Virus record (IMG/VR): IMGVR_UViG_3300007214_000006
Length of the DNA stretch: 64,000 nt
DNA from: a virus
Lineage: Duplodnaviria > Caudoviricetes
Strand: one strand, 5' to 3'
Shown: positions 1-64,000 of the stretch, one piece after another
Position numbering within the stretch: the stretch's first letter is position 1
Layout of the letters: every line of letters begins with the position of its first letter
The notes under the pieces: model-generated
Told to the model about the DNA's origin: nothing
Database searches by the model: none
What the model saw: the letters and a program-made list of their open reading frames with translations, nothing else
Position numbers and translations under genes: made by a program

Positions 1-1488
1 TGCAATAATTCTTTGAGAAGAATCTAAACATAATAATTGATTTGTTTGATTAATATATGGCAATCTTAATGATGTTAAAACGGATACTACACCAGTTGTA
101 ACTATATTAGAGGCTCTTATCCCGACAGACGAATCATTACCAGTACTTGCTATAGAAATAGAAGAAGACCCTAAAGAAATATTACTGTTGTTAAAACTTA
201 TACTATCGCCAGAAGACGATATTTCTAATTTTGCGCCACCATTGGAAATCAATGTTAGATCTGGATCTGTACTAATAGTTGTTTTAGATAGTATTCCATC
301 AGAAACTACAAAATTTATTTGCCCATCTCCATTTACAACAGATTTAGTATTAGCTTCTATTGATGCATACGAAACTTTATTTCCGCTATTGTTTTTAGCA
401 GAGAAGGAAACCTTGCCAATCGTCCTGTTGTCGGCGTTATTTAATGAGTATGGATTTTTATATAAAGCTATGTGGGCGGGAAATTCGCATGAAGATTTAT
501 TTTCTAATCTTAGATCTTCATTGCATATATTATTTATAATATGAAAAACTGTGGCTGGTTTTATGCCGGATGGCATATTTAATCCAAATCGTCCATCGTG
601 AGTAAAGATCAAATTTCTAGAAGGATAATTGGGTAAGTTGCCACTGCCATATACTATAAAATTACCTGATTCTTTAGTTTGATTAAATATTGTATCAAAA
701 GATCCAGATGAAGGAATCACATTTTTAGCTAAATTTTCTGTAGAAGAACCAAATAAAATTTTATTATTATTTCCAACATAAGCATTAGCTCCAGCAAAAG
801 AACCCGCATCATTATACTGTAATGATCTATCATCTCCATGTGGTGTGCTTTGTGCAGAAAACGCTGATTCTGCATCGTAAGATAAAGTGGATGTATTACT
901 ATTATTGGTATTCAGTATCACCCAATCTTTGCCGGTTGACACAATAGAAGCATAATCATCATTTGATAAAGATAATAAATGGCTGTTCTCATATTTAATA
1001 GATAATGATCCCGATCCGATAACTTTAAAAAATATTTCTAATCCAATATTATTTTTAGGATTCAATAAGCATGCTTCTATATATCCGGTTGATGTATCAA
1101 CTATGTAAACTGTCTTTTTGTTATCAATAGTAAAATTATTATTTTTAACAGAAACATTATTAAATCCTGTATTAAAATTTAATGAATTTACAAACAAATA
1201 AAACTGTTTTGTTCCTCTATCAGAAAATTGAGTTTGATGATTATTATTTGATGAAGAAACCACCGTTCTATTTGTTATCACTATTGCAGAATCTCTTTTA
1301 TAAATTTCTCCAGCGCCAATTTCCCATTCTATTGTATTTGAATCTATAATATTTCTAGCTAAATATGGTATAGTAGATCCGATATGAGATTCGTTTAGAT
1401 TGTTATATCCTGGTAATGTATTTAATATGACTATATCATTATTATTATTAACAGAAAAAAGACATCCTATATTATCGAATATATGCAT
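1..1488 (-). CDS. Tail fibre/tail-associated protein, 3'-truncated at the window edge (>=496 aa; missing from the ORF track)
   Basis: Manual translation from ATG at 1488 (MHIFDNIGCLFSVNNNND...): the stretches I translated (1488-781 and 180-1) are open in one frame, and I did not check 181-780 codon by codon. Contains the GDDRSLQYNDAGSFAGA motif typical of fibre repeats and lies directly downstream of the TMP. Confidence 0.75.
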   Translation of the reverse strand, partial: MHIFDNIGCLFSVNNNNDIVILNTLPGYNNLNESHIGSTIPYLARNIIDSNTIEWEIGAGEIYKRDSAIVITNRTVVSSSNNNHQTQFSDRGTKQFYLFVNSLNFNTGFNNVSVKNNNFTIDNKKTVYIVDTSTGYIEACLLNPKNNIGLEIFFKVIGSGSLSIKYENSHLLSLSNDDYASIVSTGKDWVILNTNNSNTSTLSYDAESAFSAQSTPHGDDRSLQYNDAGSFAGANAYVGNNNKILFGSSTENLAKNVIPSSGSFDTIFNQTKESGNFIVYGSGNLPNYPSRNLIFTHDGRFGLNMPSGIKPATVFHIINNICNEDLRLENKSSCEFPAHIALYKNPYSLNNADNRTIGKVSFSAKNNSGNKVSYASIEANTKSVVNGDGQINFVVSDGILSKTTISTDPDLTLISNGGAKLEISSSGDSISFNNSNISLGSSSISIASTGNDSSVGIRASNIVTTGVVSVLTSLRLPYINQTNQLLCLDSSQRIIA

Positions 1489-1514
1489 AGTTTAAAGCTC
1501 ATTATAAAAGGGTG

Positions 1515-4500
1515 TTAGGCTTGATCAAAAGGATTAATTAGTGGCGCTCCTGCTGTTTGATTTAATGCTGTTAGTTCAGCAAATTTTTCTCTTATAGAAT
1601 CCATAGCAATATCTTGTAGATCTGGTGATAACTTATTCAATGCAGAATCTCCATTAATTATCACATTATGAGTATGTGTTACTGTTATAGTTATTTCCTG
1701 TGGTATAGCACTTAATCCGGCCAAAGTATCGGCTACGCTCTTAAGTCTATTGGTAAATTCACCAATCTTATTAAGAGTATCCGTATCAATAGATGATACA
1801 CCATTTGTAGTTGTTGTGGTCAAACCGCCACCAATAGCAGAGGATGCGTTTTGAAAACCCGTAGTGATAGCGCTTGTAATTTGGCCAAAGATATCACCCA
1901 TAAAAGAAGATAAATTGAAACTGCTATTATTTGCTGACGTTATACCAGCTGTTTCGTAATAGTTGGGGAATATAATCCCGCCGCCTGATAAATATTTTAC
2001 TATTCCTCCCCTGCTATAGTGGCCTTCATTTATAGCTTTTAGAACAGGTAGGTGCTTTTGAGTAGCAGCCCTATTAACTACAAATTCTCCGGGTGTTAGC
2101 ATCGCAGGAACGGTATCTGTGCCTCTTGGTTGATAATTAACTAATGCTCCTTTGCTAGCATAAACTACCCCTCCGTTTGACATGGTTGCTGTTTGTTGAG
2201 CTGCTTCTTCTGCTTTTTTAGTTTGTTCTTCTTTTAGTGCTCCTGTGGCAATAATTATTTGAGCAACTTGGTTTGCGGTAAGGGTGTCTCTTCCGTTTTC
2301 TAAATTTAATAATGGTTTATAAGATTGTGAAAATTCATTCCAGTTTTTACTACCCTCATCAGATTTCATTGCTTTTAAGGATGTTGCCAGAAATTTATAA
2401 TCAAGAGCTTCGACCCAATTATCGGAACGACCCAGCTCGGTATCGTTTGGCTCACCAGTTGCCATTCCAGTATTAACCAACCGATCAAATTGATGGAAAT
2501 ACCATTGTAGGCTTTCTAATCTGTCTATTTTTTCTTCTCTTAATGCATCAGTAGGAATAATAGATTCTCCGTATTTATTTTTTCCTGATGTATAGAATGA
2601 TATTAATTGATCAAATAGATTAGATCTAGTACCTATATCCGGAAAAACTCTTTGAGGATCAAGAGCTAATTCTCTAACCTTATTCCAACTATCAGGGGTA
2701 ACATCTTTTTCTACCTTGGCCTGTCCTGATGCTCCAAAAGCATAACTATCTCCTTTTGCAACTCCTAATGGATTGCCTTTTTCGTCAACCGGCTGTTCAT
2801 ATGCGGTGCTTGTCATACTGCCTGTTTTAATCATAATTTCTCTATTTATAATAGATTGTAATAATTCAGGAGATGCCCCGGTATAATTTTTGTAATATCT
2901 TATAACATTATTTCCTAAAGTGCTTTTTTCTATTAAAGGCTCACTAAATGCATCGTCCGCCATATTCACACCAAGATTTTGTAATAATTTAGCATCTTTA
3001 TTATTATATATCTCGGCAAATGCTGCCCTCCATGCATCTATACTGTGTCTAGCATAACTATCACTAGGAGCATTGGCGGGAATTTTGGAACTTATTGCAA
3101 TAGCTGTGTTTCCTATATCTGCTATAGTAGTAATGTCTTTTTGTAGTGCTTCCTGCACATTTTTGGGTGATGATGTTTTAGCTAATTTATAGAACGCTCT
3201 AGCCAATGTTATTCTTTTAGCATCATTTACTTTGGCTAATTCGTCCATAGAAAAATCAGACTTAACTGCTGAAATTGCTTTTTCTTTTTCTATTTTATCT
3301 AGATTTTTTTGTCTAGCCTCTAAAAATTTAGAAAAATCATATGGAACCTCGGGATGATCTTCATTAGATAATGTAAAAGGCTCGACATTTGGATATGATG
3401 AAGGATCAAGGAATTGGGTTGTTTTGAAATTTGTTTGCTCTCCAGATAAGATCTTAGTAAGGCTGTTATTTAGGTCGGTTGTCCAAATAACGCTGCCTTG
3501 AGGAATAATGCCACCAGCAAAAGGATTAACAGGACTAATATCGGGTGATTGTGGCTCTATAAAAGCGTACCTTGGGCTTATAGGCTCATCAGTGTATCTA
3601 CGTGAACCCATATTGAATTTAAGGCTTGGAGCTAGATATCTGCGATATGTAAATTGAAGACCATCTTTATTATATTCTTCAATTTTACTATTAACGTTTT
3701 TCTTAACTAGTTCAATATTATCTTGGATATTTCCAAAGACAGAATTATAGTCCTCGGGGGTAAAGCCAGCATCTGTCCAAGCGAAAGATTTAATGTTATT
3801 ATTCGCTAGATCTTTCAGCTTAATAAAGTCATCACCAGTTTCTGAAAAATTAAATGACTTTTGAGCTTTTAATGCTGATATTCGACCAGAATAGTCTGAC
3901 CATTTTTTACTGATATTTTCGTTATAAAGAGTTAATGGACTTTGGTATCCCTCTATTGTTTTATTGAACGGGGCGCTTGGGATAGTGTTATTAAATAAAT
4001 TTTGAAAGTTTGATATTCTCTCTTTATTTTTCAAAGACTCTTCTGTTTCTTTAAATGATTTTTTATCTTTTAAAATAGAATGTGTTGTTGTTAAATTTTC
4101 TTGTAAAATAAAAATTTTATTTAAATAATCGCTTAAATAGGACATAGAGTCACCAAGATCATCAGATACTATCTCTGTTGCAAAATTTTGATTTCGTAAT
4201 GGTTTTGCTGCTATTTTTGGCAAATAGTTTCCTCCTCCTATGTATTCGCCTGCATCAAACGTAACGGTATTAGAATTTCCGGCATTAGCTTTAAATAGAT
4301 CATTGACTTCTGATGGCAGCAATAAAGCCCCATCAGAAATATTAGAAGCAGATTGGGTCAGATTTTTAATCACCCATGTAACCTGATTATTTTTTAGTTT
4401 CTCTTCTTTTCCTGGACTTATTGTACCATCTGCATTACGTATTAAGGACGTTTTAGTATTTTTTGTTGAAACAGAAAAGGATGGTGATGCCTGATTTGGT

Positions 4501-7500
4501 TTTATCTTATTAAGATCATAAATTATTTTATTTTTTCTTGCTGTTATTAATTCACCATTATTTTTATCTATAAAAGGTAGCATTTCTGATATTTTATTTG
4601 TTTTTTCTATAATATCATTTAAAATTGCCGATCCTTCTTCTATGCTTAAAGATGTTGTTTGATTTGTAGCATCGTCAATCCATTTTCTAGATGGAAGCTC
4701 AGTGAATTTTCTGGATAATTTATGTTTACTTTGGAACTTTAATGGCACAGAGTTATTGCTTGTTGATTGAATTTCATCAACACCGGTACCGAGCCCCCAA
4801 AATAAAGATTTTCCTGTTATTAATCTGTTTATATTTTTAGGTCTATTTATATCTTTGTTTTCATATAATTCGTCTGATGATAATAAATCTTCTTGAGATC
4901 TTGAGCTTAAAGCATAACCAATATTATCAAAGAAATAAAATTTTTCTTTTGTAATATCATTAGCGTTAATATATTTCCAATTTATATTATCTAATTTTAT
5001 GCTTTTATTAGTCCTACTTGTCTGTTCGTAATCTCTTTCGGCTTTGTCTTCTCTTTCTTTTTCGTCAGCTATATTTGACCATTTCTCATCTACAGCAACG
5101 TATCCTCCATCAGCATAATATTTTACCCTACCTCCACTACTATATCCTCCACTATTAATTTTATTTAATAACGGTAAATGTTTTTGCGTTGCTGATCGAT
5201 TAACCACAAACTCGCCAGGAGTTAACATAGCAGGAACAGTATCTGTGCCTTTTGGCTGAAAATTTACTAATTGTCCAGCAGCAGCGTATATTATACCTCC
5301 TGAGCTGAAACCGTCTGCTCCCATAGCCCCTGGTTTATTTTCAACAACCTGTCTTAACAGTTTAATTTCGTTTACAACATCGTTTAATTGAGCTCCCTCA
5401 AAGGTAAATTTAAATGTACTCATTACTGATGCAAGTTTTGTGGCCGCTGTTTCTTCGGTATTTTTGGCTATGGCTAAATTTAAAAGACCAAGTTCTTTAT
5501 TTGCAAGTGCCTGTAAATCAACTGCTTTTTTATATTCGGCGATTGCTGCTTGCATCTCAGGGTCACCTTCTGGATTTCTTAATGACTGAAGGACCTCTGC
5601 CATCATAGAATTAACGCCAACACCACTCTCCATAAGCATGCTTTCCAAAACATTAGCTTTCATTTCGTTTTGTTTTTCGCCAAGAAATGGTGCTATCATA
5701 TTAAAAGCATCCAAACTTTCTTTTCTCTGTTCTGCACTACTACCAAAGTTAATTCCGCCCTGCATATTATTATTTAATCTGTCCATTGCCCTATTTAGCT
5801 GACTAAATTCTTGAGGACTACTAGTCACCAGCCTTTCGGCCATATTGACACCGGCCTGTCTTTTTTGTTGTATCTCATTAATCTTGGCCATTGCGATACT
5901 GGCCATTTCGGTATTGTCTGCCATGCTCTTTAATGCGTCATAATTTTCTCTAAGAGCAATATTTGTATTTCTTAGCCTGTCTTGCATTAATTTAAATTCG
6001 TCAGCTCCACCAAAACCTCTTTGGCCAGCAGTATTACTCATGCTTTGTTGAGTTGCTCTTCTATCTTCCAATCTTCTAATATTTTGAGCTATAGCTGCCG
6101 GATCAGTTATTCCTCCAGTTTGACTTCTAACTCCAGCAGTAGCAACGTTCATTTGATCTCTCAAAGATATCTCTTTTCCAAGAACTTTATCCAATTCCAT
6201 TTGACCTCTAATTTGTATATCAGAAGCTCTTCTCATTCTAGAATTAGCTTCTACTTGTAAATCAACCATTTGATTCATGCTATTTGCATAATCATTTAAT
6301 CCATTTTGCCAATGTTCTAATGCTTTGAGTGCTGCTTCTTGTGCTCTTCTTGTAGCATCCATAACTTTTCCAAGTTGAGGAACTTTTTCCATTAAATCTC
6401 CAAAATCTATCTTTTCATCACCCTTTTGTCTAATTTGTCCTATAGCTTCATTGACTTGCTTGCTTAGTTTTGCAGATAAATCTGGCGGTATTTTTAGGTC
6501 TTCGAGTGCTTTTGATATATTGCTTTGTATCCTGATTCCAATTTTTTCATTTCCAGCTGTTGGGTCTTCTTTTATCGTTTTGTTAATAGTTGACATTATA
6601 GTATCTTCTATCGCTCCTCCAGCTTGTAATAATCCTTTCATTGTTGCTGATTCTGATCCAAACATATTGGCTGCATTTTGTGCGGCAGATGCTCTCTCGG
6701 TTTTGTTGTAAGCCCTTGGGTTTTGTAACACATTCATGCTTTTTAACGCAACTTGACCAGCTTTTGCATTTCCAGACAAAGCAGATGCTGATAGCTCTGC
6801 TTGTTGACTTAAATTATTTAATTGAAAAACATTACGTCCAATAGCTTGTTCCATATTCTGAAACATTCTTTCTAAGCTATTTTGTAAATGATTTGCTGAT
6901 CTATTTAGCTCTTCCAAAGATTTTTCTTTTAGGATTTTTGTTTGAATTTCTCTAGCTTTTCTTTCACCGTTTGCTGCTATAATACCAGCGATCATTGCTG
7001 ATTTTTGTTCTTTTTGAATATTTGTGCTATTTTCAATATTCATAATCTGTTCTTGTACAGATGCGTCCGCTAAAGCAAGACTTCTAATAAAGGAGTCGAA
7101 CTGGGGTTTATTTTCTGTCTCCAGATCAGATATAGATGTTCCAGATTTAATATTACTAGTTAAAAATTGTTGAGTAGCCTCTGCTGCCCCACGAAAATCA
7201 GCAGCTCTATCTCTTGACTTTTGTGGAATTAATGTAGAATATTGTCTAGATAATCCTATATCTGACGAAGAGTATCCTAAAGAATTTTTATTGGACATTC
7301 CAAACATGTTTGATATCGGATCTTCTAGTGTTTGTATATACGAGCCAACGCCTTTTGAAAATAATACTTCTGATCTTTTATCTACATTTTCTCCATAATC
7401 AAAAAGATTTGCAAATCCTAATTGAGGTTTATTTTTTGCCGTTATAACATTTTCTGTCTGTCCTATGGTCTGCAATACCTGCGTCCTAGCTGTTTCTTTA

Positions 7501-10500
7501 ACGGATCTATCTTTTAAATTTTCAGAAAATTTTTGTAAACTATTATTTGTTATTTCTATTGATGTCTCTAATTTTTTTTGTTCTGACGATATTGCAAATT
7601 CTCTAGCGGCATTTTCAGCATCAATAAAGGCTTTTGTCAATCCTATTACTGCTGTCGTCACCATTGCAACTGGTCCAGCAAATTTGGCGATACCACCCAT
7701 ACCTTGTGTCATCTCACTAACCATAGACCCCATCATCACAGAGCTGCCTATGGCAGTAGTCGCTCCCTGAGTTAGCGATTGTGATCTTGCTTGACTTGCT
7801 GTTTTTGCTTCTCCTCCAGCAAACAAATCGCCTATCATCGGAATAGCCATACTTAGCATAAAAGCTCTATTCATTGCACTATTTTGTCTATCTCCAGATG
7901 ATCCGGCTGCTACTGCTCTTCCTCCTACAAGCCCACCATTGTTTCTTCTTCTATTCGCAGCATTTCCAGCTAAAATAGCTTGTGAACCAGCACCCCCTCT
8001 ACCAAATCCTGCGTCTATCAAAGCTTGTTTTCTTGCTGCTGGGTCTAATGCCCTAAAACTATCACTTTGAGTTAAATCTCTCATAGAAGCCGATGCTCTA
8101 CGACCAGCTGCAACAGGAGCAATTCTGCTATTGGCAGTTGTTTGAGCATTTCTTGCTTGTTCTTGTGAAGAAAATGGCATTACTCCAATATTTTTTAATG
8201 TGTCTGGTAATACATTAGAAACCAAATTTCTAGCCCTTAATCCAGTTGATCTTATTGCTCCTCCTATTCCTCCAAGTCTATTTTGTCTTATTCGTTGAAT
8301 TTCTTCTTGTCTATCTCGTCTCTTATCACTGGAGTATATACTATCATAATAATCTCTACCAGTTTGATTGCCTCCAGCGCGTCTCTTAGGATTATATCTA
8401 CTAGACGGTCCAGAAACATCAGTCATTATTGTTTTCAAGCCTTGCTTATACTGCATAACTGCTGTTTTTTTTGCTTGTGCTATCTCTTTATCTGATTTTA
8501 ATGACATTTTCATTAATTGATTCGTCACCTGAGCATCAGTTAGATTTACTCCATATTGTTTTAGAGCAGCTTGTTTTATTCTCAGTATTCTTTGATCGAT
8601 ATCTATTGTGTCTGTTGCATATTTTTTTTGTATAGCTTGTATTCTATCGTCTCTTTCTTGACGAATGTTTCTTCTTAATGTTCTAGCCTGTGGTGTTGCT
8701 TCTGCAGTTTGCTGTCTTTGTTGCTGTCTCCTTCTAATTCTGGCTCTAATTTTATCTTCTCTTTGTTGAAGAGCATCTGCTTCTCCAGCTCTTATATCAT
8801 ATGTCATACCAGATCTTATATATTGTCCTGGCTCTAATGGTCTAACAGTTGTTCCTCTCGCAAACTTCTGAACAACTCCACCATTATGATATTTATTTAA
8901 TTTATGGAGATTAGAATATCCTATAGCTTGAGCAGAATGTCTGTTAATAACATACTCGCCCTCTTGGGCCATGATGGGTATTTCTCCACCAGCAGCATAT
9001 CTACCTCTAGCTCTTAAATATTTTTTTTGCTCTGTGGTTCTACCTTCATAATCAGAACTTCCTAGTCCTTGTCTTTGTTTCCATGTTGCTATTCTGTCTT
9101 GTTTTTGCATTATGGAGCCCTGTACCTTTTCAAGCAATCCAGCAGGCCCCGTATAAGGTCTTAAAGATTTTGGCAGCTTTTGGCTTTCACTGGGAATTCC
9201 CCAATCAGTATAAAATAAATCGCCTTTTGCGTTTCTTTTTGTAAATTCAGCTATAGCTTCTTCTGGGGTTAATGTTTTACCAGTAACCTCTCTCATTGCT
9301 TTTACAACATCATCTTTTAAATATTTCGATCCTCCATGAGTTATCAATTCTGGTCCTGATTCAGGAGCGCCTCCCTCGCTTAATTTTTGTACGGCTCCAC
9401 CAAAAGCAAAACCTCTAGCTTTAAGATAATTAGTAATATTGCTGGGTATTTTGCCTCTTGGTCCAGTTAAGGTTCTTTTGGCATCAACGGGAATATTAGC
9501 AAGCAAAGAATTATTAAACCAATTTCTTGCTATGGTTGCGCCAAGACCATAAGGAAAGTCAACGCTTCTATGAATCTCAGCTTCTTGTGCCATTGCCCCA
9601 TATAGTTGGGGCGCAGTTTCTTTAAGATAAGAACTAATTTCATTTTGAAATTTAGCCCCCTGGCTATCTGCTATTGCTTTTTTAGAGGCTCTATCTTTAT
9701 CAAATGTTAGTCCATAAGTATATGATTTGATATTTGATGCTTTTGCGGCCATAATATTTTCTGCAGCATCATCAACAAACACACTCGAAGATGACCCGGC
9801 GGCTTCTAATATTGTGTTTGCTTTTGCTACTCCAACAGCCTTATCTGACATACCGCTTCCACCGACACCTCTAACATTACCAGCCGGTATTGGTAAACCC
9901 TTTGAAGCCAACCATGAGGCAATAGCTCCCATTGTATTTTGAGGTCTAGCACTTACAACATACATATTCGACAATAAAGAAGATAACTGATCTGGCATTC
10001 TCTTTCGAGTTTTATTAACCAAACGCACCAGACCAGACATTAATATGCTGGGTTTTGCTTTCTGTAAGCCTCTGGTTACCAAATCAAGATCACCAAAAGC
10101 TGTATAGTCTGGTTTTGTTCCCTTTTTAGCTTTGTATCCTATTGGATCTGTTTTAAGTGCTAGCGTCTTATCAAAATCAAAAAATGCCTTTGTTCCCGAA
10201 CCGCCAGATAAAGCCTCAAGAATACTTTTTGTTAATCTCTCATTATTTCTTTTTCTAACACCAGATAATTCTTCTCTTGTATATTCTTTATCTAATTTAG
10301 ATGCTATTGGAGCATTTTTTATATCTATATAATTAGGATCATTTAGTTGTAACGATTTTAGTCTTGCGGCTCTAGCTGCTTTATTTTTGTCTAATACGGC
10401 ACCAAAGACTCTAACAGTAACTGGTTCTCTTAATCCCGCGCTTAATACTAACTCTTCTGGTGGAAATGGGTTCCCAAACATACCAACAGCACCAAATAGC

Positions 10501-13412
10501 GTACCAATAGATGCTGCCGCTTGAGTAGCTTGTTGGTTTCCTTCTCTATTTTCGCTTGCTTTCTTATTGATTTTTTCTACATATTTTCTAATAACCAAGC
10601 GTTGAGCATTGGCTTCCATAGGATTTGGATTGCGTTTTCTTAATAGTTCATTTGCTGTAAGATCAACACCAGCGGATCTTAATATATCCTCTACGCCCAA
10701 AGCGGTTAATTCTCCAATTATTTTACTAGCTGGCAATTTTTCAGCATCGGATTCCGTAATATCTGCTAATATTTGCCTGGTTTTTCTTCCTGCTCTAGAT
10801 TTTCGTGGTTTTACAAATTCTCCAGCCATTAATTGTTGTCTATAATTGCTTGATATGTTTCTTGTTCTTTTTGGTCGATACAATAAAGATCTTTCGGTTT
10901 TTTCTATTTCTTCTTGAGATCTATATTCTACTGGTTGTCTTGTTTTTTTATTTTTTAATAAACCAGGAGTAGCATCTTCCATAACAATTAGATCACCAAT
11001 ATTAATATTATTTGGGTTTTTATCTAGTGCAGCAGGTCGTGCCTTATCCGCTATTATTTTTTCACTATTAGATCTTTCAAAAAGAACCGATCCTATTACT
11101 TTATCTAGTAAATCACGAGTTGATACTTGAGCATCTTTACTTTTTACTTCGACAGGAGTATTTCCTGAAATGCTAACACCGTCAACTCTAGAAAACTTAT
11201 TGCCTTTTTCTTGTTTATAGTAACCTAGAACATCTAAAATTCTTTCAAAACCTGTTCCTCTAGCTGAACTACCTTTACTACCTGTAGCTCCTCTATTACC
11301 AATATACATTTCTGTGACTTTTGGATTAATAGTTCTTGCTCTCTCAATTTGTTCTTCGGTTAAAACAACTTTTTGTCTTTTAATATTAGCCTCAATAGTA
11401 TCTTTAAGATTAAATCTCAAAGGTGGATTTTCTCTTCTTTTAATAGCTTTTTCTATACTTTCTCCAGATTTTTTATCATATGTGCTATCTATATTTCTAA
11501 CATATGGGGTGCTACTTTTTAATTGTGCTAATCCTCCTTGAGCAAACTTTTTTCTTCCACTAGCTATATCCGCAATATTAGACGGTCCAATAGTTTGTGT
11601 TGCTGCTTTTCTTATAACAAAACTACCTTCTGGTAAAGTAGTATAGAAACTATCACTATTTCCTTGACCAGGAACAATTCCTATTTTGCCTCCAGCAGCT
11701 TTTCTTTGTCTTTTATCGGCATAATTCATTTTTTTTAGAGTCGAAGTCCCAATACGAGCAGCTTCTTCAGGATATATAACTGCTTCTCCTGGCATAAGAG
11801 CAACAGGAACTCCAACACCTCCTCCTGCGGCATACTTTATATATCCCCCTGATTTTGCCCCACCTGGTCTTAATCCTCTCAAAAATCCTGTACCAAATTG
11901 TCTAATACTGCTAGCTCCTCTAAAAGCTGTCATTATAGCAAGTACAGGCAATACACCCTTAACACTATCTGCAACACTAATCAAAGCGCTAGCTAAACTC
12001 AGTGCTCCTTTTGCTAGTGCTTGGAATGTGTCACTACCTCCTATCTCTCTAAATAAAGCTAAAAATTCTTCTCTAACTTTTGCTGCTTGATTAGCCAAAG
12101 AAGCTTGTGCTTTTGCTGCATCAGCAGCTAATGAGCCTTGTCCTTGTTGAGCAACCCTCAAAGCATCTTGAGCTGTTGCGAACTGTTGAATAAGAGGAAT
12201 AACTTTACCGATTTGTCTGAACCCACCAAGCTCTTCTACAATTTCGCTAAATTTCAAATCTCTTGGATCAATACTATTTAACCCTTCACTTAATAATTGA
12301 ACAGCTTTATATGCCCCAACGAATTTACCCTCTGCGTCTGTTAAGTTAACTCCGAATTCTTTTAGAGCCTCAATCGTTCCGCCTCGTTGAATACGAGTAA
12401 AAATTGTTCTTAAGCCCGTAGCAATAGTTTCTGCGCTTTCACGAGTAGTAGCTCTTACGCTTGTAAAAACAGCAATAAACTCATTTAATGCATCTGTACC
12501 TTCACTAACTCCTCTACTAGCGCTAGCAAACACACCACCAGTTCTTTGAATAGCAGCAATAATATCACTAGCTTCAACAGCAAATTTTGCAGAAACCGCG
12601 TTTACTGCGCCAAGAGATTTTTCTAGATCGTTCGCACTAATTCCGAACTGTCTCATCAAAGCGATACTTCCTTCTACCGTCTGATTCATATTATCAAACG
12701 AAGGAGCCAAGCTACTAAGGGCCAAAGCCTTTAAAGCTCGTTCTGTGTCTCTTGCTGTTAAACCAGCTTGCGCTAATGTTAATGAAACATCTGTTAATTC
12801 ATTTGAACTAACACCCAAAGATGTTGATAACCCACTGATTGTTTTAGCTAGTTGTGATAATCCTGACGCTGATTCTCCAGTAACCTGTTGTAATTTAACA
12901 AATTGTCTATCGTATTCTATAAAAGCATCAATGCCTTTTCTGATAGCATTTGTTAATCCCATTATAGTACCAGCAGATAAACTAAATGCTGTAAATCTTC
13001 TTATTGCCAAGCCTGCTGTTCTCCCGAACTCGATCATTTCTGATGATGCGGCTCTCGTTTGTCTCGCGGTATTAGTCATTCCGGTAGCGGTATTATTAGC
13101 AGCTGCTGCTGTATTATTTAAGTTTCTATTTAATGCCGCAGCACCATTTCCAATAGATGATATTGCAGAACCGAACTGTCTAATAGCATTAGCGGCGTTG
13201 TTTGCATTATTAGTTGTGGCAGAAAGGTTGTTGTTCAGGGTTGTTAGCGCTGAATTTAACGAAGTAATATTTCTGGTGGTCGATGGGTTTATTCTGAGAT
13301 TAACATCACCAGTAACTGTACCTAATTGTCTTCTAATATCAGAAACTATATTTCTAACATTAGATGGTCCCCTAAGATTAATCTGCGCAGTTAAATTAAA
13401 TGCTGTTGCCAT
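1515..13412 (-). CDS. Tail tape measure protein (3965 aa) with embedded cargo domains
   Basis: N-terminal TP901-like TMP core (LQQVTGES...LTLAQAGL...VSAKFAVEASDI...ESAETIATGLRTIFTRI), long helical A/Q/K-rich tracts, repeated GTDTVPAMLTPGEFVVN motifs, and position after tail tube and chaperone genes. Confidence 0.93.
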   Translation of the reverse strand: MATAFNLTAQINLRGPSNVRNIVSDIRRQLGTVTGDVNLRINPSTTRNITSLNSALTTLNNNLSATTNNANNAANAIRQFGSAISSIGNGAAALNRNLNNTAAAANNTATGMTNTARQTRAASSEMIEFGRTAGLAIRRFTAFSLSAGTIMGLTNAIRKGIDAFIEYDRQFVKLQQVTGESASGLSQLAKTISGLSTSLGVSSNELTDVSLTLAQAGLTARDTERALKALALSSLAPSFDNMNQTVEGSIALMRQFGISANDLEKSLGAVNAVSAKFAVEASDIIAAIQRTGGVFASASRGVSEGTDALNEFIAVFTSVRATTRESAETIATGLRTIFTRIQRGGTIEALKEFGVNLTDAEGKFVGAYKAVQLLSEGLNSIDPRDLKFSEIVEELGGFRQIGKVIPLIQQFATAQDALRVAQQGQGSLAADAAKAQASLANQAAKVREEFLALFREIGGSDTFQALAKGALSLASALISVADSVKGVLPVLAIMTAFRGASSIRQFGTGFLRGLRPGGAKSGGYIKYAAGGGVGVPVALMPGEAVIYPEEAARIGTSTLKKMNYADKRQRKAAGGKIGIVPGQGNSDSFYTTLPEGSFVIRKAATQTIGPSNIADIASGRKKFAQGGLAQLKSSTPYVRNIDSTYDKKSGESIEKAIKRRENPPLRFNLKDTIEANIKRQKVVLTEEQIERARTINPKVTEMYIGNRGATGSKGSSARGTGFERILDVLGYYKQEKGNKFSRVDGVSISGNTPVEVKSKDAQVSTRDLLDKVIGSVLFERSNSEKIIADKARPAALDKNPNNINIGDLIVMEDATPGLLKNKKTRQPVEYRSQEEIEKTERSLLYRPKRTRNISSNYRQQLMAGEFVKPRKSRAGRKTRQILADITESDAEKLPASKIIGELTALGVEDILRSAGVDLTANELLRKRNPNPMEANAQRLVIRKYVEKINKKASENREGNQQATQAAASIGTLFGAVGMFGNPFPPEELVLSAGLREPVTVRVFGAVLDKNKAARAARLKSLQLNDPNYIDIKNAPIASKLDKEYTREELSGVRKRNNERLTKSILEALSGGSGTKAFFDFDKTLALKTDPIGYKAKKGTKPDYTAFGDLDLVTRGLQKAKPSILMSGLVRLVNKTRKRMPDQLSSLLSNMYVVSARPQNTMGAIASWLASKGLPIPAGNVRGVGGSGMSDKAVGVAKANTILEAAGSSSSVFVDDAAENIMAAKASNIKSYTYGLTFDKDRASKKAIADSQGAKFQNEISSYLKETAPQLYGAMAQEAEIHRSVDFPYGLGATIARNWFNNSLLANIPVDAKRTLTGPRGKIPSNITNYLKARGFAFGGAVQKLSEGGAPESGPELITHGGSKYLKDDVVKAMREVTGKTLTPEEAIAEFTKRNAKGDLFYTDWGIPSESQKLPKSLRPYTGPAGLLEKVQGSIMQKQDRIATWKQRQGLGSSDYEGRTTEQKKYLRARGRYAAGGEIPIMAQEGEYVINRHSAQAIGYSNLHKLNKYHNGGVVQKFARGTTVRPLEPGQYIRSGMTYDIRAGEADALQQREDKIRARIRRRQQQRQQTAEATPQARTLRRNIRQERDDRIQAIQKKYATDTIDIDQRILRIKQAALKQYGVNLTDAQVTNQLMKMSLKSDKEIAQAKKTAVMQYKQGLKTIMTDVSGPSSRYNPKRRAGGNQTGRDYYDSIYSSDKRRDRQEEIQRIRQNRLGGIGGAIRSTGLRARNLVSNVLPDTLKNIGVMPFSSQEQARNAQTTANSRIAPVAAGRRASASMRDLTQSDSFRALDPAARKQALIDAGFGRGGAGSQAILAGNAANRRRNNGGLVGGRAVAAGSSGDRQNSAMNRAFMLSMAIPMIGDLFAGGEAKTASQARSQSLTQGATTAIGSSVMMGSMVSEMTQGMGGIAKFAGPVAMVTTAVIGLTKAFIDAENAAREFAISSEQKKLETSIEITNNSLQKFSENLKDRSVKETARTQVLQTIGQTENVITAKNKPQLGFANLFDYGENVDKRSEVLFSKGVGSYIQTLEDPISNMFGMSNKNSLGYSSSDIGLSRQYSTLIPQKSRDRAADFRGAAEATQQFLTSNIKSGTSISDLETENKPQFDSFIRSLALADASVQEQIMNIENSTNIQKEQKSAMIAGIIAANGERKAREIQTKILKEKSLEELNRSANHLQNSLERMFQNMEQAIGRNVFQLNNLSQQAELSASALSGNAKAGQVALKSMNVLQNPRAYNKTERASAAQNAANMFGSESATMKGLLQAGGAIEDTIMSTINKTIKEDPTAGNEKIGIRIQSNISKALEDLKIPPDLSAKLSKQVNEAIGQIRQKGDEKIDFGDLMEKVPQLGKVMDATRRAQEAALKALEHWQNGLNDYANSMNQMVDLQVEANSRMRRASDIQIRGQMELDKVLGKEISLRDQMNVATAGVRSQTGGITDPAAIAQNIRRLEDRRATQQSMSNTAGQRGFGGADEFKLMQDRLRNTNIALRENYDALKSMADNTEMASIAMAKINEIQQKRQAGVNMAERLVTSSPQEFSQLNRAMDRLNNNMQGGINFGSSAEQRKESLDAFNMIAPFLGEKQNEMKANVLESMLMESGVGVNSMMAEVLQSLRNPEGDPEMQAAIAEYKKAVDLQALANKELGLLNLAIAKNTEETAATKLASVMSTFKFTFEGAQLNDVVNEIKLLRQVVENKPGAMGADGFSSGGIIYAAAGQLVNFQPKGTDTVPAMLTPGEFVVNRSATQKHLPLLNKINSGGYSSGGRVKYYADGGYVAVDEKWSNIADEKEREDKAERDYEQTSRTNKSIKLDNINWKYINANDITKEKFYFFDNIGYALSSRSQEDLLSSDELYENKDINRPKNINRLITGKSLFWGLGTGVDEIQSTSNNSVPLKFQSKHKLSRKFTELPSRKWIDDATNQTTSLSIEEGSAILNDIIEKTNKISEMLPFIDKNNGELITARKNKIIYDLNKIKPNQASPSFSVSTKNTKTSLIRNADGTISPGKEEKLKNNQVTWVIKNLTQSASNISDGALLLPSEVNDLFKANAGNSNTVTFDAGEYIGGGNYLPKIAAKPLRNQNFATEIVSDDLGDSMSYLSDYLNKIFILQENLTTTHSILKDKKSFKETEESLKNKERISNFQNLFNNTIPSAPFNKTIEGYQSPLTLYNENISKKWSDYSGRISALKAQKSFNFSETGDDFIKLKDLANNNIKSFAWTDAGFTPEDYNSVFGNIQDNIELVKKNVNSKIEEYNKDGLQFTYRRYLAPSLKFNMGSRRYTDEPISPRYAFIEPQSPDISPVNPFAGGIIPQGSVIWTTDLNNSLTKILSGEQTNFKTTQFLDPSSYPNVEPFTLSNEDHPEVPYDFSKFLEARQKNLDKIEKEKAISAVKSDFSMDELAKVNDAKRITLARAFYKLAKTSSPKNVQEALQKDITTIADIGNTAIAISSKIPANAPSDSYARHSIDAWRAAFAEIYNNKDAKLLQNLGVNMADDAFSEPLIEKSTLGNNVIRYYKNYTGASPELLQSIINREIMIKTGSMTSTAYEQPVDEKGNPLGVAKGDSYAFGASGQAKVEKDVTPDSWNKVRELALDPQRVFPDIGTRSNLFDQLISFYTSGKNKYGESIIPTDALREEKIDRLESLQWYFHQFDRLVNTGMATGEPNDTELGRSDNWVEALDYKFLATSLKAMKSDEGSKNWNEFSQSYKPLLNLENGRDTLTANQVAQIIIATGALKEEQTKKAEEAAQQTATMSNGGVVYASKGALVNYQPRGTDTVPAMLTPGEFVVNRAATQKHLPVLKAINEGHYSRGGIVKYLSGGGIIFPNYYETAGITSANNSSFNLSSFMGDIFGQITSAITTGFQNASSAIGGGLTTTTTNGVSSIDTDTLNKIGEFTNRLKSVADTLAGLSAIPQEITITVTHTHNVIINGDSALNKLSPDLQDIAMDSIREKFAELTALNQTAGAPLINPFDQA

Positions 13413-13430
13413 AAATATTCTCTAAAATAA

Positions 13431-13467
13431 TATAACCCCATAGCTATTAAATAGCCATGAGGTTATA
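13431..13467 (-). terminator. 17-bp hairpin (intrinsic terminator/attenuator-like) directly upstream of the TMP start
   Basis: Minus strand TATAACCTCATGGCTAT-TTA-ATAGCTATGGGGTTATA pairs fully (two G-U) and is followed by TTATTTT. Confidence 0.65.
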
Positions 13468-13494
13468 AGTAGGTTATAAAAACAAAAAGAATAA

Positions 13495-14361
13495 TTAGCT
13501 AGTAGATTCTGGTTGTGTGACTTCCTGTGAAACTTCTGATTGTGGTATTGTTTCATTTTTTTCTTCGTCCAGAATAATAGGATTCCCATTTTCGTCTAAG
13601 AATGGCTGTTGGTCAACAACATATTCTCCATCTTTGTCTACTCTGTTGCCAAATTTATCAATAAAGTTACCAGCATCATCAATAAATCTACCATTTTCAT
13701 CAACAAGCCTTCCTTCACTATCTATTAATCTTCCCTTTTTATCAATTAGTCTCAATTTATTATCTACAAATTTAAACTTTTTCAAAAATTTATTTTCTGG
13801 TAAATTACTTTCGTAATCATTATCCAAACCATACAGCATATTAGCTAAATTTTGAGCTCCCTGTATAGCAACCTGATCTGTTGATCTATTTAGGTAGTCT
13901 TCAAGACTAGAAAAATATGGCTGTTTAGTATCATTATACACCACACAAACACTGACTAAATAATTAAATCTAGCATTATCTGCTTGTCCTTCAGCACTAT
14001 GATTATCTAAACTTGTTCTAACACTAATTAGATCTCTTATTTCATCTCTTAATTGTTTCATTTTAATGGCTAAATCTTTAGCTTCATTTAAACTAAATCC
14101 TCCTTTAGCTAATCTTTTTTCTCCATCAAGCAATTCTTTTTGCAGACTAGTGAACTTAGCCTGTTTTTCATCGTTCCATAATCCTTGATCTTCTAAAAGA
14201 TCGTCAAGCTTTGCTCTAACAACGCTCTTGCTTTTGATAGCATCAGTAAAGGATTGATTATATACTTTCTGTCCTTCTCTCTGATCATTTAAAGAGGGGC
14301 TGCGAACTAAGAACTCTTTTTCTACATTATCAACCGTAACCTTGAAAGTTTTTGTTTTCAT
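13495..14361 (-). CDS. Putative tail assembly chaperone with C-terminal 7-aa DxxG repeats
   Basis: Immediately upstream of the TMP. Tandem IDKKGRL/IDSEGRL/VDENGRF/IDDAGNF/IDKFGNR/VDKDGEY. N-terminal half resembles 14665..15720. Confidence 0.6.
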   Translation of the reverse strand: MKTKTFKVTVDNVEKEFLVRSPSLNDQREGQKVYNQSFTDAIKSKSVVRAKLDDLLEDQGLWNDEKQAKFTSLQKELLDGEKRLAKGGFSLNEAKDLAIKMKQLRDEIRDLISVRTSLDNHSAEGQADNARFNYLVSVCVVYNDTKQPYFSSLEDYLNRSTDQVAIQGAQNLANMLYGLDNDYESNLPENKFLKKFKFVDNKLRLIDKKGRLIDSEGRLVDENGRFIDDAGNFIDKFGNRVDKDGEYVVDQQPFLDENGNPIILDEEKNETIPQSEVSQEVTQPESTS

Positions 14362-14687
14362 GACTGATTATCTCCTTTTGTATCGTTATCAAAACGAATT
14401 TCATAATTATATTTGTGACTGTTATTTTTTTCATTAATAAAATATTTATACATATTTTCTATAGCCGATCTAGTTTGATGGTTACCAAAATTTAATATAT
14501 CATGTCTAGCCTTTTGCCATAAATCATGATAATAATCTCCTAATTCATCCTCTTTTTCCCAGAGTTTTCCAAATGTTTCTTCGAATCTGGCTAAAGCGCC
14601 GATCATAATTGTTGTGCATTTTTTTTCTGTATCTTTGATTAGTTTATTTTGTTTATGATTCATATTATTTCTTTCTACTAGCAGCAT
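14358..14687 (-). CDS. Hypothetical protein in the tail operon (likely start 14663, MNHKQ)
   Basis: ORF track; ATGA-type overlap with the downstream gene. Confidence 0.6.
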   Translation of the reverse strand: MLLVERNNMNHKQNKLIKDTEKKCTTIMIGALARFEETFGKLWEKEDELGDYYHDLWQKARHDILNFGNHQTRSAIENMYKYFINEKNNSHKYNYEIRFDNDTKGDNQS

Positions 14688-15720
14688 TAAGTTGTGATAT
14701 GGTTTGTCTTAACTCTCTTTGAACATCTGGCAATTCTCCGTCATGTGCTTTTCCTTTTTGTTTTATAAATGCCATTTTTTCTTTTATTGCTAAACTAGAT
14801 TCAGGAGAATTCATTTCAGAAATACTGTTATAGTCTTGTTCATTTCCGCTCAAAAGAAATACTTCTCCTGAATTTTTTAGTCTTGGATTACTAGTATCAA
14901 ATTGGTTTTGTTTTTTGGTTTTTTCATTTTTTCGTTTTTGTAATATCATCCAACCATCCAATGCATCATCATCTTCTATAATATTTTCATCTGGACATTC
15001 TGGATGCTCATGAATATTGTCATACATTCTACTTATATTTAATAATGCTCTTTGTTCATCTGTCAATAATACTATTGGCTTATCAAATAATGTACAATAT
15101 TTAGAGCAATTCATATATGATCTCCAAATTTGACTTCTAGCAAGCATCTTATATGTTTCTGTAGAAATAATCAGTTTATCTATTTCTTGCACCAATGAAT
15201 TGAATAATGTTGACGAATTTTTAGAGGATTTAATATCATTATAATCAAACACTAATTCATTATCTCTATATAATGTGTGACATATAATATATTCATTTTT
15301 TAATGAACTAGCATATCCTTCTAAAGTATTAGAAATAAAATTTTGTTTAGTTAAATATATTTTATTAATTTGATTTTTAGTATTTTTTATATTATTTTTA
15401 ATCATTTTGATTTTAGATGGCAATAAAAAATTCTCAAATAATTCTACCTTAAGAGTATCTAGTTTTTTCTCCAAATCTTGCAGTGCTTTTTCTGTCTGAA
15501 AATTCCACAGTTCAATAGATATTAACAAATTTTTAGTATTTTCTTCTCTAAACCAATTATCAAATTTTTCTTCATTAAGAATATGATCATATAGTAAAGA
15601 AGATTGGTATTTAATATCTAGTGATGGAGAATGCAGAGAATATTCATTATCATTATAATAAAATATAGTCTTTCCTAATAATATCCTATTTAGAAGAATT
15701 TCTTTGTCATTGTCCGTCAT
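14665..15720 (-). CDS. Putative tail assembly chaperone, paralogue of 13495..14361
   Basis: Shares SPSL...LW...EGxA...Y(I/L)..C/V..YxD with 13495..14361 and lies between tail tube and TMP. Confidence 0.55.
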   Translation of the reverse strand: MTDNDKEILLNRILLGKTIFYYNDNEYSLHSPSLDIKYQSSLLYDHILNEEKFDNWFREENTKNLLISIELWNFQTEKALQDLEKKLDTLKVELFENFLLPSKIKMIKNNIKNTKNQINKIYLTKQNFISNTLEGYASSLKNEYIICHTLYRDNELVFDYNDIKSSKNSSTLFNSLVQEIDKLIISTETYKMLARSQIWRSYMNCSKYCTLFDKPIVLLTDEQRALLNISRMYDNIHEHPECPDENIIEDDDALDGWMILQKRKNEKTKKQNQFDTSNPRLKNSGEVFLLSGNEQDYNSISEMNSPESSLAIKEKMAFIKQKGKAHDGELPDVQRELRQTISQLNAASRKK

Positions 15721-15865
15721 TACTAATTTTTAGATCATTTCTTAGATCGCTGATAGTTTTGTCTTTTTCTTTCATCTGAGACTGTAATATGTCTATATAT
15801 TTTTGAGCATTATATATGTCTGCATATAATCTACCTATGAGATTATATAATTCATCATTATTCAT
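15707..15865 (-). CDS. Small coiled-coil protein (52 aa; not in the ORF track)
   Basis: Manual translation MNNDELYNLIGRLYADIYNAQKYIDILQSQMKEKDKTISDLRNDLKISNDGQ. Fills the gap and overlaps the next start. Confidence 0.65.
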   Translation of the reverse strand: MNNDELYNLIGRLYADIYNAQKYIDILQSQMKEKDKTISDLRNDLKISNDGQ

Positions 15866-15917
15866 GTTTCCTAATATCCTATCAATAAATATCTACTAAC
15901 ATATAAAACTATTTTAT

Positions 15918-17003
15918 TCAATTCTCAAATCTAAATGGTAAACTTGGCACATACTGAGGACTACCTACTGATTGTCCCACCGCCGAGCCAAATTGTGAAC
16001 CGTCACCGCTATATGATCCAGCAGCGGTCATACTAAAAGTATTATCTGTGGTAAAGCTATAACTAATCTCAACATTACCACCACCAGTATCCCCACCTGT
16101 ATAATTTACTGATTGTAGTTTATTCTTATTTCCAAGATCAATTGTTAATTTATCGCCACTACCACTACCGCATATAACAAACTTAATTGGATGGTTTGTG
16201 ATAGAACTGGTTCCGGTGCAACTATATTGTGTTTCACTAATACTTAGAAAATCACCAACCGTACCAATGCTTGTAATTTCAGTAGTAATTTCAACTGGAA
16301 AATTAACATATCTTAAGTAGGGCTCAAATTCTCCTAATGAATAGATAGCTTCACGACCAAGATCCATGCTTACAGTAACGTTACTAAGCACAGCATCTTT
16401 CATGCCGCCAGCACCTGTTGGGAAAACCGAACTATTATAATCAAATTTCCAGCGTCGTGCTGTAGCCGGTGCCTTAATAGCACTGGCAAATAAAGTATCT
16501 ACTGCACTAGGAACTTCCCAGCTCTTATTGTTTCCTATCAAAGTAACTTCTTCAGTGATATTTCCTTCCGTTGGGAAAGTATATGTAAAATTAGAAGCAT
16601 ATAACCCAGTGCATTTTACATAAGATTCAGGAACACCACTTGAACCGTATCCTGTATCATCATATACATTTAATTGTAAATTTACTCTATTGTTTGCACC
16701 GCCAACAAGACTCTGATAGGAGCAAGATGATACTCCTCCCATTGTCATTAAAAATAATGGCTTGGTACCATCAAAAACCTTATTAATGGTAACTTCAACT
16801 TCGGGATTATTCTCTATACTATCATACTGTTCTAATTGACCAAGTTGGAAAATCTTTTCAAGATTAAAATTAGTGTTAAGACCAACGCTTTGTATACCAC
16901 AAGGAACGAGTGTGTCAGAATCAACTGTTCCGTTCTCATTTACTGGATTTAGTTTTATGCCTTGTGTTGCGTAAAAAATTCTTTTATTGGCCATAATAAT
17001 CAC
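15918..17003 (-). CDS. Major tail tube protein
   Basis: Beta-rich 361 aa with QSVGLNTNFNLEKIFQLGQLE...PEVEVTINK and SNVTVSMDLGREAIYSLG. Position between tail completion genes and chaperones/TMP. Confidence 0.75.
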   Translation of the reverse strand: MIIMANKRIFYATQGIKLNPVNENGTVDSDTLVPCGIQSVGLNTNFNLEKIFQLGQLEQYDSIENNPEVEVTINKVFDGTKPLFLMTMGGVSSCSYQSLVGGANNRVNLQLNVYDDTGYGSSGVPESYVKCTGLYASNFTYTFPTEGNITEEVTLIGNNKSWEVPSAVDTLFASAIKAPATARRWKFDYNSSVFPTGAGGMKDAVLSNVTVSMDLGREAIYSLGEFEPYLRYVNFPVEITTEITSIGTVGDFLSISETQYSCTGTSSITNHPIKFVICGSGSGDKLTIDLGNKNKLQSVNYTGGDTGGGNVEISYSFTTDNTFSMTAAGSYSGDGSQFGSAVGQSVGSPQYVPSLPFRFEN

Positions 17004-17054
17004 TCCGATGTGTTGAGCGGTGATATGTTATACTTGCTGTTAACTATGAATTAT

Positions 17055-17060
17055 TACACC
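17055..17060 (-). promoter_or_regulatory. Putative late-promoter motif GGTGTA upstream of the tail tube gene
   Basis: TACACC on the + strand in the intergenic gap, 52 nt upstream of the ATG. The same motif precedes eight other minus-strand genes. Confidence 0.55.
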
Positions 17061-17071
17061 AATAAAAAGTA

Positions 17072-18022
17072 TTATGGATAAATTTTTATAGTCCAACGAA
17101 TGACTGAACTATGCAGAGTTGAAGATATACTGTTTATCTCAGATAATACAGAATTATGAATAACAAAAATATTTGACCTATATAAACTATTGTTCATAAT
17201 TTCGTTATAATATAATCCACTATTATTAATTTGACCTTTATTATCTAGCTTATAAACATTATCTTTTATAACCTTATTAATATCATATAAATATGATTCT
17301 CTGTCTTTTTGTATTAACAATATATCAGATATAGAGTCTCTTTGAGAAGCATTTTCTGTATATATATGCAATAATACATCCTGATCAATAATATTATCAA
17401 CACTACCTAATTGGTACGGAGTTTGAGATGTTCTAGCTATAGTCTCCACAATTATGCAGGGTAATTGGACTCTATGATTGGCCGTTATTATTTGCCCTTT
17501 ATTTTTTGCAGAAGCATCTGGATCATATGATAATCTTTGTAGTTCTCTCCACCATGAGCATTCATGAGCTGTATATGTTTGTATATATCTATAACTATAA
17601 TTTAATTTAATATTTGTTGATGGTGGTTTTGGCGACAAGAATATAATCTGTCCCATAGGGTAGTTTATAGAATAGTTGTTGGGGCTAATACCAGTTGGGC
17701 CTGGGACAAAAATATTGTTTATATATATGCCAGAAATAGGGGTCGGGCACCTATTATTATGGCACACGCCTGTTTCAAAAACCCAATCTTTTCTTGATCC
17801 TTCCCAAACCGTATTATTTGTTCTTGCTGGATCTTGAGATGGTTTTAAAGTCCCAAAATCTCCATTATATAATCCGCTAGTAGGAACATTAACATTGATA
17901 AATCCTCCTATACTTAAAAAACTATAATCTAAAAAACTTTTAAGATTATCTTCTAATTGGGATATAGACGGTTTATCTGATATATTTTGTATATTATGAA
18001 AACCTAAAAATATATTACTCAT
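17072..18022 (-). CDS. Tail terminator/tail completion-like protein
   Basis: Position directly before the tail tube gene; C-terminal LPCIIVE...DVLLHIYTENASQRDSISDIL pattern typical of tail terminators. Confidence 0.55.
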   Translation of the reverse strand: MSNIFLGFHNIQNISDKPSISQLEDNLKSFLDYSFLSIGGFINVNVPTSGLYNGDFGTLKPSQDPARTNNTVWEGSRKDWVFETGVCHNNRCPTPISGIYINNIFVPGPTGISPNNYSINYPMGQIIFLSPKPPSTNIKLNYSYRYIQTYTAHECSWWRELQRLSYDPDASAKNKGQIITANHRVQLPCIIVETIARTSQTPYQLGSVDNIIDQDVLLHIYTENASQRDSISDILLIQKDRESYLYDINKVIKDNVYKLDNKGQINNSGLYYNEIMNNSLYRSNIFVIHNSVLSEINSISSTLHSSVIRWTIKIYP

Positions 18023-18675
18023 AAGTTTCTTTCTAATATAGAATTTATGGTATTAATTAGGTCATTTTCTACAGACTCAATGGCTCTTGTTGTCCAATTA
18101 TTATTTGCCGTTCCAATAAATTCTGGTGGAACTCTCCAGTTTTTTGAACTGCTTATCATAATAGCATCACCAGATCTAGAATTAGGATTTGGCCCAAACT
18201 TTACTTGATAATTACGAATAATAATATCTGTACCTTTTAATAATAACCATTCTAACCATGGTAATCTATATCCCCTATCCTCATCAACAACATTAGCGCT
18301 ATCGTCAGACAATATACCTCCAAAAGTATCAGATGGTATCATTTTAATACTAATACCACCAATTAATCCAGTATTAATAATTTTTATGGGTAAAACTTCG
18401 ACTATTAAAGTATTAACTAAATTATCTATCACAATATTTACATTATTGATATTAGCTATACCAAATTCTTTTCTTAGCTGTCCAGAAGTTAGGGATTGAT
18501 ATTCTGGTTGAGATTGCAATGCTTTGGATATTATAATTTTAATAGCTTGTGTCAGAGGATTGATGCTTCTTTGTAATCCTGAAGATATTTTATTGGATAA
18601 ATTATTTAAAATTAAATTTCTGATTTCAGTATCTGATTCTAATAAGGAAATATTTAACCTCATTGTCTTCTCCAT
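18019..18675 (-). CDS. Neck/tail completion protein (HK97 gp10-like position)
   Basis: Synteny between the head-closure-like and terminator-like genes; overlapping start/stop codons. Confidence 0.45.
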   Translation of the reverse strand: MEKTMRLNISLLESDTEIRNLILNNLSNKISSGLQRSINPLTQAIKIIISKALQSQPEYQSLTSGQLRKEFGIANINNVNIVIDNLVNTLIVEVLPIKIINTGLIGGISIKMIPSDTFGGILSDDSANVVDEDRGYRLPWLEWLLLKGTDIIIRNYQVKFGPNPNSRSGDAIMISSSKNWRVPPEFIGTANNNWTTRAIESVENDLINTINSILERNL

Positions 18676-19160
18676 GTGGTTATTATATAATCTAAATCAC
18701 CTAAACCAGCAGGATTGACATCTTCTATTCTCTCGTAAAAAATATTTGGAACACTATCGACCATCAGAGCATTAGCATTTCTTATATCTAAAGTATGATT
18801 TTTATGACATATAGTTTGTATCGTACCATCTGGCACATTTATTGTTTTTGTGTTCATGTTTAAGAAATATTTGCTATCAAAAATTACAGCTAAATATATC
18901 TTTTTAGTAATATTATTATTTTGTTTACTTCCTATTCCCATACAAACAGGACATATTGTGTGATCTGGAAACGGTTCTGGTCCAGTATTATTATACAAGT
19001 TAGATGAAGCTTTTGTTATAGGATCATAAAAACAATTATTGCAATAATCTGCAGATCCATTATTGAATCTAAGAGTACATGAGTTTGTTAAACCGTTAGA
19101 GCTTAAAATATCATTAATCATTATTTTATATGTATTTTTTAATATATTATTAATAATCAT
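18660..19160 (-). CDS. Putative head-closure protein with CxxC motifs
   Basis: Synteny; CNNC and CPVC motifs. Confidence 0.45.
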   Translation of the reverse strand: MIINNILKNTYKIMINDILSSNGLTNSCTLRFNNGSADYCNNCFYDPITKASSNLYNNTGPEPFPDHTICPVCMGIGSKQNNNITKKIYLAVIFDSKYFLNMNTKTINVPDGTIQTICHKNHTLDIRNANALMVDSVPNIFYERIEDVNPAGLGDLDYIITTWRRQ

Positions 19161-19360
19161 GATGAATAAATAACTCCAATTATTTTAGGATCTTCTATAA
19201 TAGAAACTATTATATTTTGATATTCAATTCGTGATGAGGCGGATATTTTTTGTTGCCTTAATACTATTAACTGGTTTTGTTCTGTTTTAGCAATATCGCT
19301 ACTCACAGACGCATTCAGATATTCAGTATCCAAAGATGTGGTTGTGATTTGAACTCTCAT
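19157..19360 (-). CDS. Hypothetical protein (67 aa)
   Basis: ORF track; tightly packed in the operon. Confidence 0.55.
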   Translation of the reverse strand: MRVQITTTSLDTEYLNASVSSDIAKTEQNQLIVLRQQKISASSRIEYQNIIVSIIEDPKIIGVIYSS

Positions 19361-19362
19361 AT

Positions 19363-20436
19363 TTATGCTTCATATGGAGGGGGTTCATATGTAATAACCA
19401 TATGCCATCCAGATATGCTTCCCGATGAACCTATATCTTCGTCTCTGATAATCAAAGACCAGTTTCCAGAACAGCTGTATCCAACCAATCCGGTTATAGA
19501 AGTATCAAAATTCTCATAATTAATATTATCTAAAGTAAATTTATAATTTTGTTTTTTGTCTAAAATATTTAAATAATAATCATTAGAATTTCTGTTATTT
19601 AGGTATATGCTGGGTAGTGCTTTGTCAGAAAAGGCAAAGCTCAATCCACTACTTGGGTTATAATTTTTGATTTTATTGTGGCTAGATAATAATATTTTGT
19701 TTCCAGATGGCGGCACCAATATCATGGACAGATCTTGGGGATGAGAATGAGTTAATTTATCTATAGCTATTTCAATATTTGTAATTATTCCTGTATCCGG
19801 AATACTGATAGTACCACTAATGGAGCCCATATCTGGTATATTCATATATGGCCCAGAATACATTTTGCCAAACATGTCCATGCCTTGACATAGGTATCCA
19901 CAAAAATCTTCTTGTATAATATCACAAGGAGATATTGTTGTTGGCGTAGGAGTAGGCGTAGGATTCTCTCCAGTTGGTACGGGGGTACCTCCATCTCCAT
20001 CTTCAGATATATTGGTTCCATTGCTATCGTCACAAATAAGAGCATCGCACGGGGCGCAAATTCTTGAAGGATTGCCTCCAATACAATCTACAAAATTATT
20101 TGGAATAATCTCTATGCGTCCTGTGGAAATCCTTCTGCTATCTATGCTATCTGAATTAACATCTAAATCGTATACTGCGGATGTAAAAGTAAAATCTTTT
20201 GTTACAGAGGCTGGGAGGGACCATGTTATGAACCCGTCCGAACTTTTAGATAGAGTGTAATTATTACACGCTACTTCGCTACCATAAATTCTGACAACAT
20301 TAGTATTATCTTTCATTCTTAATCTAATACAATAATTAGTAAGATCTATGGGATTACTATTCACATCCAGATACTGAAATGTTATTTCAAAAAATGAACC
20401 TTGTTCTATAAAAAAATTATAAATTGCTGCTGCCAT
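19363..20436 (-). CDS. BppU-N-like virion protein fused through a PT linker to a proprotein-convertase P-domain-like fold
   Basis: N-terminus IEQGSFFEITFQYLDVNSNPIDLTNY, paralogous to 30939..31361. C-terminus ITNIEIAIDKLTHSHPQDLSMILVPPSG...GNWSLIIRDEDIGSSGSISGW matches the P-domain pattern. Confidence 0.65.
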   Translation of the reverse strand: MAAAIYNFFIEQGSFFEITFQYLDVNSNPIDLTNYCIRLRMKDNTNVVRIYGSEVACNNYTLSKSSDGFITWSLPASVTKDFTFTSAVYDLDVNSDSIDSRRISTGRIEIIPNNFVDCIGGNPSRICAPCDALICDDSNGTNISEDGDGGTPVPTGENPTPTPTPTTISPCDIIQEDFCGYLCQGMDMFGKMYSGPYMNIPDMGSISGTISIPDTGIITNIEIAIDKLTHSHPQDLSMILVPPSGNKILLSSHNKIKNYNPSSGLSFAFSDKALPSIYLNNRNSNDYYLNILDKKQNYKFTLDNINYENFDTSITGLVGYSCSGNWSLIIRDEDIGSSGSISGWHMVITYEPPPYEA

Positions 20437-20444
20437 AATATTCC

Positions 20445-20957
20445 CTAGAAAAATTCTCTCATAGTATTATAATTACTTCTTAACATATCTGGTGTAAAAT
20501 TATTCCCAACAAATGGACTAAGAACAGCTTTTGCCATAGTAGCCTGAGCTAAATCCCAATGAGCTGTTAATTCATCGTATGAAGCACATGGGCCATTGTT
20601 CAATAGTATTCTTAGTCCTTCCATACCTCCACCAACACTTAAACTAGCTGGACCTAATGCCGCCCTAACCCCATCCATAGCGGCTTTAGTTCTAATAGTA
20701 CTTTGATCAATAAAACATGCTGCTTTAAGGGAAACTAGACCAATAAAAATTTCATCTTTTGAGTCGGTAGGATCCGGACTAATAGACGGATTTGTTACAT
20801 CAATCGAATATGTTTGATCCAATGATACATCAAACTGGACATACTTAGCTGCTACAACAATTGTTTGCAATAGTCTTTCATCGCTATATTGTTGTTCTTC
20901 TCCAAAATCGTTTATTAATGTTCTAACGATAATTGGTAATTCTATGTTCCAAGCCAT
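20445..20957 (-). CDS. Head-tail connector/adaptor-like protein
   Basis: IVRTLINDFG...YSDERLLQTI resembles the gp6/gp15-like adaptor start (R.LIxD...FSDE); synteny; GGTGTA motif at 21004-21009. Confidence 0.55.
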   Translation of the reverse strand: MAWNIELPIIVRTLINDFGEEQQYSDERLLQTIVVAAKYVQFDVSLDQTYSIDVTNPSISPDPTDSKDEIFIGLVSLKAACFIDQSTIRTKAAMDGVRAALGPASLSVGGGMEGLRILLNNGPCASYDELTAHWDLAQATMAKAVLSPFVGNNFTPDMLRSNYNTMREFF

Positions 20958-21020
20958 GAGCAGCTCCTAAATTGGCTAAATAATAGTTCTATATAATAAT
21001 AAATACACCCAATAGTATTC

Positions 21021-21206
21021 TCAAAAGTTTTGTTCTAAAATAATCGAATCAATATTTTCTAAATAACTAGATACTACCATATTCACTTCTTCCTGAGTAG
21101 GATAGTGGTCAAATTTAAAAAATTGGGTTGAGTTTTCATCTATCTTGACTCGTACTCTGTATTTGTTTGCAGGATCAAGAAAAACTTCAGTAATGGTATA
21201 ATTCAT
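21021..21206 (-). CDS. Hypothetical protein (61 aa)
   Basis: ORF track; AGGAG RBS upstream. Confidence 0.6.
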   Translation of the reverse strand: MNYTITEVFLDPANKYRVRVKIDENSTQFFKFDHYPTQEEVNMVVSSYLENIDSIILEQNF

Positions 21207-21215
21207 AAAAACTCC

Positions 21216-23783
21216 TTACGCTTGTATTATAGTAATATCGTCTATATATCCAGTGTGCGTTGATCCTCCCCAACACTCTGCTAGTATTTCTACCACTCCA
21301 GTTTCTGTGGGAGTAAAATTTAAAGATACTTGTTCCCAAGTATCAGCAACGGCAGTCATACTACTTGTTATATCATTTGTTACTCCGGCTATTTGTCCAC
21401 CTTTTATTTTTAATCTAAAGGATAGAGCAGTATTGGTCCTTCTCATCCAGGCTTTAATAGTTACCAAGCTGTTTGCAGAAACTGCTGTGGTTGCTATTTT
21501 AAAATCTAGCGGATAACTAGATGTTCTCCAGGTAGCGTTAGTCGGAGCCATGGCCCATGCATATCCAGTATTACTATATCTAATAGAGGTTTGAGGTCTG
21601 ATTGTTCCGTAATCAGTAGTAACTAAATGATTATTTGCTGTATTATCATGATTGGTACTATATATGCGACTATTTCCTCCTCCGTAATGATCTGATTCTG
21701 TCGATTCGTTTATGATACAATTTTTGAGATAGTAGTCTCCGCCGAAAAGAAAGAATCCTGCACCTGTTCCGTTGTTATTGTTTGAAGTGGTGCAGTTAAC
21801 GAAGGTTTCACCTTTTGCTCCGTAGTATCTAACACCATTTGTTATATTATATCTAAAAGTGCAGTTTTGGAATATATTGTCTGTACCACCGCTCTCTGCA
21901 AAAACTCCATAACTACTTGTGTTTGCTGTAATATTATTAATTCTATTATTACTAAAGCCTTGAACAATATAGAAGGCCGCACTGGTGCAACTTTTAGATA
22001 TGACCTTTTGATAAATGTTACTATTATTTCCAAAAATATGACTTATGTTCGGTCCATTGTTTGAACACGATCTTATTTCAGTATATGTGTTAAAACTTGT
22101 AGCGCTATTAAAATCCATACCATAATCAGTATTTCCTATAGCATCCAAAAATCCGTGGGTAGAAGATTGATTAGTAATTAATCTTAATCCTCTCCCATAT
22201 CTTACGAATCCAAATTTATTTGTATTAACATAGTTTTTTGTATTTATCACAAGTGGGTATCCGAACCCATTTAATCCATCAAAATAAGTTATGAGATTTT
22301 GAGTACTCATATTGGTCCTATCCCATCCTCCCTCATAGTTAAAAGGAGCAGACACTGTTCCAGCCTCTTGAACTTCTTGTATAACAGAGCCAATAGCGGA
22401 ACCCATAACAGTTTTTATGGTTTCTCTTTTATATGTGGTTACAGTTTCTGTTGTTCCGTCGTATCCCAACCTTGGCGTAGTGCTCGAATAAATATTCCAA
22501 TTTGCTCCGTTGCCAAGAAAAATTCTAGTTCCTTTTATGCTCATAATAGGATACCAAAGTTCATCTGTCGTATTTTTGCTTATCAAAGATTGCAAACTAA
22601 GACTATCAGCGGATGAAGGAGCTTTGCAAGCAATAATATTGCTGATTAAAAAGGTTTGAGCGCCTCTGTCCGTATCAACGTACAAAGCAACGCTTGCTAT
22701 ACTGGTGCTCATTGCTGAACCAAGATCTATAGTGAATGGAACCCACTGATTTAGGGCCACTATGGCAGGAACAGCAAAAGTATGAACACTGGTCGCTCCA
22801 GCAGCATCGGAGCATAGTCTTATACTTATATCACCATTTACTGTTATTGTGCCAGCGGTTTGTTTGATAAAAAAACTGAGCTGTTGATAACCACTCAGAT
22901 TTAATGTTCCCGTGGCTTTATACGCAGCAAGTCCGGTAGTAAAAGAAGCCCCAACTGCTATGCTATCACAAACATCTCCCTCTTTTGTGTCAGTATCCAG
23001 CAGTGTGGCTGTAACATTTGTGCTAGCTGTCCATGCTGTTCTTCCTTCTCCTCTGTTACCATGACTCGCTATACTTTGAGTAACAGCAGATGCCAGAGTT
23101 ACTATTCTGTTGGTAATTTTTCTTAGTAACCCGCCAGAAGTCCATGCTCCTGTTCCTGTGGATCCGACAAGCTGACAAGTACTACCGCTTACTCCTGATA
23201 CTGTCCAGACACCATTTGTTCCAATATTACCAGCCGTTCCAGTAATAAGAACAGTATCTCCGTTGCTTATACCAAGTGTTGCCATTGTGCTAGCACAAGT
23301 TACAACTATAGGAGAAGCATTGGTTGCTGCAACAACGTTGGATGTCTGGTAATGAGAAGCGTCAGTCCAAGTGGCATTGCCTATGCTTGTGGGATCAGGA
23401 CTACCCATAACTCTTATTGTGTCACCGGGAACAAGTCTGTTTGAAGTGGCTCCTGTTGTGCTTATTGTTTTCCACCTTCCTCCTATGTAATATTGACGAG
23501 ATGAAGTATTGCTTAAGCCCGCTCCTCCGCTAATAGCGGCTATAGTCAAACTCGTGCTACTGACCCATGCTGTGATTACATAAGTTATATAAATATTAGG
23601 TATGCCGGAAGTATTTATGCTGATATATTGTCCTATCAAACTTCCGTCGTTAGGAAAATTAGCGCTGGCCGAACTAAAAGTTGAACCAGATATAGTGCCA
23701 TCTGTACCGCTAACAAGAACAGCAAAACTTGTTCCACCATAATTATCATTTCCATTTTCGTAGTCTACAAATAAAGTGGCCAT
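21216..23783 (-). CDS. Tail spike-like protein with a right-handed beta-helix region and a C-terminal carbohydrate-binding-like domain
   Basis: N/G/S/T-rich beta-helix-type repeats (NIFQNCTFRYNITNGVRY, ETFVNCTTSNNNNG); C-terminal TWEQVSLNFTPTETGVVEI...YIDDI. Confidence 0.6.
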   Translation of the reverse strand: MATLFVDYENGNDNYGGTSFAVLVSGTDGTISGSTFSSASANFPNDGSLIGQYISINTSGIPNIYITYVITAWVSSTSLTIAAISGGAGLSNTSSRQYYIGGRWKTISTTGATSNRLVPGDTIRVMGSPDPTSIGNATWTDASHYQTSNVVAATNASPIVVTCASTMATLGISNGDTVLITGTAGNIGTNGVWTVSGVSGSTCQLVGSTGTGAWTSGGLLRKITNRIVTLASAVTQSIASHGNRGEGRTAWTASTNVTATLLDTDTKEGDVCDSIAVGASFTTGLAAYKATGTLNLSGYQQLSFFIKQTAGTITVNGDISIRLCSDAAGATSVHTFAVPAIVALNQWVPFTIDLGSAMSTSIASVALYVDTDRGAQTFLISNIIACKAPSSADSLSLQSLISKNTTDELWYPIMSIKGTRIFLGNGANWNIYSSTTPRLGYDGTTETVTTYKRETIKTVMGSAIGSVIQEVQEAGTVSAPFNYEGGWDRTNMSTQNLITYFDGLNGFGYPLVINTKNYVNTNKFGFVRYGRGLRLITNQSSTHGFLDAIGNTDYGMDFNSATSFNTYTEIRSCSNNGPNISHIFGNNSNIYQKVISKSCTSAAFYIVQGFSNNRINNITANTSSYGVFAESGGTDNIFQNCTFRYNITNGVRYYGAKGETFVNCTTSNNNNGTGAGFFLFGGDYYLKNCIINESTESDHYGGGNSRIYSTNHDNTANNHLVTTDYGTIRPQTSIRYSNTGYAWAMAPTNATWRTSSYPLDFKIATTAVSANSLVTIKAWMRRTNTALSFRLKIKGGQIAGVTNDITSSMTAVADTWEQVSLNFTPTETGVVEILAECWGGSTHTGYIDDITIIQA

Positions 23784-24793
23784 TATTGATTCCTAGTAAG
23801 AGATGTTTGAAAAGTTTGCATAATTCCATAAAATGTATTTGCTTCACTTTGTGTCATCTCAGCCCCTATAGAATATCCTTGAATTCTTGTGGGACATAAT
23901 GATGATGCGACTCCTACATTATTTAGAGCGAATACATATAAGCTCCAACTAGATATTGGAAAAGAAACACTAGTAGTGTTAGTAGAATCTGTTCTAGAGG
24001 TTGAGCCATTAGTATACAAAACCATATTTGTAGAAGAGGTTCTTGTTACTAGATAGTGACCTCCACTATTAGTAGCAAATGACGCAACATTGGCAGGTGA
24101 CCAAAATCCACGAATAAGATTTATGCTATGGTTTATATCTATGCCTATTCCATTTGTCCCGTCAGCACCTCTAATTAAAACATTGGCTGCTGATGTTGAC
24201 ATCGCCCCTTTATGATAGCAACTAACGTGTCCAATAGTTCCTATCTGATTGATTGTAACGCCGGTATCTAAATATTTTGTGCTACCATCTCCCAATAATC
24301 CTCCAGATACTCCAGTTTCTGTATAGTCTCCACTAACAAAATTAAAATTCCTATCTCCATTAGCAAATCCATAAGGAGAGCTATTCCATCTTCTACCAAA
24401 GTAAATAGGAAGCAAGCACGAAGTTAAATTGCTGCCACAGAATAAATTAAGTCGATAAAATTTATCTCTTAATCCAGCACTGTCAATACTATTACAAAAA
24501 GTATTCATAGCATTTAATGTGCCAGAACTTGCGGATCCTCCATTAAGTATCCAAAATTCAAGATCAGGATTGTAGTTAGTTGGAAGAGAAGAATATGTTG
24601 AAGTTAATCGGTTATTAAAAGCAGTCACAAATGGTTGTGCTTTATGAATATAGTCTAAACTCCATGTATTCTCATTTTTAGCAACAACTTCGACATATGG
24701 TTGAGCTTTGTATACCACATCCATACTTAAGAGTTGACGTTTTTTAAGAAGTTTGGTCGATCTCTGATTAAAATTTTGTTTTGCACTAAACAT
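23783..24793 (-). CDS. Virion-associated protein with a lectin/ConA-like C-terminal domain
   Basis: GLLGDGSTKYLDTG...MVLYTNG...LYVFALN...YSIGAEMT pattern; internal KAQP(Y/F)V duplication near the N-terminus. Confidence 0.5.
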   Translation of the reverse strand: MFSAKQNFNQRSTKLLKKRQLLSMDVVYKAQPYVEVVAKNENTWSLDYIHKAQPFVTAFNNRLTSTYSSLPTNYNPDLEFWILNGGSASSGTLNAMNTFCNSIDSAGLRDKFYRLNLFCGSNLTSCLLPIYFGRRWNSSPYGFANGDRNFNFVSGDYTETGVSGGLLGDGSTKYLDTGVTINQIGTIGHVSCYHKGAMSTSAANVLIRGADGTNGIGIDINHSINLIRGFWSPANVASFATNSGGHYLVTRTSSTNMVLYTNGSTSRTDSTNTTSVSFPISSWSLYVFALNNVGVASSLCPTRIQGYSIGAEMTQSEANTFYGIMQTFQTSLTRNQ

Positions 24794-24795
24794 GA

Positions 24796-27700
24796 TTAAC
24801 CATAATTTTGAGAAAAACTACCATACCAATAAGAGCCATCACTAATAAAACTATATATATCTACTTTGCTAGCTAATATGGTGGCCGTTGGCGTGGCGCT
24901 ATCTGCCCACCTTACTCCACTAAAACTTGCAGTATAATTACCACTTCCGGTATTAAGAAACATTGTGAAACTCTTGCCGGCCGTTGTTGCTGGCATGGTA
25001 AAAGTGCAATTGCCCGTTAGTGTACAAGTATGCACAGTGCCACTAACTAAGCTTAATGTTTTGCTAGTGCCACTATTACCATTAGACACAACGCTTTCTG
25101 TGAAACTATCAAAAGTAAGATTTCCATCAATATTAACATCTCCAACCACATCAAGCTTGACTGATGGAGTGCTTGTTCCTATTCCAACACTGCCAACATA
25201 ATTAATACACATTCGTTCACTGATGTTATTAGCTAGACCCGTAAAAAAACGTAATTTGCCAGCATCATAACTGCTAGAATCTGTTCCGGCCGCTATAGCG
25301 GCTAATTCTCCAACATCATCATATTTATTATGAAATTTTAATACCACCCCACTCTCATTTGCATCATATATTTCTTTATAAAAATCAAAATCATGATCTG
25401 CTTTAATTTTTAAAGCTAAACTATTAGCGGTGAAAAATTCTATTGGAACAGAACTAATGTTACCTATTTGTAATTTAGCAACGTTAGAACCTTGTGTTAC
25501 AATCATGGCGCATCCGGCATCACTTGTATTACCACCATAATAACCATGCTGATACCCTGTGCCGTGAACGAAAAACTGCATCACATTATTTTCCCAGGCA
25601 TTAGAACTATTATTGCTTAGTGTGAACGAGCCCCTAGATGCTGCGTTAGTAACATTAAAATGAGCTAAATTAATATAGTCTGAGGATGTTGCATCGTTGA
25701 TCTGAAAAGGTTGGGACTGTGCAGCGCCTAATATTGTTCCTCCGGCACCGCCAGCAGAAATTGCTAGTTTAGCATTTGGGGCATTAGTGCCTATGCCGAT
25801 ACGGTCCGCACTAGCATCAAGAAAGAATAAATTACTATCGGTATCTCCTTCTATTCTAAAATCATTATTTGCTCCATCCTCATTGAACACGGCTGATCCT
25901 CTGATATCCAGAGTTGTTCCCGGAGAACTTGTTCCTATTCCCAGTCTATTATTTGTCGCATCCCAATATAATTGGCCGCTATCAGCAACTATTCCGCTAG
26001 CACTGTTCCAATATGCTATATGATTCGCAACACCGGTTCCGATAACAGGATTAACAATACTACTATTAATTGTAATAGTACCACTACCATTAGTTATGCT
26101 AATACCAGTACCAGCAGTGAGTGTATTAGCAGCTAAACTGGTGCCACTACCAATTAATAATTGGCCGTTACTATAAGTAGACCTATTTGTTCCTCCCTTG
26201 GCTACAGATAATACTCCAGTAATTTGAGAAGTATTAATATCGGAGAGTCTCGCTAAAGTGCCGCTGTCGGCTGGTAACTTAACAATAATATCATAACCAG
26301 GAGCATCTGACATTAATGTTGTAGAATATCCGACACCATTACTATCATTAACATCAAACTTTAGAATATCTCCATTGAACCCTGGGTCTATATTTCCTCT
26401 ATCTATTTGAAAACCAAATCCACCAGCCCCTATACTAAATCTAGCTGGTCCGCCAACATTTATACCATTAAAATTACCAGTATTACATACTAAATCATTT
26501 ATTCTCAAATTTCCATAAGTGCCAGGAGTATATATACCGCTGCTATTACTAGCTACTCCGCTACTCAACATTACGAATTGAGAAGCGCTAGTGTCCCAGC
26601 CCATAAATGCAGTTAAGGCCGTGCCTCTTATTAGTGCTAATCCTCTATCCAAAGTGTCTGTGGTTACTATATTACCACTAGCTAATCCTAGTGTGATAAT
26701 AGGATCCTCAATCTCCATGCGATCCACATTGGCAGTCACTACTGATCCATTAACTGTTAGGTTGCCACCAACAACCAAGTCACCAGAAAAATTACCACTA
26801 TTACTAGTTAACAATCCGCTAACACTTAATCCACTACTAAAAATACCATTACCTACAACGTGTAATTGGGAAGCTGGAAATTGTGTATTTATTCCTAATC
26901 TATTATTTGAACCAGTAGGAGTTATATATATAAAATCATTAATACTATTGATTTGAATATTAAAAACTTCTTGTCTTGTATAAGAAAATCCACCAGCACC
27001 ACCCTGGGTCCAACTGTTGAATTTAACTTTCCAATATCTATCTGATGGAATATGATTCATTATTAATTCTGAATCAACTATAAGATTACCAATATTACCT
27101 TCTCCCCATAAAGTATATAAATTATGATATGTTCTTGATTGAACATTGGTTAAATTATCCCATCCATCATTATTCCACACTGTGCCAGAAGGAGAAAAAA
27201 TGTAGCTCCAGCTATTTTCTTTAGCCAAATTATATATTGCTCCACCGGATCCTCTTGTAATAATTAATTCATTTGGTATTATTACATCATAATTATTAGA
27301 ATATGTATTATCTGGATGAGTATAACTAATTATAGGAGCAGAAAGATCGTCTTGTTTGCTATTTAGTTGAGTTTGCACATTGACAGCGTTAATACTTAAT
27401 GAAGTAAAATTTCCACTACTAGTTGGTACCCATAATCCACTAGCAGTATTGTATTGCAGGAACTGACCGTTAGTGACACCAGTAACAGCCACATCGTGTA
27501 ATTCTTCCAACTCGTATCCATTTTGAATTCTTACCTCAATAACGCCATCGGTTTGGTGTGTTCTTGTAATTGTGCCAATAGTCACAATATGACTAGGAGC
27601 ATATGGTTTTATACTCGTTAATCCTCCAGAAACTGTGGGACTCAAATACAAAACAGTACCATTAACATTGCCTTGAGGAGCAGATGGATTAAACTGATCT

Positions 27701-28203
27701 GTATTTAGACCACTTAATGCTCCAAAGACTATAACTTTACCTTCTTGGTTTATTCCAATGGTCTCATAAGTTAGTCCATAAGTTCCGGCACTACTAGCAT
27801 CTGTTGTTGCTATTGCTTTTTGTATTGTTGGTCTGTCTCCATGACCGCCATTGATATAAACGGCGGTCATCTTATTTATGGATGCTCCTGTGTTATTAAA
27901 AACTGTGGTTATCAAAGATTGAGCATGCTCAACAGATCCCGTAACAGATATAGTGGCAGATGAGCCATTAGAACCTAGTCCTATGGTAATATTATTTCCA
28001 GCTAATAGTCCTGTTGGATGTATAGCCGTATAATACAAATTATTCCAGCCAGATCCGTTTATTCCTATTTTTAATTTTCCGGTATCTGTTTCGTATCCTG
28101 GTTCACCGGTTGCTAATACAGAATTAGAATTTGTCCATTCTGTGGAAGTACCTTTTCTAAATTGTATATTATTATATCTTGGCATCTGCTTCCCATGATT
28201 CAA
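24796..28203 (-). CDS. Long tail fibre with an Mtd_N/hyaluronidase-type N-terminus (likely start 28185, MPRYN)
   Basis: IQFRKGTSTEW...LATGEPGYETDTGKLKIG; repeated NRLGIGT/RIGIGT/SVGIGT fibre motifs; C-terminal TCTLTGNCTF...KVDIYSFISDG module. Confidence 0.8.
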   Translation of the reverse strand: MNHGKQMPRYNNIQFRKGTSTEWTNSNSVLATGEPGYETDTGKLKIGINGSGWNNLYYTAIHPTGLLAGNNITIGLGSNGSSATISVTGSVEHAQSLITTVFNNTGASINKMTAVYINGGHGDRPTIQKAIATTDASSAGTYGLTYETIGINQEGKVIVFGALSGLNTDQFNPSAPQGNVNGTVLYLSPTVSGGLTSIKPYAPSHIVTIGTITRTHQTDGVIEVRIQNGYELEELHDVAVTGVTNGQFLQYNTASGLWVPTSSGNFTSLSINAVNVQTQLNSKQDDLSAPIISYTHPDNTYSNNYDVIIPNELIITRGSGGAIYNLAKENSWSYIFSPSGTVWNNDGWDNLTNVQSRTYHNLYTLWGEGNIGNLIVDSELIMNHIPSDRYWKVKFNSWTQGGAGGFSYTRQEVFNIQINSINDFIYITPTGSNNRLGINTQFPASQLHVVGNGIFSSGLSVSGLLTSNSGNFSGDLVVGGNLTVNGSVVTANVDRMEIEDPIITLGLASGNIVTTDTLDRGLALIRGTALTAFMGWDTSASQFVMLSSGVASNSSGIYTPGTYGNLRINDLVCNTGNFNGINVGGPARFSIGAGGFGFQIDRGNIDPGFNGDILKFDVNDSNGVGYSTTLMSDAPGYDIIVKLPADSGTLARLSDINTSQITGVLSVAKGGTNRSTYSNGQLLIGSGTSLAANTLTAGTGISITNGSGTITINSSIVNPVIGTGVANHIAYWNSASGIVADSGQLYWDATNNRLGIGTSSPGTTLDIRGSAVFNEDGANNDFRIEGDTDSNLFFLDASADRIGIGTNAPNAKLAISAGGAGGTILGAAQSQPFQINDATSSDYINLAHFNVTNAASRGSFTLSNNSSNAWENNVMQFFVHGTGYQHGYYGGNTSDAGCAMIVTQGSNVAKLQIGNISSVPIEFFTANSLALKIKADHDFDFYKEIYDANESGVVLKFHNKYDDVGELAAIAAGTDSSSYDAGKLRFFTGLANNISERMCINYVGSVGIGTSTPSVKLDVVGDVNIDGNLTFDSFTESVVSNGNSGTSKTLSLVSGTVHTCTLTGNCTFTMPATTAGKSFTMFLNTGSGNYTASFSGVRWADSATPTATILASKVDIYSFISDGSYWYGSFSQNYG

Positions 28204-28254
28204 AATATCCCATATATCATACTATAATAATAAATTTAATAAACTTGTCTATAT

Positions 28255-30573
28255 TTATGGGGTTCCACCATCTATAATAAAGTTTACTAAATATGTTGTA
28301 CTACTAACACCACTAATACTATTACTAACATAAGTAGCTTTAGAATCCCATGTTAATGAACCACTAATGCCACTCACTGTAATTAGTCTAGCAGCAAAGC
28401 TTTCATTATTATCTCTTAATACCACAGAATTACTACTGGTTGATGAACTAACTGAGTATCCATTATTTAGAGTAGTACCATCAGTTCCACTCCAAGTTGG
28501 AATATATCCACTTGTGCGACCAGCATATGCTATCATCTGAGAATTATTGCTTACATTATTTAAGCTTAAATCAGATTTAAGATTACTAATGCTTCGTGCT
28601 GTTATGGTATGTAAACCATTTGTTGGATCTGTGCCTGTAAATACTGGTATAAAAGTACTAGTGGTGCTGGTACTTGGTACGGTATATCTAATAGATTTCT
28701 TAAAATCGAAAGTACCGGACACATTACTATCAAAAACTAGATTATTTGCAAGTCCTTGCCAAGAAATGGTTGCGGTATCAGAGCCATCTTGGAATGTTAA
28801 GGTACCAGTTCCATTACTCAAAGTTTTAATGCCAACATTGGTCGTGGATCCATTATCAAATGTTTTGACACCACTAACTGTCTGAGTGCCAGTTACTATT
28901 ACCACAACATTAGTATCAACAGCCACAGTGTCACTCAGAACACTAATACCATATCCTGCACCAACATTCAAAGTTGGATTACCGCTTAAAGATAGCGCAG
29001 TGCTACCATCCAAGCCGCTACCAGGAGTTATGGTTCTATCGGATGCTAGTTTATTATTTAGTTGAGTTTGAATGCTACTACTAACACCACTCAAATGACT
29101 AAGTTCTGTTAGTGTTGGAGATCCTGTGGATACAAGTTGTTTATTACCATCAAATATTGCTATAGTACTGTTTGTGGCACCAGTAACAAAGATATTACTT
29201 CCACTAATAGCTCCAGTACTAACTAATGATCCGAGTTTGATGCGACCAAGAGTTCCAGCACCATAATCATTACCATCAATAGTGCCAGTGGTGGAACTAA
29301 GAAAAGAGAATTCGCTATTTTGAGAGTCCCATCCCATGAAACCTGTGGTTGCGGCGCCAGCACCACCCCAATACCTAAATAAAATGCCTCTGTCTAATCC
29401 ATCATTAATGATAGTTCCTGTACCGCCAAGGGTAATAACAGGATCCTCAACTTGCATAGTTGAAACATTAGCTGTTATAGTATCTCCTCCGATAACAAGA
29501 TTTCCGCCAACAGTAACATCTCCTGTTGTTGTTAAGCTCGTGATACTAAGATTCGGATTGAGACCAACAGAAGGATTGCCTAAAACTCCATCTCCATTAC
29601 CTATCCATATATTGGTACCACTAGCTCCTATGGTTCTAGCAAGTATATTGGTTCCTGATCTTGTTATCAAACCATTAGTGCTTAGATTATGAAGAGCTAA
29701 TGCCTGACCACTAAGAGATAGTGTCGCAGAATTATTTATAAAATCTAATCTAAGTCCAGTACTAGCAACCAGGGCCGTATCAACACAACTGGCCACACCA
29801 CTACAGAAATTTGTAATATCTGTATAAACATGCTGATGTCCACTTAAGCTAACAGGAAAAACATCAATTCCTACTGTGCCTCCTGATGGTCCAACAAGAG
29901 GAGTATTTGAAAAATATGTGTTACCTTTGAAAACAGTAGGATCGCCAGAATACGTAATTGCACCTCTAGCATATATATCAGAAACAAGGGTGATATCAAT
30001 AGCTCCACCAAGAACCAACTCTCCATTAACAAACAAATCATCTGTTGTTACTCTACCACTACCTCCATGGATAAATACTCCGCTATATCCTGATATAACT
30101 ATACTTTGTCCACTAGCTGGTCCACTAGTATAAAAAGTATTGCCACTCACGCTATTTGTAATGCTAGTTATACCGGTAATATTGCTTTTTAAACCTATAG
30201 TAAAACCACTACCGCTAGGATGAGTTAAGCCATTTCCTCCAACAGAATATTGACTTAATGTTATGTTGCTTCCAGAAGATAATGGGCTATGTATGGTATA
30301 CTTATTAGTTGAACTATCAAAAATAGTACCTATACCGCTACCAGGATTAAGATCAGATCCTCCTGCGTATGGTAGATTTATCCATGTAGCTAATGATCCA
30401 TCTATGTATTTACCTATTTTAAATCTACCAGTATCAATTTCGTATCCAATTTCACCCTCTTCTAGTTGTATAGAGTTAGTCCATTTGACTCCTGTTGGGG
30501 TGCTACCAATTACACCGCTAGCATAACTTGATGAATAACCTCTTCTTACTTGAATTCTAGTATTAACTGGCAT
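28255..30573 (-). CDS. Second tail fibre with an Mtd_N-type N-terminus
   Basis: RIQVRRG...LEEGEIGYEIDTGRFKIG; shares the GGNL...EDP(I/V)ITLG...DRG...FMGWD module with 24796..28203; ends IIDGGTP. Confidence 0.8.
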   Translation of the reverse strand: MPVNTRIQVRRGYSSSYASGVIGSTPTGVKWTNSIQLEEGEIGYEIDTGRFKIGKYIDGSLATWINLPYAGGSDLNPGSGIGTIFDSSTNKYTIHSPLSSGSNITLSQYSVGGNGLTHPSGSGFTIGLKSNITGITSITNSVSGNTFYTSGPASGQSIVISGYSGVFIHGGSGRVTTDDLFVNGELVLGGAIDITLVSDIYARGAITYSGDPTVFKGNTYFSNTPLVGPSGGTVGIDVFPVSLSGHQHVYTDITNFCSGVASCVDTALVASTGLRLDFINNSATLSLSGQALALHNLSTNGLITRSGTNILARTIGASGTNIWIGNGDGVLGNPSVGLNPNLSITSLTTTGDVTVGGNLVIGGDTITANVSTMQVEDPVITLGGTGTIINDGLDRGILFRYWGGAGAATTGFMGWDSQNSEFSFLSSTTGTIDGNDYGAGTLGRIKLGSLVSTGAISGSNIFVTGATNSTIAIFDGNKQLVSTGSPTLTELSHLSGVSSSIQTQLNNKLASDRTITPGSGLDGSTALSLSGNPTLNVGAGYGISVLSDTVAVDTNVVVIVTGTQTVSGVKTFDNGSTTNVGIKTLSNGTGTLTFQDGSDTATISWQGLANNLVFDSNVSGTFDFKKSIRYTVPSTSTTSTFIPVFTGTDPTNGLHTITARSISNLKSDLSLNNVSNNSQMIAYAGRTSGYIPTWSGTDGTTLNNGYSVSSSTSSNSVVLRDNNESFAARLITVSGISGSLTWDSKATYVSNSISGVSSTTYLVNFIIDGGTP

Positions 30574-30594
30574 TGTTTCCCCTTTGTTTTAAAT

Positions 30595-30951
30595 TTATGG
30601 ATTACCACAATCAAATTCATACTGATCTAAATATCCATCTAAACCCACATTGTTATTACCCCAAAGAAGACTATCAACATGCACCGCAGCATTATCTGTT
30701 AAAAATTCAGTGATATAATTTCCCAATCCGTCTATTCTGCTATAATGTAAATTACCACTAATTTTACTCATGGGTATATTATCAGGTAAGTCGCTCCAAA
30801 GAATTTTTTCTGTATTAACAATTTCTATATTAAAACTTTCTGATCTTTCTATTTCAATATTATTAATATTTTCTATAAAACTAGTACTAACATCCAAATA
30901 ATGAATTGTTGGTTCTAATATTTCCAAAGTAAAATCGCTCATGTGGCACAC
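30595..30951 (-). CDS. Hypothetical virion protein (likely start 30942, MSDF)
   Basis: ORF track; ATGA overlap with the upstream gene; ends FDCGNP like the fibre termini. Confidence 0.6.
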   Translation of the reverse strand: MCHMSDFTLEILEPTIHYLDVSTSFIENINNIEIERSESFNIEIVNTEKILWSDLPDNIPMSKISGNLHYSRIDGLGNYITEFLTDNAAVHVDSLLWGNNNVGLDGYLDQYEFDCGNP

Positions 30952-31361
30952 TCCAATCCAGAACCAGACTGACTGTATCTCTTTACCAAATTAATTGTGC
31001 CAAATAGTATTCTAACTGTATATTTACCACCTTCATTAATGGTTCCATCACCATAAAAAGGTTCATTTGATTGTAATTCAAGATCATATTTTGCAGTTGT
31101 AAAATTAAATTGATTGGTTGTATGGGAAGGCAACATAAAAGTTAACTTTCCAGCCTCATCATTAATTATAAACTTATATACACCCTGATTAGTAATATTA
31201 TCAGAGCTGAAAATTTGTAATAGTCCTGTGTTAGTTTTCCATGTTAACCTAGCGCAATAATTGGTCAAATCTATAGGTATACCAGCAGAATCTTTATAAA
31301 TAATACTGAGTTTAAAAGATGATCCTTGTTCTATAGCAAAATCATATTTGCTTGCTGCCAT
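30939..31361 (-). CDS. BppU-N-like protein
   Basis: YDFAIEQGSSF...PIDLTNYCARL...KYDLEL...RILFGTI pattern; paralogue of the N-terminus of 19363..20436. Confidence 0.6.
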   Translation of the reverse strand: MAASKYDFAIEQGSSFKLSIIYKDSAGIPIDLTNYCARLTWKTNTGLLQIFSSDNITNQGVYKFIINDEAGKLTFMLPSHTTNQFNFTTAKYDLELQSNEPFYGDGTINEGGKYTVRILFGTINLVKRYSQSGSGLECAT

Positions 31362-31407
31362 AGTAATAATGCCTTTATATTTTAAGAGTATACTATTAAA
31401 TACACCT

Positions 31408-31443
31408 AAAAAAAAAGGCCAGCCGGGTTGGCTAGCCTTTAAT
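31408..31443 (-). terminator. Rho-independent terminator after the major capsid gene
   Basis: Minus strand AAAGGCTAGCC-AACCC-GGCTGGCCTTT followed by a T run. The late motif (TACACC, 31401-31406) lies directly beyond it. Confidence 0.9.
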
Positions 31444-31470
31444 TTTTAGATATAAAGATTATCTAATAGA

Positions 31471-32481
31471 TCATAGAGATCCAAGGATTACCCTACGATT
31501 ATCTAGAACAGCAAAGCCCTGTTCAGCCCAACCGTAGAAGCCAGCTCTCTTTTGACGATGTAGTGTTTCATCCTCAAAGATCTGAACTTGTTCACGAACT
31601 GGCATAATGAAACTGTCTCTCTTGCGTAGATCAAGACCAACAACAATTTCACTATCACCCTGTGGTAGTGTGGCTTGTAGAACATTGCTATAAAATAGCT
31701 GATATTCTTGTCCAACACCCAACTCATCTCTATCGTGTAGATTAACACCGAAGACTCTATTAAGAGTGCCGTCAGCGGCTGTATAGATCTCACGACGTGT
31801 AATTTCGTCGATTTGATCGATACCCCAGTTACGGATATCTTCCATAGCTTCTGGACTAACATAAAGGTCTGTCAAGATACCACGGTTGGTACTAGCACTA
31901 TTACCGCCGCCATTTCTACGCATGACAGTCTTTAATAGACTTACTAACCTCTTGGTAAATTGATTCGCTGAAGCATCGCTATCGTATACAACGATATTAC
32001 GATCAACAGCAGCAGCAAGAATAGTGTGCCAACCGTCATCATTCATTTTCTTAACAAATGAACCTTCTAGCACTTCCATGGCACGACCAACAACATCCCA
32101 TCGAGCATCACGAGCATACTTTAGTAAGTAGTCGATTGATGATCCTATGTCATAGGTTGGAACCATAACATAGTCACTCTCAATATGCTTCTCAGGAATA
32201 TAGCCGTGATTAGGAATCGTATAGGCTACAAAGTCTTTTTCTGTTCCAGGAGCTAGGAAATCTAGTGGAAACTCAGGAGTAGCACCTTGTTGAAGCTGAA
32301 TAGGCTCAAAGATGCCATCTAGAATATCACCACTAAGAAGACCTTTTCTCAATGGAAGCTCTAGCGCTTTTGCAAATTCTGCATTGGCAGCAAGAGCAAC
32401 TTCTCTGTTTTGCGAGCCAGAACGAACAAGAAGTTCTGTTAATTCTGGCGAAGGCTGAAATCTTTCTGTTTTTGCTGACAT
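31471..32481 (-). CDS. Major capsid protein (HK97 fold)
   Basis: 336 aa after protease and decoration genes and followed by a strong terminator; LYVSPEAMEDIR, GFYGWAEQGFAVLD. Confidence 0.85.
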   Translation of the reverse strand: MSAKTERFQPSPELTELLVRSGSQNREVALAANAEFAKALELPLRKGLLSGDILDGIFEPIQLQQGATPEFPLDFLAPGTEKDFVAYTIPNHGYIPEKHIESDYVMVPTYDIGSSIDYLLKYARDARWDVVGRAMEVLEGSFVKKMNDDGWHTILAAAVDRNIVVYDSDASANQFTKRLVSLLKTVMRRNGGGNSASTNRGILTDLYVSPEAMEDIRNWGIDQIDEITRREIYTAADGTLNRVFGVNLHDRDELGVGQEYQLFYSNVLQATLPQGDSEIVVGLDLRKRDSFIMPVREQVQIFEDETLHRQKRAGFYGWAEQGFAVLDNRRVILGSL

Positions 32482-32495
32482 TTTTTTCTCCCTTA

Positions 32496-32954
32496 TCAGG
32501 TGATATTGATATCTACTTTGACATAACCATCAGAATCTTTGCCGCCAAGGAATCTTCCAACTTTGGTGCTATCTGTACTAACAGTTGTTAACTTGCCTGT
32601 GTTATCATAATAAGCATCAGCACCAGCTGTTGGGGATACTCCAGTGGCAACTACGTTAGTAGTAACTTGACCCTGACGTAGTAGAGTAACTTTACCACCA
32701 ACTTGCATTTCGTCACGGAACCAATTAATGTGTTGTCTTGTTAGATCAAGATTAACAACATCGTTCAGTAATAGACCAGCTGGTTTTGTTCCAGCTAGAA
32801 CTCCGGTTGGATATGTTACAACAGCATTAGCATCATCCATTGAAACACCAGATCCACTGGTTAGATGAACGACCACGCCGCCTCTTTCAGCAACTGTGTT
32901 CATGAAGTATGAAATGTCTGTGTAAGCTTCGATACGATCTGGTTTAAGAGCCAT
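32496..32954 (-). CDS. Capsid decoration/cement protein
   Basis: 152 aa, beta-rich, between scaffold and capsid; GKVTLLRQGQVTTN...GRFLGGKDSDGYVKVDINI. Confidence 0.7.
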   Translation of the reverse strand: MALKPDRIEAYTDISYFMNTVAERGGVVVHLTSGSGVSMDDANAVVTYPTGVLAGTKPAGLLLNDVVNLDLTRQHINWFRDEMQVGGKVTLLRQGQVTTNVVATGVSPTAGADAYYDNTGKLTTVSTDSTKVGRFLGGKDSDGYVKVDINIT

Positions 32955-32968
32955 TTTATTCTCCCTTA

Positions 32969-34498
32969 TTAGAGTTTTTTACCTAATCTGCTGGAAACAA
33001 ATTCTACTAATGCTGCTCTGGTGGTTTCGGCAGAATCATCTACTTCTCCACCAACACCAAGATTAACTTGTTCTTCGACTTCAACATTTTCTAAAGCGGC
33101 TTCGGTTATAACTTCAGTTTTTTTGACCTCTTCAGTAATTTCTTCTGATTTGGTCTTCATATCTTCTGTTTTAACCTTCTTTTTCATAACAGCAGCTAAT
33201 GATGTGACTGCTTCAAAAGTTTCGTCGTCTAAAGATTCAAGTTTGTCTACTGTGGCTTGAGCTTCTTCATTGTCTAAGCCATTTTCTATAAGAGCAGCCA
33301 TTCTTTTCATCTTCTTTTCTTTTTTCATCATTTCTTCTTCTTTACCCTTGTATGCTGCGATAACTTCTAAAGCAGCATCGAGTTCAGACTTGGTTTTTTT
33401 ATATTCTTCCATTTTTTCTTTCATGTCTTCGTCAGCTTTTTTAGCAGCTAATTCTTTTTCAGAATTAAGTAATTCTAGCGCTGCTGTTATCTCAGCTATC
33501 TTAGCTTCATGGTTTTTTATTGTTTCATTATTTGCCTTGATAACGTCTTCTAGAGATGCGATTGTGTCTGAGGCTGATTGAGCTGTTTTAGCCTCCATAG
33601 CTTCTATCTTGGATTTGATTTCGGCTACATCTTTTATTACTGGATCTAAATCTAAACTCATGATATTGTTCTCCATGCTATTGGTTAACTGACTATCAGA
33701 TACACCTGATAATGAAAAATCTTCATTTTTTTCGAGCAAAATATTTTCTAATTGTGCGGAGGATGACTTATTGGTGAAAATAATGCTATCTGGATTAGCT
33801 GGTTTATTTACAAATCCTTTGCCAGAAAACGTTATATTCCTCAATACTCTACCAATTTTATAGTCTTGATGTTCTCCTAAGCCACCGTATGCTCTTAAAT
33901 ATTTTGTTAAATATGCTGTTTCATTGTTTCTGGCTAAGATTTTATATTGATTTGTACTTTTATTTAATAACCCATAATCAAACCCTTTGAATAAGCATTC
34001 CATACTAACATATTTTTGGCCACTTTCAATTTCTGCTATTAATTTTTCTGATCGTTCTCTTAATTCTGGACTAGAAAAAGCTTTATATATTACTGATCCA
34101 GTTAATATATGATATTTATCTGGTAAATTTTCTAAGGGAGTATTCGAGTCAATCAAAATGCCATCTTCTGTGATTGGATAGTTAGAAACAATGTGGCCAA
34201 TTATTGTGCTTTCATCGTGCTCCAAATTAGTGGGTTTATCTTCTGGGGTGTTTTTAGCTAGCCAAATTTCTGCTTTATCAAATATATCATCGTTTTTATT
34301 CCAGCTAGAAGTAACTAAAATAGATTGAACATAATATAGATCTTGATCATCTAACGAAGCTATACTTTTTATATGCTTCATAGTATTTGTTAAATTATTA
34401 TCAGAACAAGGTTCTGCAATAGCAGCATAAGATATTGATGCAGAGGATCTTATAAGATTTTCAAGACCATCATCATATTCTTGTTGAAATATATGCAT
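32969..34498 (-). CDS. Prohead protease fused to an acidic coiled-coil scaffold
   Basis: N-terminal NKNDDIF...KPTNLEHD...IIGH...VSMEC...FSGKGFVNKPANPDS; C-terminal E/K-rich coiled coil; position between portal and capsid. Confidence 0.8.
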   Translation of the reverse strand: MHIFQQEYDDGLENLIRSSASISYAAIAEPCSDNNLTNTMKHIKSIASLDDQDLYYVQSILVTSSWNKNDDIFDKAEIWLAKNTPEDKPTNLEHDESTIIGHIVSNYPITEDGILIDSNTPLENLPDKYHILTGSVIYKAFSSPELRERSEKLIAEIESGQKYVSMECLFKGFDYGLLNKSTNQYKILARNNETAYLTKYLRAYGGLGEHQDYKIGRVLRNITFSGKGFVNKPANPDSIIFTNKSSSAQLENILLEKNEDFSLSGVSDSQLTNSMENNIMSLDLDPVIKDVAEIKSKIEAMEAKTAQSASDTIASLEDVIKANNETIKNHEAKIAEITAALELLNSEKELAAKKADEDMKEKMEEYKKTKSELDAALEVIAAYKGKEEEMMKKEKKMKRMAALIENGLDNEEAQATVDKLESLDDETFEAVTSLAAVMKKKVKTEDMKTKSEEITEEVKKTEVITEAALENVEVEEQVNLGVGGEVDDSAETTRAALVEFVSSRLGKKL

Positions 34499-34509
34499 TA
34501 TATTAACTC

Positions 34510-36711
34510 CTAGATATTATTGTACACCATACAATAATAAGATATTTTAGCCTGTTTTTGCTGATCTGATGATAAAGGTTCTGACTGTTCTGATGATACC
34601 TGTTTGATCCATTTTTGATAATTGTTATATATAATAGAATTTTTATGAGAATCGATGTCTGCTATATTTTTGTTTAACATCAAATTGATATTAGAGTTTG
34701 GTTCAAGAGATAGGAATAATTTTGTCTTAAATTTTTCTATTTCTTTCGTTTCTTCGGCCGATAAACTTCTTAAGTCTTTTTTGCCATAAAAATCTAACAT
34801 TATAGGGTTAACTATTTGATTGATCTGATCTTGAGCTTTTATAGCCCATATCATAATAGAGGCACCGGTTTGCGGGGAAAAAGTCTTAGATTTTCTTTGT
34901 GTTTGATCCTTAGAGTTTTTTGGGCGACCTTGTTGTGGCTGACCAGATAACGATTCTGGCGAATCGTTTGCCAACTTAGTTGGCTTAGAGGGCAATCCTG
35001 GTATTTGTGGAGTTTTTAATTCTATCGCATTTTTTTCTCCACTCTTTTTCTTTTCTAATTCCAAACCTATTTGGCTAGGAGAAACAATACCTGTTTGTAA
35101 TGCAATTTTTCTTAATGAATTCTCAAATTCTGGATCAAACCATGGGCCAGCTTTTTGAACCATACGATTACTATCTCTTTCTCTATTTTCTCTATTAAGT
35201 CTATTCTTTTCTATATCGGGATCGAATCCAAATCTTGTTTGTAATAATTCATCGCTAATTAGATTTCTATCTGCTAGTTGTACTAATAATGCTTTTTCTG
35301 AATCTTCATTACTCAAGTCCATTCTATCAAACTCTATTTTAGCTGGGTATTTAAAACCCATAGCTTTTTGTACTAAGGCTATTTCTTGTTCCCAAAATTC
35401 TACTAGTACATCTCTACCATATTGTAATCTTTGTGTTAAAGTTTTTAGACTTATGAAATTATTTGTTGTTCCAGCTGCTCCAAAGGTGCCTGTTAGTGTT
35501 GGAGGAATTCCTAATCCAGCATAAACAGCATTAAGATGTGGTACATATTTTCCTTCTCCTAAAAAGTTATGTACATTAGTATTGCTTTCTATTAATTCTA
35601 TATCTGGACCCCATATTAGGTCCATTGTTCCTCCGCCAACATTGTTACCTAGAATACTAGCTAATTTGGATGTTGCTGCTTTTGTGGGGGCTATTTTGTG
35701 TTCTAAATTTCCAAGCTTAAAAATTCTTATATTACTAATAGCCCCATCTAATGCTGACATATCTGCTAATTTTAATTTTTCTATTACGGCAATATCATCC
35801 ATAATAGCATATATCATTGGATAGGCCCAGCTTTGCCAATCATCTTTTTTGTAATGAAACACTAAAGTTTTGTCAGAATCTAATGGATATCCTTTTTTAA
35901 TTTTAGCTGCTTCTATTATTTGTGATGGTAAATTTGCTACTACCTTTTTTTCTGCCTCTGTTTTAGGATTATTAATAATTTTTCTCAATGAGGGAGGAAC
36001 CTGTAATTCGTAGGTCTTGTTGGCAACAAAAGAAGACAAAGCCCCTGCTGTAACATCAACAAATACTGGATCTATAAAAGTATATTTCCAAGGTATTTCT
36101 CTCTTTTCAATGTTTGTCTCGTCAGTGTCATTAATAACAAGATCTGGTGATCCTAAACTCTTATATAATTTATCTGTAATTTTTAGATTAATTTTTGCTG
36201 TTCTGCGATCTATAACTATATTCCCACTTTTATATAGATTATTTAAAAATCTTTCGCTCCTATCTTTACCGTTAATCTTTTTGAACCATCTTCTATAAAA
36301 TCTTTCTATTCTTTTATTTCTATGTACTAATCTAATGCCTTGACTAGCAAAATCTCCCATAAGATCGACAACGTTTTTAACCAGACCAACTCTTTGATAT
36401 ATTTCTTCTGCTTTTTTTAAAATTAATTTTATTTTTATAGGAGGAGCTTCTTCTGGTCTAAAATTATAGTAATCTTGTTTTGTTAATCCTGGGCGACCTC
36501 CTGTTGGACCGTCTAGATTAGAAAAATCCATACGATATCTACCATACGAAGCAATAGATTTGTCTATTAGCGTAAATTCATCCAAAGAGGCCCCAGAATT
36601 TCTTAAAGCCTCTTTTTTGCTTTCTAGATCATCTCCCCATGTGATATAGGCTTCTTGTGGGATAACGGAAGCATTATTTATAATATCATCTTTAGTTTTT
36701 CTTTTAGCCAT
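34510..36711 (-). CDS. Portal protein
   Basis: 733 aa between TerL and the protease; helical core (VKNVVDLMGDF, RIFKLG, GIPPTLTG, IEFDRMDL). Confidence 0.8.
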   Translation of the reverse strand: MAKRKTKDDIINNASVIPQEAYITWGDDLESKKEALRNSGASLDEFTLIDKSIASYGRYRMDFSNLDGPTGGRPGLTKQDYYNFRPEEAPPIKIKLILKKAEEIYQRVGLVKNVVDLMGDFASQGIRLVHRNKRIERFYRRWFKKINGKDRSERFLNNLYKSGNIVIDRRTAKINLKITDKLYKSLGSPDLVINDTDETNIEKREIPWKYTFIDPVFVDVTAGALSSFVANKTYELQVPPSLRKIINNPKTEAEKKVVANLPSQIIEAAKIKKGYPLDSDKTLVFHYKKDDWQSWAYPMIYAIMDDIAVIEKLKLADMSALDGAISNIRIFKLGNLEHKIAPTKAATSKLASILGNNVGGGTMDLIWGPDIELIESNTNVHNFLGEGKYVPHLNAVYAGLGIPPTLTGTFGAAGTTNNFISLKTLTQRLQYGRDVLVEFWEQEIALVQKAMGFKYPAKIEFDRMDLSNEDSEKALLVQLADRNLISDELLQTRFGFDPDIEKNRLNRENRERDSNRMVQKAGPWFDPEFENSLRKIALQTGIVSPSQIGLELEKKKSGEKNAIELKTPQIPGLPSKPTKLANDSPESLSGQPQQGRPKNSKDQTQRKSKTFSPQTGASIMIWAIKAQDQINQIVNPIMLDFYGKKDLRSLSAEETKEIEKFKTKLFLSLEPNSNINLMLNKNIADIDSHKNSIIYNNYQKWIKQVSSEQSEPLSSDQQKQAKISYYCMVYNNI

Positions 36712-36767
36712 AATTTTTGATTATATCTTAATGAAATTGTAATTTGATTATATTTATATTATACACT

Positions 36768-38795
36768 TTATCTATAAATTCCGCTATATATATCATCATT
36801 TGCTCCGCCAACAAACCAATCAGGACCCTTATACATATTCCCATCGGTTTTATAGGAATCTTTTGCATTGGCTCCTATAACATCATAATCAACTGATTTA
36901 AAAGACCTATTTATTTGTCTAGCTAACATATTAGCTATTAATAAAGAGCTATATCTATCTTTTCTCATTCTTCCTCTTTTGCCTCCAGGCAGTTTAGTTT
37001 CTGGAGTATCCCATCTATCTCTTGCGTTAGGCCCAGTGCTGGTTTGAGTCATTACAATAGTTGTTAATTCATTTTTTAATTCTTCTATTTCTAATATACA
37101 CTCACTTAAACTATCATATAATGGACTAAGATCATCAGCAAATATATCTTTGCCATCACTCTCCATAGCTAAACCTAGAGTTAAGTTATCAAAAGCTGGA
37201 AATAATAATACTTTATCTTCTAAGTCTTTACGTAATCCATGATTAGCCTGACTAGTCCATTCTGCTTTGGCAAATTGTACTAATTCGAGAATATGTAATC
37301 CTTGTTGATTGTCTGTATCCTTAGTTTTGTCTAAGTCTATAATTGGCCATATTAATTGTTCGCCTTGTTCCAGTTTTCCTGGATCATGTAAAGCTTCTTC
37401 TATAGCTACTCCACCTCCTTGTGCGTCCATACCTATCTTGATTGGATTAAAAGTCTTCATCAAATTTCTAATTTTTCTGGCACAAAATCCATAAAAATCA
37501 TGATCTTCTACTAATCCTTTTTTGAGTCTTTCTTTAAAATTATTGCGATTTGTAGTCCAGCAATATACTATTTTATTATAATCTGCATTAACTTCAATAA
37601 TTACGATACTAAAATTATCTTGTTCACTTGCTGGGTCTATCCCATATACATATTGTTTTTTATGGTCTCCGCGTACCATGGCTTCGAATATTAATGGTTT
37701 ATCGTTAACTATGATATTTGTATTTGAAACTACACAGCTTTCTATTAAACTTCTACGAAAGAAACCCTCACTATCTTTTACAAAACACGCAGCATATTCC
37801 ATATTATATATGCCAGTATGTATTGTAGCTTTCGCTCTACTAACTTGCTTATCATCCATAAATCCTTTTGGAATTAATTCGTATGGTATTCTAATAATAC
37901 TATAGTCTTTCCAATTAAAATTATTCGGAACATCACCTTTAAAAATATCTTGAAGTTTTTGCTGGTCTCCTTTACTTTCTATAATAGCTTTGTATCTTTT
38001 CCAATAACTAGCAAAATGTTTAAAATCATAATCAGCCGTACCACTAATGATAGCTTGATTTCCCATCTTGGTATTTAATACTTCTAAATCATTATTCCAT
38101 ATTCCAGCTTTAATCATAGCTTGTTTACGAGCTTCTTCCTTTACGTTTTGTATAGGACTAGCGCTAACCGCAGCGAAACCAGCAACAACAGTCTCATAAA
38201 TATCCGGACTAATACTAGCAAACTCGTCCGCAATAATAATATGTGCTCTTAATCCTCTAATTTTGCTGCCATCACCCATAGGGATAGCTATGGTCCAACT
38301 GTCTCCAAGTCTCATTGTGCATCTATCAACATCTCTTCTAGGACCATCATCATTACTGCTAAAAATACTTCTCAAAATTGGACTATTTCTCCAAATAGTT
38401 TCCATATATTCAAAAATAATTTTACTTTGTCTAAATGCTGCTCCCACAACAACAATTTTTGTTCCTGGGAAAAAAGCACATTTTAAAACAGAATATAGGG
38501 CTAATAAAAAACTTTTTCCCCAACCACGACTAGCTACATACATTGGAAATGGTCGTATCCAAAATTCTTGAATAATAGCAATCTGTATAGGATGAAGTTC
38601 TATATTAAATAGTAATTTACAAGTTGTTCCTATATACTTAGGATTTCTTAAAAGTTTTATTAGATGTAAATCTGGATTTTCTATATCCTCTTCTTGTCTG
38701 CGTATCATCGGATTATCAATGATACTCAAAGAAGATAAATCTCCTAATCCAAGCCAAGCGTCATCAAAATTGCTTAACAAATCATGATTGGGCAT
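36768..38795 (-). CDS. terL: Terminase large subunit
   Basis: Walker A ASRGWGKS, Walker B IIADEF, RNase H-like YGIDPASEQD and IGMDAQGGG. Confidence 0.93.
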   Translation of the reverse strand: MPNHDLLSNFDDAWLGLGDLSSLSIIDNPMIRRQEEDIENPDLHLIKLLRNPKYIGTTCKLLFNIELHPIQIAIIQEFWIRPFPMYVASRGWGKSFLLALYSVLKCAFFPGTKIVVVGAAFRQSKIIFEYMETIWRNSPILRSIFSSNDDGPRRDVDRCTMRLGDSWTIAIPMGDGSKIRGLRAHIIIADEFASISPDIYETVVAGFAAVSASPIQNVKEEARKQAMIKAGIWNNDLEVLNTKMGNQAIISGTADYDFKHFASYWKRYKAIIESKGDQQKLQDIFKGDVPNNFNWKDYSIIRIPYELIPKGFMDDKQVSRAKATIHTGIYNMEYAACFVKDSEGFFRRSLIESCVVSNTNIIVNDKPLIFEAMVRGDHKKQYVYGIDPASEQDNFSIVIIEVNADYNKIVYCWTTNRNNFKERLKKGLVEDHDFYGFCARKIRNLMKTFNPIKIGMDAQGGGVAIEEALHDPGKLEQGEQLIWPIIDLDKTKDTDNQQGLHILELVQFAKAEWTSQANHGLRKDLEDKVLLFPAFDNLTLGLAMESDGKDIFADDLSPLYDSLSECILEIEELKNELTTIVMTQTSTGPNARDRWDTPETKLPGGKRGRMRKDRYSSLLIANMLARQINRSFKSVDYDVIGANAKDSYKTDGNMYKGPDWFVGGANDDIYSGIYR

Positions 38796-39357
38796 TTTTT
38801 GATTTTAATCTACGAGAAGTTTTTATCGCTCTTGAAACTATCATTTTTGCTACAGTTTCTATGAAAGGAAGTTTTCTTTTTTCGCTTTCTTGTTTTAACC
38901 ATCCAAGAATAGTAGTCATATTTTGTTCGCACCAATCATTGCCTTTTTCATTCATTTCTATAGCATGTCGTTTGCAGCTACAAGTTGGTGTGGTTTTAAT
39001 ACCCATAGCAGCTATCATACCAGACAATATGCTTCCCGGACCATCTGGATCAGATTCTAAAGTTTTGGGAAATAATGATTGTAGATATGTTTGTGGATCA
39101 TCACCTAGTTTGCTCAATAATATAGATTCTAGATTGTCTATTGTTAAATTTAGAACATTTGTATGATTTTGTAATCCATCGACTAACATGATAGGAGAAG
39201 GAATTCCGACAATCTGTGCATACATAGTATTATTCGTGGGTCTAATTATGTATGTAACATCTAATTCGGAATATGTAGTTGGTTCAGGATGTACTATTTT
39301 ACCATTAGTGTGAGTATATGGTGGTTGTTTGATGGTGACTTCTTTATTTAGTTTCAT
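38782..39357 (-). CDS. Hypothetical protein with a C-terminal CSC...WC helical domain
   Basis: ORF track; overlaps both neighbours. Confidence 0.65.
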   Translation of the reverse strand: MKLNKEVTIKQPPYTHTNGKIVHPEPTTYSELDVTYIIRPTNNTMYAQIVGIPSPIMLVDGLQNHTNVLNLTIDNLESILLSKLGDDPQTYLQSLFPKTLESDPDGPGSILSGMIAAMGIKTTPTCSCKRHAIEMNEKGNDWCEQNMTTILGWLKQESEKRKLPFIETVAKMIVSRAIKTSRRLKSKNAQS

Positions 39358-39841
39358 CTTGTTTCTCCTTTTTATTAAGTATTTCTTCTATATAATAGAT
39401 TTTTTTTAATATATATTCTGCCATTTTTTGAGCATTGGACGAATCGCCACAAAAATATACTATGATATTGTGATTAATCTGCAACTCCAAAATATTTTTA
39501 ATAAGAAAGGCTGGAGTAATCTTGATTTTATCCCATAATCTTTTAGGAACAGTACTACCTATCGGATAAATTAATAAGTCTTCTAAATCAAATTCTAATA
39601 ATAAAAATGAGTATTTCATATTACTCAGTCTAGAAACAACATCAATAAATCTGCTTTCAACTACATTATTAGCAAACTCACTAGCGCTTTTCTTTCTTTC
39701 TATGCATACAATGTTTTCCAATCCTTCTACACTATAGTCTCCGGTATCAAGTTTTCGATGCGCTATCGCATGATGAGGAAAATCCCACGGTTGCTGTTCT
39801 CTTGTGTCTATAACAATTATAAAATCATTATGATTGGCCAT
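39344..39841 (-). CDS. ERCC4/XPF-family nuclease domain protein
   Basis: IVIDTREQ...LDTGDYS...CIERKK signature. Confidence 0.88.
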   Translation of the reverse strand: MANHNDFIIVIDTREQQPWDFPHHAIAHRKLDTGDYSVEGLENIVCIERKKSASEFANNVVESRFIDVVSRLSNMKYSFLLLEFDLEDLLIYPIGSTVPKRLWDKIKITPAFLIKNILELQINHNIIVYFCGDSSNAQKMAEYILKKIYYIEEILNKKEKQDETK

Positions 39842-40103
39842 TTTTTTTACTCGCTACTATTTTTAAAAAAATAGATTCGTATATATGCTCCAATCCTTTT
39901 ATTAGTTTATGATGGTATGAACAAAGAGTAATACCATTATCTATAGTAAATCTTAAACCAATATTATTTGCCCATGTTTTAATATGGTGAGCATTAAGTT
40001 TTCTTTTTAAATTACACTGTGGCCATTGGCATTGGAAATTATCTCTTTTATATACGTCTTGTCTCCATTTTTTATATATAGGATCTTGAAAATTTCTATT
40101 CAT
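39828..40103 (-). CDS. HNH endonuclease
   Basis: WRQDVYKRDNFQCQ..C...AHHIK...DNGITLCSYHH. Confidence 0.9.
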   Translation of the reverse strand: MNRNFQDPIYKKWRQDVYKRDNFQCQWPQCNLKRKLNAHHIKTWANNIGLRFTIDNGITLCSYHHKLIKGLEHIYESIFLKIVASKKNGQS

Positions 40104-41088
40104 ATTTAGATTTTTCTATATCAGAAATAACCATGTCTTGCACCAAATCATCAAAAGATATTTTTGGCTTCCAATTAAGAACTTTTCTTGCTTTATTAGA
40201 GACACCTCTTAAAAATTCAACTTCGGCTGGTCTATATAACTCTTGATCAATTTCTATATGGTCTAAATAATTTAAGTTAACAACCTTAAAAGCTTTTTCT
40301 AAAAATTCTTCGACAGTATGAGATTCTCCTGTGCTTATAACAAAATCATCCGGAGTATCGCTTGTAAGCATTAGTTTCATAGCCTCAACATAATCTTTAG
40401 CGTGTCCCCAATCTCTTACGGCTTTAATATTACCCAATTTTAATTTAACGTCTGTTTTTTTATTTACTAATTCGCCGATATATTTAGTAATTTTTCTAGT
40501 AACAAAATTCTCTCCTCTTCTTGGACTTTCATGATTGAATAATATGCCACTAGTAGCATATAAATTATATGCTTCTCTATAGATTTGAACCATTCTGTGA
40601 CTAGCTAATTTAGCCACAGCATAAGGACTTTGAGGTAAAAATGCGGTATTTTCATCTTGATATTTTTTGCCATCAATATCTAAAAGATAATTACGACCAA
40701 ACATCTCACTAGTACTAGCTTGATAAAATCTGGTTGTAGAAGAAAATTTTCTTATATTTTCTAAAATATTTATCACTCCTACAGAATTAATTTCGAATGT
40801 TGTTGTTGGTTGCTTAAAGCTAGTTGAAACATGACTTTGAGCTGCTAAATTATAAAAATGATGGGGTCTATGTTTGGTGATTATATTTACACAATCAGAA
40901 GGATCGGTAATATCGAATTCTTCTAATATAATTTTTTTATTATCTAATAAATGTTTTATTCTCTGAAAATTAGTATTACTACTCCGTCTATATAGCCCAA
41001 CAACAGAATAACCAGTGCGCAATAACAATTCTGCTAAATAACTACCGTCTTGACCAGTAATCCCAGTAATAGCTGCTGTTTTCATCAT
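40096..41088 (-). CDS. gmd: GDP-mannose 4,6-dehydratase
   Basis: ITGITGQDGSYLAELL, YNLAAQSHV, YQASTSEMFG, SPYAVAK, FNHESPRRGENFVTRKIT, RDWGHAKDYV. Confidence 0.96.
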   Translation of the reverse strand: MMKTAAITGITGQDGSYLAELLLRTGYSVVGLYRRSSNTNFQRIKHLLDNKKIILEEFDITDPSDCVNIITKHRPHHFYNLAAQSHVSTSFKQPTTTFEINSVGVINILENIRKFSSTTRFYQASTSEMFGRNYLLDIDGKKYQDENTAFLPQSPYAVAKLASHRMVQIYREAYNLYATSGILFNHESPRRGENFVTRKITKYIGELVNKKTDVKLKLGNIKAVRDWGHAKDYVEAMKLMLTSDTPDDFVISTGESHTVEEFLEKAFKVVNLNYLDHIEIDQELYRPAEVEFLRGVSNKARKVLNWKPKISFDDLVQDMVISDIEKSKYE

Positions 41089-41900
41089 GATTCTATAGTA
41101 TCCGGAGTTAAAAAGGGTTTATCTAAAACGCTGTCCTGATATTGATGATATTCGGCTAGTTTATTTTTATTTTTTTCTGTGGCTATAGCTAATATTTCCA
41201 TTTCTTTGCCTTCTTTTTCTCTGATTGTTTCGTCTTCGAGCATTCTTATTAATCCTATCCAACTACTTTTTCCATCTTCTATTCTTTTGATTCTTTGTTC
41301 TCTTGTTGCTTTTAGATCTTTACTAATTTTTTGTTGTTCATTAAGTAATTTTGTATATTCGTTAGTATAATTTGCTATACTATTTCTAGCAAAACTAAGT
41401 TGAGTCTCTAAATTAGCTAGTTTTGGAATATCTCTTTGGTCCTCTGGTTTCTCGTATTCTGTATCAACTAATTTTTGAAGTTTGTCTGTTTCGGCAATAT
41501 GTCTTTTTCTTTCTTTCATGCTTCTATTTATAAGGATATCTATTGTTATAAATTGTTTAATTTGTAGTTCTTCTGCTGGTAAAACATCTTCACGGAACTG
41601 TTGTATTAATCCAACCCAAGTATCTTCAAAGTATTCCAACTCTCCGGTATCACTATCAAATTGTCTAACAATTTCTGACCAAAATGTTTTAGTATATAAT
41701 TTTCTTTTAAGAATTTCTAAATCTTTTAAGTTTTCGCTAGATGATATATTATTTTCTTTAATGTATCTATTAATGGGATCCTTATTTCTATTTAGTGATT
41801 CTGCAATCTCTTCAATAGATAATACCATTATATTATCTCTAATAAATTTTTCTTCTTCTAAGCTTAACTGTCCTCTTTTTTTAGGTAAATTTTTTGACAT
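41085..41900 (-). CDS. HTH plus coiled-coil protein (possible terminase small subunit or regulator)
   Basis: N-terminal LSLEEEKFIRDN...SIEEIAESLNR helix-turn-helix pattern; C-terminal coiled coil; in the operon upstream of TerL. Confidence 0.45.
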   Translation of the reverse strand: MSKNLPKKRGQLSLEEEKFIRDNIMVLSIEEIAESLNRNKDPINRYIKENNISSSENLKDLEILKRKLYTKTFWSEIVRQFDSDTGELEYFEDTWVGLIQQFREDVLPAEELQIKQFITIDILINRSMKERKRHIAETDKLQKLVDTEYEKPEDQRDIPKLANLETQLSFARNSIANYTNEYTKLLNEQQKISKDLKATREQRIKRIEDGKSSWIGLIRMLEDETIREKEGKEMEILAIATEKNKNKLAEYHQYQDSVLDKPFLTPDTIES

Positions 41901-42514
41901 TATTTTTCATTTTTAAGGTTATTAACAATTGATTCTATATGATTTTGTAATTTTTTAAGTTGTTGTTTTGGTATTTTTTCTCCATGCTTTAATCTTAGAT
42001 AACTTTCCCTGAACTCCGGTTGTATATTTTCATCTAATAATTTTATTATTTCGTGATTTTGCATTTTTGAATCAAAACTTTTATTATTACTGATGTCGTA
42101 TTCTATATATGATGGCTGCATAATATTTTTTTTCGCAATATTTCTCGATGCCCAGGTTGAATACAAATCGCAATCGTCTTTATTTGCATATTTGGAACAC
42201 TGGTTTTTTGATTGTTTATAGTTTGGATCATACAAAGGACATGTTAAACAAGGAATGTCTGGTCTTTGGTAATTATTTCTCTTATAATTAAACAATCTAT
42301 TTCTAACATGAGTCCATAAAAAATTTTCTAATGGTCTAGTATTGTCGTATTTTTCTAAACCTTCTAAAGCAAAAATAGCCGCTTGCTGTTTCATATCTTC
42401 AATATCGTGATACCCAAAACGAAACTTATGAGCTAATCTTTTGCCTATATTATCTAGTACTCTTAAAAAATCTTCTTCAGAAACTTGATTATTAGTTTTC
42501 TTTTTTTTGTTCAT
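41900..42514 (-). CDS. Phage sigma70-like factor with a Cys4 insert
   Basis: Region-2-like DIEDMKQQAAIFALEGLEKYD...NFLWTHVRNRLFNYKR, then C-x2-C-x13-C-x8-C, then a short degenerate region 4. Confidence 0.75.
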   Translation of the reverse strand: MNKKKKTNNQVSEEDFLRVLDNIGKRLAHKFRFGYHDIEDMKQQAAIFALEGLEKYDNTRPLENFLWTHVRNRLFNYKRNNYQRPDIPCLTCPLYDPNYKQSKNQCSKYANKDDCDLYSTWASRNIAKKNIMQPSYIEYDISNNKSFDSKMQNHEIIKLLDENIQPEFRESYLRLKHGEKIPKQQLKKLQNHIESIVNNLKNEK

Positions 42515-42644
42515 TTAATAATTCTGCTATAGCTTTGCCCTCTGGTAAGTCTAACTCCGACGCAATAGCATTATCAGAAACATCACAGCCGGATGCTCTA
42601 ATAAATAACACAGAATCAACTAAATTAATTTCTTCTTTTTTCAT
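42492..42644 (-). CDS. Small protein (50 aa; not in the ORF track)
   Basis: Manual translation MKKEEINLVDSVLFIRASGCDVSDNAIASELDLPEGKAIAELLNEQKKEN; AGGAG RBS upstream. Confidence 0.6.
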   Translation of the reverse strand: MKKEEINLVDSVLFIRASGCDVSDNAIASELDLPEGKAIAELLNEQKKEN

Positions 42645-42679
42645 AAAAACTCCTTGCACGAAACTTGTCAACCTTTAGT

Positions 42680-42707
42680 ATAATAAGGTTGATATGTTTT
42701 TAGTCAA
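42680..42707 (-). promoter_or_regulatory. Possible sigma70 promoter for the sigma-factor/packaging operon, inside a divergent intergenic region
   Basis: Minus strand TTGACT-N16-TATTAT. It overlaps a + strand TATAAT (42679-42684) that may serve the divergent genes. Confidence 0.4.
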
Positions 42708-42732
42708 TATATATTAAAAAGGAACACATTTT

Positions 42733-42972
42733 ATGGCTAATTATAAAAAATGGTCAAATGCGGAACTAGATTTTATTCAAAATAATCATAATCTACTATG
42801 TGATGAAGCATTAGCTTCAAAATTAAGTCAAATGACGAGTCAAAATATTAGTACTGCTATGGTTCGTCGCCAAAGAAGGAAATTATCTTTAAAAAAGAAT
42901 AGAGGGCGCCCAAAAAAAATTATATCGAATAATATAACACAAGTATCCGATAGTAGTGTTGTTGAAGCATGA
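42733..42972 (+). CDS. Small HTH-like DNA-binding protein
   Basis: KWSNAELDFI...DEALASKL...STAMVRRQRRKL pattern with a basic RGRPKK tail; AAGGA RBS. Confidence 0.6.
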   Translation: MANYKKWSNAELDFIQNNHNLLCDEALASKLSQMTSQNISTAMVRRQRRKLSLKKNRGRPKKIISNNITQVSDSSVVEA

Positions 42973-43274
42973 TTACTAAAAAAATAATACTATGTATTGC
43001 GATATGTTGTTGTATGGGAGCGGGGTGGTGTCAGCCAAAACAGATAATCCCACCACAAATAATACCTCAACAAGTTATAGTATATAGTGGACATGCTTCG
43101 TACTATGGATATTATTCTCATTATTACGCACCGGTTGTAACACAAAATATTAGATATTATCCATATATTGAAAATAGATTAGAATATAAGCCTATTATGT
43201 ATTATAATACATATGTAATTCCACATTACAATTATCAAGATAGTTATATCTATCCATACTATTTTAATTATTGA
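42969..43274 (+). CDS. Tyr/Pro-rich small protein with a signal-peptide-like N-terminus
   Basis: MITKKIILCIAICCCMGAGWC followed by YYGYYSHYYAP...; ATGA overlap with the upstream gene. Confidence 0.55.
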   Translation: MITKKIILCIAICCCMGAGWCQPKQIIPPQIIPQQVIVYSGHASYYGYYSHYYAPVVTQNIRYYPYIENRLEYKPIMYYNTYVIPHYNYQDSYIYPYYFNY

Positions 43275-43888
43275 TATAAACTAAAATTAAAATTATTATA
43301 TAATATTTTATAGTTTAATGGAACAGTAATATTCTCGGCAAATTGTGAATTCAAGATAATTGTTTGCGAATTTGGCCATAATGATGTAAAGAACTGAACC
43401 ATAGGATCTGTATAAATATAATAATCTATCTTAGTACCATTTATATAGGATGGGAAACTATTATTAGTTTTCCATTCTATATATTTTTTTATATCTTTGG
43501 TATATATGACTACGTCTATATCTTTATGATTGGATACTCCTTGTACTATAATAGAGCCAGTTAATCCGATATCCACAAACCAGTCTTGGTTTTGTATAAA
43601 AGATCTCAGTGTTTCATTAATTATATTCCATATATCTGGAACTATTATAGTTGTTTTTATCTTATATTTTTGAATAACTTCGGATATAAAATTTTTATCA
43701 TATCTTCTATGAAAACATTTTTTTAAAAATATTGGATCTTCTTGATTATCTAAATAAATATGCTGCGGACAGCTGTTATTACAAAATAAATAAGATGTAT
43801 TAACTATATGTCCTAATCTACATGATTGATATGAGCATGCTGTTGGAGAATTATTGTTATATCGAAACTGACAATCAAATTTATACAT
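43268..43888 (-). CDS. Pol-beta-type nucleotidyltransferase-like protein with a Cys-rich N-terminus
   Basis: IGLTGS-x9-DID plus a downstream KIDYY acidic residue. Start 43888 is preferred over 43912 because it follows the upstream stop. Confidence 0.6.
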   Translation of the reverse strand: MYKFDCQFRYNNNSPTACSYQSCRLGHIVNTSYLFCNNSCPQHIYLDNQEDPIFLKKCFHRRYDKNFISEVIQKYKIKTTIIVPDIWNIINETLRSFIQNQDWFVDIGLTGSIIVQGVSNHKDIDVVIYTKDIKKYIEWKTNNSFPSYINGTKIDYYIYTDPMVQFFTSLWPNSQTIILNSQFAENITVPLNYKILYNNFNFSLYQ

Positions 43889-43890
43889 TA

Positions 43891-45507
43891 TTAACCAATA
43901 TTTTCTAACCATTCTATGGACAAATCATACATACTGACTGATCCTGAATCCTGGTTACCAGCATCAATCCAAGATATATGATATAAATCTCTACTAAAAT
44001 TACCATCAATATTAGTGCAGCATACGATATCAAAAAAATTAGTAGTAGACAGCATTGATGGAGTCATTCCACAACTAGCTAGATTCAGCCAGTCTTGAGA
44101 CTCTGGATTGGAATGTATAGGAATAATGTTGGTTATAAGCGGCATAGCCGCCTCATCACATAAGCAACATTGTGCCACACATTGACTACTTGTTGGAGTT
44201 GGTGTTGGAGTTAAGGCTGGAGTTGGAGTTAAGGTAGCGGTTGGGGTTGGAGTTGGCGTTGGCGTTGGAGTTAAAGGAGGAGGAGGAGGAGGAGGAACAC
44301 AAGGACCGGGTTCAGCATCGTCACAATCTATAGTAAGCACAGGTTTAAGTTGAATCATTCCTGGTGCTATGCACGAAGCAAATAAAATATCTCTACTATT
44401 GTCGCTAATTCTTTCTCCAACCAAAACTATAAATGTTGTACCATCATGACAATCATCTATTAAACAAGATAATCCTACTTGTGCTCCAACTAAATCATTG
44501 CTGTTAGAAACGGTAAGAGTAAAAGAATCTGTCCTCTCCATTGTATAATAATTACCATGTATCTGTTGCATTACCGGAATAAATCCTGGAATTGGTATTA
44601 CTGGATCTATACCAACACAATCTCCTGTATATACATAACTAGGATTTACCTCTTTGACTATGGCCTCCATAAGGCTTCCTAAATTATCCATACATATACT
44701 TTTATCCGCTTGTATTATTGTATTATTAGTTAGTTTTAAAAATGGTTTAAAAGGAGTCCTACTACAGATGTGTCCAGCGCCACATGTAACTTGGACTGGA
44801 TAGCTTATTCCGGGGATATTTATTTTTCTGGTCTTGTAGAGATAAATAGCATAACCGTAAATAGTATTTTTATACTGGATTAATGTTATACCAGATGCAC
44901 AAATTGGAGAATTGGACTGAGGTATACATTCGGGAGGATCAACACAAGCGCACGACGCAGGATCAAAAACTTGAACTCCTGAACAAGGTACATTGCAATC
45001 AAAAGGATTACCGACTCCGCCTCCGCCTCCGCCTCCGCCTCCGCCTCCGCCTCCGCCACTATTACAAACAAATGGATTATTAATATTATTTTCTATAATA
45101 CTTAAAGTATAATTTTTTGGATAAACAGTATCAACCGTTTCATTTCTACTAATATGATTATGTGAACCCAAATTATAAACAATAGCTAATTTTTGGTCAC
45201 AAAATGTGTATGTGTTTGTGATTGGATATCCTGATTCAAACTTATTATTTAATATATCATATTTAAAATTTCTAATAGATTGAGGAGTCCAATTAATGGT
45301 TACAGATCTAGCATTATTATTTGATGTTGTATCCCCAGGATTATAGGTATTAGCATCATTATTGTCTAATAATGTTTTATGATATCTTATATTAAGGCTA
45401 GTATCTGGTAAAATACCAGTATTTTGTATTGTTTCTGAATGATTATAATAGGCCAAATCATTCTGTTTATTTGGTAACAAACCACTATTGATAATATATT
45501 TTGACAT
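43891..45507 (-). CDS. Cys-rich modular protein: family-A N-domain, Gly12 linker, Cys-rich middle, Pro7/PT linker, C-terminal Cys domain
   Basis: N-terminus paralogous to 47296..48030; (CCTCCG)n tract at about 45016-45058; GGTGTA motif at 45554-45559. Confidence 0.75.
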   Translation of the reverse strand: MSKYIINSGLLPNKQNDLAYYNHSETIQNTGILPDTSLNIRYHKTLLDNNDANTYNPGDTTSNNNARSVTINWTPQSIRNFKYDILNNKFESGYPITNTYTFCDQKLAIVYNLGSHNHISRNETVDTVYPKNYTLSIIENNINNPFVCNSGGGGGGGGGGGGGGVGNPFDCNVPCSGVQVFDPASCACVDPPECIPQSNSPICASGITLIQYKNTIYGYAIYLYKTRKINIPGISYPVQVTCGAGHICSRTPFKPFLKLTNNTIIQADKSICMDNLGSLMEAIVKEVNPSYVYTGDCVGIDPVIPIPGFIPVMQQIHGNYYTMERTDSFTLTVSNSNDLVGAQVGLSCLIDDCHDGTTFIVLVGERISDNSRDILFASCIAPGMIQLKPVLTIDCDDAEPGPCVPPPPPPPLTPTPTPTPTPTATLTPTPALTPTPTPTSSQCVAQCCLCDEAAMPLITNIIPIHSNPESQDWLNLASCGMTPSMLSTTNFFDIVCCTNIDGNFSRDLYHISWIDAGNQDSGSVSMYDLSIEWLENIG

Positions 45508-45577
45508 AATTTTGTACTATTACTAATAAAATGTTGATAGATTATAATAAATATACACCATAAAAATATAGTAATGT

Positions 45578-47278
45578 TTATGGTATCAAATCAATAATTA
45601 GTCCTAATGAATAACAACATACTGCTGGGGGTGGCGTATGGGATGGAGTGGGGGTGCAAGTGGGAGTGTGGGTGGGAGTATAAGATGGAGTAATTGAAAT
45701 AGTAGGAGTTAGAGTAGGAGTAATAGTAGTAGTAGGCGTAATAGTAGGAGTAGGCGTAGGAGAAGCACCAATAGTTTTTGATGGCGTGGGTGTCGGAGTC
45801 TGAGTTTTTGTTGTAGTAGTCGTAGGCGTTGGAGTACTTGTTTCACTAATAGTAGGAGTCTGCGTGCTGGTTGGGGTTTTAGTAGGGGTTGTGGTGGGAG
45901 TTGGAGTAGCAGATGGGTTTGGATTTGGGGTTGGCAAATTGGGTATCAAATTATTGCACATACTACCACCAGCACTAAATAAATACGTATCATGATCGTT
46001 ATATGCATCAAGTATTAAAAGAAAATTGTCTGATGCTTCGAATATATATGGAACAGCTTCAGATCCACTGAATCTATTTTTAGGTCCTGATAGTGGTATC
46101 CAACCACTAACATAATCTGTTCCTGGAATAGTAACGAAATTAACTAATTCACTACTATTTAGTAGTATACCATTAACTTTGATGCTAGCTAATGCATTAT
46201 TCTTGATAGCAATTAGAGCATAATATTGTGGACCATCATAATTCATCCGATAAGGAAGTGGAGGAAGTGCTATCGTATATCTTTTTGATAATCTATTAAA
46301 TGGAAAAATAGCATTTATTGATGGATCACCAAGGCAAGCACGCCCTGGGAGGTCTGGTCCACAACCTCTTTTTATTTGATACACAAATATAGGGTATCTT
46401 GCTTTGATGATAGTTGGACTAGTTACAGATAATTTTTCATAACTTTGATATTGTTGTAATGTTACTGATTGATCATTGATAGAAATTATATTATTATTGT
46501 CTACAGATAAAATCTTAAAAGCATCTCCAAGATCACCATTAATACGATTTTGTACATTATTATAATTTTGTGTTAATGGTAAAATAAAAGTTGTATCAAA
46601 ATATTTATATCCATATATTTGACAAATTTGAGGATTACATGCTCCTCCTACCCAAGCATAACACTCGGTGTCTAAAAAAACAGCTATTTTTTCTTTACTT
46701 TCTATCTTAAGTGCCTTATCGAAGCCGCTAGGATATTTAATTTTTACCGCTTGTAAATTTTGTAATGTATATTCTAGAACAGTGTTGCCAGTAACTTTAA
46801 TTGTATTATTATTTGAAGTACTAATTATATTCACATAATTAGCCCACGGTCTGCCAGCTGAAGGAAATGGACATATATAATATAATCTAGATAATTGTTC
46901 TATGGGTAATAATGGTGTTCCATTAGAAGCCGCTTCCATACGCAATAAATAATGACATGTAATAGCTTTATTTGATATTATTTTTATGCCCCTATAACTT
47001 GGTACATGTTCTTGAGAAAAATACATACTAAGATATTGATTGTTAGGCAATTTATAAAAACCTATATTATTAGAGTTTATAATTGCTGTGTAAGCTTCTC
47101 CAAAATATTCAATAGACACCACTGTTCCTGGTTCTCCAAGAAAGTATATATAATTTTCAAAAAGATGGTAGAACGCAGGCAAATCAACCAAATAGTGACC
47201 TGGAAAAGCAAAATAAAATTCTTTACTTAAACAAGTGTCTGTCTGTGATTGTGCTTGTATGTTATTTGAAATATCCAT
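45578..47278 (-). CDS. IgGFc-binding (FCGBP N-terminal)-like domain protein with a long PT linker
   Basis: ALKIESKEKIAVF, FKILSVDNNNIISIN...PTIIKARYPIFVYQ...GDPSINAIFPFNRLSKRYTI...ASIKVNG; ends CCYSLGLIIDLIP. Confidence 0.65.
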   Translation of the reverse strand: MDISNNIQAQSQTDTCLSKEFYFAFPGHYLVDLPAFYHLFENYIYFLGEPGTVVSIEYFGEAYTAIINSNNIGFYKLPNNQYLSMYFSQEHVPSYRGIKIISNKAITCHYLLRMEAASNGTPLLPIEQLSRLYYICPFPSAGRPWANYVNIISTSNNNTIKVTGNTVLEYTLQNLQAVKIKYPSGFDKALKIESKEKIAVFLDTECYAWVGGACNPQICQIYGYKYFDTTFILPLTQNYNNVQNRINGDLGDAFKILSVDNNNIISINDQSVTLQQYQSYEKLSVTSPTIIKARYPIFVYQIKRGCGPDLPGRACLGDPSINAIFPFNRLSKRYTIALPPLPYRMNYDGPQYYALIAIKNNALASIKVNGILLNSSELVNFVTIPGTDYVSGWIPLSGPKNRFSGSEAVPYIFEASDNFLLILDAYNDHDTYLFSAGGSMCNNLIPNLPTPNPNPSATPTPTTTPTKTPTSTQTPTISETSTPTPTTTTTKTQTPTPTPSKTIGASPTPTPTITPTTTITPTLTPTISITPSYTPTHTPTCTPTPSHTPPPAVCCYSLGLIIDLIP

Positions 47279-47295
47279 AAATTTATTTTTCTATT

Positions 47296-48030
47296 TTAAG
47301 ATACATATTGGCATGAGTATAATCTAACAATAGCTGTGGATGCTTCATCACTAAAAAATGGTATTTCTATATCGGTTTGTAGACTGGTAATAGTGTGTAT
47401 ATTAATCCAATCAGATAATGGTATAGACATATTATCAAAAAATTTAATCTGTAATAATAAACATACTGTTGGAATAGCAGAAACTATAACACGAACTTTG
47501 TGTACAGAGTTTTCAAAAAAATAACTAATACTATTAGTGAAATCACACATCTCTGGTGGTCCAATGATTGGATCATCAGGCTCTATCCTGCAATCTAATG
47601 TGTGTTCAGATTTATTAACTGTGGTAAATTGATAATTTATCGGATAAGATAATAAACTATCAGAAAATCTTGTCCAATGAGTATTACCAGCTTGAAATAC
47701 TATAGAAATTTTTTGATTACATAAATTATATGAATCTATAATTGGATAGTTTTCATAAAATTTATTTGTAAATATATTATATGAAAAATTTCTAATAGAT
47801 TGAGGAGTCCAATCAATAGTTACTGATCTAGCGTCGTTGTTTGATGTGAGATTGTTATCTTTATAAGTAATACTATTAAAATTTTGATCAAATAGTGTTT
47901 TATGATATCTTATATTATAATTAGTATTTTGTAAAATCCCAGTATTTTTTATTGTTTCTGAACGATTGTAATATGAGGAATAGTTCTGACTATTTATAGG
48001 TAAACTGCTATCAATAATATATTTAGACAT
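47296..48030 (-). CDS. Two-domain protein: family-A N-domain plus family-B domain
   Basis: N-terminus matches 43891..45507 (RYHKTL, ARSVTI.WTPQSIRNF); C-terminus CLLLQIKFFD...PLSDW...VRLYSC matches the N-termini of 48053..50164 and 50358..51713. Confidence 0.75.
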   Translation of the reverse strand: MSKYIIDSSLPINSQNYSSYYNRSETIKNTGILQNTNYNIRYHKTLFDQNFNSITYKDNNLTSNNDARSVTIDWTPQSIRNFSYNIFTNKFYENYPIIDSYNLCNQKISIVFQAGNTHWTRFSDSLLSYPINYQFTTVNKSEHTLDCRIEPDDPIIGPPEMCDFTNSISYFFENSVHKVRVIVSAIPTVCLLLQIKFFDNMSIPLSDWINIHTITSLQTDIEIPFFSDEASTAIVRLYSCQYVS

Positions 48031-48052
48031 AATATTTTAGCCATTTTAAACA

Positions 48053-50164
48053 TTAATATGGAGATATTAATGCATACACCGTATCTTTATTCGGAATAAA
48101 CGTAGGCGAAGGCTTAATAAATTCACCAGGTTTCCAAATTATATTGGTATACGGAAAATCTTTTACATGATTCAAAACATTATTGGAATTATTTTTAAAT
48201 AAAGCAAATTTAAAATATGATCTAATCCAGTCTCTAATATCATTAGTAGTTGGAGTATCAAAATTTACAATATTAATTAATGATCCATTAGCAATATTAG
48301 CAGTTGATCTAGCTATACCATCAATTACAGGAAATACTCTGCCATCAGGATGAGAATTTTTTATATAATATAAACTATGTTTAGGATAATATTTATAAAA
48401 TACATTAAATTGTGGATTATTTACTAAAGATTCTTCTGGATCATTTATCAATTTACTTACAGGATACCAAGATCTGCTAAATTCATCCCAGGCATAATTT
48501 GGCCATCCAAGATACATCATTTGTAATATTTCAGTTGGACATTCTATTTTATCTATATTTATAGTGGATCCCCTAGGGGAGATATCAGTAATATTTATCT
48601 GAGGCAATGTTTCAATTCTTATAGACGGAGCATAAGAACATTGCTGATTAGATCCACAGCAATATACTGGGGTTTGAGTTGGCAAAGGTGTTCTAGAAGG
48701 CACTGGGGTATTTATATCAGGACAATTTTGACTGCTGAAAGAAAGTCGTCCAGTATTAAACTCATAAGTATATGAACCTATACAATCTGTCTCTTCACAG
48801 GTATAATCCAATGTTGGCACAAGAGTTAATGGAAATCTATAGGATGTTAAAAGTGTTCCTCCTATATTATTAAATATATATGATTCATTCATATCCTCAA
48901 CCATTATTCCATCTTTATATGCATATACTGTCATATTCGTATATCCATTGCCCTTCTCTGCAAACCAATTTGCTCTAGCAACTAAGGTAATTTTGTTTAC
49001 ATTAAAATTTTCTTTTATTTTTTTTATGTCTATATATATTTCTTCATTTCCAAGAATTCCAGTATTATCTCCAGCCCAATATATAAATGGCGGATCATAA
49101 GCGCCGAAACTACGAGAAGGACAATATCCTAGTTTTTTACTAATATAAGGATATATTAAATAGGATATAGTATCTAAATCTTGTCCAGCATTTACGGGCA
49201 TAGTATATCTAAAAACTAAATAATCTGCTCCTATAATATTAGGAGGATCTCCAGATGCTGGGCGAGAAATACTTGGTGTTGGTGTTGGCGTTCGAGTTTG
49301 TGTTCTTGTGATGGTTGGTGTGATAGTTTGTGTTATTGTCGGAGTGGGGGTTCTTGTAATAGTGGCAGTTATTGAGGTGGTAGGAGTGGGTGTTGGAGAT
49401 GCTCCAATAGATCTAGATTGGGTTGGAGTCAATGTGTTTGTACTTGTTATTGTTGGAGTTTGTGTTATAGTTGGCGTAATACTTAACGTTGGTGTGACTG
49501 TTGGAGTATTTGAAGCAGTAATTGTTATGGTGGGTGTTGGCGTTATGGTCGGCGTTACAGTTGTTGTTGGTGTTCTAGTCGGATCAGAAGTAGGTCTAGG
49601 TGTTTTAGTAATAGTAGTGGTATTAGTTATTGTCGGAGTAATCGTTGGAGTGCGAGTAACAGTTGGAGTAGGAGAAGGAATTATACACTCATAAGCACAT
49701 AAATTTGCTAAAATATCACAAGTTTCTGTATTATGTGTAATATCTAACCTTAATCGTCTAGGAATCATAATAGGATTATATGAACCACTTATATTTTCAG
49801 TATCTTTTGGTCTGACAAACGGATTATTAACATTAAATGGCGTTGATCCACATTGTTCAGATACTGGCATATCTTTGGGAATAATATCACAAGGTAAATC
49901 CGGATCCGGAGGATCAGCGTCCTCACAGCAATAAAGTAGTCTAAATTCTAAGTATGCTGTATTTTCTAATAAATAAATAATAGTATCTGTCTCAAGAGCA
50001 TCTATATATGCAATAGCAATCCAGTCTGACAGACTGATATCATCAGAATCATAGAATTTAACTTGAGCAACTAAACATTGCTTAAGTTCAGATAATATAA
50101 TTTTTAAAGATAATAAGTTATCTTTTATAGAATGATTTAGGATATAAGGTATATTGCATAACAT
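48053..50164 (-). CDS. Modular protein: family-B domain, PT linker, inserted domain, family-C domain
   Basis: Collinear paralogue of 50358..51713 with about 190 extra aa (DLDT...YWAGDNTG..GNEEIYID). Confidence 0.75.
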   Translation of the reverse strand: MLCNIPYILNHSIKDNLLSLKIILSELKQCLVAQVKFYDSDDISLSDWIAIAYIDALETDTIIYLLENTAYLEFRLLYCCEDADPPDPDLPCDIIPKDMPVSEQCGSTPFNVNNPFVRPKDTENISGSYNPIMIPRRLRLDITHNTETCDILANLCAYECIIPSPTPTVTRTPTITPTITNTTTITKTPRPTSDPTRTPTTTVTPTITPTPTITITASNTPTVTPTLSITPTITQTPTITSTNTLTPTQSRSIGASPTPTPTTSITATITRTPTPTITQTITPTITRTQTRTPTPTPSISRPASGDPPNIIGADYLVFRYTMPVNAGQDLDTISYLIYPYISKKLGYCPSRSFGAYDPPFIYWAGDNTGILGNEEIYIDIKKIKENFNVNKITLVARANWFAEKGNGYTNMTVYAYKDGIMVEDMNESYIFNNIGGTLLTSYRFPLTLVPTLDYTCEETDCIGSYTYEFNTGRLSFSSQNCPDINTPVPSRTPLPTQTPVYCCGSNQQCSYAPSIRIETLPQINITDISPRGSTINIDKIECPTEILQMMYLGWPNYAWDEFSRSWYPVSKLINDPEESLVNNPQFNVFYKYYPKHSLYYIKNSHPDGRVFPVIDGIARSTANIANGSLINIVNFDTPTTNDIRDWIRSYFKFALFKNNSNNVLNHVKDFPYTNIIWKPGEFIKPSPTFIPNKDTVYALISPY

Positions 50165-50260
50165 ATTTATGGTAGTCTCCTAATATTTTATAACAACCAA
50201 TTATTATATGTATATTTACATATAATAGCAACACAATGATTTATATAAACACAAAAATTA

Positions 50261-50344
50261 TTATGGGATAATGGTTATTATTTGAGTTAATGAATAACAA
50301 CAATTGTCATCTGGATCACTCTGAATTTTTATATTATTTTGCAT
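50261..50344 (-). CDS. Micro-ORF (27 aa) carrying a CCYSL C-terminal motif
   Basis: MQNNIKIQSDPDDNCCYSLTQIITIIP; the tail matches CCYSLGLIIDLIP at the end of 45578..47278. Confidence 0.45.
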   Translation of the reverse strand: MQNNIKIQSDPDDNCCYSLTQIITIIP

Positions 50345-50357
50345 ATTTAAAACCTTA

Positions 50358-51713
50358 TTAACATGGTACTAATACAACATAAACAGTATCGTCTCTGGGA
50401 GTAAACATCCAATTAGGCATCATTGCGTCTCCAGGAAACCAGTGTATATCAGTATATTCCCAGTAGCCGATATATTTTAGATTATTTGCTGTTCGTGGTA
50501 GACTTGTGTCTCGAATATCTAATTTATGAAATCTAAAGGATTTTTCTACCCATGCTCTTACGTCATCAGAGGTGCTATCATTAAAATTCTTTATTTTTAT
50601 TAAAGAATATTCAGGTAAGTCTAGAGTCAAATAACTAATGCCATCTATACTTGGGGTATCTGTGATTCCATAACTATTATGTGTATATAATTCAAATCTT
50701 TTAAAGCCAGCTGTGCCTGGATTGTCATCTTTACCAAAGTGTGGCACATCATAAGGAGAAAGACCATAAAAGTTCAGAAGTTTATAATTGCAAATCTCCT
50801 CAACATCTATAGGAACGCCTGTTTTTGCAGTTGAAAAATTTTTAGCTGGTAATGATGATATATGCACAAATGGAGCAAATCCGCAACCGACATACCTAGC
50901 AAAATTATTACAGCACTGATAATCGCTAGGGACCTTTCTTTTTGGTGTTTTTGTTGGGGTCGGAGTTGCTGTGCGAGTTAGAGTTGGAGTTACGGTTCTT
51001 GTGGGAGTTAGAGTTGGAGTAACACTAATTGTAGGAGTAACGGAAGCTGTAGGTGTAGGAGAAGCCCCTGGTGATTTTGTTACTGTTGGTGTTGGAGTCG
51101 ATGTTGATGTGACTGTTAATGATGGTGTTACTGTTGGAGTAACGCTAATAGTAGGTGTTAGGGTTGGCGTTGGAGTATTTGTTTGCGTAGGTGTTGGGGT
51201 TGGTGATGGAACAATACATCTAATGCTACACAAATGAACAGATAGATCGCATGTGTTTAAATTATGGTCAATAGTTAGTTTTATATTTCTGGGAATCATT
51301 ATAGGATTAAATGGATTATTTAATCTATCAGTATCTTTGGGTCTTACGTATCCGTCTGTAATACTGAATGGAGTTGATCCACAAGCATTTAAGATAGCAT
51401 CCGGGCCATCTGCTTTAATCGTATCGCACGGAACATCGTCTAGTGGTGGATCAGGATCTGAAACTGAACAACATGAATAAAGTCTAAATTCTATTTTTGA
51501 TGTTTGATTATCCAAAAGTAATTGTATTTCTGTTTCTAAGCCGAATATATATGCAACATCCACCCATTCTGTAATAGGATTATTAGATAAATCATAAAAT
51601 TTAGCCTGTAAAGCTAAACACTTTAATAAGTTAGAAATAGTTAATTTTAAAAATAACGTATTGTCTTCAATACGATGATCTAAAATATATGATATTGAAC
51701 ATTGTGTAGCCAT
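50358..51713 (-). CDS. Modular protein: family-B domain, PT linker, family-C domain
   Basis: Shares CGSTPF...VRPKDT...NPIMIPR and IDGI...D(I/V)R.W...DTVY with 48053..50164. Confidence 0.75.
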
Positions 51714-51730
51714 TTATATTTTTGGTTTAT

Positions 51731-52498
51731 TTATGCAACATACGAGAAATTATTACAACAATTTACTATCCTAATAAACTCTGTACTAGACATTTCTCCA
51801 TTAATGATAATATTTTCCCAGAATGTCCAATCATTATAAACATGTCTCCATCTAATAGGAACGCGGTATCTTATATGTATATAGGAATTATTTTTAATTT
51901 GTGTGCTCGGATATAAGAATATATCAAAATAGTCTTCATTAATATGGTATGTAAATGTTCCAAGAACAACTTGAGGATTAGTGCTACTTATTAGCTGTGG
52001 TCCTTGTGTTACTGACCAGTTAAGAATATATTCTCCGGTGTAATCAATTGGAATACATTCTATACAATCATCAGCAATTGATGGTTTAACAATATCCAAA
52101 GGATTCTGCATAGGAAATGATGTGCTTTGATTAATAGTACTACTTGTCCAAGATGTGCTACCATGAGTAAATACGCTAGACACCCTTTGGTAGCAAAGAG
52201 GATAAGTTACAACATTTGGATATCCTCGGTTAAACTTAGCTGTAAATATATTAAATTTAGATTCTCTTATAGCTCTTGGGCTTTCGTTAATAATTATTTT
52301 TTCTGCATCGTTATCTAACTTACCAGATTTATCATCAAATGAAAGAGTACCAGAATCTTTAATAATATTATGACTATACTTAATATTATTTTTATTAAGT
52401 TGGTGCTCTTGTTTTTTTACTGATTGGAATTTATTAAAGCTGGGTCCTGCCTGAGTATTTTGAGGATTATCTATAATACTATTATGAAATATAAACAT
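51731..52498 (-). CDS. Divergent family-A protein
   Basis: DNDAEKIIINESPRAIRESKFNIFTAKF.RGYP...LCYQRV aligns with NNDARSVTIDWTPQSIRNFSYNIFTNKF.ENYP...LCNQKI. Confidence 0.7.
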   Translation of the reverse strand: MFIFHNSIIDNPQNTQAGPSFNKFQSVKKQEHQLNKNNIKYSHNIIKDSGTLSFDDKSGKLDNDAEKIIINESPRAIRESKFNIFTAKFNRGYPNVVTYPLCYQRVSSVFTHGSTSWTSSTINQSTSFPMQNPLDIVKPSIADDCIECIPIDYTGEYILNWSVTQGPQLISSTNPQVVLGTFTYHINEDYFDIFLYPSTQIKNNSYIHIRYRVPIRWRHVYNDWTFWENIIINGEMSSTEFIRIVNCCNNFSYVA

Positions 52499-52507
52499 TG
52501 TACTGGC

Positions 52508-53863
52508 CTAACCGCAGGATTTACAAAAATTATCACATAAAGATTGAGGATTGATTAATCCAGGAGTAGAGCCGTTATCTGTTATTATGTTTCCACTTTC
52601 TCGTGCTCCAGGAGATACTTCTACATATCCAAAGTCTCTTAACAAACCAATGGATAAATCTGTTATAATTGGATTATTGTCTCTGATATAAGTTTTAACC
52701 ATCATTTCATTAACTATACCATTAGCATCAGGTCTATCTAAATAATAAACAAACGCAGCATTCGGGGTTACAGCATCAAAACAGGTTTGAACCGATGATC
52801 TTGGTCTATAATTATTTTCCCAATGTTTAAGAGCGCTACCAGCAGAACCAGTAGACTCAACTGGAACAAAATGCCTAGTACCTACTGGTCTATTATTTGC
52901 TATTCTATTATACGCAGTAGCAGCAAAAGGATATTCTGATGGTATTAATCTAGGAAAATCACCCAAATTAAATATTGGTGTTCCTGCGCATCTACCATCC
53001 GTACTTGTAAAACTGATTCTAACATCCGGCAAAGTTAATCCTCCTATGCCCAAAGCATGCCCAAGCTCATGAGTTAGTATGTTTACCCAATCATTATAAG
53101 TATAATTGCTTGGTGCTAGTCCAATAAATTTAGAGGAATTAAGTTCTAGTGAAAATTTTGTAGAAAATTTAGGTGGTTTTCTGGTTGTTTGTACACCTGG
53201 CGCCCAGGAATAGTATATAATCGCATCTTGATGAACAAGTGTTTGAGCTATCCACGTTGCTGCTGGATCACTGGTTGTTGAAAAATTAACTAATCTTACT
53301 CCTTCGTATGCTGGATATTCCTCAATCAAAAAATCTGGAATTCTAACAAGATTATTCCATCTATTAGCAGCAGCAATTAAAGCATTTTTATAAGTTACAA
53401 AATTACTTGGTATATTGTTAAAAGAATTAATATTAAATATATGTTGTCTATTCGTTACGATTATAGTAGCATTATTAGATGTTAAAGTAGTAACAGAAAT
53501 ATCTTTAGTTGATCCTTTATATCTTATTCTATATGTAATAATACATCTAAATAATCTACCATTTCTAGCAGCAGTAGCGGGCAACGACAAACTATCAGAA
53601 AAAACAGAATTAGGCGACGATGAACCCCATGTGCTAGGTATAGCTGTATTTTTTGTTACAGTTCTGTTTGAGGATATCCACCCAGGAGTTCCGGCTATTC
53701 TGTATTGCCAATCATATGTTATTCTAAAATCATAGTATAATGCTGGTCCTGGTGCTGGAAATGGATCGCTTGGAGGTATTTGATTAACACCAACTGTTAA
53801 TGTGAAAGTTGATCCAAGCTTAACAGATAATGATGGCGGTTGAGCTATAATTGTTGGTGGCAT
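52508..53863 (-). CDS. Ig-like domain plus leishmanolysin (M8)-like zinc metalloprotease
   Basis: Ig-like PPTIIAQPPSLSVKLGSTFTLTV...WQY...FRCII; HELGH (53057-53071), GSAGSALKHWE and NEMM Met-turn. Confidence 0.75.
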   Translation of the reverse strand: MPPTIIAQPPSLSVKLGSTFTLTVGVNQIPPSDPFPAPGPALYYDFRITYDWQYRIAGTPGWISSNRTVTKNTAIPSTWGSSSPNSVFSDSLSLPATAARNGRLFRCIITYRIRYKGSTKDISVTTLTSNNATIIVTNRQHIFNINSFNNIPSNFVTYKNALIAAANRWNNLVRIPDFLIEEYPAYEGVRLVNFSTTSDPAATWIAQTLVHQDAIIYYSWAPGVQTTRKPPKFSTKFSLELNSSKFIGLAPSNYTYNDWVNILTHELGHALGIGGLTLPDVRISFTSTDGRCAGTPIFNLGDFPRLIPSEYPFAATAYNRIANNRPVGTRHFVPVESTGSAGSALKHWENNYRPRSSVQTCFDAVTPNAAFVYYLDRPDANGIVNEMMVKTYIRDNNPIITDLSIGLLRDFGYVEVSPGARESGNIITDNGSTPGLINPQSLCDNFCKSCG

Positions 53864-53874
53864 AAATTAAACCT

Positions 53875-54165
53875 TTATGGTACGAAGTTAATTATTGCAG
53901 AAATTGGGCCATACGGGTTATAAGGATTTGTTGGAGTAGGATCTGGCGTGGACGGTGGGCATTGAAAAATAGGACCGTTAAGAGATAATGCAAAATTTGC
54001 AGCATCTTGCGACGGAACTCTCTGATTATTTTTTATTTCGTTGGTTATTCTATTAAGACCACCTCTGTTAGCTTCAGAAATTTTTGATGAATTCGGTGGA
54101 CTATGAAATGTTTCTGAAGAATGAACAGATTGATTATGGAAATATGTAGGTTTATAAGGTTTCAT
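53875..54165 (-). CDS. Small Pro-rich protein (likely start 54165, MKPYKPTY; 96 aa)
   Basis: An ATGA overlap with the upstream stop favours 54165 over the track start at 54222. Confidence 0.55.
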   Translation of the reverse strand: MKPYKPTYFHNQSVHSSETFHSPPNSSKISEANRGGLNRITNEIKNNQRVPSQDAANFALSLNGPIFQCPPSTPDPTPTNPYNPYGPISAIINFVP

Positions 54166-54563
54166 GGTCTGGATAGTCCTGGTACGGGAGTAACGGATGG
54201 ATTTGAACTTACTGATGGACATAGAACGCCAAGTGTTACTGTTATTGGCCCTTTTGTTGTATCAATAACTTTTCTGCCTTCACTTCCTGGTTTTAATATA
54301 TTATTTATTGCTTTTTTATAAACTTCTGCTGCTTTATCGGCAGGAATACCATTCGGATATTGTCTCTCTAAATTTTTCATCATTTTATCAAGAGCTGTGC
54401 TTTCGTATATTACCTTATCTCCTTGAATTACTCTGATAACTCTATCTTTATCCTTACCTCCTGTTGGAGGATCAGGACAATTCTTATAGTCATTTTCATT
54501 TTTTCCAACAGAATCTTCTAATTTATCATTTGGAATATCGTTGCAATCATTTGGAATAGGCAT
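54162..54563 (-). CDS. Hypothetical protein (133 aa)
   Basis: ORF track; GGAG RBS. Confidence 0.65.
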   Translation of the reverse strand: MPIPNDCNDIPNDKLEDSVGKNENDYKNCPDPPTGGKDKDRVIRVIQGDKVIYESTALDKMMKNLERQYPNGIPADKAAEVYKKAINNILKPGSEGRKVIDTTKGPITVTLGVLCPSVSSNPSVTPVPGLSRP

Positions 54564-54566
54564 ACC

Positions 54567-54905
54567 TTAACTCTCCTTAACAAAAGTTTTTTGATATAAT
54601 TTATATACTATGCCATCATCAAAATGATCAACGCCAAATTCTCTGTTAAGCGCTCTAGTAAAATCTACTCCAAATTCTAATTCATATGGATAAGAAAAAT
54701 TACTTAGATATTTGTCTTGCTCTGTGAGTTGATTTAGAACATTTTTATCTATATCATTTCTATCATAATAAATTCTATTATTATTACAATAATATGTGTT
54801 AGTGGGAGGAAATTCTGTGGAACTTAAATCCCAAACATCGAATGGATCTAATAATGGTGGAGATGGCACAACAGCTGGGTCTGGCTTTGGTACATGTATT
54901 GGCAT
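54567..54905 (-). CDS. Hypothetical protein (112 aa)
   Basis: ORF track; AGTGTA late motif at 54942-54947. Confidence 0.65.
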   Translation of the reverse strand: MPIHVPKPDPAVVPSPPLLDPFDVWDLSSTEFPPTNTYYCNNNRIYYDRNDIDKNVLNQLTEQDKYLSNFSYPYELEFGVDFTRALNREFGVDHFDDGIVYKLYQKTFVKES

Positions 54906-54988
54906 ATAATTTTTCCTATAAAAGTAATATCACTATAATTATACACTACTTTTAAAAATTTATAATAGAATTAAGTATTGATAACTTT

Positions 54989-55324
54989 TTAATTATTTAT
55001 TGTTTTCCATGGATTAGCTAGCCATAGGCTATATTGATGAGGAAACAAATTTGCTAACTTAGCCTCTGGAATAGTATCATTATCTAAAGTTGATGATTTT
55101 TTATTAGATGATACTATTTTACTTTTATTTAAGATTCTATCATTACTAAAAGATAAGTTTGAATAATTATCTTTTAAAGAAACATTATCTATTTTTGGTA
55201 AAGTAATCTCAAAATTATAGCCATATTTATTATTCACACTTATTTTATCGTTATAATTATTCCAAGACAATATTGGAGCATCATAACCAGTATCAATTTT
55301 ATTTTTAATATCATAGATGGGCAT
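54989..55324 (-). CDS. Small family-D protein
   Basis: Shares IY.IK...Y and ITLP...F(S/A)NDRIL with 61044..61355. Confidence 0.65.
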   Translation of the reverse strand: MPIYDIKNKIDTGYDAPILSWNNYNDKISVNNKYGYNFEITLPKIDNVSLKDNYSNLSFSNDRILNKSKIVSSNKKSSTLDNDTIPEAKLANLFPHQYSLWLANPWKTINN

Positions 55325-55407
55325 AAAATATATCCTTTTATTAGGTTATTAAATTAATTACAACGGTTTACATAATCTCTGAAATCCCGTCTCATATCGA
55401 AAAAGCG

Positions 55408-58400
55408 TTATTCTAGACTATCACAAAACGCGCAATACGCAACACAATCTCCATCACAACAGCGTCTTTGTTCAGCATAATCAAAAAATAGAAATTCAGC
55501 CATTCGTGTGTCTGGATTAATTCTATAGTATACGCATTTACCTGTTTGTACATCAATACCAGGACCATCCCATTGAAAAGGACCAGTCAAGTTAGGATCA
55601 TAAGCCGGTGCCGCGGGACAGCAAATTGGAAAATGATTCGTACAAGGTTCATCTCCGTTAAGAGGTGGATCTCTTAGAAGTACAGTGCCCATGCTTATGG
55701 GAAATCCTTCTGGACATACTGGACAAATATCTGGCGGGGGGTTATGACATGGCTCACAAGGGTGACAACAATCACAACTTGGCCAACCAACTGGCATGGT
55801 TTGTAAAGAACCATCATCTCTATAACCTCTTCTCCAATATCTATGATCTGTTTGTTTTGTGTCTCCGCAAGATTCTTCATAGGTACCATTCCATTCACAA
55901 AAACTAAAACCAGGAGCACACTGTTTGAGTTGTGATATTGCTGGTTGGTCGGATAGTTCTTTTAATCTGGATTGTAACAATCCTATAGTCGCAGAGATTC
56001 CAACTATCATAGCCTCAATACCAGCCATTTTCATTACATAGGCTGCTATTTTAGAGGCTAACTTAGCTAGCTCTCCCGTTAAACGTTTTACCGCCATGTC
56101 CATTTGTTTTTCAAATTTCCAAGCTCTCATTACTGCCCGTACAAGGGGTTCTATACCAGGAGCTTTTCTCCAGCCAGTTGGAAAATGAAAAATTGGGCGA
56201 CCATTTTCACCGGTTTCAATAAATGATCCTTCAAAAATATCTCTATCTAGATAATTATTAACAAATTTTGTAAGATTATTTAGAGTATCTGCATATTCTC
56301 GTTTTGCTTGAGCCCAGGATGTTTGTGCCGAAAGTAGATCAGCTTCTTTGGCGGTGCGTTGACCAATTAAGCTTGCATACCCAGCTTTAAGGCCGCCAAG
56401 TATTTTATGCAACGCTGCTAATGTTCCTAATAATGCTGCTAATGTTCCTAATATATATAATAATTCTCCTTTATCTATATAGGTTTCATAACATCCGCAT
56501 TCGTCTGTAAAAGCGTCATTAAGATTAAACCCGCCTCTGGTATAAAAGGGATTTTCACAAGGAAGAAAGACTGGATCAGGAACAAAAGATATTGGTAGCA
56601 TTGCTAGTATTGCATCAACAGATTCTAGTGGCAATAAATTATCTTGTACATCTTGAACAGTTAAAGTCTGCTCTGACGATACTGCAGCCGAAGCTATAGC
56701 AGATGATACCGCAGATGCTACACTACTAAGACTACCTTTATCTCCTTTAGCATTAACAAAATAACCTCTATATGAGCCAGCAGAAATTTGAACATCAAAT
56801 TGTGTTCCTTGGTAATTACCGTATTGAACCATGCTACCAAAACCGGATGGAGCAAATCTAAATACACTAGTCTTAACACTGGTTTGTGTTGATAGATCTA
56901 TAAGATCTCCTTGAGATCCAGCATCTATCAATGGCTGATTTAAAAATCCGTCCTCTGGATCATAATATGTGATAGTTGATGATGTATCAGAGCATATTAG
57001 TTTGCCACTAGATATAACATATGGTACAGATACAATGGATCCATCGCTAGATAGTGTTAATAGTTCTGATCCTGGAGTATATGAGGTTGGAACAGAAATA
57101 CTGAAACTAGATGGTTTAGCAGTAGTTCCTATGGTAGAAAAAGTAAAAGAATTATCATCACTAGAAATGTATAGTGTGCCGGTATTGGATATTGAACCAA
57201 AAGTTATTGTTGTGTCAGAGTCATAAGAAACACTAACATTGGTGCCGGTTGGTATTGTTGTTGGGATATCTGTGTCTATATTCTGAGAAAGATAAATACA
57301 TGAAGTATCTTTATAGAAATTTCTAGCAGCACCAGTATTAAAGTCTGCTAACCATTGATCATAGTTTCCAAATTTGCATTTTTGAGCATAAAATACAGAT
57401 CCGCTCGGATTAGCGATAGTTTTTCCATAAAGCCAAGATCCACTAGCAGGACAATTGCCTGTGGTATATGTATAAGATAATTCTCTATCAGTAGTATATT
57501 CTTGACATGTTTCTTCTGTTCCAGCAATAACTGTTCCATCTTCTACAAAACAGCAACCACTACCCAACCATATTGGATAGCTAAATTCACCAACTCCGTT
57601 ATTTGAAACACTCGCTACGGTAACATATTGATTGTCTAAAGGTCCATCAAATTCAAACTGATTAATTAATAAACCCGGAACATCATTTTCTGCTGGTATA
57701 GGTCCTATTCTGGATGGTTTGGTATTTACGCCATTAAAACGAAAAATATAACCAATATCAGCATCTTCGCCTGGTCGTTTTGGTGTTGGTAAAACTGTTA
57801 ATATTGTTCTAACCGGTACAGTATCTGATACTTCATAACTCATTATAGAGGGCGGTGCTGGAATATTTGGTTCCGAAGCATATATTAGGATATTTTCGTC
57901 CGTACCAAAAATAATTGTAGAATTTATTTCTACAGGTATTTCCTCTGCTGGTTTAACCACTCTGGATGATAATGTTCCATACCCATCAATTATTAATACT
58001 TTATTATAATTAAATTCTGGAACTGTGATATATGATCCTGATAAATCACTTGCAGATGAGAACATTACCATTTTCGAGGAGGTAGTAAAGTATCTTGTTA
58101 GAGGCACAGTAATAGAACTATTAGTGAGTGGTAAATATACATTTATTTTAGTGCCATATATCTGCGTTGCCCTCGATCTAATAACAGTATCAAAAACAAA
58201 TAAATCCTCTTGGTTCTCTATTTCATTGTTTATAATACTAGTATCAATAGGTCTAATAAAATTTATATCTGGTCTGAGTCCTTCTGTAACTAGTCCAGAA
58301 ATTTTTGGTTTAAAATTATTATACCATTGAATAATAGGATGATTAGAATCAGATGTTGAACAATCGTTATTGTATAGATAAGTTAATAACTTTTGCTCAT

Positions 58401-58704
58401 CTGGTCTTAAGTAATAAATATTTGTAGGATCATTTTCGTCATAAATAAGAGTAGATCCATCATTTTCGCTTCCGGATAGGTTCTGATCACAAGGTATAAT
58501 ATCTTTGATACGATATTGGTTTTGTGCCCACCAAGGATCACTAGGAGATTTATTTACAATCTCTGGCGTTACCGGTAATTCTAAATTAGTATTGTTTCCA
58601 TTGCACTCAAGAGTATATACTGGTGATTTGTATAATACCAAAAAACAATCATTATCTTGAGATGCTGGTAGTTTATTGTTAAAATTAGTAAAAAAAGTTG
58701 CCAT
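55408..58704 (-). CDS. Large Cys-rich multidomain protein (FN3-like region, hydrophobic coiled-coil region, Cys-rich C-terminus)
   Basis: QYVTVASVSNNGVGEFS (FN3-like), GCCF motif, LLYILGTLAALLGTLAALHKILGG, many CxxC; GGTGTA motif at 58742-58747. Confidence 0.7.
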   Translation of the reverse strand: MATFFTNFNNKLPASQDNDCFLVLYKSPVYTLECNGNNTNLELPVTPEIVNKSPSDPWWAQNQYRIKDIIPCDQNLSGSENDGSTLIYDENDPTNIYYLRPDEQKLLTYLYNNDCSTSDSNHPIIQWYNNFKPKISGLVTEGLRPDINFIRPIDTSIINNEIENQEDLFVFDTVIRSRATQIYGTKINVYLPLTNSSITVPLTRYFTTSSKMVMFSSASDLSGSYITVPEFNYNKVLIIDGYGTLSSRVVKPAEEIPVEINSTIIFGTDENILIYASEPNIPAPPSIMSYEVSDTVPVRTILTVLPTPKRPGEDADIGYIFRFNGVNTKPSRIGPIPAENDVPGLLINQFEFDGPLDNQYVTVASVSNNGVGEFSYPIWLGSGCCFVEDGTVIAGTEETCQEYTTDRELSYTYTTGNCPASGSWLYGKTIANPSGSVFYAQKCKFGNYDQWLADFNTGAARNFYKDTSCIYLSQNIDTDIPTTIPTGTNVSVSYDSDTTITFGSISNTGTLYISSDDNSFTFSTIGTTAKPSSFSISVPTSYTPGSELLTLSSDGSIVSVPYVISSGKLICSDTSSTITYYDPEDGFLNQPLIDAGSQGDLIDLSTQTSVKTSVFRFAPSGFGSMVQYGNYQGTQFDVQISAGSYRGYFVNAKGDKGSLSSVASAVSSAIASAAVSSEQTLTVQDVQDNLLPLESVDAILAMLPISFVPDPVFLPCENPFYTRGGFNLNDAFTDECGCYETYIDKGELLYILGTLAALLGTLAALHKILGGLKAGYASLIGQRTAKEADLLSAQTSWAQAKREYADTLNNLTKFVNNYLDRDIFEGSFIETGENGRPIFHFPTGWRKAPGIEPLVRAVMRAWKFEKQMDMAVKRLTGELAKLASKIAAYVMKMAGIEAMIVGISATIGLLQSRLKELSDQPAISQLKQCAPGFSFCEWNGTYEESCGDTKQTDHRYWRRGYRDDGSLQTMPVGWPSCDCCHPCEPCHNPPPDICPVCPEGFPISMGTVLLRDPPLNGDEPCTNHFPICCPAAPAYDPNLTGPFQWDGPGIDVQTGKCVYYRINPDTRMAEFLFFDYAEQRRCCDGDCVAYCAFCDSLE

Positions 58705-58793
58705 CTGTAATCTCCTAAAAATTTATATATTTATATTGAAATACACCAACACTCATATGGTTAAAATTATATAAAATGATCAAAATTTATATT

Positions 58794-59876
58794 TTAATCA
58801 TCTAAGCATAGAGTGAGCGTTGTGGCACCATTGTTGTCTTCGTTACATTCTAAAGTTTGATTAGCATCAACACAATTATCGCATCCGGCTGTTTTTACCC
58901 ACATTTGTGAACCTCCGTCACATTGCCAATAGCAATCTCCACAACATTTTTCATACTCCTCTTTAACTTTGGAACAATTAGTGATTTTAGCGGACACGGC
59001 CGATGCTCCAGTTAAAGGATTAGTTATTCCTATGCCAAAAGGTGGAGCACTTTTTTGGGTAAAAAAGCCATCCATAACAGGAACTCTTAATTTCCATGAT
59101 ACTTGTCCATAACTATTTTGATATGTGTCTTTGAAAGTATACTCAATATATACGGTGTCACCTATCTTTATGCATTCAAGACCCACTAATAGTATAGCAT
59201 GATTTGTTTTTCCAATATTATCACAGTTTAATTTTTCAATAACAGATAGTGGTTCCTTTAATCTTGATACTGTGTAAGTTGGTACCTCTCCTGGTGGACC
59301 AATTCCATAAATAGCACCAGAGATAAACTCACCAAAATCATCGGGTAGTCTAGCACCATCAATAGCACACATAATTGGACCATCATTACAAAGAGTACTA
59401 GAAATTTGTCCTATTGTTTTTGGTTGTTTATTTATTATTTGGTAAGTTGCCGTAACATAGCATTTGATAGATGGATCACATGGTGGCCCATCATTAGATT
59501 GAGTAGCTTCACTGCATTTAACTGGAATTTTTAGCTCACTATTATTTAAAAAAAATGCATAACTTTTAAATGCTTTGGTGATCTTTTCTTTAAGAGCATC
59601 ACCATCAAATTGTGGATTTTTTTGTTTCTCACAATTTATATAAATATCAATCCATGTGCTAAAAGCATCTGGCAATGATTGACTATTAATAGCCGCCTCG
59701 TTACATTTTAAAATGCTGCTATAATCAATATTAATATCACATGATGCTGCTAAAGATTGTAGCAGAGTGTTGGTCATGCATGTTAGTTGATCTATTCCGT
59801 CTATTCTCTGTTCTATGTTTAATTTTGTTTCAAGAGTCTCACATGTTTTTAGGCTATTACAATCTGGTTGTGACAT
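58794..59876 (-). CDS. Cys-rich hypothetical protein (360 aa)
   Basis: ORF track; C-terminal CCGDCYWQC...CDNC...C. Confidence 0.7.
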   Translation of the reverse strand: MSQPDCNSLKTCETLETKLNIEQRIDGIDQLTCMTNTLLQSLAASCDINIDYSSILKCNEAAINSQSLPDAFSTWIDIYINCEKQKNPQFDGDALKEKITKAFKSYAFFLNNSELKIPVKCSEATQSNDGPPCDPSIKCYVTATYQIINKQPKTIGQISSTLCNDGPIMCAIDGARLPDDFGEFISGAIYGIGPPGEVPTYTVSRLKEPLSVIEKLNCDNIGKTNHAILLVGLECIKIGDTVYIEYTFKDTYQNSYGQVSWKLRVPVMDGFFTQKSAPPFGIGITNPLTGASAVSAKITNCSKVKEEYEKCCGDCYWQCDGGSQMWVKTAGCDNCVDANQTLECNEDNNGATTLTLCLDD

Positions 59877-59878
59877 AC

Positions 59879-60133
59879 TTATTCTACAGCTCCTTGATAT
59901 GTTATCATAATATTAGGTGATGGTTGAGCGCCATGTTGTGGTATTGTGGGGTGTCTGGTTTCTCCAAGTGCTACAAATAAGCCTGTTGATGTTAATATAT
60001 ATATTCCGGTTATATCGTTTATTTTTTTGGGGGGTTTGATAAGCATATATTGTCTTTGTGTGGCAAATAATTTCCACCCTATGGGAAGAGAATCATAATC
60101 AGAATTTTCTTGAGTTTTTATATTATATATCAT
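59879..60133 (-). CDS. Small protein with a family-D-like N-terminus
   Basis: MIYNIKTQENSDYD resembles MPIYDIKNKIDTGYD. Confidence 0.6.
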   Translation of the reverse strand: MIYNIKTQENSDYDSLPIGWKLFATQRQYMLIKPPKKINDITGIYILTSTGLFVALGETRHPTIPQHGAQPSPNIMITYQGAVE

Positions 60134-60142
60134 ATTGATTTC

Positions 60143-61042
60143 CTATTGTCCCCCACCTTCAGCATCACATCCTTCTGGGCATTCACAAGGAGGATTATCT
60201 CCTGGCGCAACATTATCACAAACACATTCTAAATATGTATTGTATACTGGTTCGTTGCAATATTCATGACAAGGCACACATGTTATATCTCCAAATGGTT
60301 GTGACTCAAACGGATAAGACTTTAAGACTCCGAAAGTATTAACAAAATTTGTTGCGCTAGTATAACCAGTTGGGCCACCAAATACCATACCTTTGAAATA
60401 TGGATCTTGATCAAGATCTTTTATATATGGAAAGGGACCCACTAATCCATTTGGACAACCACCAAACGATGTTTCGTCTTTTAGACATCCAACCCACCAT
60501 TTTGTGCAAGCAGAACAATCACTATTGGGAGGTAACGGTTCTATGCTATATCGTTGGAAAAATGTATATAATTCTACATCTCCTACAATTCCTAAACGAG
60601 ATGCTATTGTAGCTAATATTGTTTCTATTGTGGGGCTAAGTACCAGACCTGGTTTAGTAAGTACTGTGTCGAGAATATACGCTTCTTCAGGAGATATATT
60701 CTCACAAAAAGAAGAACCAGAAGTATTTTTTGGAATAAAACAATATAAACTGAATGGATCGCCGTTTTCAAGATCATCACAAGCAACCCATCTGTTCCAC
60801 GGAGGATTTCCTCTTAGTACTGGAGGTATAAAAACATCAGGATCAATAGTACCTTTGGTTGGGGGTTTGGGTATATATAACTTGGGATTTGCTGGATCTA
60901 AATAACCACCATCATAAAAAAACCAAACACAAATTGGTTCACGATTAACATTGGGAGGATCATTACGACCAGGAGGAGGCAAAGGTGGTTTGGGTTGTGG
61001 AGCAAAAGTGGGTTCGTCTGGTGGTCTGGGATTATATGTCAT
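60143..61042 (-). CDS. Pro/Cys-rich hypothetical protein (299 aa)
   Basis: ORF track; PPPPG N-terminus and Cys-rich C-terminus. Confidence 0.7.
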   Translation of the reverse strand: MTYNPRPPDEPTFAPQPKPPLPPPGRNDPPNVNREPICVWFFYDGGYLDPANPKLYIPKPPTKGTIDPDVFIPPVLRGNPPWNRWVACDDLENGDPFSLYCFIPKNTSGSSFCENISPEEAYILDTVLTKPGLVLSPTIETILATIASRLGIVGDVELYTFFQRYSIEPLPPNSDCSACTKWWVGCLKDETSFGGCPNGLVGPFPYIKDLDQDPYFKGMVFGGPTGYTSATNFVNTFGVLKSYPFESQPFGDITCVPCHEYCNEPVYNTYLECVCDNVAPGDNPPCECPEGCDAEGGGQ

Positions 61043-61043
61043 G

Positions 61044-61355
61044 TTAGTTTTTTATTCTTTTGGGTGTGGGTTTATGAATATTATTCGATAATGGCACTAT
61101 TGAAGATAATTTTATAACATCTATAATATCATTGATTTTAGGACTCTTAGAATCATCACTACTAATAATATAGCTATTTGATAATATACGATCATTAGCA
61201 AATAATAATAACGTGTTGGTACCAGGAAGATTAATATCTGGTAAATCTATGGTATATGGGGAATAATAAATGTTCTGATTGCTTTGTTTTAGTTGTTCAG
61301 AATTTATTTCTGAAATGTTATAGTCTCTTTGGTATGCTATGTTGTATAGGTTCAT
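61044..61355 (-). CDS. Small family-D protein, first gene of the Cys-rich late cluster
   Basis: FANDRIL motif; GGTGTA motif at 61401-61406. Confidence 0.65.
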   Translation of the reverse strand: MNLYNIAYQRDYNISEINSEQLKQSNQNIYYSPYTIDLPDINLPGTNTLLLFANDRILSNSYIISSDDSKSPKINDIIDVIKLSSIVPLSNNIHKPTPKRIKN

Positions 61356-61658
61356 GTTGTTTTTTAAAAATAATGATGAATAAAAATACTATTAAAATAG
61401 TACACCTTATCATTTTAAAATAGGTTATGCAGATTGTGTGGGTTTGTGCTCATGGTGCTATGCATCTTATAGATATTAGAAAAATATATCTATGTTACCA
61501 GAATAGTAAGGATCATAAGAATAGTATTATGGGTTTAATAGATAGGATTAGGTGATACTTTTATATTTTTGAGTGCTTATTGTTTATGGATGTCCTTGCG
61601 ATTTTTATAAATACTAGAATATTCAAATAAGAAATGAAAAAACCCCCTAGTTCATATA

Positions 61659-61850
61659 CGCCCGCATTTTTGACGTAAGTTATTGCCTCGCAAGGGTTTG
61701 CGTCAAGTTCAGATAGCAAATGGTGTGCCAAATGGCCAAAAAATGTTTGGCATGATATTTGCTGCTAGCAACCTTACGGTATTGTAAGCAAGATTTTTGT
61801 TGACCTCTCAAGATGGTTTGGTATAATGCCGATATAAGAGAAAAGGGAAA
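61659..61850 (+). repeat. Early regulatory cassette, copy 1 (lacks palindrome A)
   Basis: CGCCCGCATTTTTGA, palindrome B 61674-61702, sigma54-like pair 61715-61731(-)/61747-61763(+), CTTAC-N6-GTAAG, TTGACC-N16-TATAAT (61800-61827). Confidence 0.85.
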
Positions 61851-61853
61851 CAA

Positions 61854-62009
61854 ATGCTCAACATCTACAACGACTACAACGATCCCGATCAAACCTATGA
61901 TGAGAATGTAGAAACTATCTGGATCAGTCCCTGCTGCGGATTCGAGGTAGAAAATACCGAAACCGTTTGCCCAAACTGCGACCATACCATTGTGCCTCTT
62001 GCCTCTTGA
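61854..62009 (+). CDS. Small acidic zinc-ribbon protein (51 aa; not in the ORF track)
   Basis: MLNIYNDYNDPDQTYDENVETIWISPCCGFEVENTETVCPNCDHTIVPLAS, directly after the cassette-1 promoter and RBS. Confidence 0.7.
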   Translation: MLNIYNDYNDPDQTYDENVETIWISPCCGFEVENTETVCPNCDHTIVPLAS

Positions 62010-62060
62010 CTCTGAATCTTTTCTCGGTTAGACTTACCCTAAACCCCAAAGGATAGCATC

Positions 62061-62267
62061 ATGAGCAACGACTTTGTTTACAACATGAGCGAAATCAACG
62101 AAGAGGAAATCGTGAAGGGATGGGATGAAATCAACGACGAGGCGGATTATATTCCGGGTTTGGACGATGGGGAGGGATATGATCCGATCATGGGCGACGA
62201 TGACGAATGGCTCGACACGGACGACGAATGGCTCGACGATTTTCAGGGCGAGGAAGATTTTGCCTGA
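62061..62267 (+). CDS. Highly acidic small protein (DNA-mimic candidate)
   Basis: 27 of 68 residues are D/E, with one K and no R; DDEWLD occurs twice. Confidence 0.7.
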   Translation: MSNDFVYNMSEINEEEIVKGWDEINDEADYIPGLDDGEGYDPIMGDDDEWLDTDDEWLDDFQGEEDFA

Positions 62268-62304
62268 AATAAATATTCCGGCATAGCGTTTGCTGGGCAA
62301 GATC

Positions 62305-62540
62305 GACGTAAAGCCTTACGCTATAAGGACTTACGGCGATTTTTCGCCCGCCGAATCGACGTAAGTTGTTATGCATCAACACTTTACGTTCAATGGCCAC
62401 AGCAAACCTTGTGCCAAAAATACTTTATTCTATGGTACGCTATTTGCTCTCGCAACCTTACGATATTGTAAGGAAAGATTTTGCTTGCAAGTTGAAGATA
62501 GACCCGTATAATGCCGATATAGAAAGAAACGGAGAAAGAA
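62305..62540 (+). repeat. Early regulatory cassette, copy 2
   Basis: Palindromes A 62307-62335 and B 62360-62388, sigma54-like pair 62401-62417(-)/62432-62448(+), TTGCAA-N16-TATAAT (62485-62512), GGAG RBS. Confidence 0.9.
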
Positions 62541-62542
62541 AA

Positions 62543-62779
62543 ATGGAAATGATCGTGGGACAGGTTGCCAAGGTTGAATACGCTACGGGCGAGAAGTTTA
62601 TCGGTGAGATTGTGAAGGTTCGCACGATGCCCGAACAAATCGAGGTTTTCGGCGTTGGCCCTACTGGCGTGTTGCAGAATCGTGTGCTGTTCACGGTTCA
62701 CGACGAGAGCGTAGGCTATCGTTCGCTCTATGTTGACAAGTGTGCTAGAATCGAAACGTTGACCCTTCAAACCCTCTGA
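62543..62779 (+). CDS. Small beta-rich protein (78 aa; start corrected from 62366)
   Basis: MEMIVGQVAKVEYATGEKFIGEIVKV...; ATG 8 nt after GGAG and downstream of the cassette-2 promoter. The longer track ORF runs through the repeat. Confidence 0.7.
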   Translation: MEMIVGQVAKVEYATGEKFIGEIVKVRTMPEQIEVFGVGPTGVLQNRVLFTVHDESVGYRSLYVDKCARIETLTLQTL

Positions 62780-62790
62780 AAAGAAAAAAA

Positions 62791-62991
62791 ATGAGCGTCT
62801 CCGAAATGATCTGCGAACTCGAATCCTATGGTATGATCGTTCAGCGTGTGCCGAACCAACCGAACACTCTGCACGTTGACGGCTACCATCCCCCTCATTG
62901 TAAGGGGTTGCCCGATTGGCTATGGGAATGCCCCGGTTGGGGGGTATCGTCGTGTGGCATTTCAAGGGTATTCCTGTTCAGGGTAGGATAA
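62791..62991 (+). CDS. Hypothetical protein (66 aa)
   Basis: ORF track; follows the previous gene after 11 nt. Confidence 0.55.
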   Translation: MSVSEMICELESYGMIVQRVPNQPNTLHVDGYHPPHCKGLPDWLWECPGWGVSSCGISRVFLFRVG

Positions 62992-63014
62992 CCCCCCATT
63001 AGGGGTACGAGCTT

Positions 63015-63248
63015 GATGTAAAGCCTTACGCTGTAAGGACTTACAACAAGTTTTCGCCCGCATTTTTGACGTAAGTGCTTACAGGATAACGACTTAGAGC
63101 AAATCGCCATAGCAAACAGCATACCAAGGAATAAAAGTTTCTTTGGTACAACTTTTGCTGCTAGTAACCTTACGATATTGTAAGAAAGATTTTGCTTGCA
63201 ATCTAAAGTGACCGCTGTATAATGCCGATATAGAAAGCAAAGGAGAAA
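63015..63248 (+). repeat. Early regulatory cassette, copy 3
   Basis: A 63017-63045, B 63070-63098, sigma54-like pair 63111-63127(-)/63143-63159(+), TTGCAA-N16-TATAAT (63196-63223), AGGAG RBS. Confidence 0.9.
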
Positions 63249-63249
63249 G

Positions 63250-63465
63250 ATGATGAACGAAAATATCAAGAGTGCGATTCGGCAGATTTGGGGAAGCGAG
63301 AGTCACCAGATTTCCCTGCTGCTAACGCCGCAAGGTGTGTTGTATGCCGAGTGCGAGTCTACGATGGATCGTCGCAGGCTCACGGAAAGCAACTACCGTG
63401 AAGTGCTGAACGATATGTTCTACGATTACTGCGTGGAAAACGCGGCTTGGATGGGAGTCTCATGA
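63250..63465 (+). CDS. Hypothetical early protein (71 aa)
   Basis: ORF track; AGGAG RBS; downstream of the cassette-3 promoter. Confidence 0.7.
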   Translation: MMNENIKSAIRQIWGSESHQISLLLTPQGVLYAECESTMDRRRLTESNYREVLNDMFYDYCVENAAWMGVS

Positions 63466-63481
63466 CCACCTACTAGGGGGG

Positions 63482-63510
63482 TTGCGGAGACAAAAAAAGT
63501 TTCGTACACT
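63482..63510 (+). promoter_or_regulatory. Possible weak sigma70-type promoter
   Basis: TTGCGG-N17-TACACT upstream of 63537. Confidence 0.35.
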
Positions 63511-63536
63511 ACATCATCACCAAGAGGAAAAAAGAA

Positions 63537-63866
63537 ATGACCACCAAGTTCAAGATCATCGAAGATGCCAAGCGTCAGGCTCGCATGTGCTTTGTGGGAA
63601 TCGCAATCCCTCACCAGCCTACGCTTGCTGCGGGAGAGTACGGCCCGATTCGTTCGGAAAAGATTCTCAAGTTCAATCGCTCCGCGTTGCGGAATATCGG
63701 CAAGAAAAAGATAGAAAAGGCTGACCCCCGCTTCAAGGGGGGTGACGATCTCATGATCGTGAAGGTTGGCAAGCCCGGCTCCGCCGAAAGGGTGGCCGCT
63801 CTGGCCGAACAGTATGCTGCGATCCTCGCCTGCGGCGAGGAGGTATCCCCCTTCTCGGAGGGGTGA
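63537..63866 (+). CDS. Hypothetical early protein (109 aa)
   Basis: ORF track; GAGG RBS. Confidence 0.7.
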   Translation: MTTKFKIIEDAKRQARMCFVGIAIPHQPTLAAGEYGPIRSEKILKFNRSALRNIGKKKIEKADPRFKGGDDLMIVKVGKPGSAERVAALAEQYAAILACGEEVSPFSEG

Positions 63867-63894
63867 ACAAGCGTACACTAGTGTACAAAGATTC

Positions 63895-64000
63895 GACGTA
63901 AACCCTTGTGGCACAAGGACTTATGGCGATTTTTCGCCCGCATTTTTGACGTAAGTGCTTGTGACATAACGACTTACGTTCAATGCTAATAGCAAACCGC
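63895..64000 (+). repeat. Early regulatory cassette, copy 4 (truncated by the window end)
   Basis: A 63897-63925, B 63950-63978, and the start of the AGCAAA element at 63991, with the same spacings as the other copies. Confidence 0.88.

Follow-up and report, generated by a model that had tools for sequence, protein, structure and literature searches.

The window analysed here, a stretch of 64,000 nt, comes from a 123-kb phage record (IMGVR_UViG_3300007214_000006; 122,965 bp, 82% complete) with a GC content of 33%, which ends in an early-gene array of 47% GC. The rise from about 0.33 to 0.48 begins near 61640 and leaves the array 14 GC points above the rest of the genome. We rejected chimeric assembly as the source of this jump, because independent contigs join the same array to homologous low-GC phage genes. 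Within the window the cassettes of the array bear six small co-directional early ORFs on the + strand (61854-62009, 62061-62267, 62543-62779, 62791-62991, 63250-63465, and 63537-63866), and none of the six matches a Pfam family. The last of them encodes a 109-aa protein that has 109 relatives in IMG/VR and no match in the phage collection, and the array DNA has no match among cultured relatives. This is no T4-like phage: the large terminase shares only 26% identity with those of Bacillus phages. It belongs to a widespread group of uncultured freshwater phages that is common in freshwater metagenomes, with contigs of up to ∼244 kb.

Seven 29-bp palindromes of 11-7-11 layout punctuate this part of the array, starting at 61674, 62307, 62360, 63017, 63070, 63897, and 63950. 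A sequence-only reading had listed them with the cores GCCTCGC, ACGCTAT, ATGCATC, ACGCTGT, ACAGGAT, GTGGCAC, and GTGACAT, respectively, and reading out the sequence confirmed every site and every core. Allowing up to two mismatches, the pattern CGTAARNNNTT-N7-AANNNYTTACG matches the window 8 times, compared to 0.13 expected from shuffles; seven of the matches are the listed sites, and the eighth is a stray AT-rich match with two mismatches at 6808. Over the whole record, the bare skeleton TAA-N4-TT-N7-AA-N4-TTA yields 7 matches in the array and 3 elsewhere (∼2.3 expected by chance), while a position-weight scan of all 122,965 bp returns exactly 9 sites, none of them outside the final 4 kb. Thus, the sites are confined to the array. 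Pairing between the arms of the window sites is imperfect, with 6-9 Watson-Crick pairs out of 11.

The sites form two classes rather than one, neither assigned to a strand: P1 lies directly 3′ of a gene end and P2 lies 5′ of a sigma70-like promoter, and in the paired sites of the window P2 starts exactly 53 bp past the start of its P1. Module 1, at the left array edge, has a lone P2-type dyad (61674-61702) without P1, preceded by only the right part of the linker. In module 2, the P1-type dyad (62307-62335) stands 39 nt 3′ of the stop codon of gene 62061-62267 and, with its flanks, makes a long hairpin followed by T5; the 24-nt linker (62336-62359, likewise unstranded) holds a small GGCGA/TCGCC hairpin and a T-run, and the P2-type dyad (62360-62388) comes 53 bp past its P1. 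Module 3 has a P1-type dyad (63017-63045) in which the outer C-G pair is changed to T-A and TTTT follows, and module 4 has one (63897-63925) that is 30 nt 3′ of the stop codon of gene 63537-63866 and is followed by T5; the P2-type dyads of these two modules (63070-63098 and 63950-63978) were found both in the sequence read-out and in the pattern scan. Two further sites lie in the same record beyond the window end, at window-equivalent positions 65233 and 65286; at 65233 the P1 place is occupied by a different hairpin and then TTTT.

The P1-linker-P2 arrangement is a family trait. We found the P1-24 nt-P2 unit 453 times in 68 related IMG/VR loci, and the conservation figures given here rest on the 272 distinct, gap-free copies among these. 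P1, the 24-nt linker, and P2 together make up a rigid 82-bp unit that stands between small early-gene cassettes; the linker length is fixed, and 299 of 319 site pairs are spaced by 53 bp. Each unit contains four half-sites of ∼12 bp (YSTAAgtccTTR), two inverted in each 29-mer. Both 29-mers keep AA (positions 4-5) and TT (25-26) without exception, and conservation reaches 84-99% for TT (10-11) and AA (19-20). Across the 272 copies, information content in each of the seven core columns ranges from 0.1 to 0.8 bit, mostly 0.1-0.4, and the cores differ between all sites of one genome. P1 starts 0-1 nt past a stop codon in 77 of the 272 units and itself supplies a TAA stop in 27. Three complete relatives have 13-16 units each, filling a single array of 15-20 kb, and a reversed-pattern control gave 0. 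When the paired skeleton was scanned against 185k genomes in search of a host, the contigs with multiple matches proved to be these phage arrays again, assigned by binning to unrelated freshwater MAGs, and the single matches were AT-rich chance matches.

Downstream of the units run promoters on the + strand. Module 1 has TTGACC-16-TATAAT with TG (61800-61827), module 2 has TTGCAA-16-TATAAT followed by a conserved GCCGATATAG (62485-62512), and module 3 has a further sigma70-like promoter at 63196-63223. Family-wide, a match to TTGACA-16/17-TAtAAT follows 203 of 265 units. Distances between P2 and the -35 box have a trimodal distribution (18-21, 26-34, and 37-43 nt), with classes one helical turn apart and each class preceding 12-59 different genes; for 132 unique spacers, the Rayleigh R is 0.61 at a period of 10.5-11 bp, compared to 0.27 for the 99.9th percentile of the null. 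A protein at P2 need not be the source of this spacing, which could also be a side effect of A/T tracts phased within the spacer, and promoters so near consensus may need no activator.

The dyad symmetry of the 29-mers is kept as sequence and not as co-evolving pairs. At the variable arm positions (2 and 6-9), complementarity is no higher than independence predicts. Exchanging arms among units leaves P1 complementarity unchanged (7.63 of 11 for true partners, 7.52 for swapped ones), and the true partners of P2 pair worse than swapped ones (7.01 versus 7.35 of 11, z -5.5). A dyad-symmetric sequence conserved without compensatory changes, in a fixed register and phased to a promoter, is what is expected of an operator pair, and the units have all three properties. 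The sequence-only reading had proposed, as one option, operators or enhancers for a dimeric regulator; sequence conservation of the dyad, the 53-bp register, and helical phasing favor this option, in which protein binding is putative. That reading overlooked the additional role of P1, which in this genome is a terminator-like hairpin (A-tract, stem, and T-tract), and the place of the sites within repeated terminator-promoter cassettes. Such cassettes resemble the promoter-early stem-loop (PeSL) cassettes of T4-type phages (Arbiol et al. 2010, PMC2839356; Comeau et al. 2014, PMC4122927). Our best reading, to which we give about an even chance, is that the units are paired operator-like sites inside PeSL-like terminator-promoter cassettes.

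The terminator-like character of P1 also suggests a reading in RNA, namely that both palindromes act as hairpins of the + strand transcript (intrinsic terminators, 3′-end stabilizers, or RNase processing sites, as for the PeSL stem-loop) with no dedicated DNA-binding protein. We regard this as unlikely, on evidence that divides between the two palindromes. P1 with its flanks makes a long hairpin in this genome, with an A-tract before and a run of T4-5 after it (z -3.6 to -4.1, U4-5 tails); across the family, P1 with 8-nt flanks folds at -13.7 kcal/mol compared to -10.1 for chimeras, i.e. 3.6 kcal/mol better (z -20), with the + strand folding better than the - strand. The stop codons abutted by P1 and the replacement of P1 by another hairpin with TTTT at 65233 fit this reading too, as does an alternative helix of P1 positions 7-12 with linker positions 2-7, which is five-fold enriched over column-shuffled controls. 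For P2, however, chimeric controls fold better than the true sequence on either strand (z +5 to +9). None of the helices tried shows more than negligible covariation in a fixed register (70.7% of cells paired in 149 units versus 69.9% in shuffles; 57.9 versus 55.9%; and 74.1 versus 73.0% for the whole-unit structure), and the average pair probability is at most 0.33 for every helix. C.A mismatches are about as common as U.G mismatches, without the strand asymmetry expected of RNA, and T4+ occurs within the first 12 nt past P1 in only 41 of 272 units (15%). A simple terminator scan returns only the small linker hairpin, and no Rfam family matched at E ≤ 1. Finally, RNA hairpins would not be expected to keep AA and TT invariant, to hold a register of exactly 53 bp, or to be phased with the promoter by helical turns.

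One pair of arms does covary, weakly but really: mutual information peaks between the right arm of P1 (P1R) and the left arm of P2 (P2L), whose complementarity is 8.34 compared to 7.89 (z 7.7). Such covariation is not foreseen by a simple model of four half-sites.

If a protein docks at these sites, the candidate that we propose is a 79-aa HTH-like protein with an AT-hook, encoded at 42733-42972 (+ strand). In this genome 18 kb separate its gene from the array; in relatives the gene is at the array head, with 285 sites downstream of it and 7 upstream, the first at a median of 756 nt after the gene. The protein is conserved (204 relatives). Its predicted structure has a three-helix HTH-like domain, in which most of residues 10-50 exceed pLDDT 90, and its invariant RGR core forms the AT-hook, with RGRP in over 90% of copies; the match to the AT_hook family is below threshold (E 0.012). 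Foldseek gave no significant hit (best E 1.4), though HTH DNA-binding domains dominate its results, and a PDB sequence search gave no match. Pfam scans of 50 other phage proteins revealed no recognizable regulator, and these together with PHROG scans gave no HTH, RHH, or HU regulator; the HU/IHF family (PF00216) is absent from the record and four relatives. The 109-aa early protein was considered as the binder and set aside (model pLDDT 67, no fold match, no Atlas lead). We also set aside an IHF-like reading of AA-N4-TTR, since the motif is ∼4 bp nearer the dyad than in IHF sites.

A stronger version of the protein reading would make the P1-24-P2 units clade-specific nucleoprotein punctuation: the HTH plus AT-hook protein would bind all four half-sites as a tetramer, stop read-through as a roadblock over the weak hairpin, and hold or free RNA polymerase at the promoter that follows, at ∼15 boundaries. 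If this were true, a single protein would turn all 15-20 kb of the host-takeover array on or off. We consider it quite doubtful in this full form.

The first option of the sequence-only reading, recombinase-type core sites in pdif-like modules, is not supported. In the broader form that we weighed, the units would be site-specific recombination sites, with the 29-mers as tyrosine-recombinase cores (pdif/lox) or the 82-bp unit as an attC-like element of an integrase-less cluster (CALIN) served by a host enzyme. Geometry speaks for it: all sites have the 11-7-11 layout, with inverted arms of ∼11-13 bp and a spacer within 6-8 bp. Two inverted simple sites flanking a GC-rich center are the classic layout of the 59-base element, and here two simple sites are inverted around a GC-rich linker. 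Co-directional cassette ORFs end in or against the unit, CCTAA...TTAGG variants look like attC R boxes, the inner arms P1R and P2L covary weakly, gene content is shuffled among relatives, and CALINs are known from virulent phages (PMC9892861). Against this, no protein with PF00589 (tyrosine recombinase) was found in the record or in four relatives rated 100% complete by CheckV, and PF00239 (serine recombinase) is absent from the same four relatives, though a host could conceivably supply the enzyme. Partner sites should share a spacer, yet the seven window cores are all different, and cores so nearly unconstrained, hypervariable inside one genome, would be unfavorable for tyrosine-recombinase strand exchange. 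As for attC, its core G|TTRRRY G occurs in just 5% of copies (position 24, either palindrome), TTA-S-R occurs but with A or G, not C, at position 6, no covariation links the outer boxes P1L and P2R (z -0.7), the linker is fixed at 24 nt where the attC center varies, and every cassette has its own promoter.

The exchange points themselves are scattered over the unit and promoter of related arrays rather than focused on the cores. In 19 unit pairs alike on just one flank, a small sample, crossover estimates fall at unit positions -12 to 142, with 1 of 19 in a core. Of 143 high-identity breakpoints, 29 are near a unit, at about the chance rate, and none is in a core. Variant junctions in metagenome contigs fall within the promoter and 5′ leader (62506-62542, three runs), and a joint of 61763 to 62454 connects equal positions of modules 1 and 2. 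Gene order differs between this record and the relative L005, and relatives show gain, loss, and reordering of cassettes with junctions inside the module. Mapping of recombinants among three sequences gave only 4 triplets, none of them clean. We therefore judge site-specific recombination at the units very unlikely, and 11-7-11 palindromes beside shuffled genes should not automatically be taken for recombinase sites.

The least probable reading, which we find scarcely credible, makes P1 and P2 enhancers (upstream activator sequences) of a sigma54 activator driving -24/-12 boxes between P2 and the sigma70 promoter: modules 1-3 do have TGGYAY-N5-TTGCT boxes on both strands (61715-61730 -, 61748-61763 +, 62401-62416 -, 62433-62448 +, 63111-63126 -, and 63144-63159 +), with P2 ∼80 bp and P1 ∼135 bp 5′ of the + strand box, a typical enhancer distance, but such a box follows only 63 of 265 units while 202 run straight to a sigma70-type promoter, the better-conserved box faces backwards and so puts P2 at its start site rather than upstream, and the phage record encodes no PF00158 activator.

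Returning to paired operator-like sites in terminator-promoter cassettes, we infer that the four half-sites would serve as double-stranded DNA docking sites for a putative dimeric protein, possibly the 79-aa candidate, and that two dimers would occupy the same helix face because 53 bp is five turns. The P2 center would lie at about -68, -78, or -88 relative to the sigma70-type early promoter that follows, with P1 another 53 bp upstream, and the likely role would be to set the strength or timing, probably the shut-off, of the whole array. P1 may have a second job, as it lies against the preceding gene's stop codon in a stretch apparently selected to fold. The repeated cassette may in turn let related phages swap genes through homologous exchange.

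The early host-takeover regions of uncultured phages consist almost entirely of unknown genes. In this clade they show an unusually regular cis-code, comprising four half-sites, a 53-bp register, and helical promoter phasing, together with a concrete candidate trans-factor. Synthetic DNA and one small protein could thus suffice to test how an entire early array is controlled, with no need of the host.

Several known systems share parts of this design. Xer dif and pdif sites have a palindromic 11-6/7-11 geometry and flank small gene modules; here, the arms are unlike dif, the spacer is a hypervariable 7 bp, and the sites come as fixed pairs in a single orientation beside promoters, with no recombinase found and no breakpoint focus. 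Integron attC (59-base element) sites and the integrase-less clusters reported in virulent phages (Qi et al. 2023, PMC9892861) similarly have paired simple sites related by inversion around a GC-rich center, one per co-directional ORF and often overlapping the stop codon, whereas our units have a fixed length, conserve sequence rather than structure, lack the GTTRRRY core G and covarying R boxes, carry a promoter in every cassette, and show scattered crossovers, with no integrase in any of five genomes. Phage phi29 p4 sets promoter strength or timing from paired 27-bp imperfect inverted repeats (PMC3100819). Both systems have long imperfect inverted repeats (29 bp here) with conserved outer ends and A/T steps around a free center, and two adjacent dimer sites per region upstream of sigma-A or sigma70 promoters; reading may be partly by shape in both, binding here being putative. 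The sequences are nonetheless unlike (CTTTTT-N15-AAAATG in phi29, CGTAAGTCCTT-N7-AAGGACTTACG here), no p4 homologue is present, and the site pair occurs 13-16 times per genome here as compared to two regions in phi29. A further parallel is with the PeSL cassettes. These have as their own feature one short GC stem-loop with a T-run, whereas each unit here combines two 29-bp dyads, held in a fixed register of 53 bp, whose four 12-bp half-sites are conserved and whose stems scarcely covary, in a phage that is not T4-like and an array that is far richer in GC than its genome. In both cases, short composite terminator/promoter modules with strong, near-consensus sigma70 promoters are repeated between small, non-essential, co-directional early genes, and relatives differ by whole cassettes with exchange within the repeated modules. 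Since P1 is a terminator-like hairpin, the unit and its promoter together make up such a PeSL-like terminator-promoter cassette, which extends the PeSL idea, regulatory cassettes doubling as recombination handles, beyond T4-type phages.

All seven 29-bp 11-7-11 palindromes listed in the sequence-only reading were found at their positions, with the 7-bp cores it gave, when the sequence was read, and a degenerate palindrome pattern gave 8 matches in 64 kb against 0.13 expected, namely the seven sites and one stray AT-rich match with 2 mismatches at 6808. There are two site classes, not one: P1 (62307, 63017, and 63897), which follows a gene end, and P2 (61674, 62360, 63070, and 63950), which starts exactly 53 bp past its own P1; 61674, with which the array opens, is a P2 without P1. 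By direct-repeat analysis, the sites are contained in intergenic modules of ~240 bp that recur every 686–880 bp; two further sites lie past the window end, at window-equivalent 65233 and 65286. A short perfect palindrome, GTACAC-n-GTGTAC, stands at 63871–63884, past the stop codon of the conserved 109-aa gene and before P1; it also occurs at 7906–7919 of a related locus, L005, and is retained in several relatives.

The window spans bases 57333–121332 of a 122,965-bp linear IMG/VR virus record (estimated completeness 82%) that encodes a large terminase, a major-head-like protein, and giant ORFs; no close cultured relative was found. GC is ~0.33 across the record and 0.47–0.48 from ~61640 to the record end. 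Small plus-strand ORFs are arrayed along this 4-kb tail, most with their own sigma70-like promoter, and all 9 weight-matrix sites of the record are confined to it. The high-GC early-gene array occupies window 61640–64000 and record 118970–122965, the other 119 kb being ~33% GC, and the switch near 61640 is sharp, within a stretch that matches a truncated unit's linker; it may reflect a separate origin, or else serve to avoid AT-directed silencing. Because the record ends inside a promoter, the array is incomplete here, and since bases 1–240 (outside the window) start within a collagen-like G-Y-Q-G-D-Q repeat gene, both record ends are taken as places where assembly broke in repeats and not as the termini of the genome. 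The early-gene array is genuine: pattern and protein-guided scans retrieved numerous independent metagenome contigs with the same organization, in which the array adjoins homologues of window 36356–42537. Three CheckV-complete relatives (153–233 kb) each carry 13–16 double units in one 15–20 kb stretch and none elsewhere, with 0 matches to a reversed-pattern control. Very small zinc-ribbon proteins with a CxxC...CxxC pattern come from several cassettes (window 61854–62009; record 121464–121661; L005 8256–8414), and the cassette at window-equivalent 64710–65021 (L005 11138–11446) matches Pfam Kyano_Gp96 (E 7.5e-11), a family of T4-like cyanophages.

A P1-linker-P2 profile retrieved 453 non-overlapping units from 68 loci, 272 of them distinct and gap-free. 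Both 29-mers share the skeleton C-S-T-A-A-n4-T-T-R-n5-Y-A-A-n4-T-T-A-S-G, in which AA at 4–5 and TT at 25–26 are invariant, TT at 10–11 and AA at 19–20 are 84–99% conserved, and the 7-bp core is almost unconstrained; the four half-sites share one consensus, CGTAAGTCCTTR. Neighboring sites are spaced 53 bp apart in 299 of 319 pairs, and nearly all others 51, 52, or 54 bp. P1 starts 0–1 nt past the upstream ORF's stop codon in 77 of the 272 units, and in 27 more the stop codon is P1's own invariant TAA (positions 3–5). Across these 272 related units (loci L005–L084), it is thus very common for the unit to provide the upstream ORF's stop: besides the 27 with TAA, TGA directly precedes P1 in 44 and is one base off in 21 more. 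At L005 8425–8600, the usual unit between two cassettes is replaced by three tandem ~57-bp GC-rich repeats carrying AGCCGAACTAGTCGGCT hairpins; a single related hairpin occurs here at window-equivalent 64340–64365.

We conclude that the dyad symmetry of P1 and P2 is a conserved sequence feature, the pattern expected if a symmetric protein reads the sites as double-stranded DNA. Watson–Crick pairs at the arm positions that vary (2 and 6–9) do not exceed the number expected under independence. Swapping partners among units leaves P1 arm complementarity unaffected (7.63 versus 7.52 of 11), and true P2 partners pair less well than swapped ones (7.01 versus 7.35). When 149 units aligned without gaps were scored in fixed register, the excess of paired cells over shuffles was only 1–2 points for every structure tried: canonical hairpins (70.7 versus 69.9%), a shifted helix (57.9 versus 55.9%), and the whole unit as a single long hairpin (74.1 versus 73.0%). 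Since C·A and U·G mismatches are roughly equal in frequency, neither strand resembles selected RNA. Free energy sets the two classes apart: compared with chimeras, the fold of P1 with 8-nt flanks is more stable by 3.6 kcal/mol (z −20), with a greater effect on the plus strand, and that of P2 is less stable on either strand (z +5 to +9). P1 fold registers vary (67 units have the hairpin center at unit position 15, and 59 have it at 22), and average pair probability is ≤0.33 for every helix. In this genome, P1 and its flanks form a hairpin of A-tract, stem, and T4–5, a T-run of such kind being present in just 15% of units family-wide. We further conclude that selection also acts on folding of the P1 neighborhood, probably into a hairpin of the terminator-like or 3'-end kind. 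Of the roles proposed from sequence alone, operators for a dimeric regulator is best supported, by the conserved dyad sequence, the fixed 53-bp register, and the helical phasing to the promoter; it falls short of proof, with protein binding putative.

The other proposed role, as recombinase sites, is not supported, on negative though limited evidence: the cores all differ, no phage-encoded recombinase was found, and breakpoints are unfocused. No two sites within one genome have the same core. No tyrosine recombinase (PF00589) was found in this record or four complete relatives, and no serine recombinase (PF00239) in those four. Of 143 homology breakpoints at high identity, 29 are close to a unit, about the chance rate, and 0 are in a core; crossovers in 19 unit pairs with only one shared flank range from −12 to +142, with 1 in a core. 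Variant junctions in public freshwater DNA runs fall chiefly in the promoter and leader (62506–62542, three runs), and one joint connects the equivalent position of modules 1 and 2. A pattern of this kind is expected if the repeated cassettes undergo homologous exchange, as has been proposed for promoter-early stem-loop (PeSL) cassettes of T4-type phages (PMC2839356, PMC4122927). Contigs of the three runs leave the window sequence at the module 2 promoter/leader, and past 62542 all three run on in the same alternative sequence, so the population holds alternative cargo behind one promoter.

A TTGACA-16/17-TATAAT/TAGAAT match lies downstream of P2 in 203 of 265 units. P2 and the −35 hexamer are separated by one of three spacing classes (18–21, 26–34, and 37–43 nt) with almost none between, each preceding 12–59 different downstream genes; P2 is centered near −68, −78, or −88 and P1 53 bp (five turns) farther upstream. 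Phasing is strongest at 10.5–11 bp (Rayleigh statistic 0.61–0.63 over 132 unique spacers; null 99.9th percentile 0.27). As the spacer consists of phased A and T tracts, phasing may reflect DNA curvature as much as bound protein; in both cases the property lies at the DNA level. A general role of the dyads as sigma54 enhancers is excluded: modules 1–3 do carry back-to-back −24/−12 boxes (TGGYAY-N5-TTGCT) between P2 and the sigma70 promoter (minus strand, 61715–61730, 62401–62416, and 63111–63126; plus strand, 61748–61763, 62433–62448, and 63144–63159), but such a box follows merely 63 of 265 units and the phage record encodes no sigma54 activator. The backward-pointing box is a constant 12 nt from P2, which predicts a start at the P2 edge. 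A third palindrome, CCTTACGATATTGTAAGG, lies just 5' of the −35 box (61772–61788, 62456–62473, and 63168–63184), reusing the CTTACG/GTAAG words in opposite, back-to-back order; it occurs in ~17 of 265 modules, invariably of the long promoter type. Directly after the −10 box is a conserved GCCGATATAG or GTCGATATAAG (62513–62522, 63224–63233, and 61828–61837), and the short promoter class instead has a related CCGATAAT within the −35/−10 spacer; this could mark the start site or be an additional, overlapping signal.

No regulator emerged when 50 phage proteins were scanned against Pfam. A small ORF 5' of the arrays of relatives has a homologue at window 42733–42972, encoding a highly conserved 79-aa protein (29 aligned copies, 204 relatives in IMG/VR), the candidate binder of the palindromes. 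Its model has three confident helices, at residues 9–18, 24–35, and 41–50 (pLDDT >90 for most of 10–50) and then a disordered tail with an invariant RGR core (RGRP in >90% of copies), a putative AT-hook; fold neighbors are non-significant, yet nearly all are helix-turn-helix (HTH) DNA-binding domains. Of 57 loci long enough to judge, 41 have their first dyad 224–3710 nt (median 756) downstream of this gene; the overall count of dyads is 285 downstream against 7 upstream. In the present genome, a surface-protein block of 18 kb is inserted between gene and array. The HTH would read the outer YSTAA patch of the half-site and the AT-hook the inner TT/AA step, a pairing that would fit a two-patch half-site. 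The ORF directly 3' of the candidate gene (42969–43274, plus strand) encodes 101 aa, is rich in Tyr and Pro, and has an N-terminus resembling a signal sequence; the pair also precedes the array in L005 (4791–5288).

CALINs, clusters of integron cassettes without an integrase, have been reported in virulent phages (PMC9892861). The unit resembles the integron cassette site attC in having two simple sites in inverted relation, a GC-rich center, and one copy per ORF end, but differs in that the core G of GTTRRRY is absent (G in 5% of copies), outer boxes do not covary, unit length is fixed, and every cassette has a promoter. The closest known kind for these palindrome-promoter modules is the PeSL cassette. 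The closest working analogue for the sites is those of phi29 p4, which binds paired 27-bp inverted repeats (PMC3100819), with p4-like binding putative here.

Follow-up and report, generated by a model that had tools for sequence, protein, structure and literature searches.

Three pairs of short, bipartite boxes lie back to back upstream of strong sigma-70 promoters at the start of the early-gene array of this uncultured freshwater phage. Their resemblance to sigma-54 (−24/−12) promoters raises the question of what reads them and to what effect. Sigma-54 promoters are regarded as a tightly controlled bacterial device, and the sigma-54 system governs nitrogen status, motility, envelope stress and RNA repair. 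To our knowledge, only isolated cases have been described in phages. We analysed a 64,000-nt stretch of DNA (the window), the 122,965-bp contig to which it belongs, and related and unrelated viral contigs.

Boxes and cassettes at the start of the early array

Direct reading and a pattern search confirmed the seven sites listed in the first-pass annotation, together with their positions, their GG-N10-GC spacing and the 14-15 bp gaps within pairs (Table 1). The three back-to-back pairs have within-pair gaps of 15, 14 and 15 bp. We observed an eighth site on the minus strand that crosses the window end (window 63991-64006), and spacing was exact in 8/8 boxes. The strict pattern TGGYAY-N5-TTGCT matched six times in the window compared to 0.27 expected, a count reached in 0/100 shuffles of the window. 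Across the whole contig this pattern added only the eighth site, with no match in the other 119 kb, and the boxes are confined to the first ~4 kb of the early-cassette array. Several boxes are identical to the full TGGCAC-N5-TTGCT consensus. The extended consensus TGGCAC-N5-TTGCW is matched in full by two reverse boxes of the window, and the rest differ by C/T changes. The first-pass annotation placed sites upstream of each sigma-70 promoter. This was correct for the first three cassettes and did not extend beyond them: cassette 4 carries a minus-strand box without a forward partner, and the four cassettes past the window end carry none.

Table 1. Features of the early-cassette array and its boundary, in window coordinates. 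Box starts are predictions placed 19 bp from the motif centre, a rule taken from PMC4591121.
Feature	Position	Strand	Details
Arm boundary	61630..61660		~33% GC late arm (minus-strand genes) meets 45-48% GC early-cassette array
Reverse sigma-54-like box 1	61715..61731	-	TTGGCACACCATTTGCT on minus strand; predicted start ~61704, toward late-gene arm
Forward sigma-54-like box 1	61747..61763	+	TTGGCATGATATTTGCT; predicted start ~61774, ~60 nt upstream of sigma-70 start
Proximal palindrome 1	61773..61788		CTTACGGTATTGTAAG; best-conserved cassette element
Sigma-70 promoter 1	61800..61827	+	TTGACC, 16 nt, TG-extended TATAAT; then conserved GCCGATATA
Cassette 1 ORFs	61854-62009; 62061-62267	+	51-aa Cys-pair protein; 68-aa, very acidic
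Extra forward box	62278..62294	+	CCGGCATAGCGTTTGCT; CGG for TGG; directly after acidic-ORF stop codon; predicted start ~62305
Repeat region	62303..62392		ACGTAAG/CTTACG arms and GGCGAtttttCGCC; in nearly all full cassettes
Reverse sigma-54-like box 2	62401..62417	-	TTGGCACAAGGTTTGCT; predicted start ~62390, into repeat region, antisense to upstream gene
Forward sigma-54-like box 2	62432..62448	+	ATGGTACGCTATTTGCT; predicted start ~62459
Palindrome 2 and sigma-70 promoter 2	62457..62472; 62485-62490, 62507-62512	+	TTGCAA 62485-62490, TATAAT 62507-62512
Cassette 2 ORFs	62543-62779; 62791-62991	+	78 aa; 66 aa
Reverse sigma-54-like box 3	63111..63127	-	TTGGTATGCTGTTTGCT; predicted start ~63100
Forward sigma-54-like box 3	63143..63159	+	TTGGTACAACTTTTGCT; predicted start ~63170
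Palindrome 3 and sigma-70 promoter 3	63169..63184; 63196-63223	+
Cassette 3 ORFs	63250-63465; 63537-63866	+	71 aa; 109 aa
Reverse box 4, first 10 bases	63991..64000	-	TGGCATGCGGTTTGCT; genome 121323-121338; window end cuts box

A cassette spans ~250 bp, in the order terminator-like ACGTAAG/CTTACG repeats, sigma-54-like site(s), CTTAC-N6-GTAAG palindrome, strong sigma-70 promoter and small ORFs. The proximal palindrome starts 24-25 nt past the start of every forward box, a fixed register. A strong sigma-70 promoter is present in all box-bearing cassettes. Those of the three cassettes, already called in the first-pass annotation, are genuine by their 11/12, 10/12 and 10/12 consensus matches. No Pfam or PHROG family was found for the cassette 1 ORFs, and the cassette 2 and 3 ORFs likewise gave no family. 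The reverse boxes point into terminators and, in antisense, into the previous gene. The repeat region at 62303-62392 folds into a single long, terminator-like structure (−34.9 kcal/mol, z −4.5) with an equivalent at 63925-63938, and part of the palindrome and repeat region looks like the terminator of the previous gene. An Rfam search over 61300-64000 returned 0 known RNA families. We also considered a forward-box transcript that opens with the palindrome as a stabilising 5' hairpin. This was rejected, since the left arm already begins 1-2 nt before the predicted start and the stem is weak (−7 to −9 kcal/mol).

Palindromes lie at −70 to −130, equally in cassettes without boxes. The proposal that the upstream palindromes act as enhancers is not supported, as the same palindromes occur in the 62% of cassettes that lack a box and part of the region is terminator-like. 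The GC jump at the arm boundary is present in five complete relatives, and the boundary sequence was the same in the one relative checked. An assembly chimera at the jump was rejected on the evidence of these five relatives and of a contig from an independent run that bridges the boundary.

Conservation and modularity of the boxes

The cassette is common to >50 related viral contigs. Among ~100 distinct cassettes, 62 had no box, 17 a forward box only, 8 a reverse box only and 12 both. Because boxes occur forward-only, reverse-only and paired in this set, we conclude from their distribution that each 16-bp box is an independent, asymmetric unit and not half of a dimer operator. A single dimeric factor, raised as an alternative in the first-pass annotation, is accordingly disfavoured. 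In its broader form, this alternative holds that a symmetric dimer or tetramer binds each back-to-back pair as a single operator, and the three cassettes here do each contain an imperfect palindrome of ~49 bp with an A/T-rich centre and box starts 32-34 bp apart. However, 25/37 box-bearing cassettes have one half only, the two halves share nothing beyond the −24/−12 blocks, the spacer consensus differs by orientation (forward GATAT, reverse AGCAT/ACCAT), and natural variants include a 1-bp insertion in the central spacer between paired boxes. Neighbouring boxes across viral contigs are also close to randomly oriented (see below). We consider a pair operator very improbable.

We selected cassettes on one block and scored the other. 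GG was present at −24 in 26/28 cassettes selected on the −12 TTGC alone, and GC in 25/30 cassettes selected on TGG alone. For reverse boxes, CC stood at the exact offset in 29/96 GCAA occurrences compared to 1-8 at neighbouring offsets. The lineage consensus is tttTGGCAYGATATTTGCT for forward and TGGCACAGCATTTGCT for reverse boxes. Flanking bases are not conserved, and forward and reverse boxes agree only at the positions contacted by sigma-54. Natural variants from four freshwater studies affected the C/T position (−23) and the spacer. GG and GC were intact in all those listed, and one restores TGGCAC; position 63147 is C in three other freshwater data sets, which gives TGGCAC in forward box 3. 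Shared ancestry or an additional constraint may account for the conservation of the forward GATAT beyond the needs of sigma-54.

We observed tight clusters of the same box in >100 unrelated viral contigs, in all orientations and at 39-63% GC. The cluster loci comprised 32 divergent, 15 convergent and 69 tandem arrangements, and the reversed control pattern gave 0. Tandem, divergent and convergent neighbours thus stood at ~2:1:0.5, near the ratio that independent, randomly oriented units would give. Where unrelated phages carry arrays, boxes can lie as close as 15-19 bp with ~10-bp phasing, which is too tight for several holoenzymes simultaneously. A reader conserved across bacteria most simply explains the clusters in unrelated contigs. 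The block counts, the reverse offset test and the >100 unrelated contigs against a control of 0 uphold the first-pass reading of a sigma-54-type box and show it to behave as a selected one. Judged by these sequence comparisons, the boxes are selected recognition sites of the sigma-54 (−24/−12) type.

The boxes could instead lack a binding function and be passengers of cassette duplication and recombination, or marks of recombination joints. Metagenome contigs do join cassette to cassette (61763 to 62454, directly past the forward box; 62954 to 63893; and others), gene content behind the same cassettes varies among relatives, and the boxes are optional, with lineage-specific subtypes. Passengers would not be expected to keep a fixed core while the flanks, and the spacers of reverse and window boxes, vary across diverged cassettes. 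The exact 10-bp spacing is retained as well, and the same box occurs in unrelated phages with different cassettes. These data make a lack of binding function unlikely.

Candidate readers and proposed role

The boxes matched as well as or better than the confirmed E. coli promoters glnK, prpB, zraS and pspG, as compared by eye with the listed E. coli sites. They share with bacterial sigma-54 promoters the bipartite consensus, the invariant GG and GC 10 bp apart and the T-rich run before GC. Unlike bacterial sigma-54 promoters, they stand back to back with no space between them for an activator site, their neighbour is always a strong sigma-70 promoter, and no gene lies in front of half of them. 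Neither an activator gene nor a dedicated upstream activator site was identified in the phage: searches for the PF00158 activator domain and the RpoN domain found none in the contig or in five complete relatives. A T7-like polymerase was not found among the phage-encoded candidates. As the late arm lacks the motif, a sigma-70-family factor encoded by the phage is also unlikely to read it. A Bacteroidota-type promoter reading of ATTTG was rejected, as the box does not match TAnnTTTG.

Binding by sigma-54 and all its functional consequences are our inference. We put the probability that the boxes are docking sites of the host sigma-54 holoenzyme, either auxiliary enhancer-dependent promoters or closed-complex sites, at about one half. 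The boxes would form an optional module inside mobile early-gene promoter cassettes, and host RNA polymerase with sigma-54 would be their likeliest reader. It would sit as a silent closed complex on the forward box, ~60 bp upstream of each strong sigma-70 promoter, and on the reverse box, back to back with the former. With no activator encoded by the phage, the forward boxes would depend on a host or an unrecognised phage activator, becoming active only with an active host enhancer-binding protein or such a phage factor. The first few early cassettes would then gain a second, condition-dependent transcription route beside the constitutive sigma-70 route. The reverse boxes, which have no gene to drive, may produce short antisense RNAs that run through the terminator region before them, or polymerase may simply be held there. 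Against this reading, the boxes would be dispensable for early expression, because 62% of cassettes have no box and the sigma-70 promoter is always present.

The box may also be read by another DNA-binding protein, either an early or middle regulator of the phage or a host factor, such as a winged-helix response regulator, that recognises a tandem pair of T(G/T)GC(A/T) repeats spaced by one helical turn. In that case the likeness of the box to sigma-54 promoters would be coincidental, and the protein would shut off or tune the early cassettes. The TGGCA and TTGCT blocks do look like copies of one direct repeat (period 11 bp), the conservation of the forward spacer GATAT is unusual and no sigma-54 activator is encoded by the phage. 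The 15-19 bp distances and ~10-bp phasing in other phages also suit a small protein over a holoenzyme, and the operator-like palindromes in the cassettes suggest that dedicated regulators probably exist. However, the GG block comes first and the TTGC block second in >100 sites, and the two are never interchanged. The box also matches all 11-12 sigma-54 consensus positions, and its recurrence in unrelated phages of very different GC would need one phage protein family common to all of them. Taken together, this makes another reader somewhat unlikely.

Known systems, host clues and significance

A related case is Pseudomonas phage YuA, which is virulent, has no activator of its own and is reported to use host sigma-54 and sigma-70 (Ceyssens et al. 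2008, as cited in PMC10914365; NC_010116). The three annotated −24/−12 fragments of YuA stand singly in its late structural region, whereas the boxes here come close to the consensus, are paired and do not extend beyond the first early cassettes. TGGCAY-N5-TTGCW had 0 matches in these three fragments, even at one mismatch. In Enterobacteriaceae, a sigma-70 and a sigma-54 promoter serve one gene in the glmY/glmZ system, giving constitutive and regulated expression (PMC3045617). The two glmY promoters overlap, share one start base and are preceded by GlrR and IHF sites (PMC3045617), whereas the predicted sigma-54 start here precedes that of sigma-70 by ~60 nt, with no known activator site. Many genuine sigma-54 sites of E. 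coli are intragenic or antisense and have no detectable transcript (Bonocora et al. 2015, PMC4591121). These non-canonical sites offer a model for the reverse boxes, although they are single and scattered over the chromosome, whereas the phage boxes are packed as pairs or arrays in a control region.

The cassettes resemble the PeSL cassettes of T4-type phages, in which a strong sigma-70 promoter and stem-loop repeats stand between small non-essential early ORFs and are shuffled as modules (Arbiol et al. 2010, PMC2839356). Here too, a strong sigma-70 early promoter and a stem-loop terminator recur between small ORFs, and genes are shuffled between units through the cassette-to-cassette joints. 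Unlike PeSLs, the cassettes are longer and have three CTTACG-type palindromes, and PeSLs have not been described with sigma-54 boxes (PMC2839356). PeSLs lie in hyperplastic regions of T4-type myoviruses, whereas this phage, with its giant putative tape measure gene (3965-aa ORF), is tailed but not T4-like. The cassettes work like PeSLs and are not members of the PeSL class.

The lineage consists of freshwater phages whose complete members measure 204-244 kb. In a tblastn search the terminase reached only ~26% identity, to phages of Bacillus and Staphylococcus and to one of Microcystis; those of Bacillus are siphophages. DNA comparison with isolated phages gave no useful match, no tRNAs were found in the contig, and a protein-atlas look-up of the sugar dehydratase returned viral clusters only. 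The absence of psbA from five complete relatives argues weakly against a cyanophage. A Burkholderiaceae MAG with two binned cassette contigs has rpoN, binning being a weak host hint. On the same binning basis, rpoN was present in 9/13 genomes around this MAG (the MAG and 12 relatives) and in none of a second MAG and its 7 closest relatives among those listed. When 400 genomes of the Burkholderiaceae family were searched with 20 kb of DNA, the only matches were low-complexity repeats and phage contigs of the MAG itself, and 0 were spacer-like. A palindrome scan of a genome collection (a 19-mer in 596 Gb, roughly nine chance matches expected by our own estimate) gave 10 matches, 6 by chance and 4 in phage contigs binned into MAGs.

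It is possible, as a tentative extension, that many phage lineages keep sigma-54 docking clusters in their early control regions without an activator of their own. Such clusters might park or capture host polymerase, as a sponge that silences host sigma-54 responses as the genome replicates or as cassette boundaries, or they might couple early expression to the nutritional state of the host. We found no paper that describes either as a general phage device.

Across this widespread lineage of freshwater phages, the mobile cassettes of early genes have conserved, near-consensus boxes. Should their reader be a different protein, it would be a mimic of one of the best-conserved promoter signals of bacteria. 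If sigma-54 polymerase binds the boxes, they would represent a previously undescribed route by which phages sense or manipulate the host transcription system.

Sigma-54-like boxes in the early-gene cassettes

The first-pass annotation had described sigma-54-like (−24/−12) boxes with exact GG-N10-GC spacing, and direct reading of the sequence found all of its listed sites in place with that spacing. The strict pattern TGGYAY-N5-TTGCT matched six times in the window against 0.27 expected, and 0/100 shuffles reached six. Scanning the whole contig added a single match on the minus strand; this box starts at window position 63991 and overruns the window end. The sigma-70 promoters 3′ of the boxes matched 11/12, 10/12 and 10/12 consensus positions (n = 3). 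The claim that boxes lie upstream of each sigma-70 promoter held for cassettes 1-3, which carry pairs; it failed for cassette 4, with a reverse box alone, and for the next four cassettes beyond the window, which have no box. The observation is conserved, genuine and well beyond chance.

The cassette is laid out in the table; starts were predicted 19 bp from the motif centre, a rule taken from E. coli sites. No Pfam or PHROG family matched the small cassette ORFs.

Cassette elements (5′ to 3′) and window coordinates of associated features
Feature	Position	Strand	Description
Element 1			~90 bp, ACGTAAG/CTTACG arms flanking GGCGAtttttCGCC; single long fold −34.9 kcal/mol, z −4.5; includes terminator-like element
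Element 2			reverse box
Element 3			A/T-rich spacer, 14-15 bp
Element 4			forward box
Element 5			palindrome CTTACGRTATTGTAAG, 8-9 nt beyond forward box
Element 6			sigma-70 promoter, conserved GYCGATATA start region
Element 7			purine-rich ribosome-binding site and 1-2 small ORFs
Predicted starts, forward boxes	61774, 62459, 63170	+	1-2 nt into palindrome, ~60 nt 5′ of sigma-70 start
Predicted starts, reverse boxes	61704, 62390, 63100	−	heading into repeat region, antisense to preceding gene
Repeat-arm regions	62303-62392, 63017-63100, 63893-63985		four ACGTAAG/CTTACG arms per full cassette, several alternative pairings
Peptide motif (E/D)ADYIPGLDDGE	62140-62180		also in L006, L029, L041, L058 and L062 (other viral loci with cassettes)
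Cassette-to-cassette joints	61763>62454, 61842>63543, 62954>63893		seen in metagenome contigs
Sigma-70-family factor	41900-42514	−	204 aa

The palindromes, which had been proposed as enhancers, lie at about −70 to −130, distances typical for activator sites. The enhancer role is not supported and is disfavoured, because the palindromes occur in essentially every full cassette, including the box-less majority, and part of their region is terminator-like. This part looks like the terminator of the preceding gene, and the palindromes plainly serve some purpose of their own, probably as operators for a regulator and in termination. We also observed that the repeat arms form one ~90-nt structure (z about −4.5) and that the proximal CTTAC-N6-GTAAG palindrome contributes two further half-sites; arms and proximal palindrome together resemble a six-half-site operator system for a regulator. 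The peptide motif recurs in several otherwise dissimilar small early proteins encoded directly upstream of cassettes, at the C-terminus or close to it. It may be a tail with a common function, or it may mark where the recombining unit has its 5′ edge.

Selection on the motif and autonomy of single boxes

The palindrome AACCTTACGRTATTGTAAG was found at 47 IMG/VR loci on contigs of 9-244 kb, in cassette context every time, and also on four phage contigs that binning had placed in freshwater MAGs. Among ~100 non-identical cassettes, 62 had no box, 17 a forward box only, 8 a reverse box only and 12 both; having three full pairs, this contig belongs to the most box-rich cases. The array of the complete relatives is >10 kb long, with all boxes inside its initial ~4 kb. 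The forward-box start always preceded the palindrome CTTAC by 24-26 nt (24-25 nt in 26/27). The reverse-box start preceded it by 31-32 nt when alone and by 56-58 nt with a forward box present, and starts within pairs were 32-34 bp apart, ~three helical turns.

To avoid circularity, one element was used to select sequences and the other was scored. Selecting TTGC at the fixed position gave GG at −24 in 26/28 cases, and selecting TGG gave GC at −12 in 25/30. When TTGC was selected anywhere upstream, GG stood at the exact offset in 33/89 (2-7 at other offsets); for GCAA on the reverse strand, CC did so in 29/96 (1-8 at neighbouring offsets). Box flanks in the aligned cassettes were nearly devoid of information. 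Contig variants from four freshwater studies affected the C/T position after GG, one converting TGGTAC to TGGCAC; further contig variants fell within box spacers or inserted 1 bp between boxes. None of the variants listed, a small sample that leaves 141 further differences aside, altered GG or GC.

The alternative that each pair is one symmetric site for a single dimeric factor is disfavoured. Lone boxes are commoner than pairs, and the inter-box spacing accommodates an indel. The two halves also lack symmetry except at the positions contacted by sigma-54: only the −24 and −12 blocks are common to both orientations, and the spacers read GATAT in forward boxes versus AGCAT or ACCAT in reverse boxes. 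Scanning the viral collection, we found 69 tandem, 32 back-to-back (divergent) and 15 face-to-face (convergent) loci and 0 with the reversed control pattern. This ratio of ~2:1:0.5 is near that of independent units oriented at random, which again argues against a dimer site. Most of these loci belonged to unrelated phages (39-63% GC) whose control regions carried arrays of 2-11 boxes. The box is thus a 16-bp signal, asymmetric and autonomous, that has been accumulated by many phages. Tandem start-to-start distances in the arrays of unrelated contigs (L064-L170) clustered at ~17-18, 26-28, 36-37, 46, 56 and 66 bp, in steps of ~one helical turn, the 29-37 bp class being over-represented owing to the manner of locus finding.

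Genome context and host

The source contig is a linear viral contig of 122,965 bp (IMG/VR; estimated completeness 82%), and the window covers its bases 57333-121332. About 119 kb of it has ~32% GC and holds replication genes and, on the minus strand, structural genes (terminase, major head protein and a 3965-aa ORF). At window ~61640 GC steps up to 45-48%, and from there to the contig end small ORFs on the plus strand form an array, with a copy of the repeated regulatory cassette ahead of each. Five complete relatives (204-244 kb, four with direct terminal repeats) showed the same 33% to 43% step and array start, the boundary sequence aaaaaaccccctaag was identical in the one relative inspected closely, and a contig of an independent run spans the boundary. 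We therefore rejected an assembly artefact and consider the jump genuine. Two compositional arms are thus seen, late (~33% GC) and early-cassette array and beyond (42-48%), with a sharp step (window 61640 onward; loci L058-L062) conserved at the same boundary among complete relatives. These relatives (G001-G005) carry 9-13 tRNA genes each, mostly clustered, ~9-20 kb from cassette sites in the higher-GC arm (e.g. G005:116-118 kb). The lack of tRNA genes in this contig is probably due to its stopping 4 kb into that arm.

Freshwater populations elsewhere skipped or exchanged whole cassettes and genes at cassette boundaries. PeSLs of T4-type phages are the nearest analogue of the cassettes themselves (PMC2839356); their behaviour is matched by the metagenomic joints, which amount to PeSL-like modular shuffling.

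The terminase shared only ~26% identity with those of isolated phages. A 2.1-Mb Burkholderiaceae MAG carrying rpoN had two cassette contigs of 1.2 kb in its bin, and we detected rpoN in 9/13 genomes searched (this MAG and 12 relatives). A 7-kb cassette contig was assigned to a Gammaproteobacteria MAG, in which we did not find rpoN. For phage contigs this short, binning is weak evidence of the host. The sigma-70 promoters are of consensus type and the Shine-Dalgarno sequences strong, which suggests that a Bacteroidota host is disfavoured. There was no psbA in the five complete relatives and no spacer-like match in 400 Burkholderiaceae-family genomes.

Candidate readers of the box

Sigma-54 is the simplest reader, because every defined consensus position is matched, the order of the two blocks is never exchanged, and a bacteria-wide reader explains why unrelated phages carry the same box. 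The match is as good as that of confirmed E. coli promoters. The main rival, that a different protein reads the boxes, is less likely. Several results nevertheless weigh against sigma-54. Domain searches found neither a PF00158 activator nor an RpoN domain in this contig or the five complete relatives; boxes are dispensable, being absent from 62% of cassettes; and no gene is driven by the reverse boxes. Boxes of other phages can also lie as close as 15-19 bp to each other, phased at ~10 bp, which leaves too little room for holoenzymes to bind at the same time and likewise counts against this reading. The sigma-54 closed complex covers about −34 to −5, so that holoenzymes on a pair, with −24 positions 22 bp apart, would just abut without overlap. 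A phage AAA+ protein that resembles enhancer-binding proteins but has no GAFTGA motif was recently described in a preprint, which makes an unconventional phage activator conceivable.

The phage encodes a sigma-70-family factor whose Sigma70_r2 domain scored 23.8 bits in hmmscan, slightly below the 24-bit cut-off, and 25.8 bits, above it, in a genome search. It is conserved in 4/4 complete relatives searched, at a distance of a few kb from where the array starts, and is probably the late-gene sigma factor. As reader of the box it is unlikely, because the late arm has no box and the 11-bp block spacing does not suit −35/−10 recognition.

Pseudomonas phage YuA is the described precedent for a virulent phage using host sigma-54 (Ceyssens et al. 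2008, as cited in PMC10914365), and its GenBank record (NC_010116) annotates three active −24/−12 fragments. Unlike the boxes here, these are single, in the late region and far from consensus. TGGCAY-N5-TTGCW was absent, even at one mismatch, from its promoter-trap fragments (38392-38570, 40888-41035 and 47152-47312), so the published precedent is a much weaker match. Our literature search found no paper reporting sigma-54 boxes that occur as pairs or arrays in the control regions of phages. One gene is served by sigma-70 and sigma-54 promoters at glmY (PMC3045617), and numerous true sigma-54 sites in E. coli are antisense or unproductive by ChIP-seq (PMC4591121).

Overall, our preferred reading, with a probability of about 0.5, is that the boxes are sigma-54 holoenzyme docking sites embedded in mobile early-promoter cassettes, where they may act as conditional auxiliary promoters or as non-productive parking or sponge sites.
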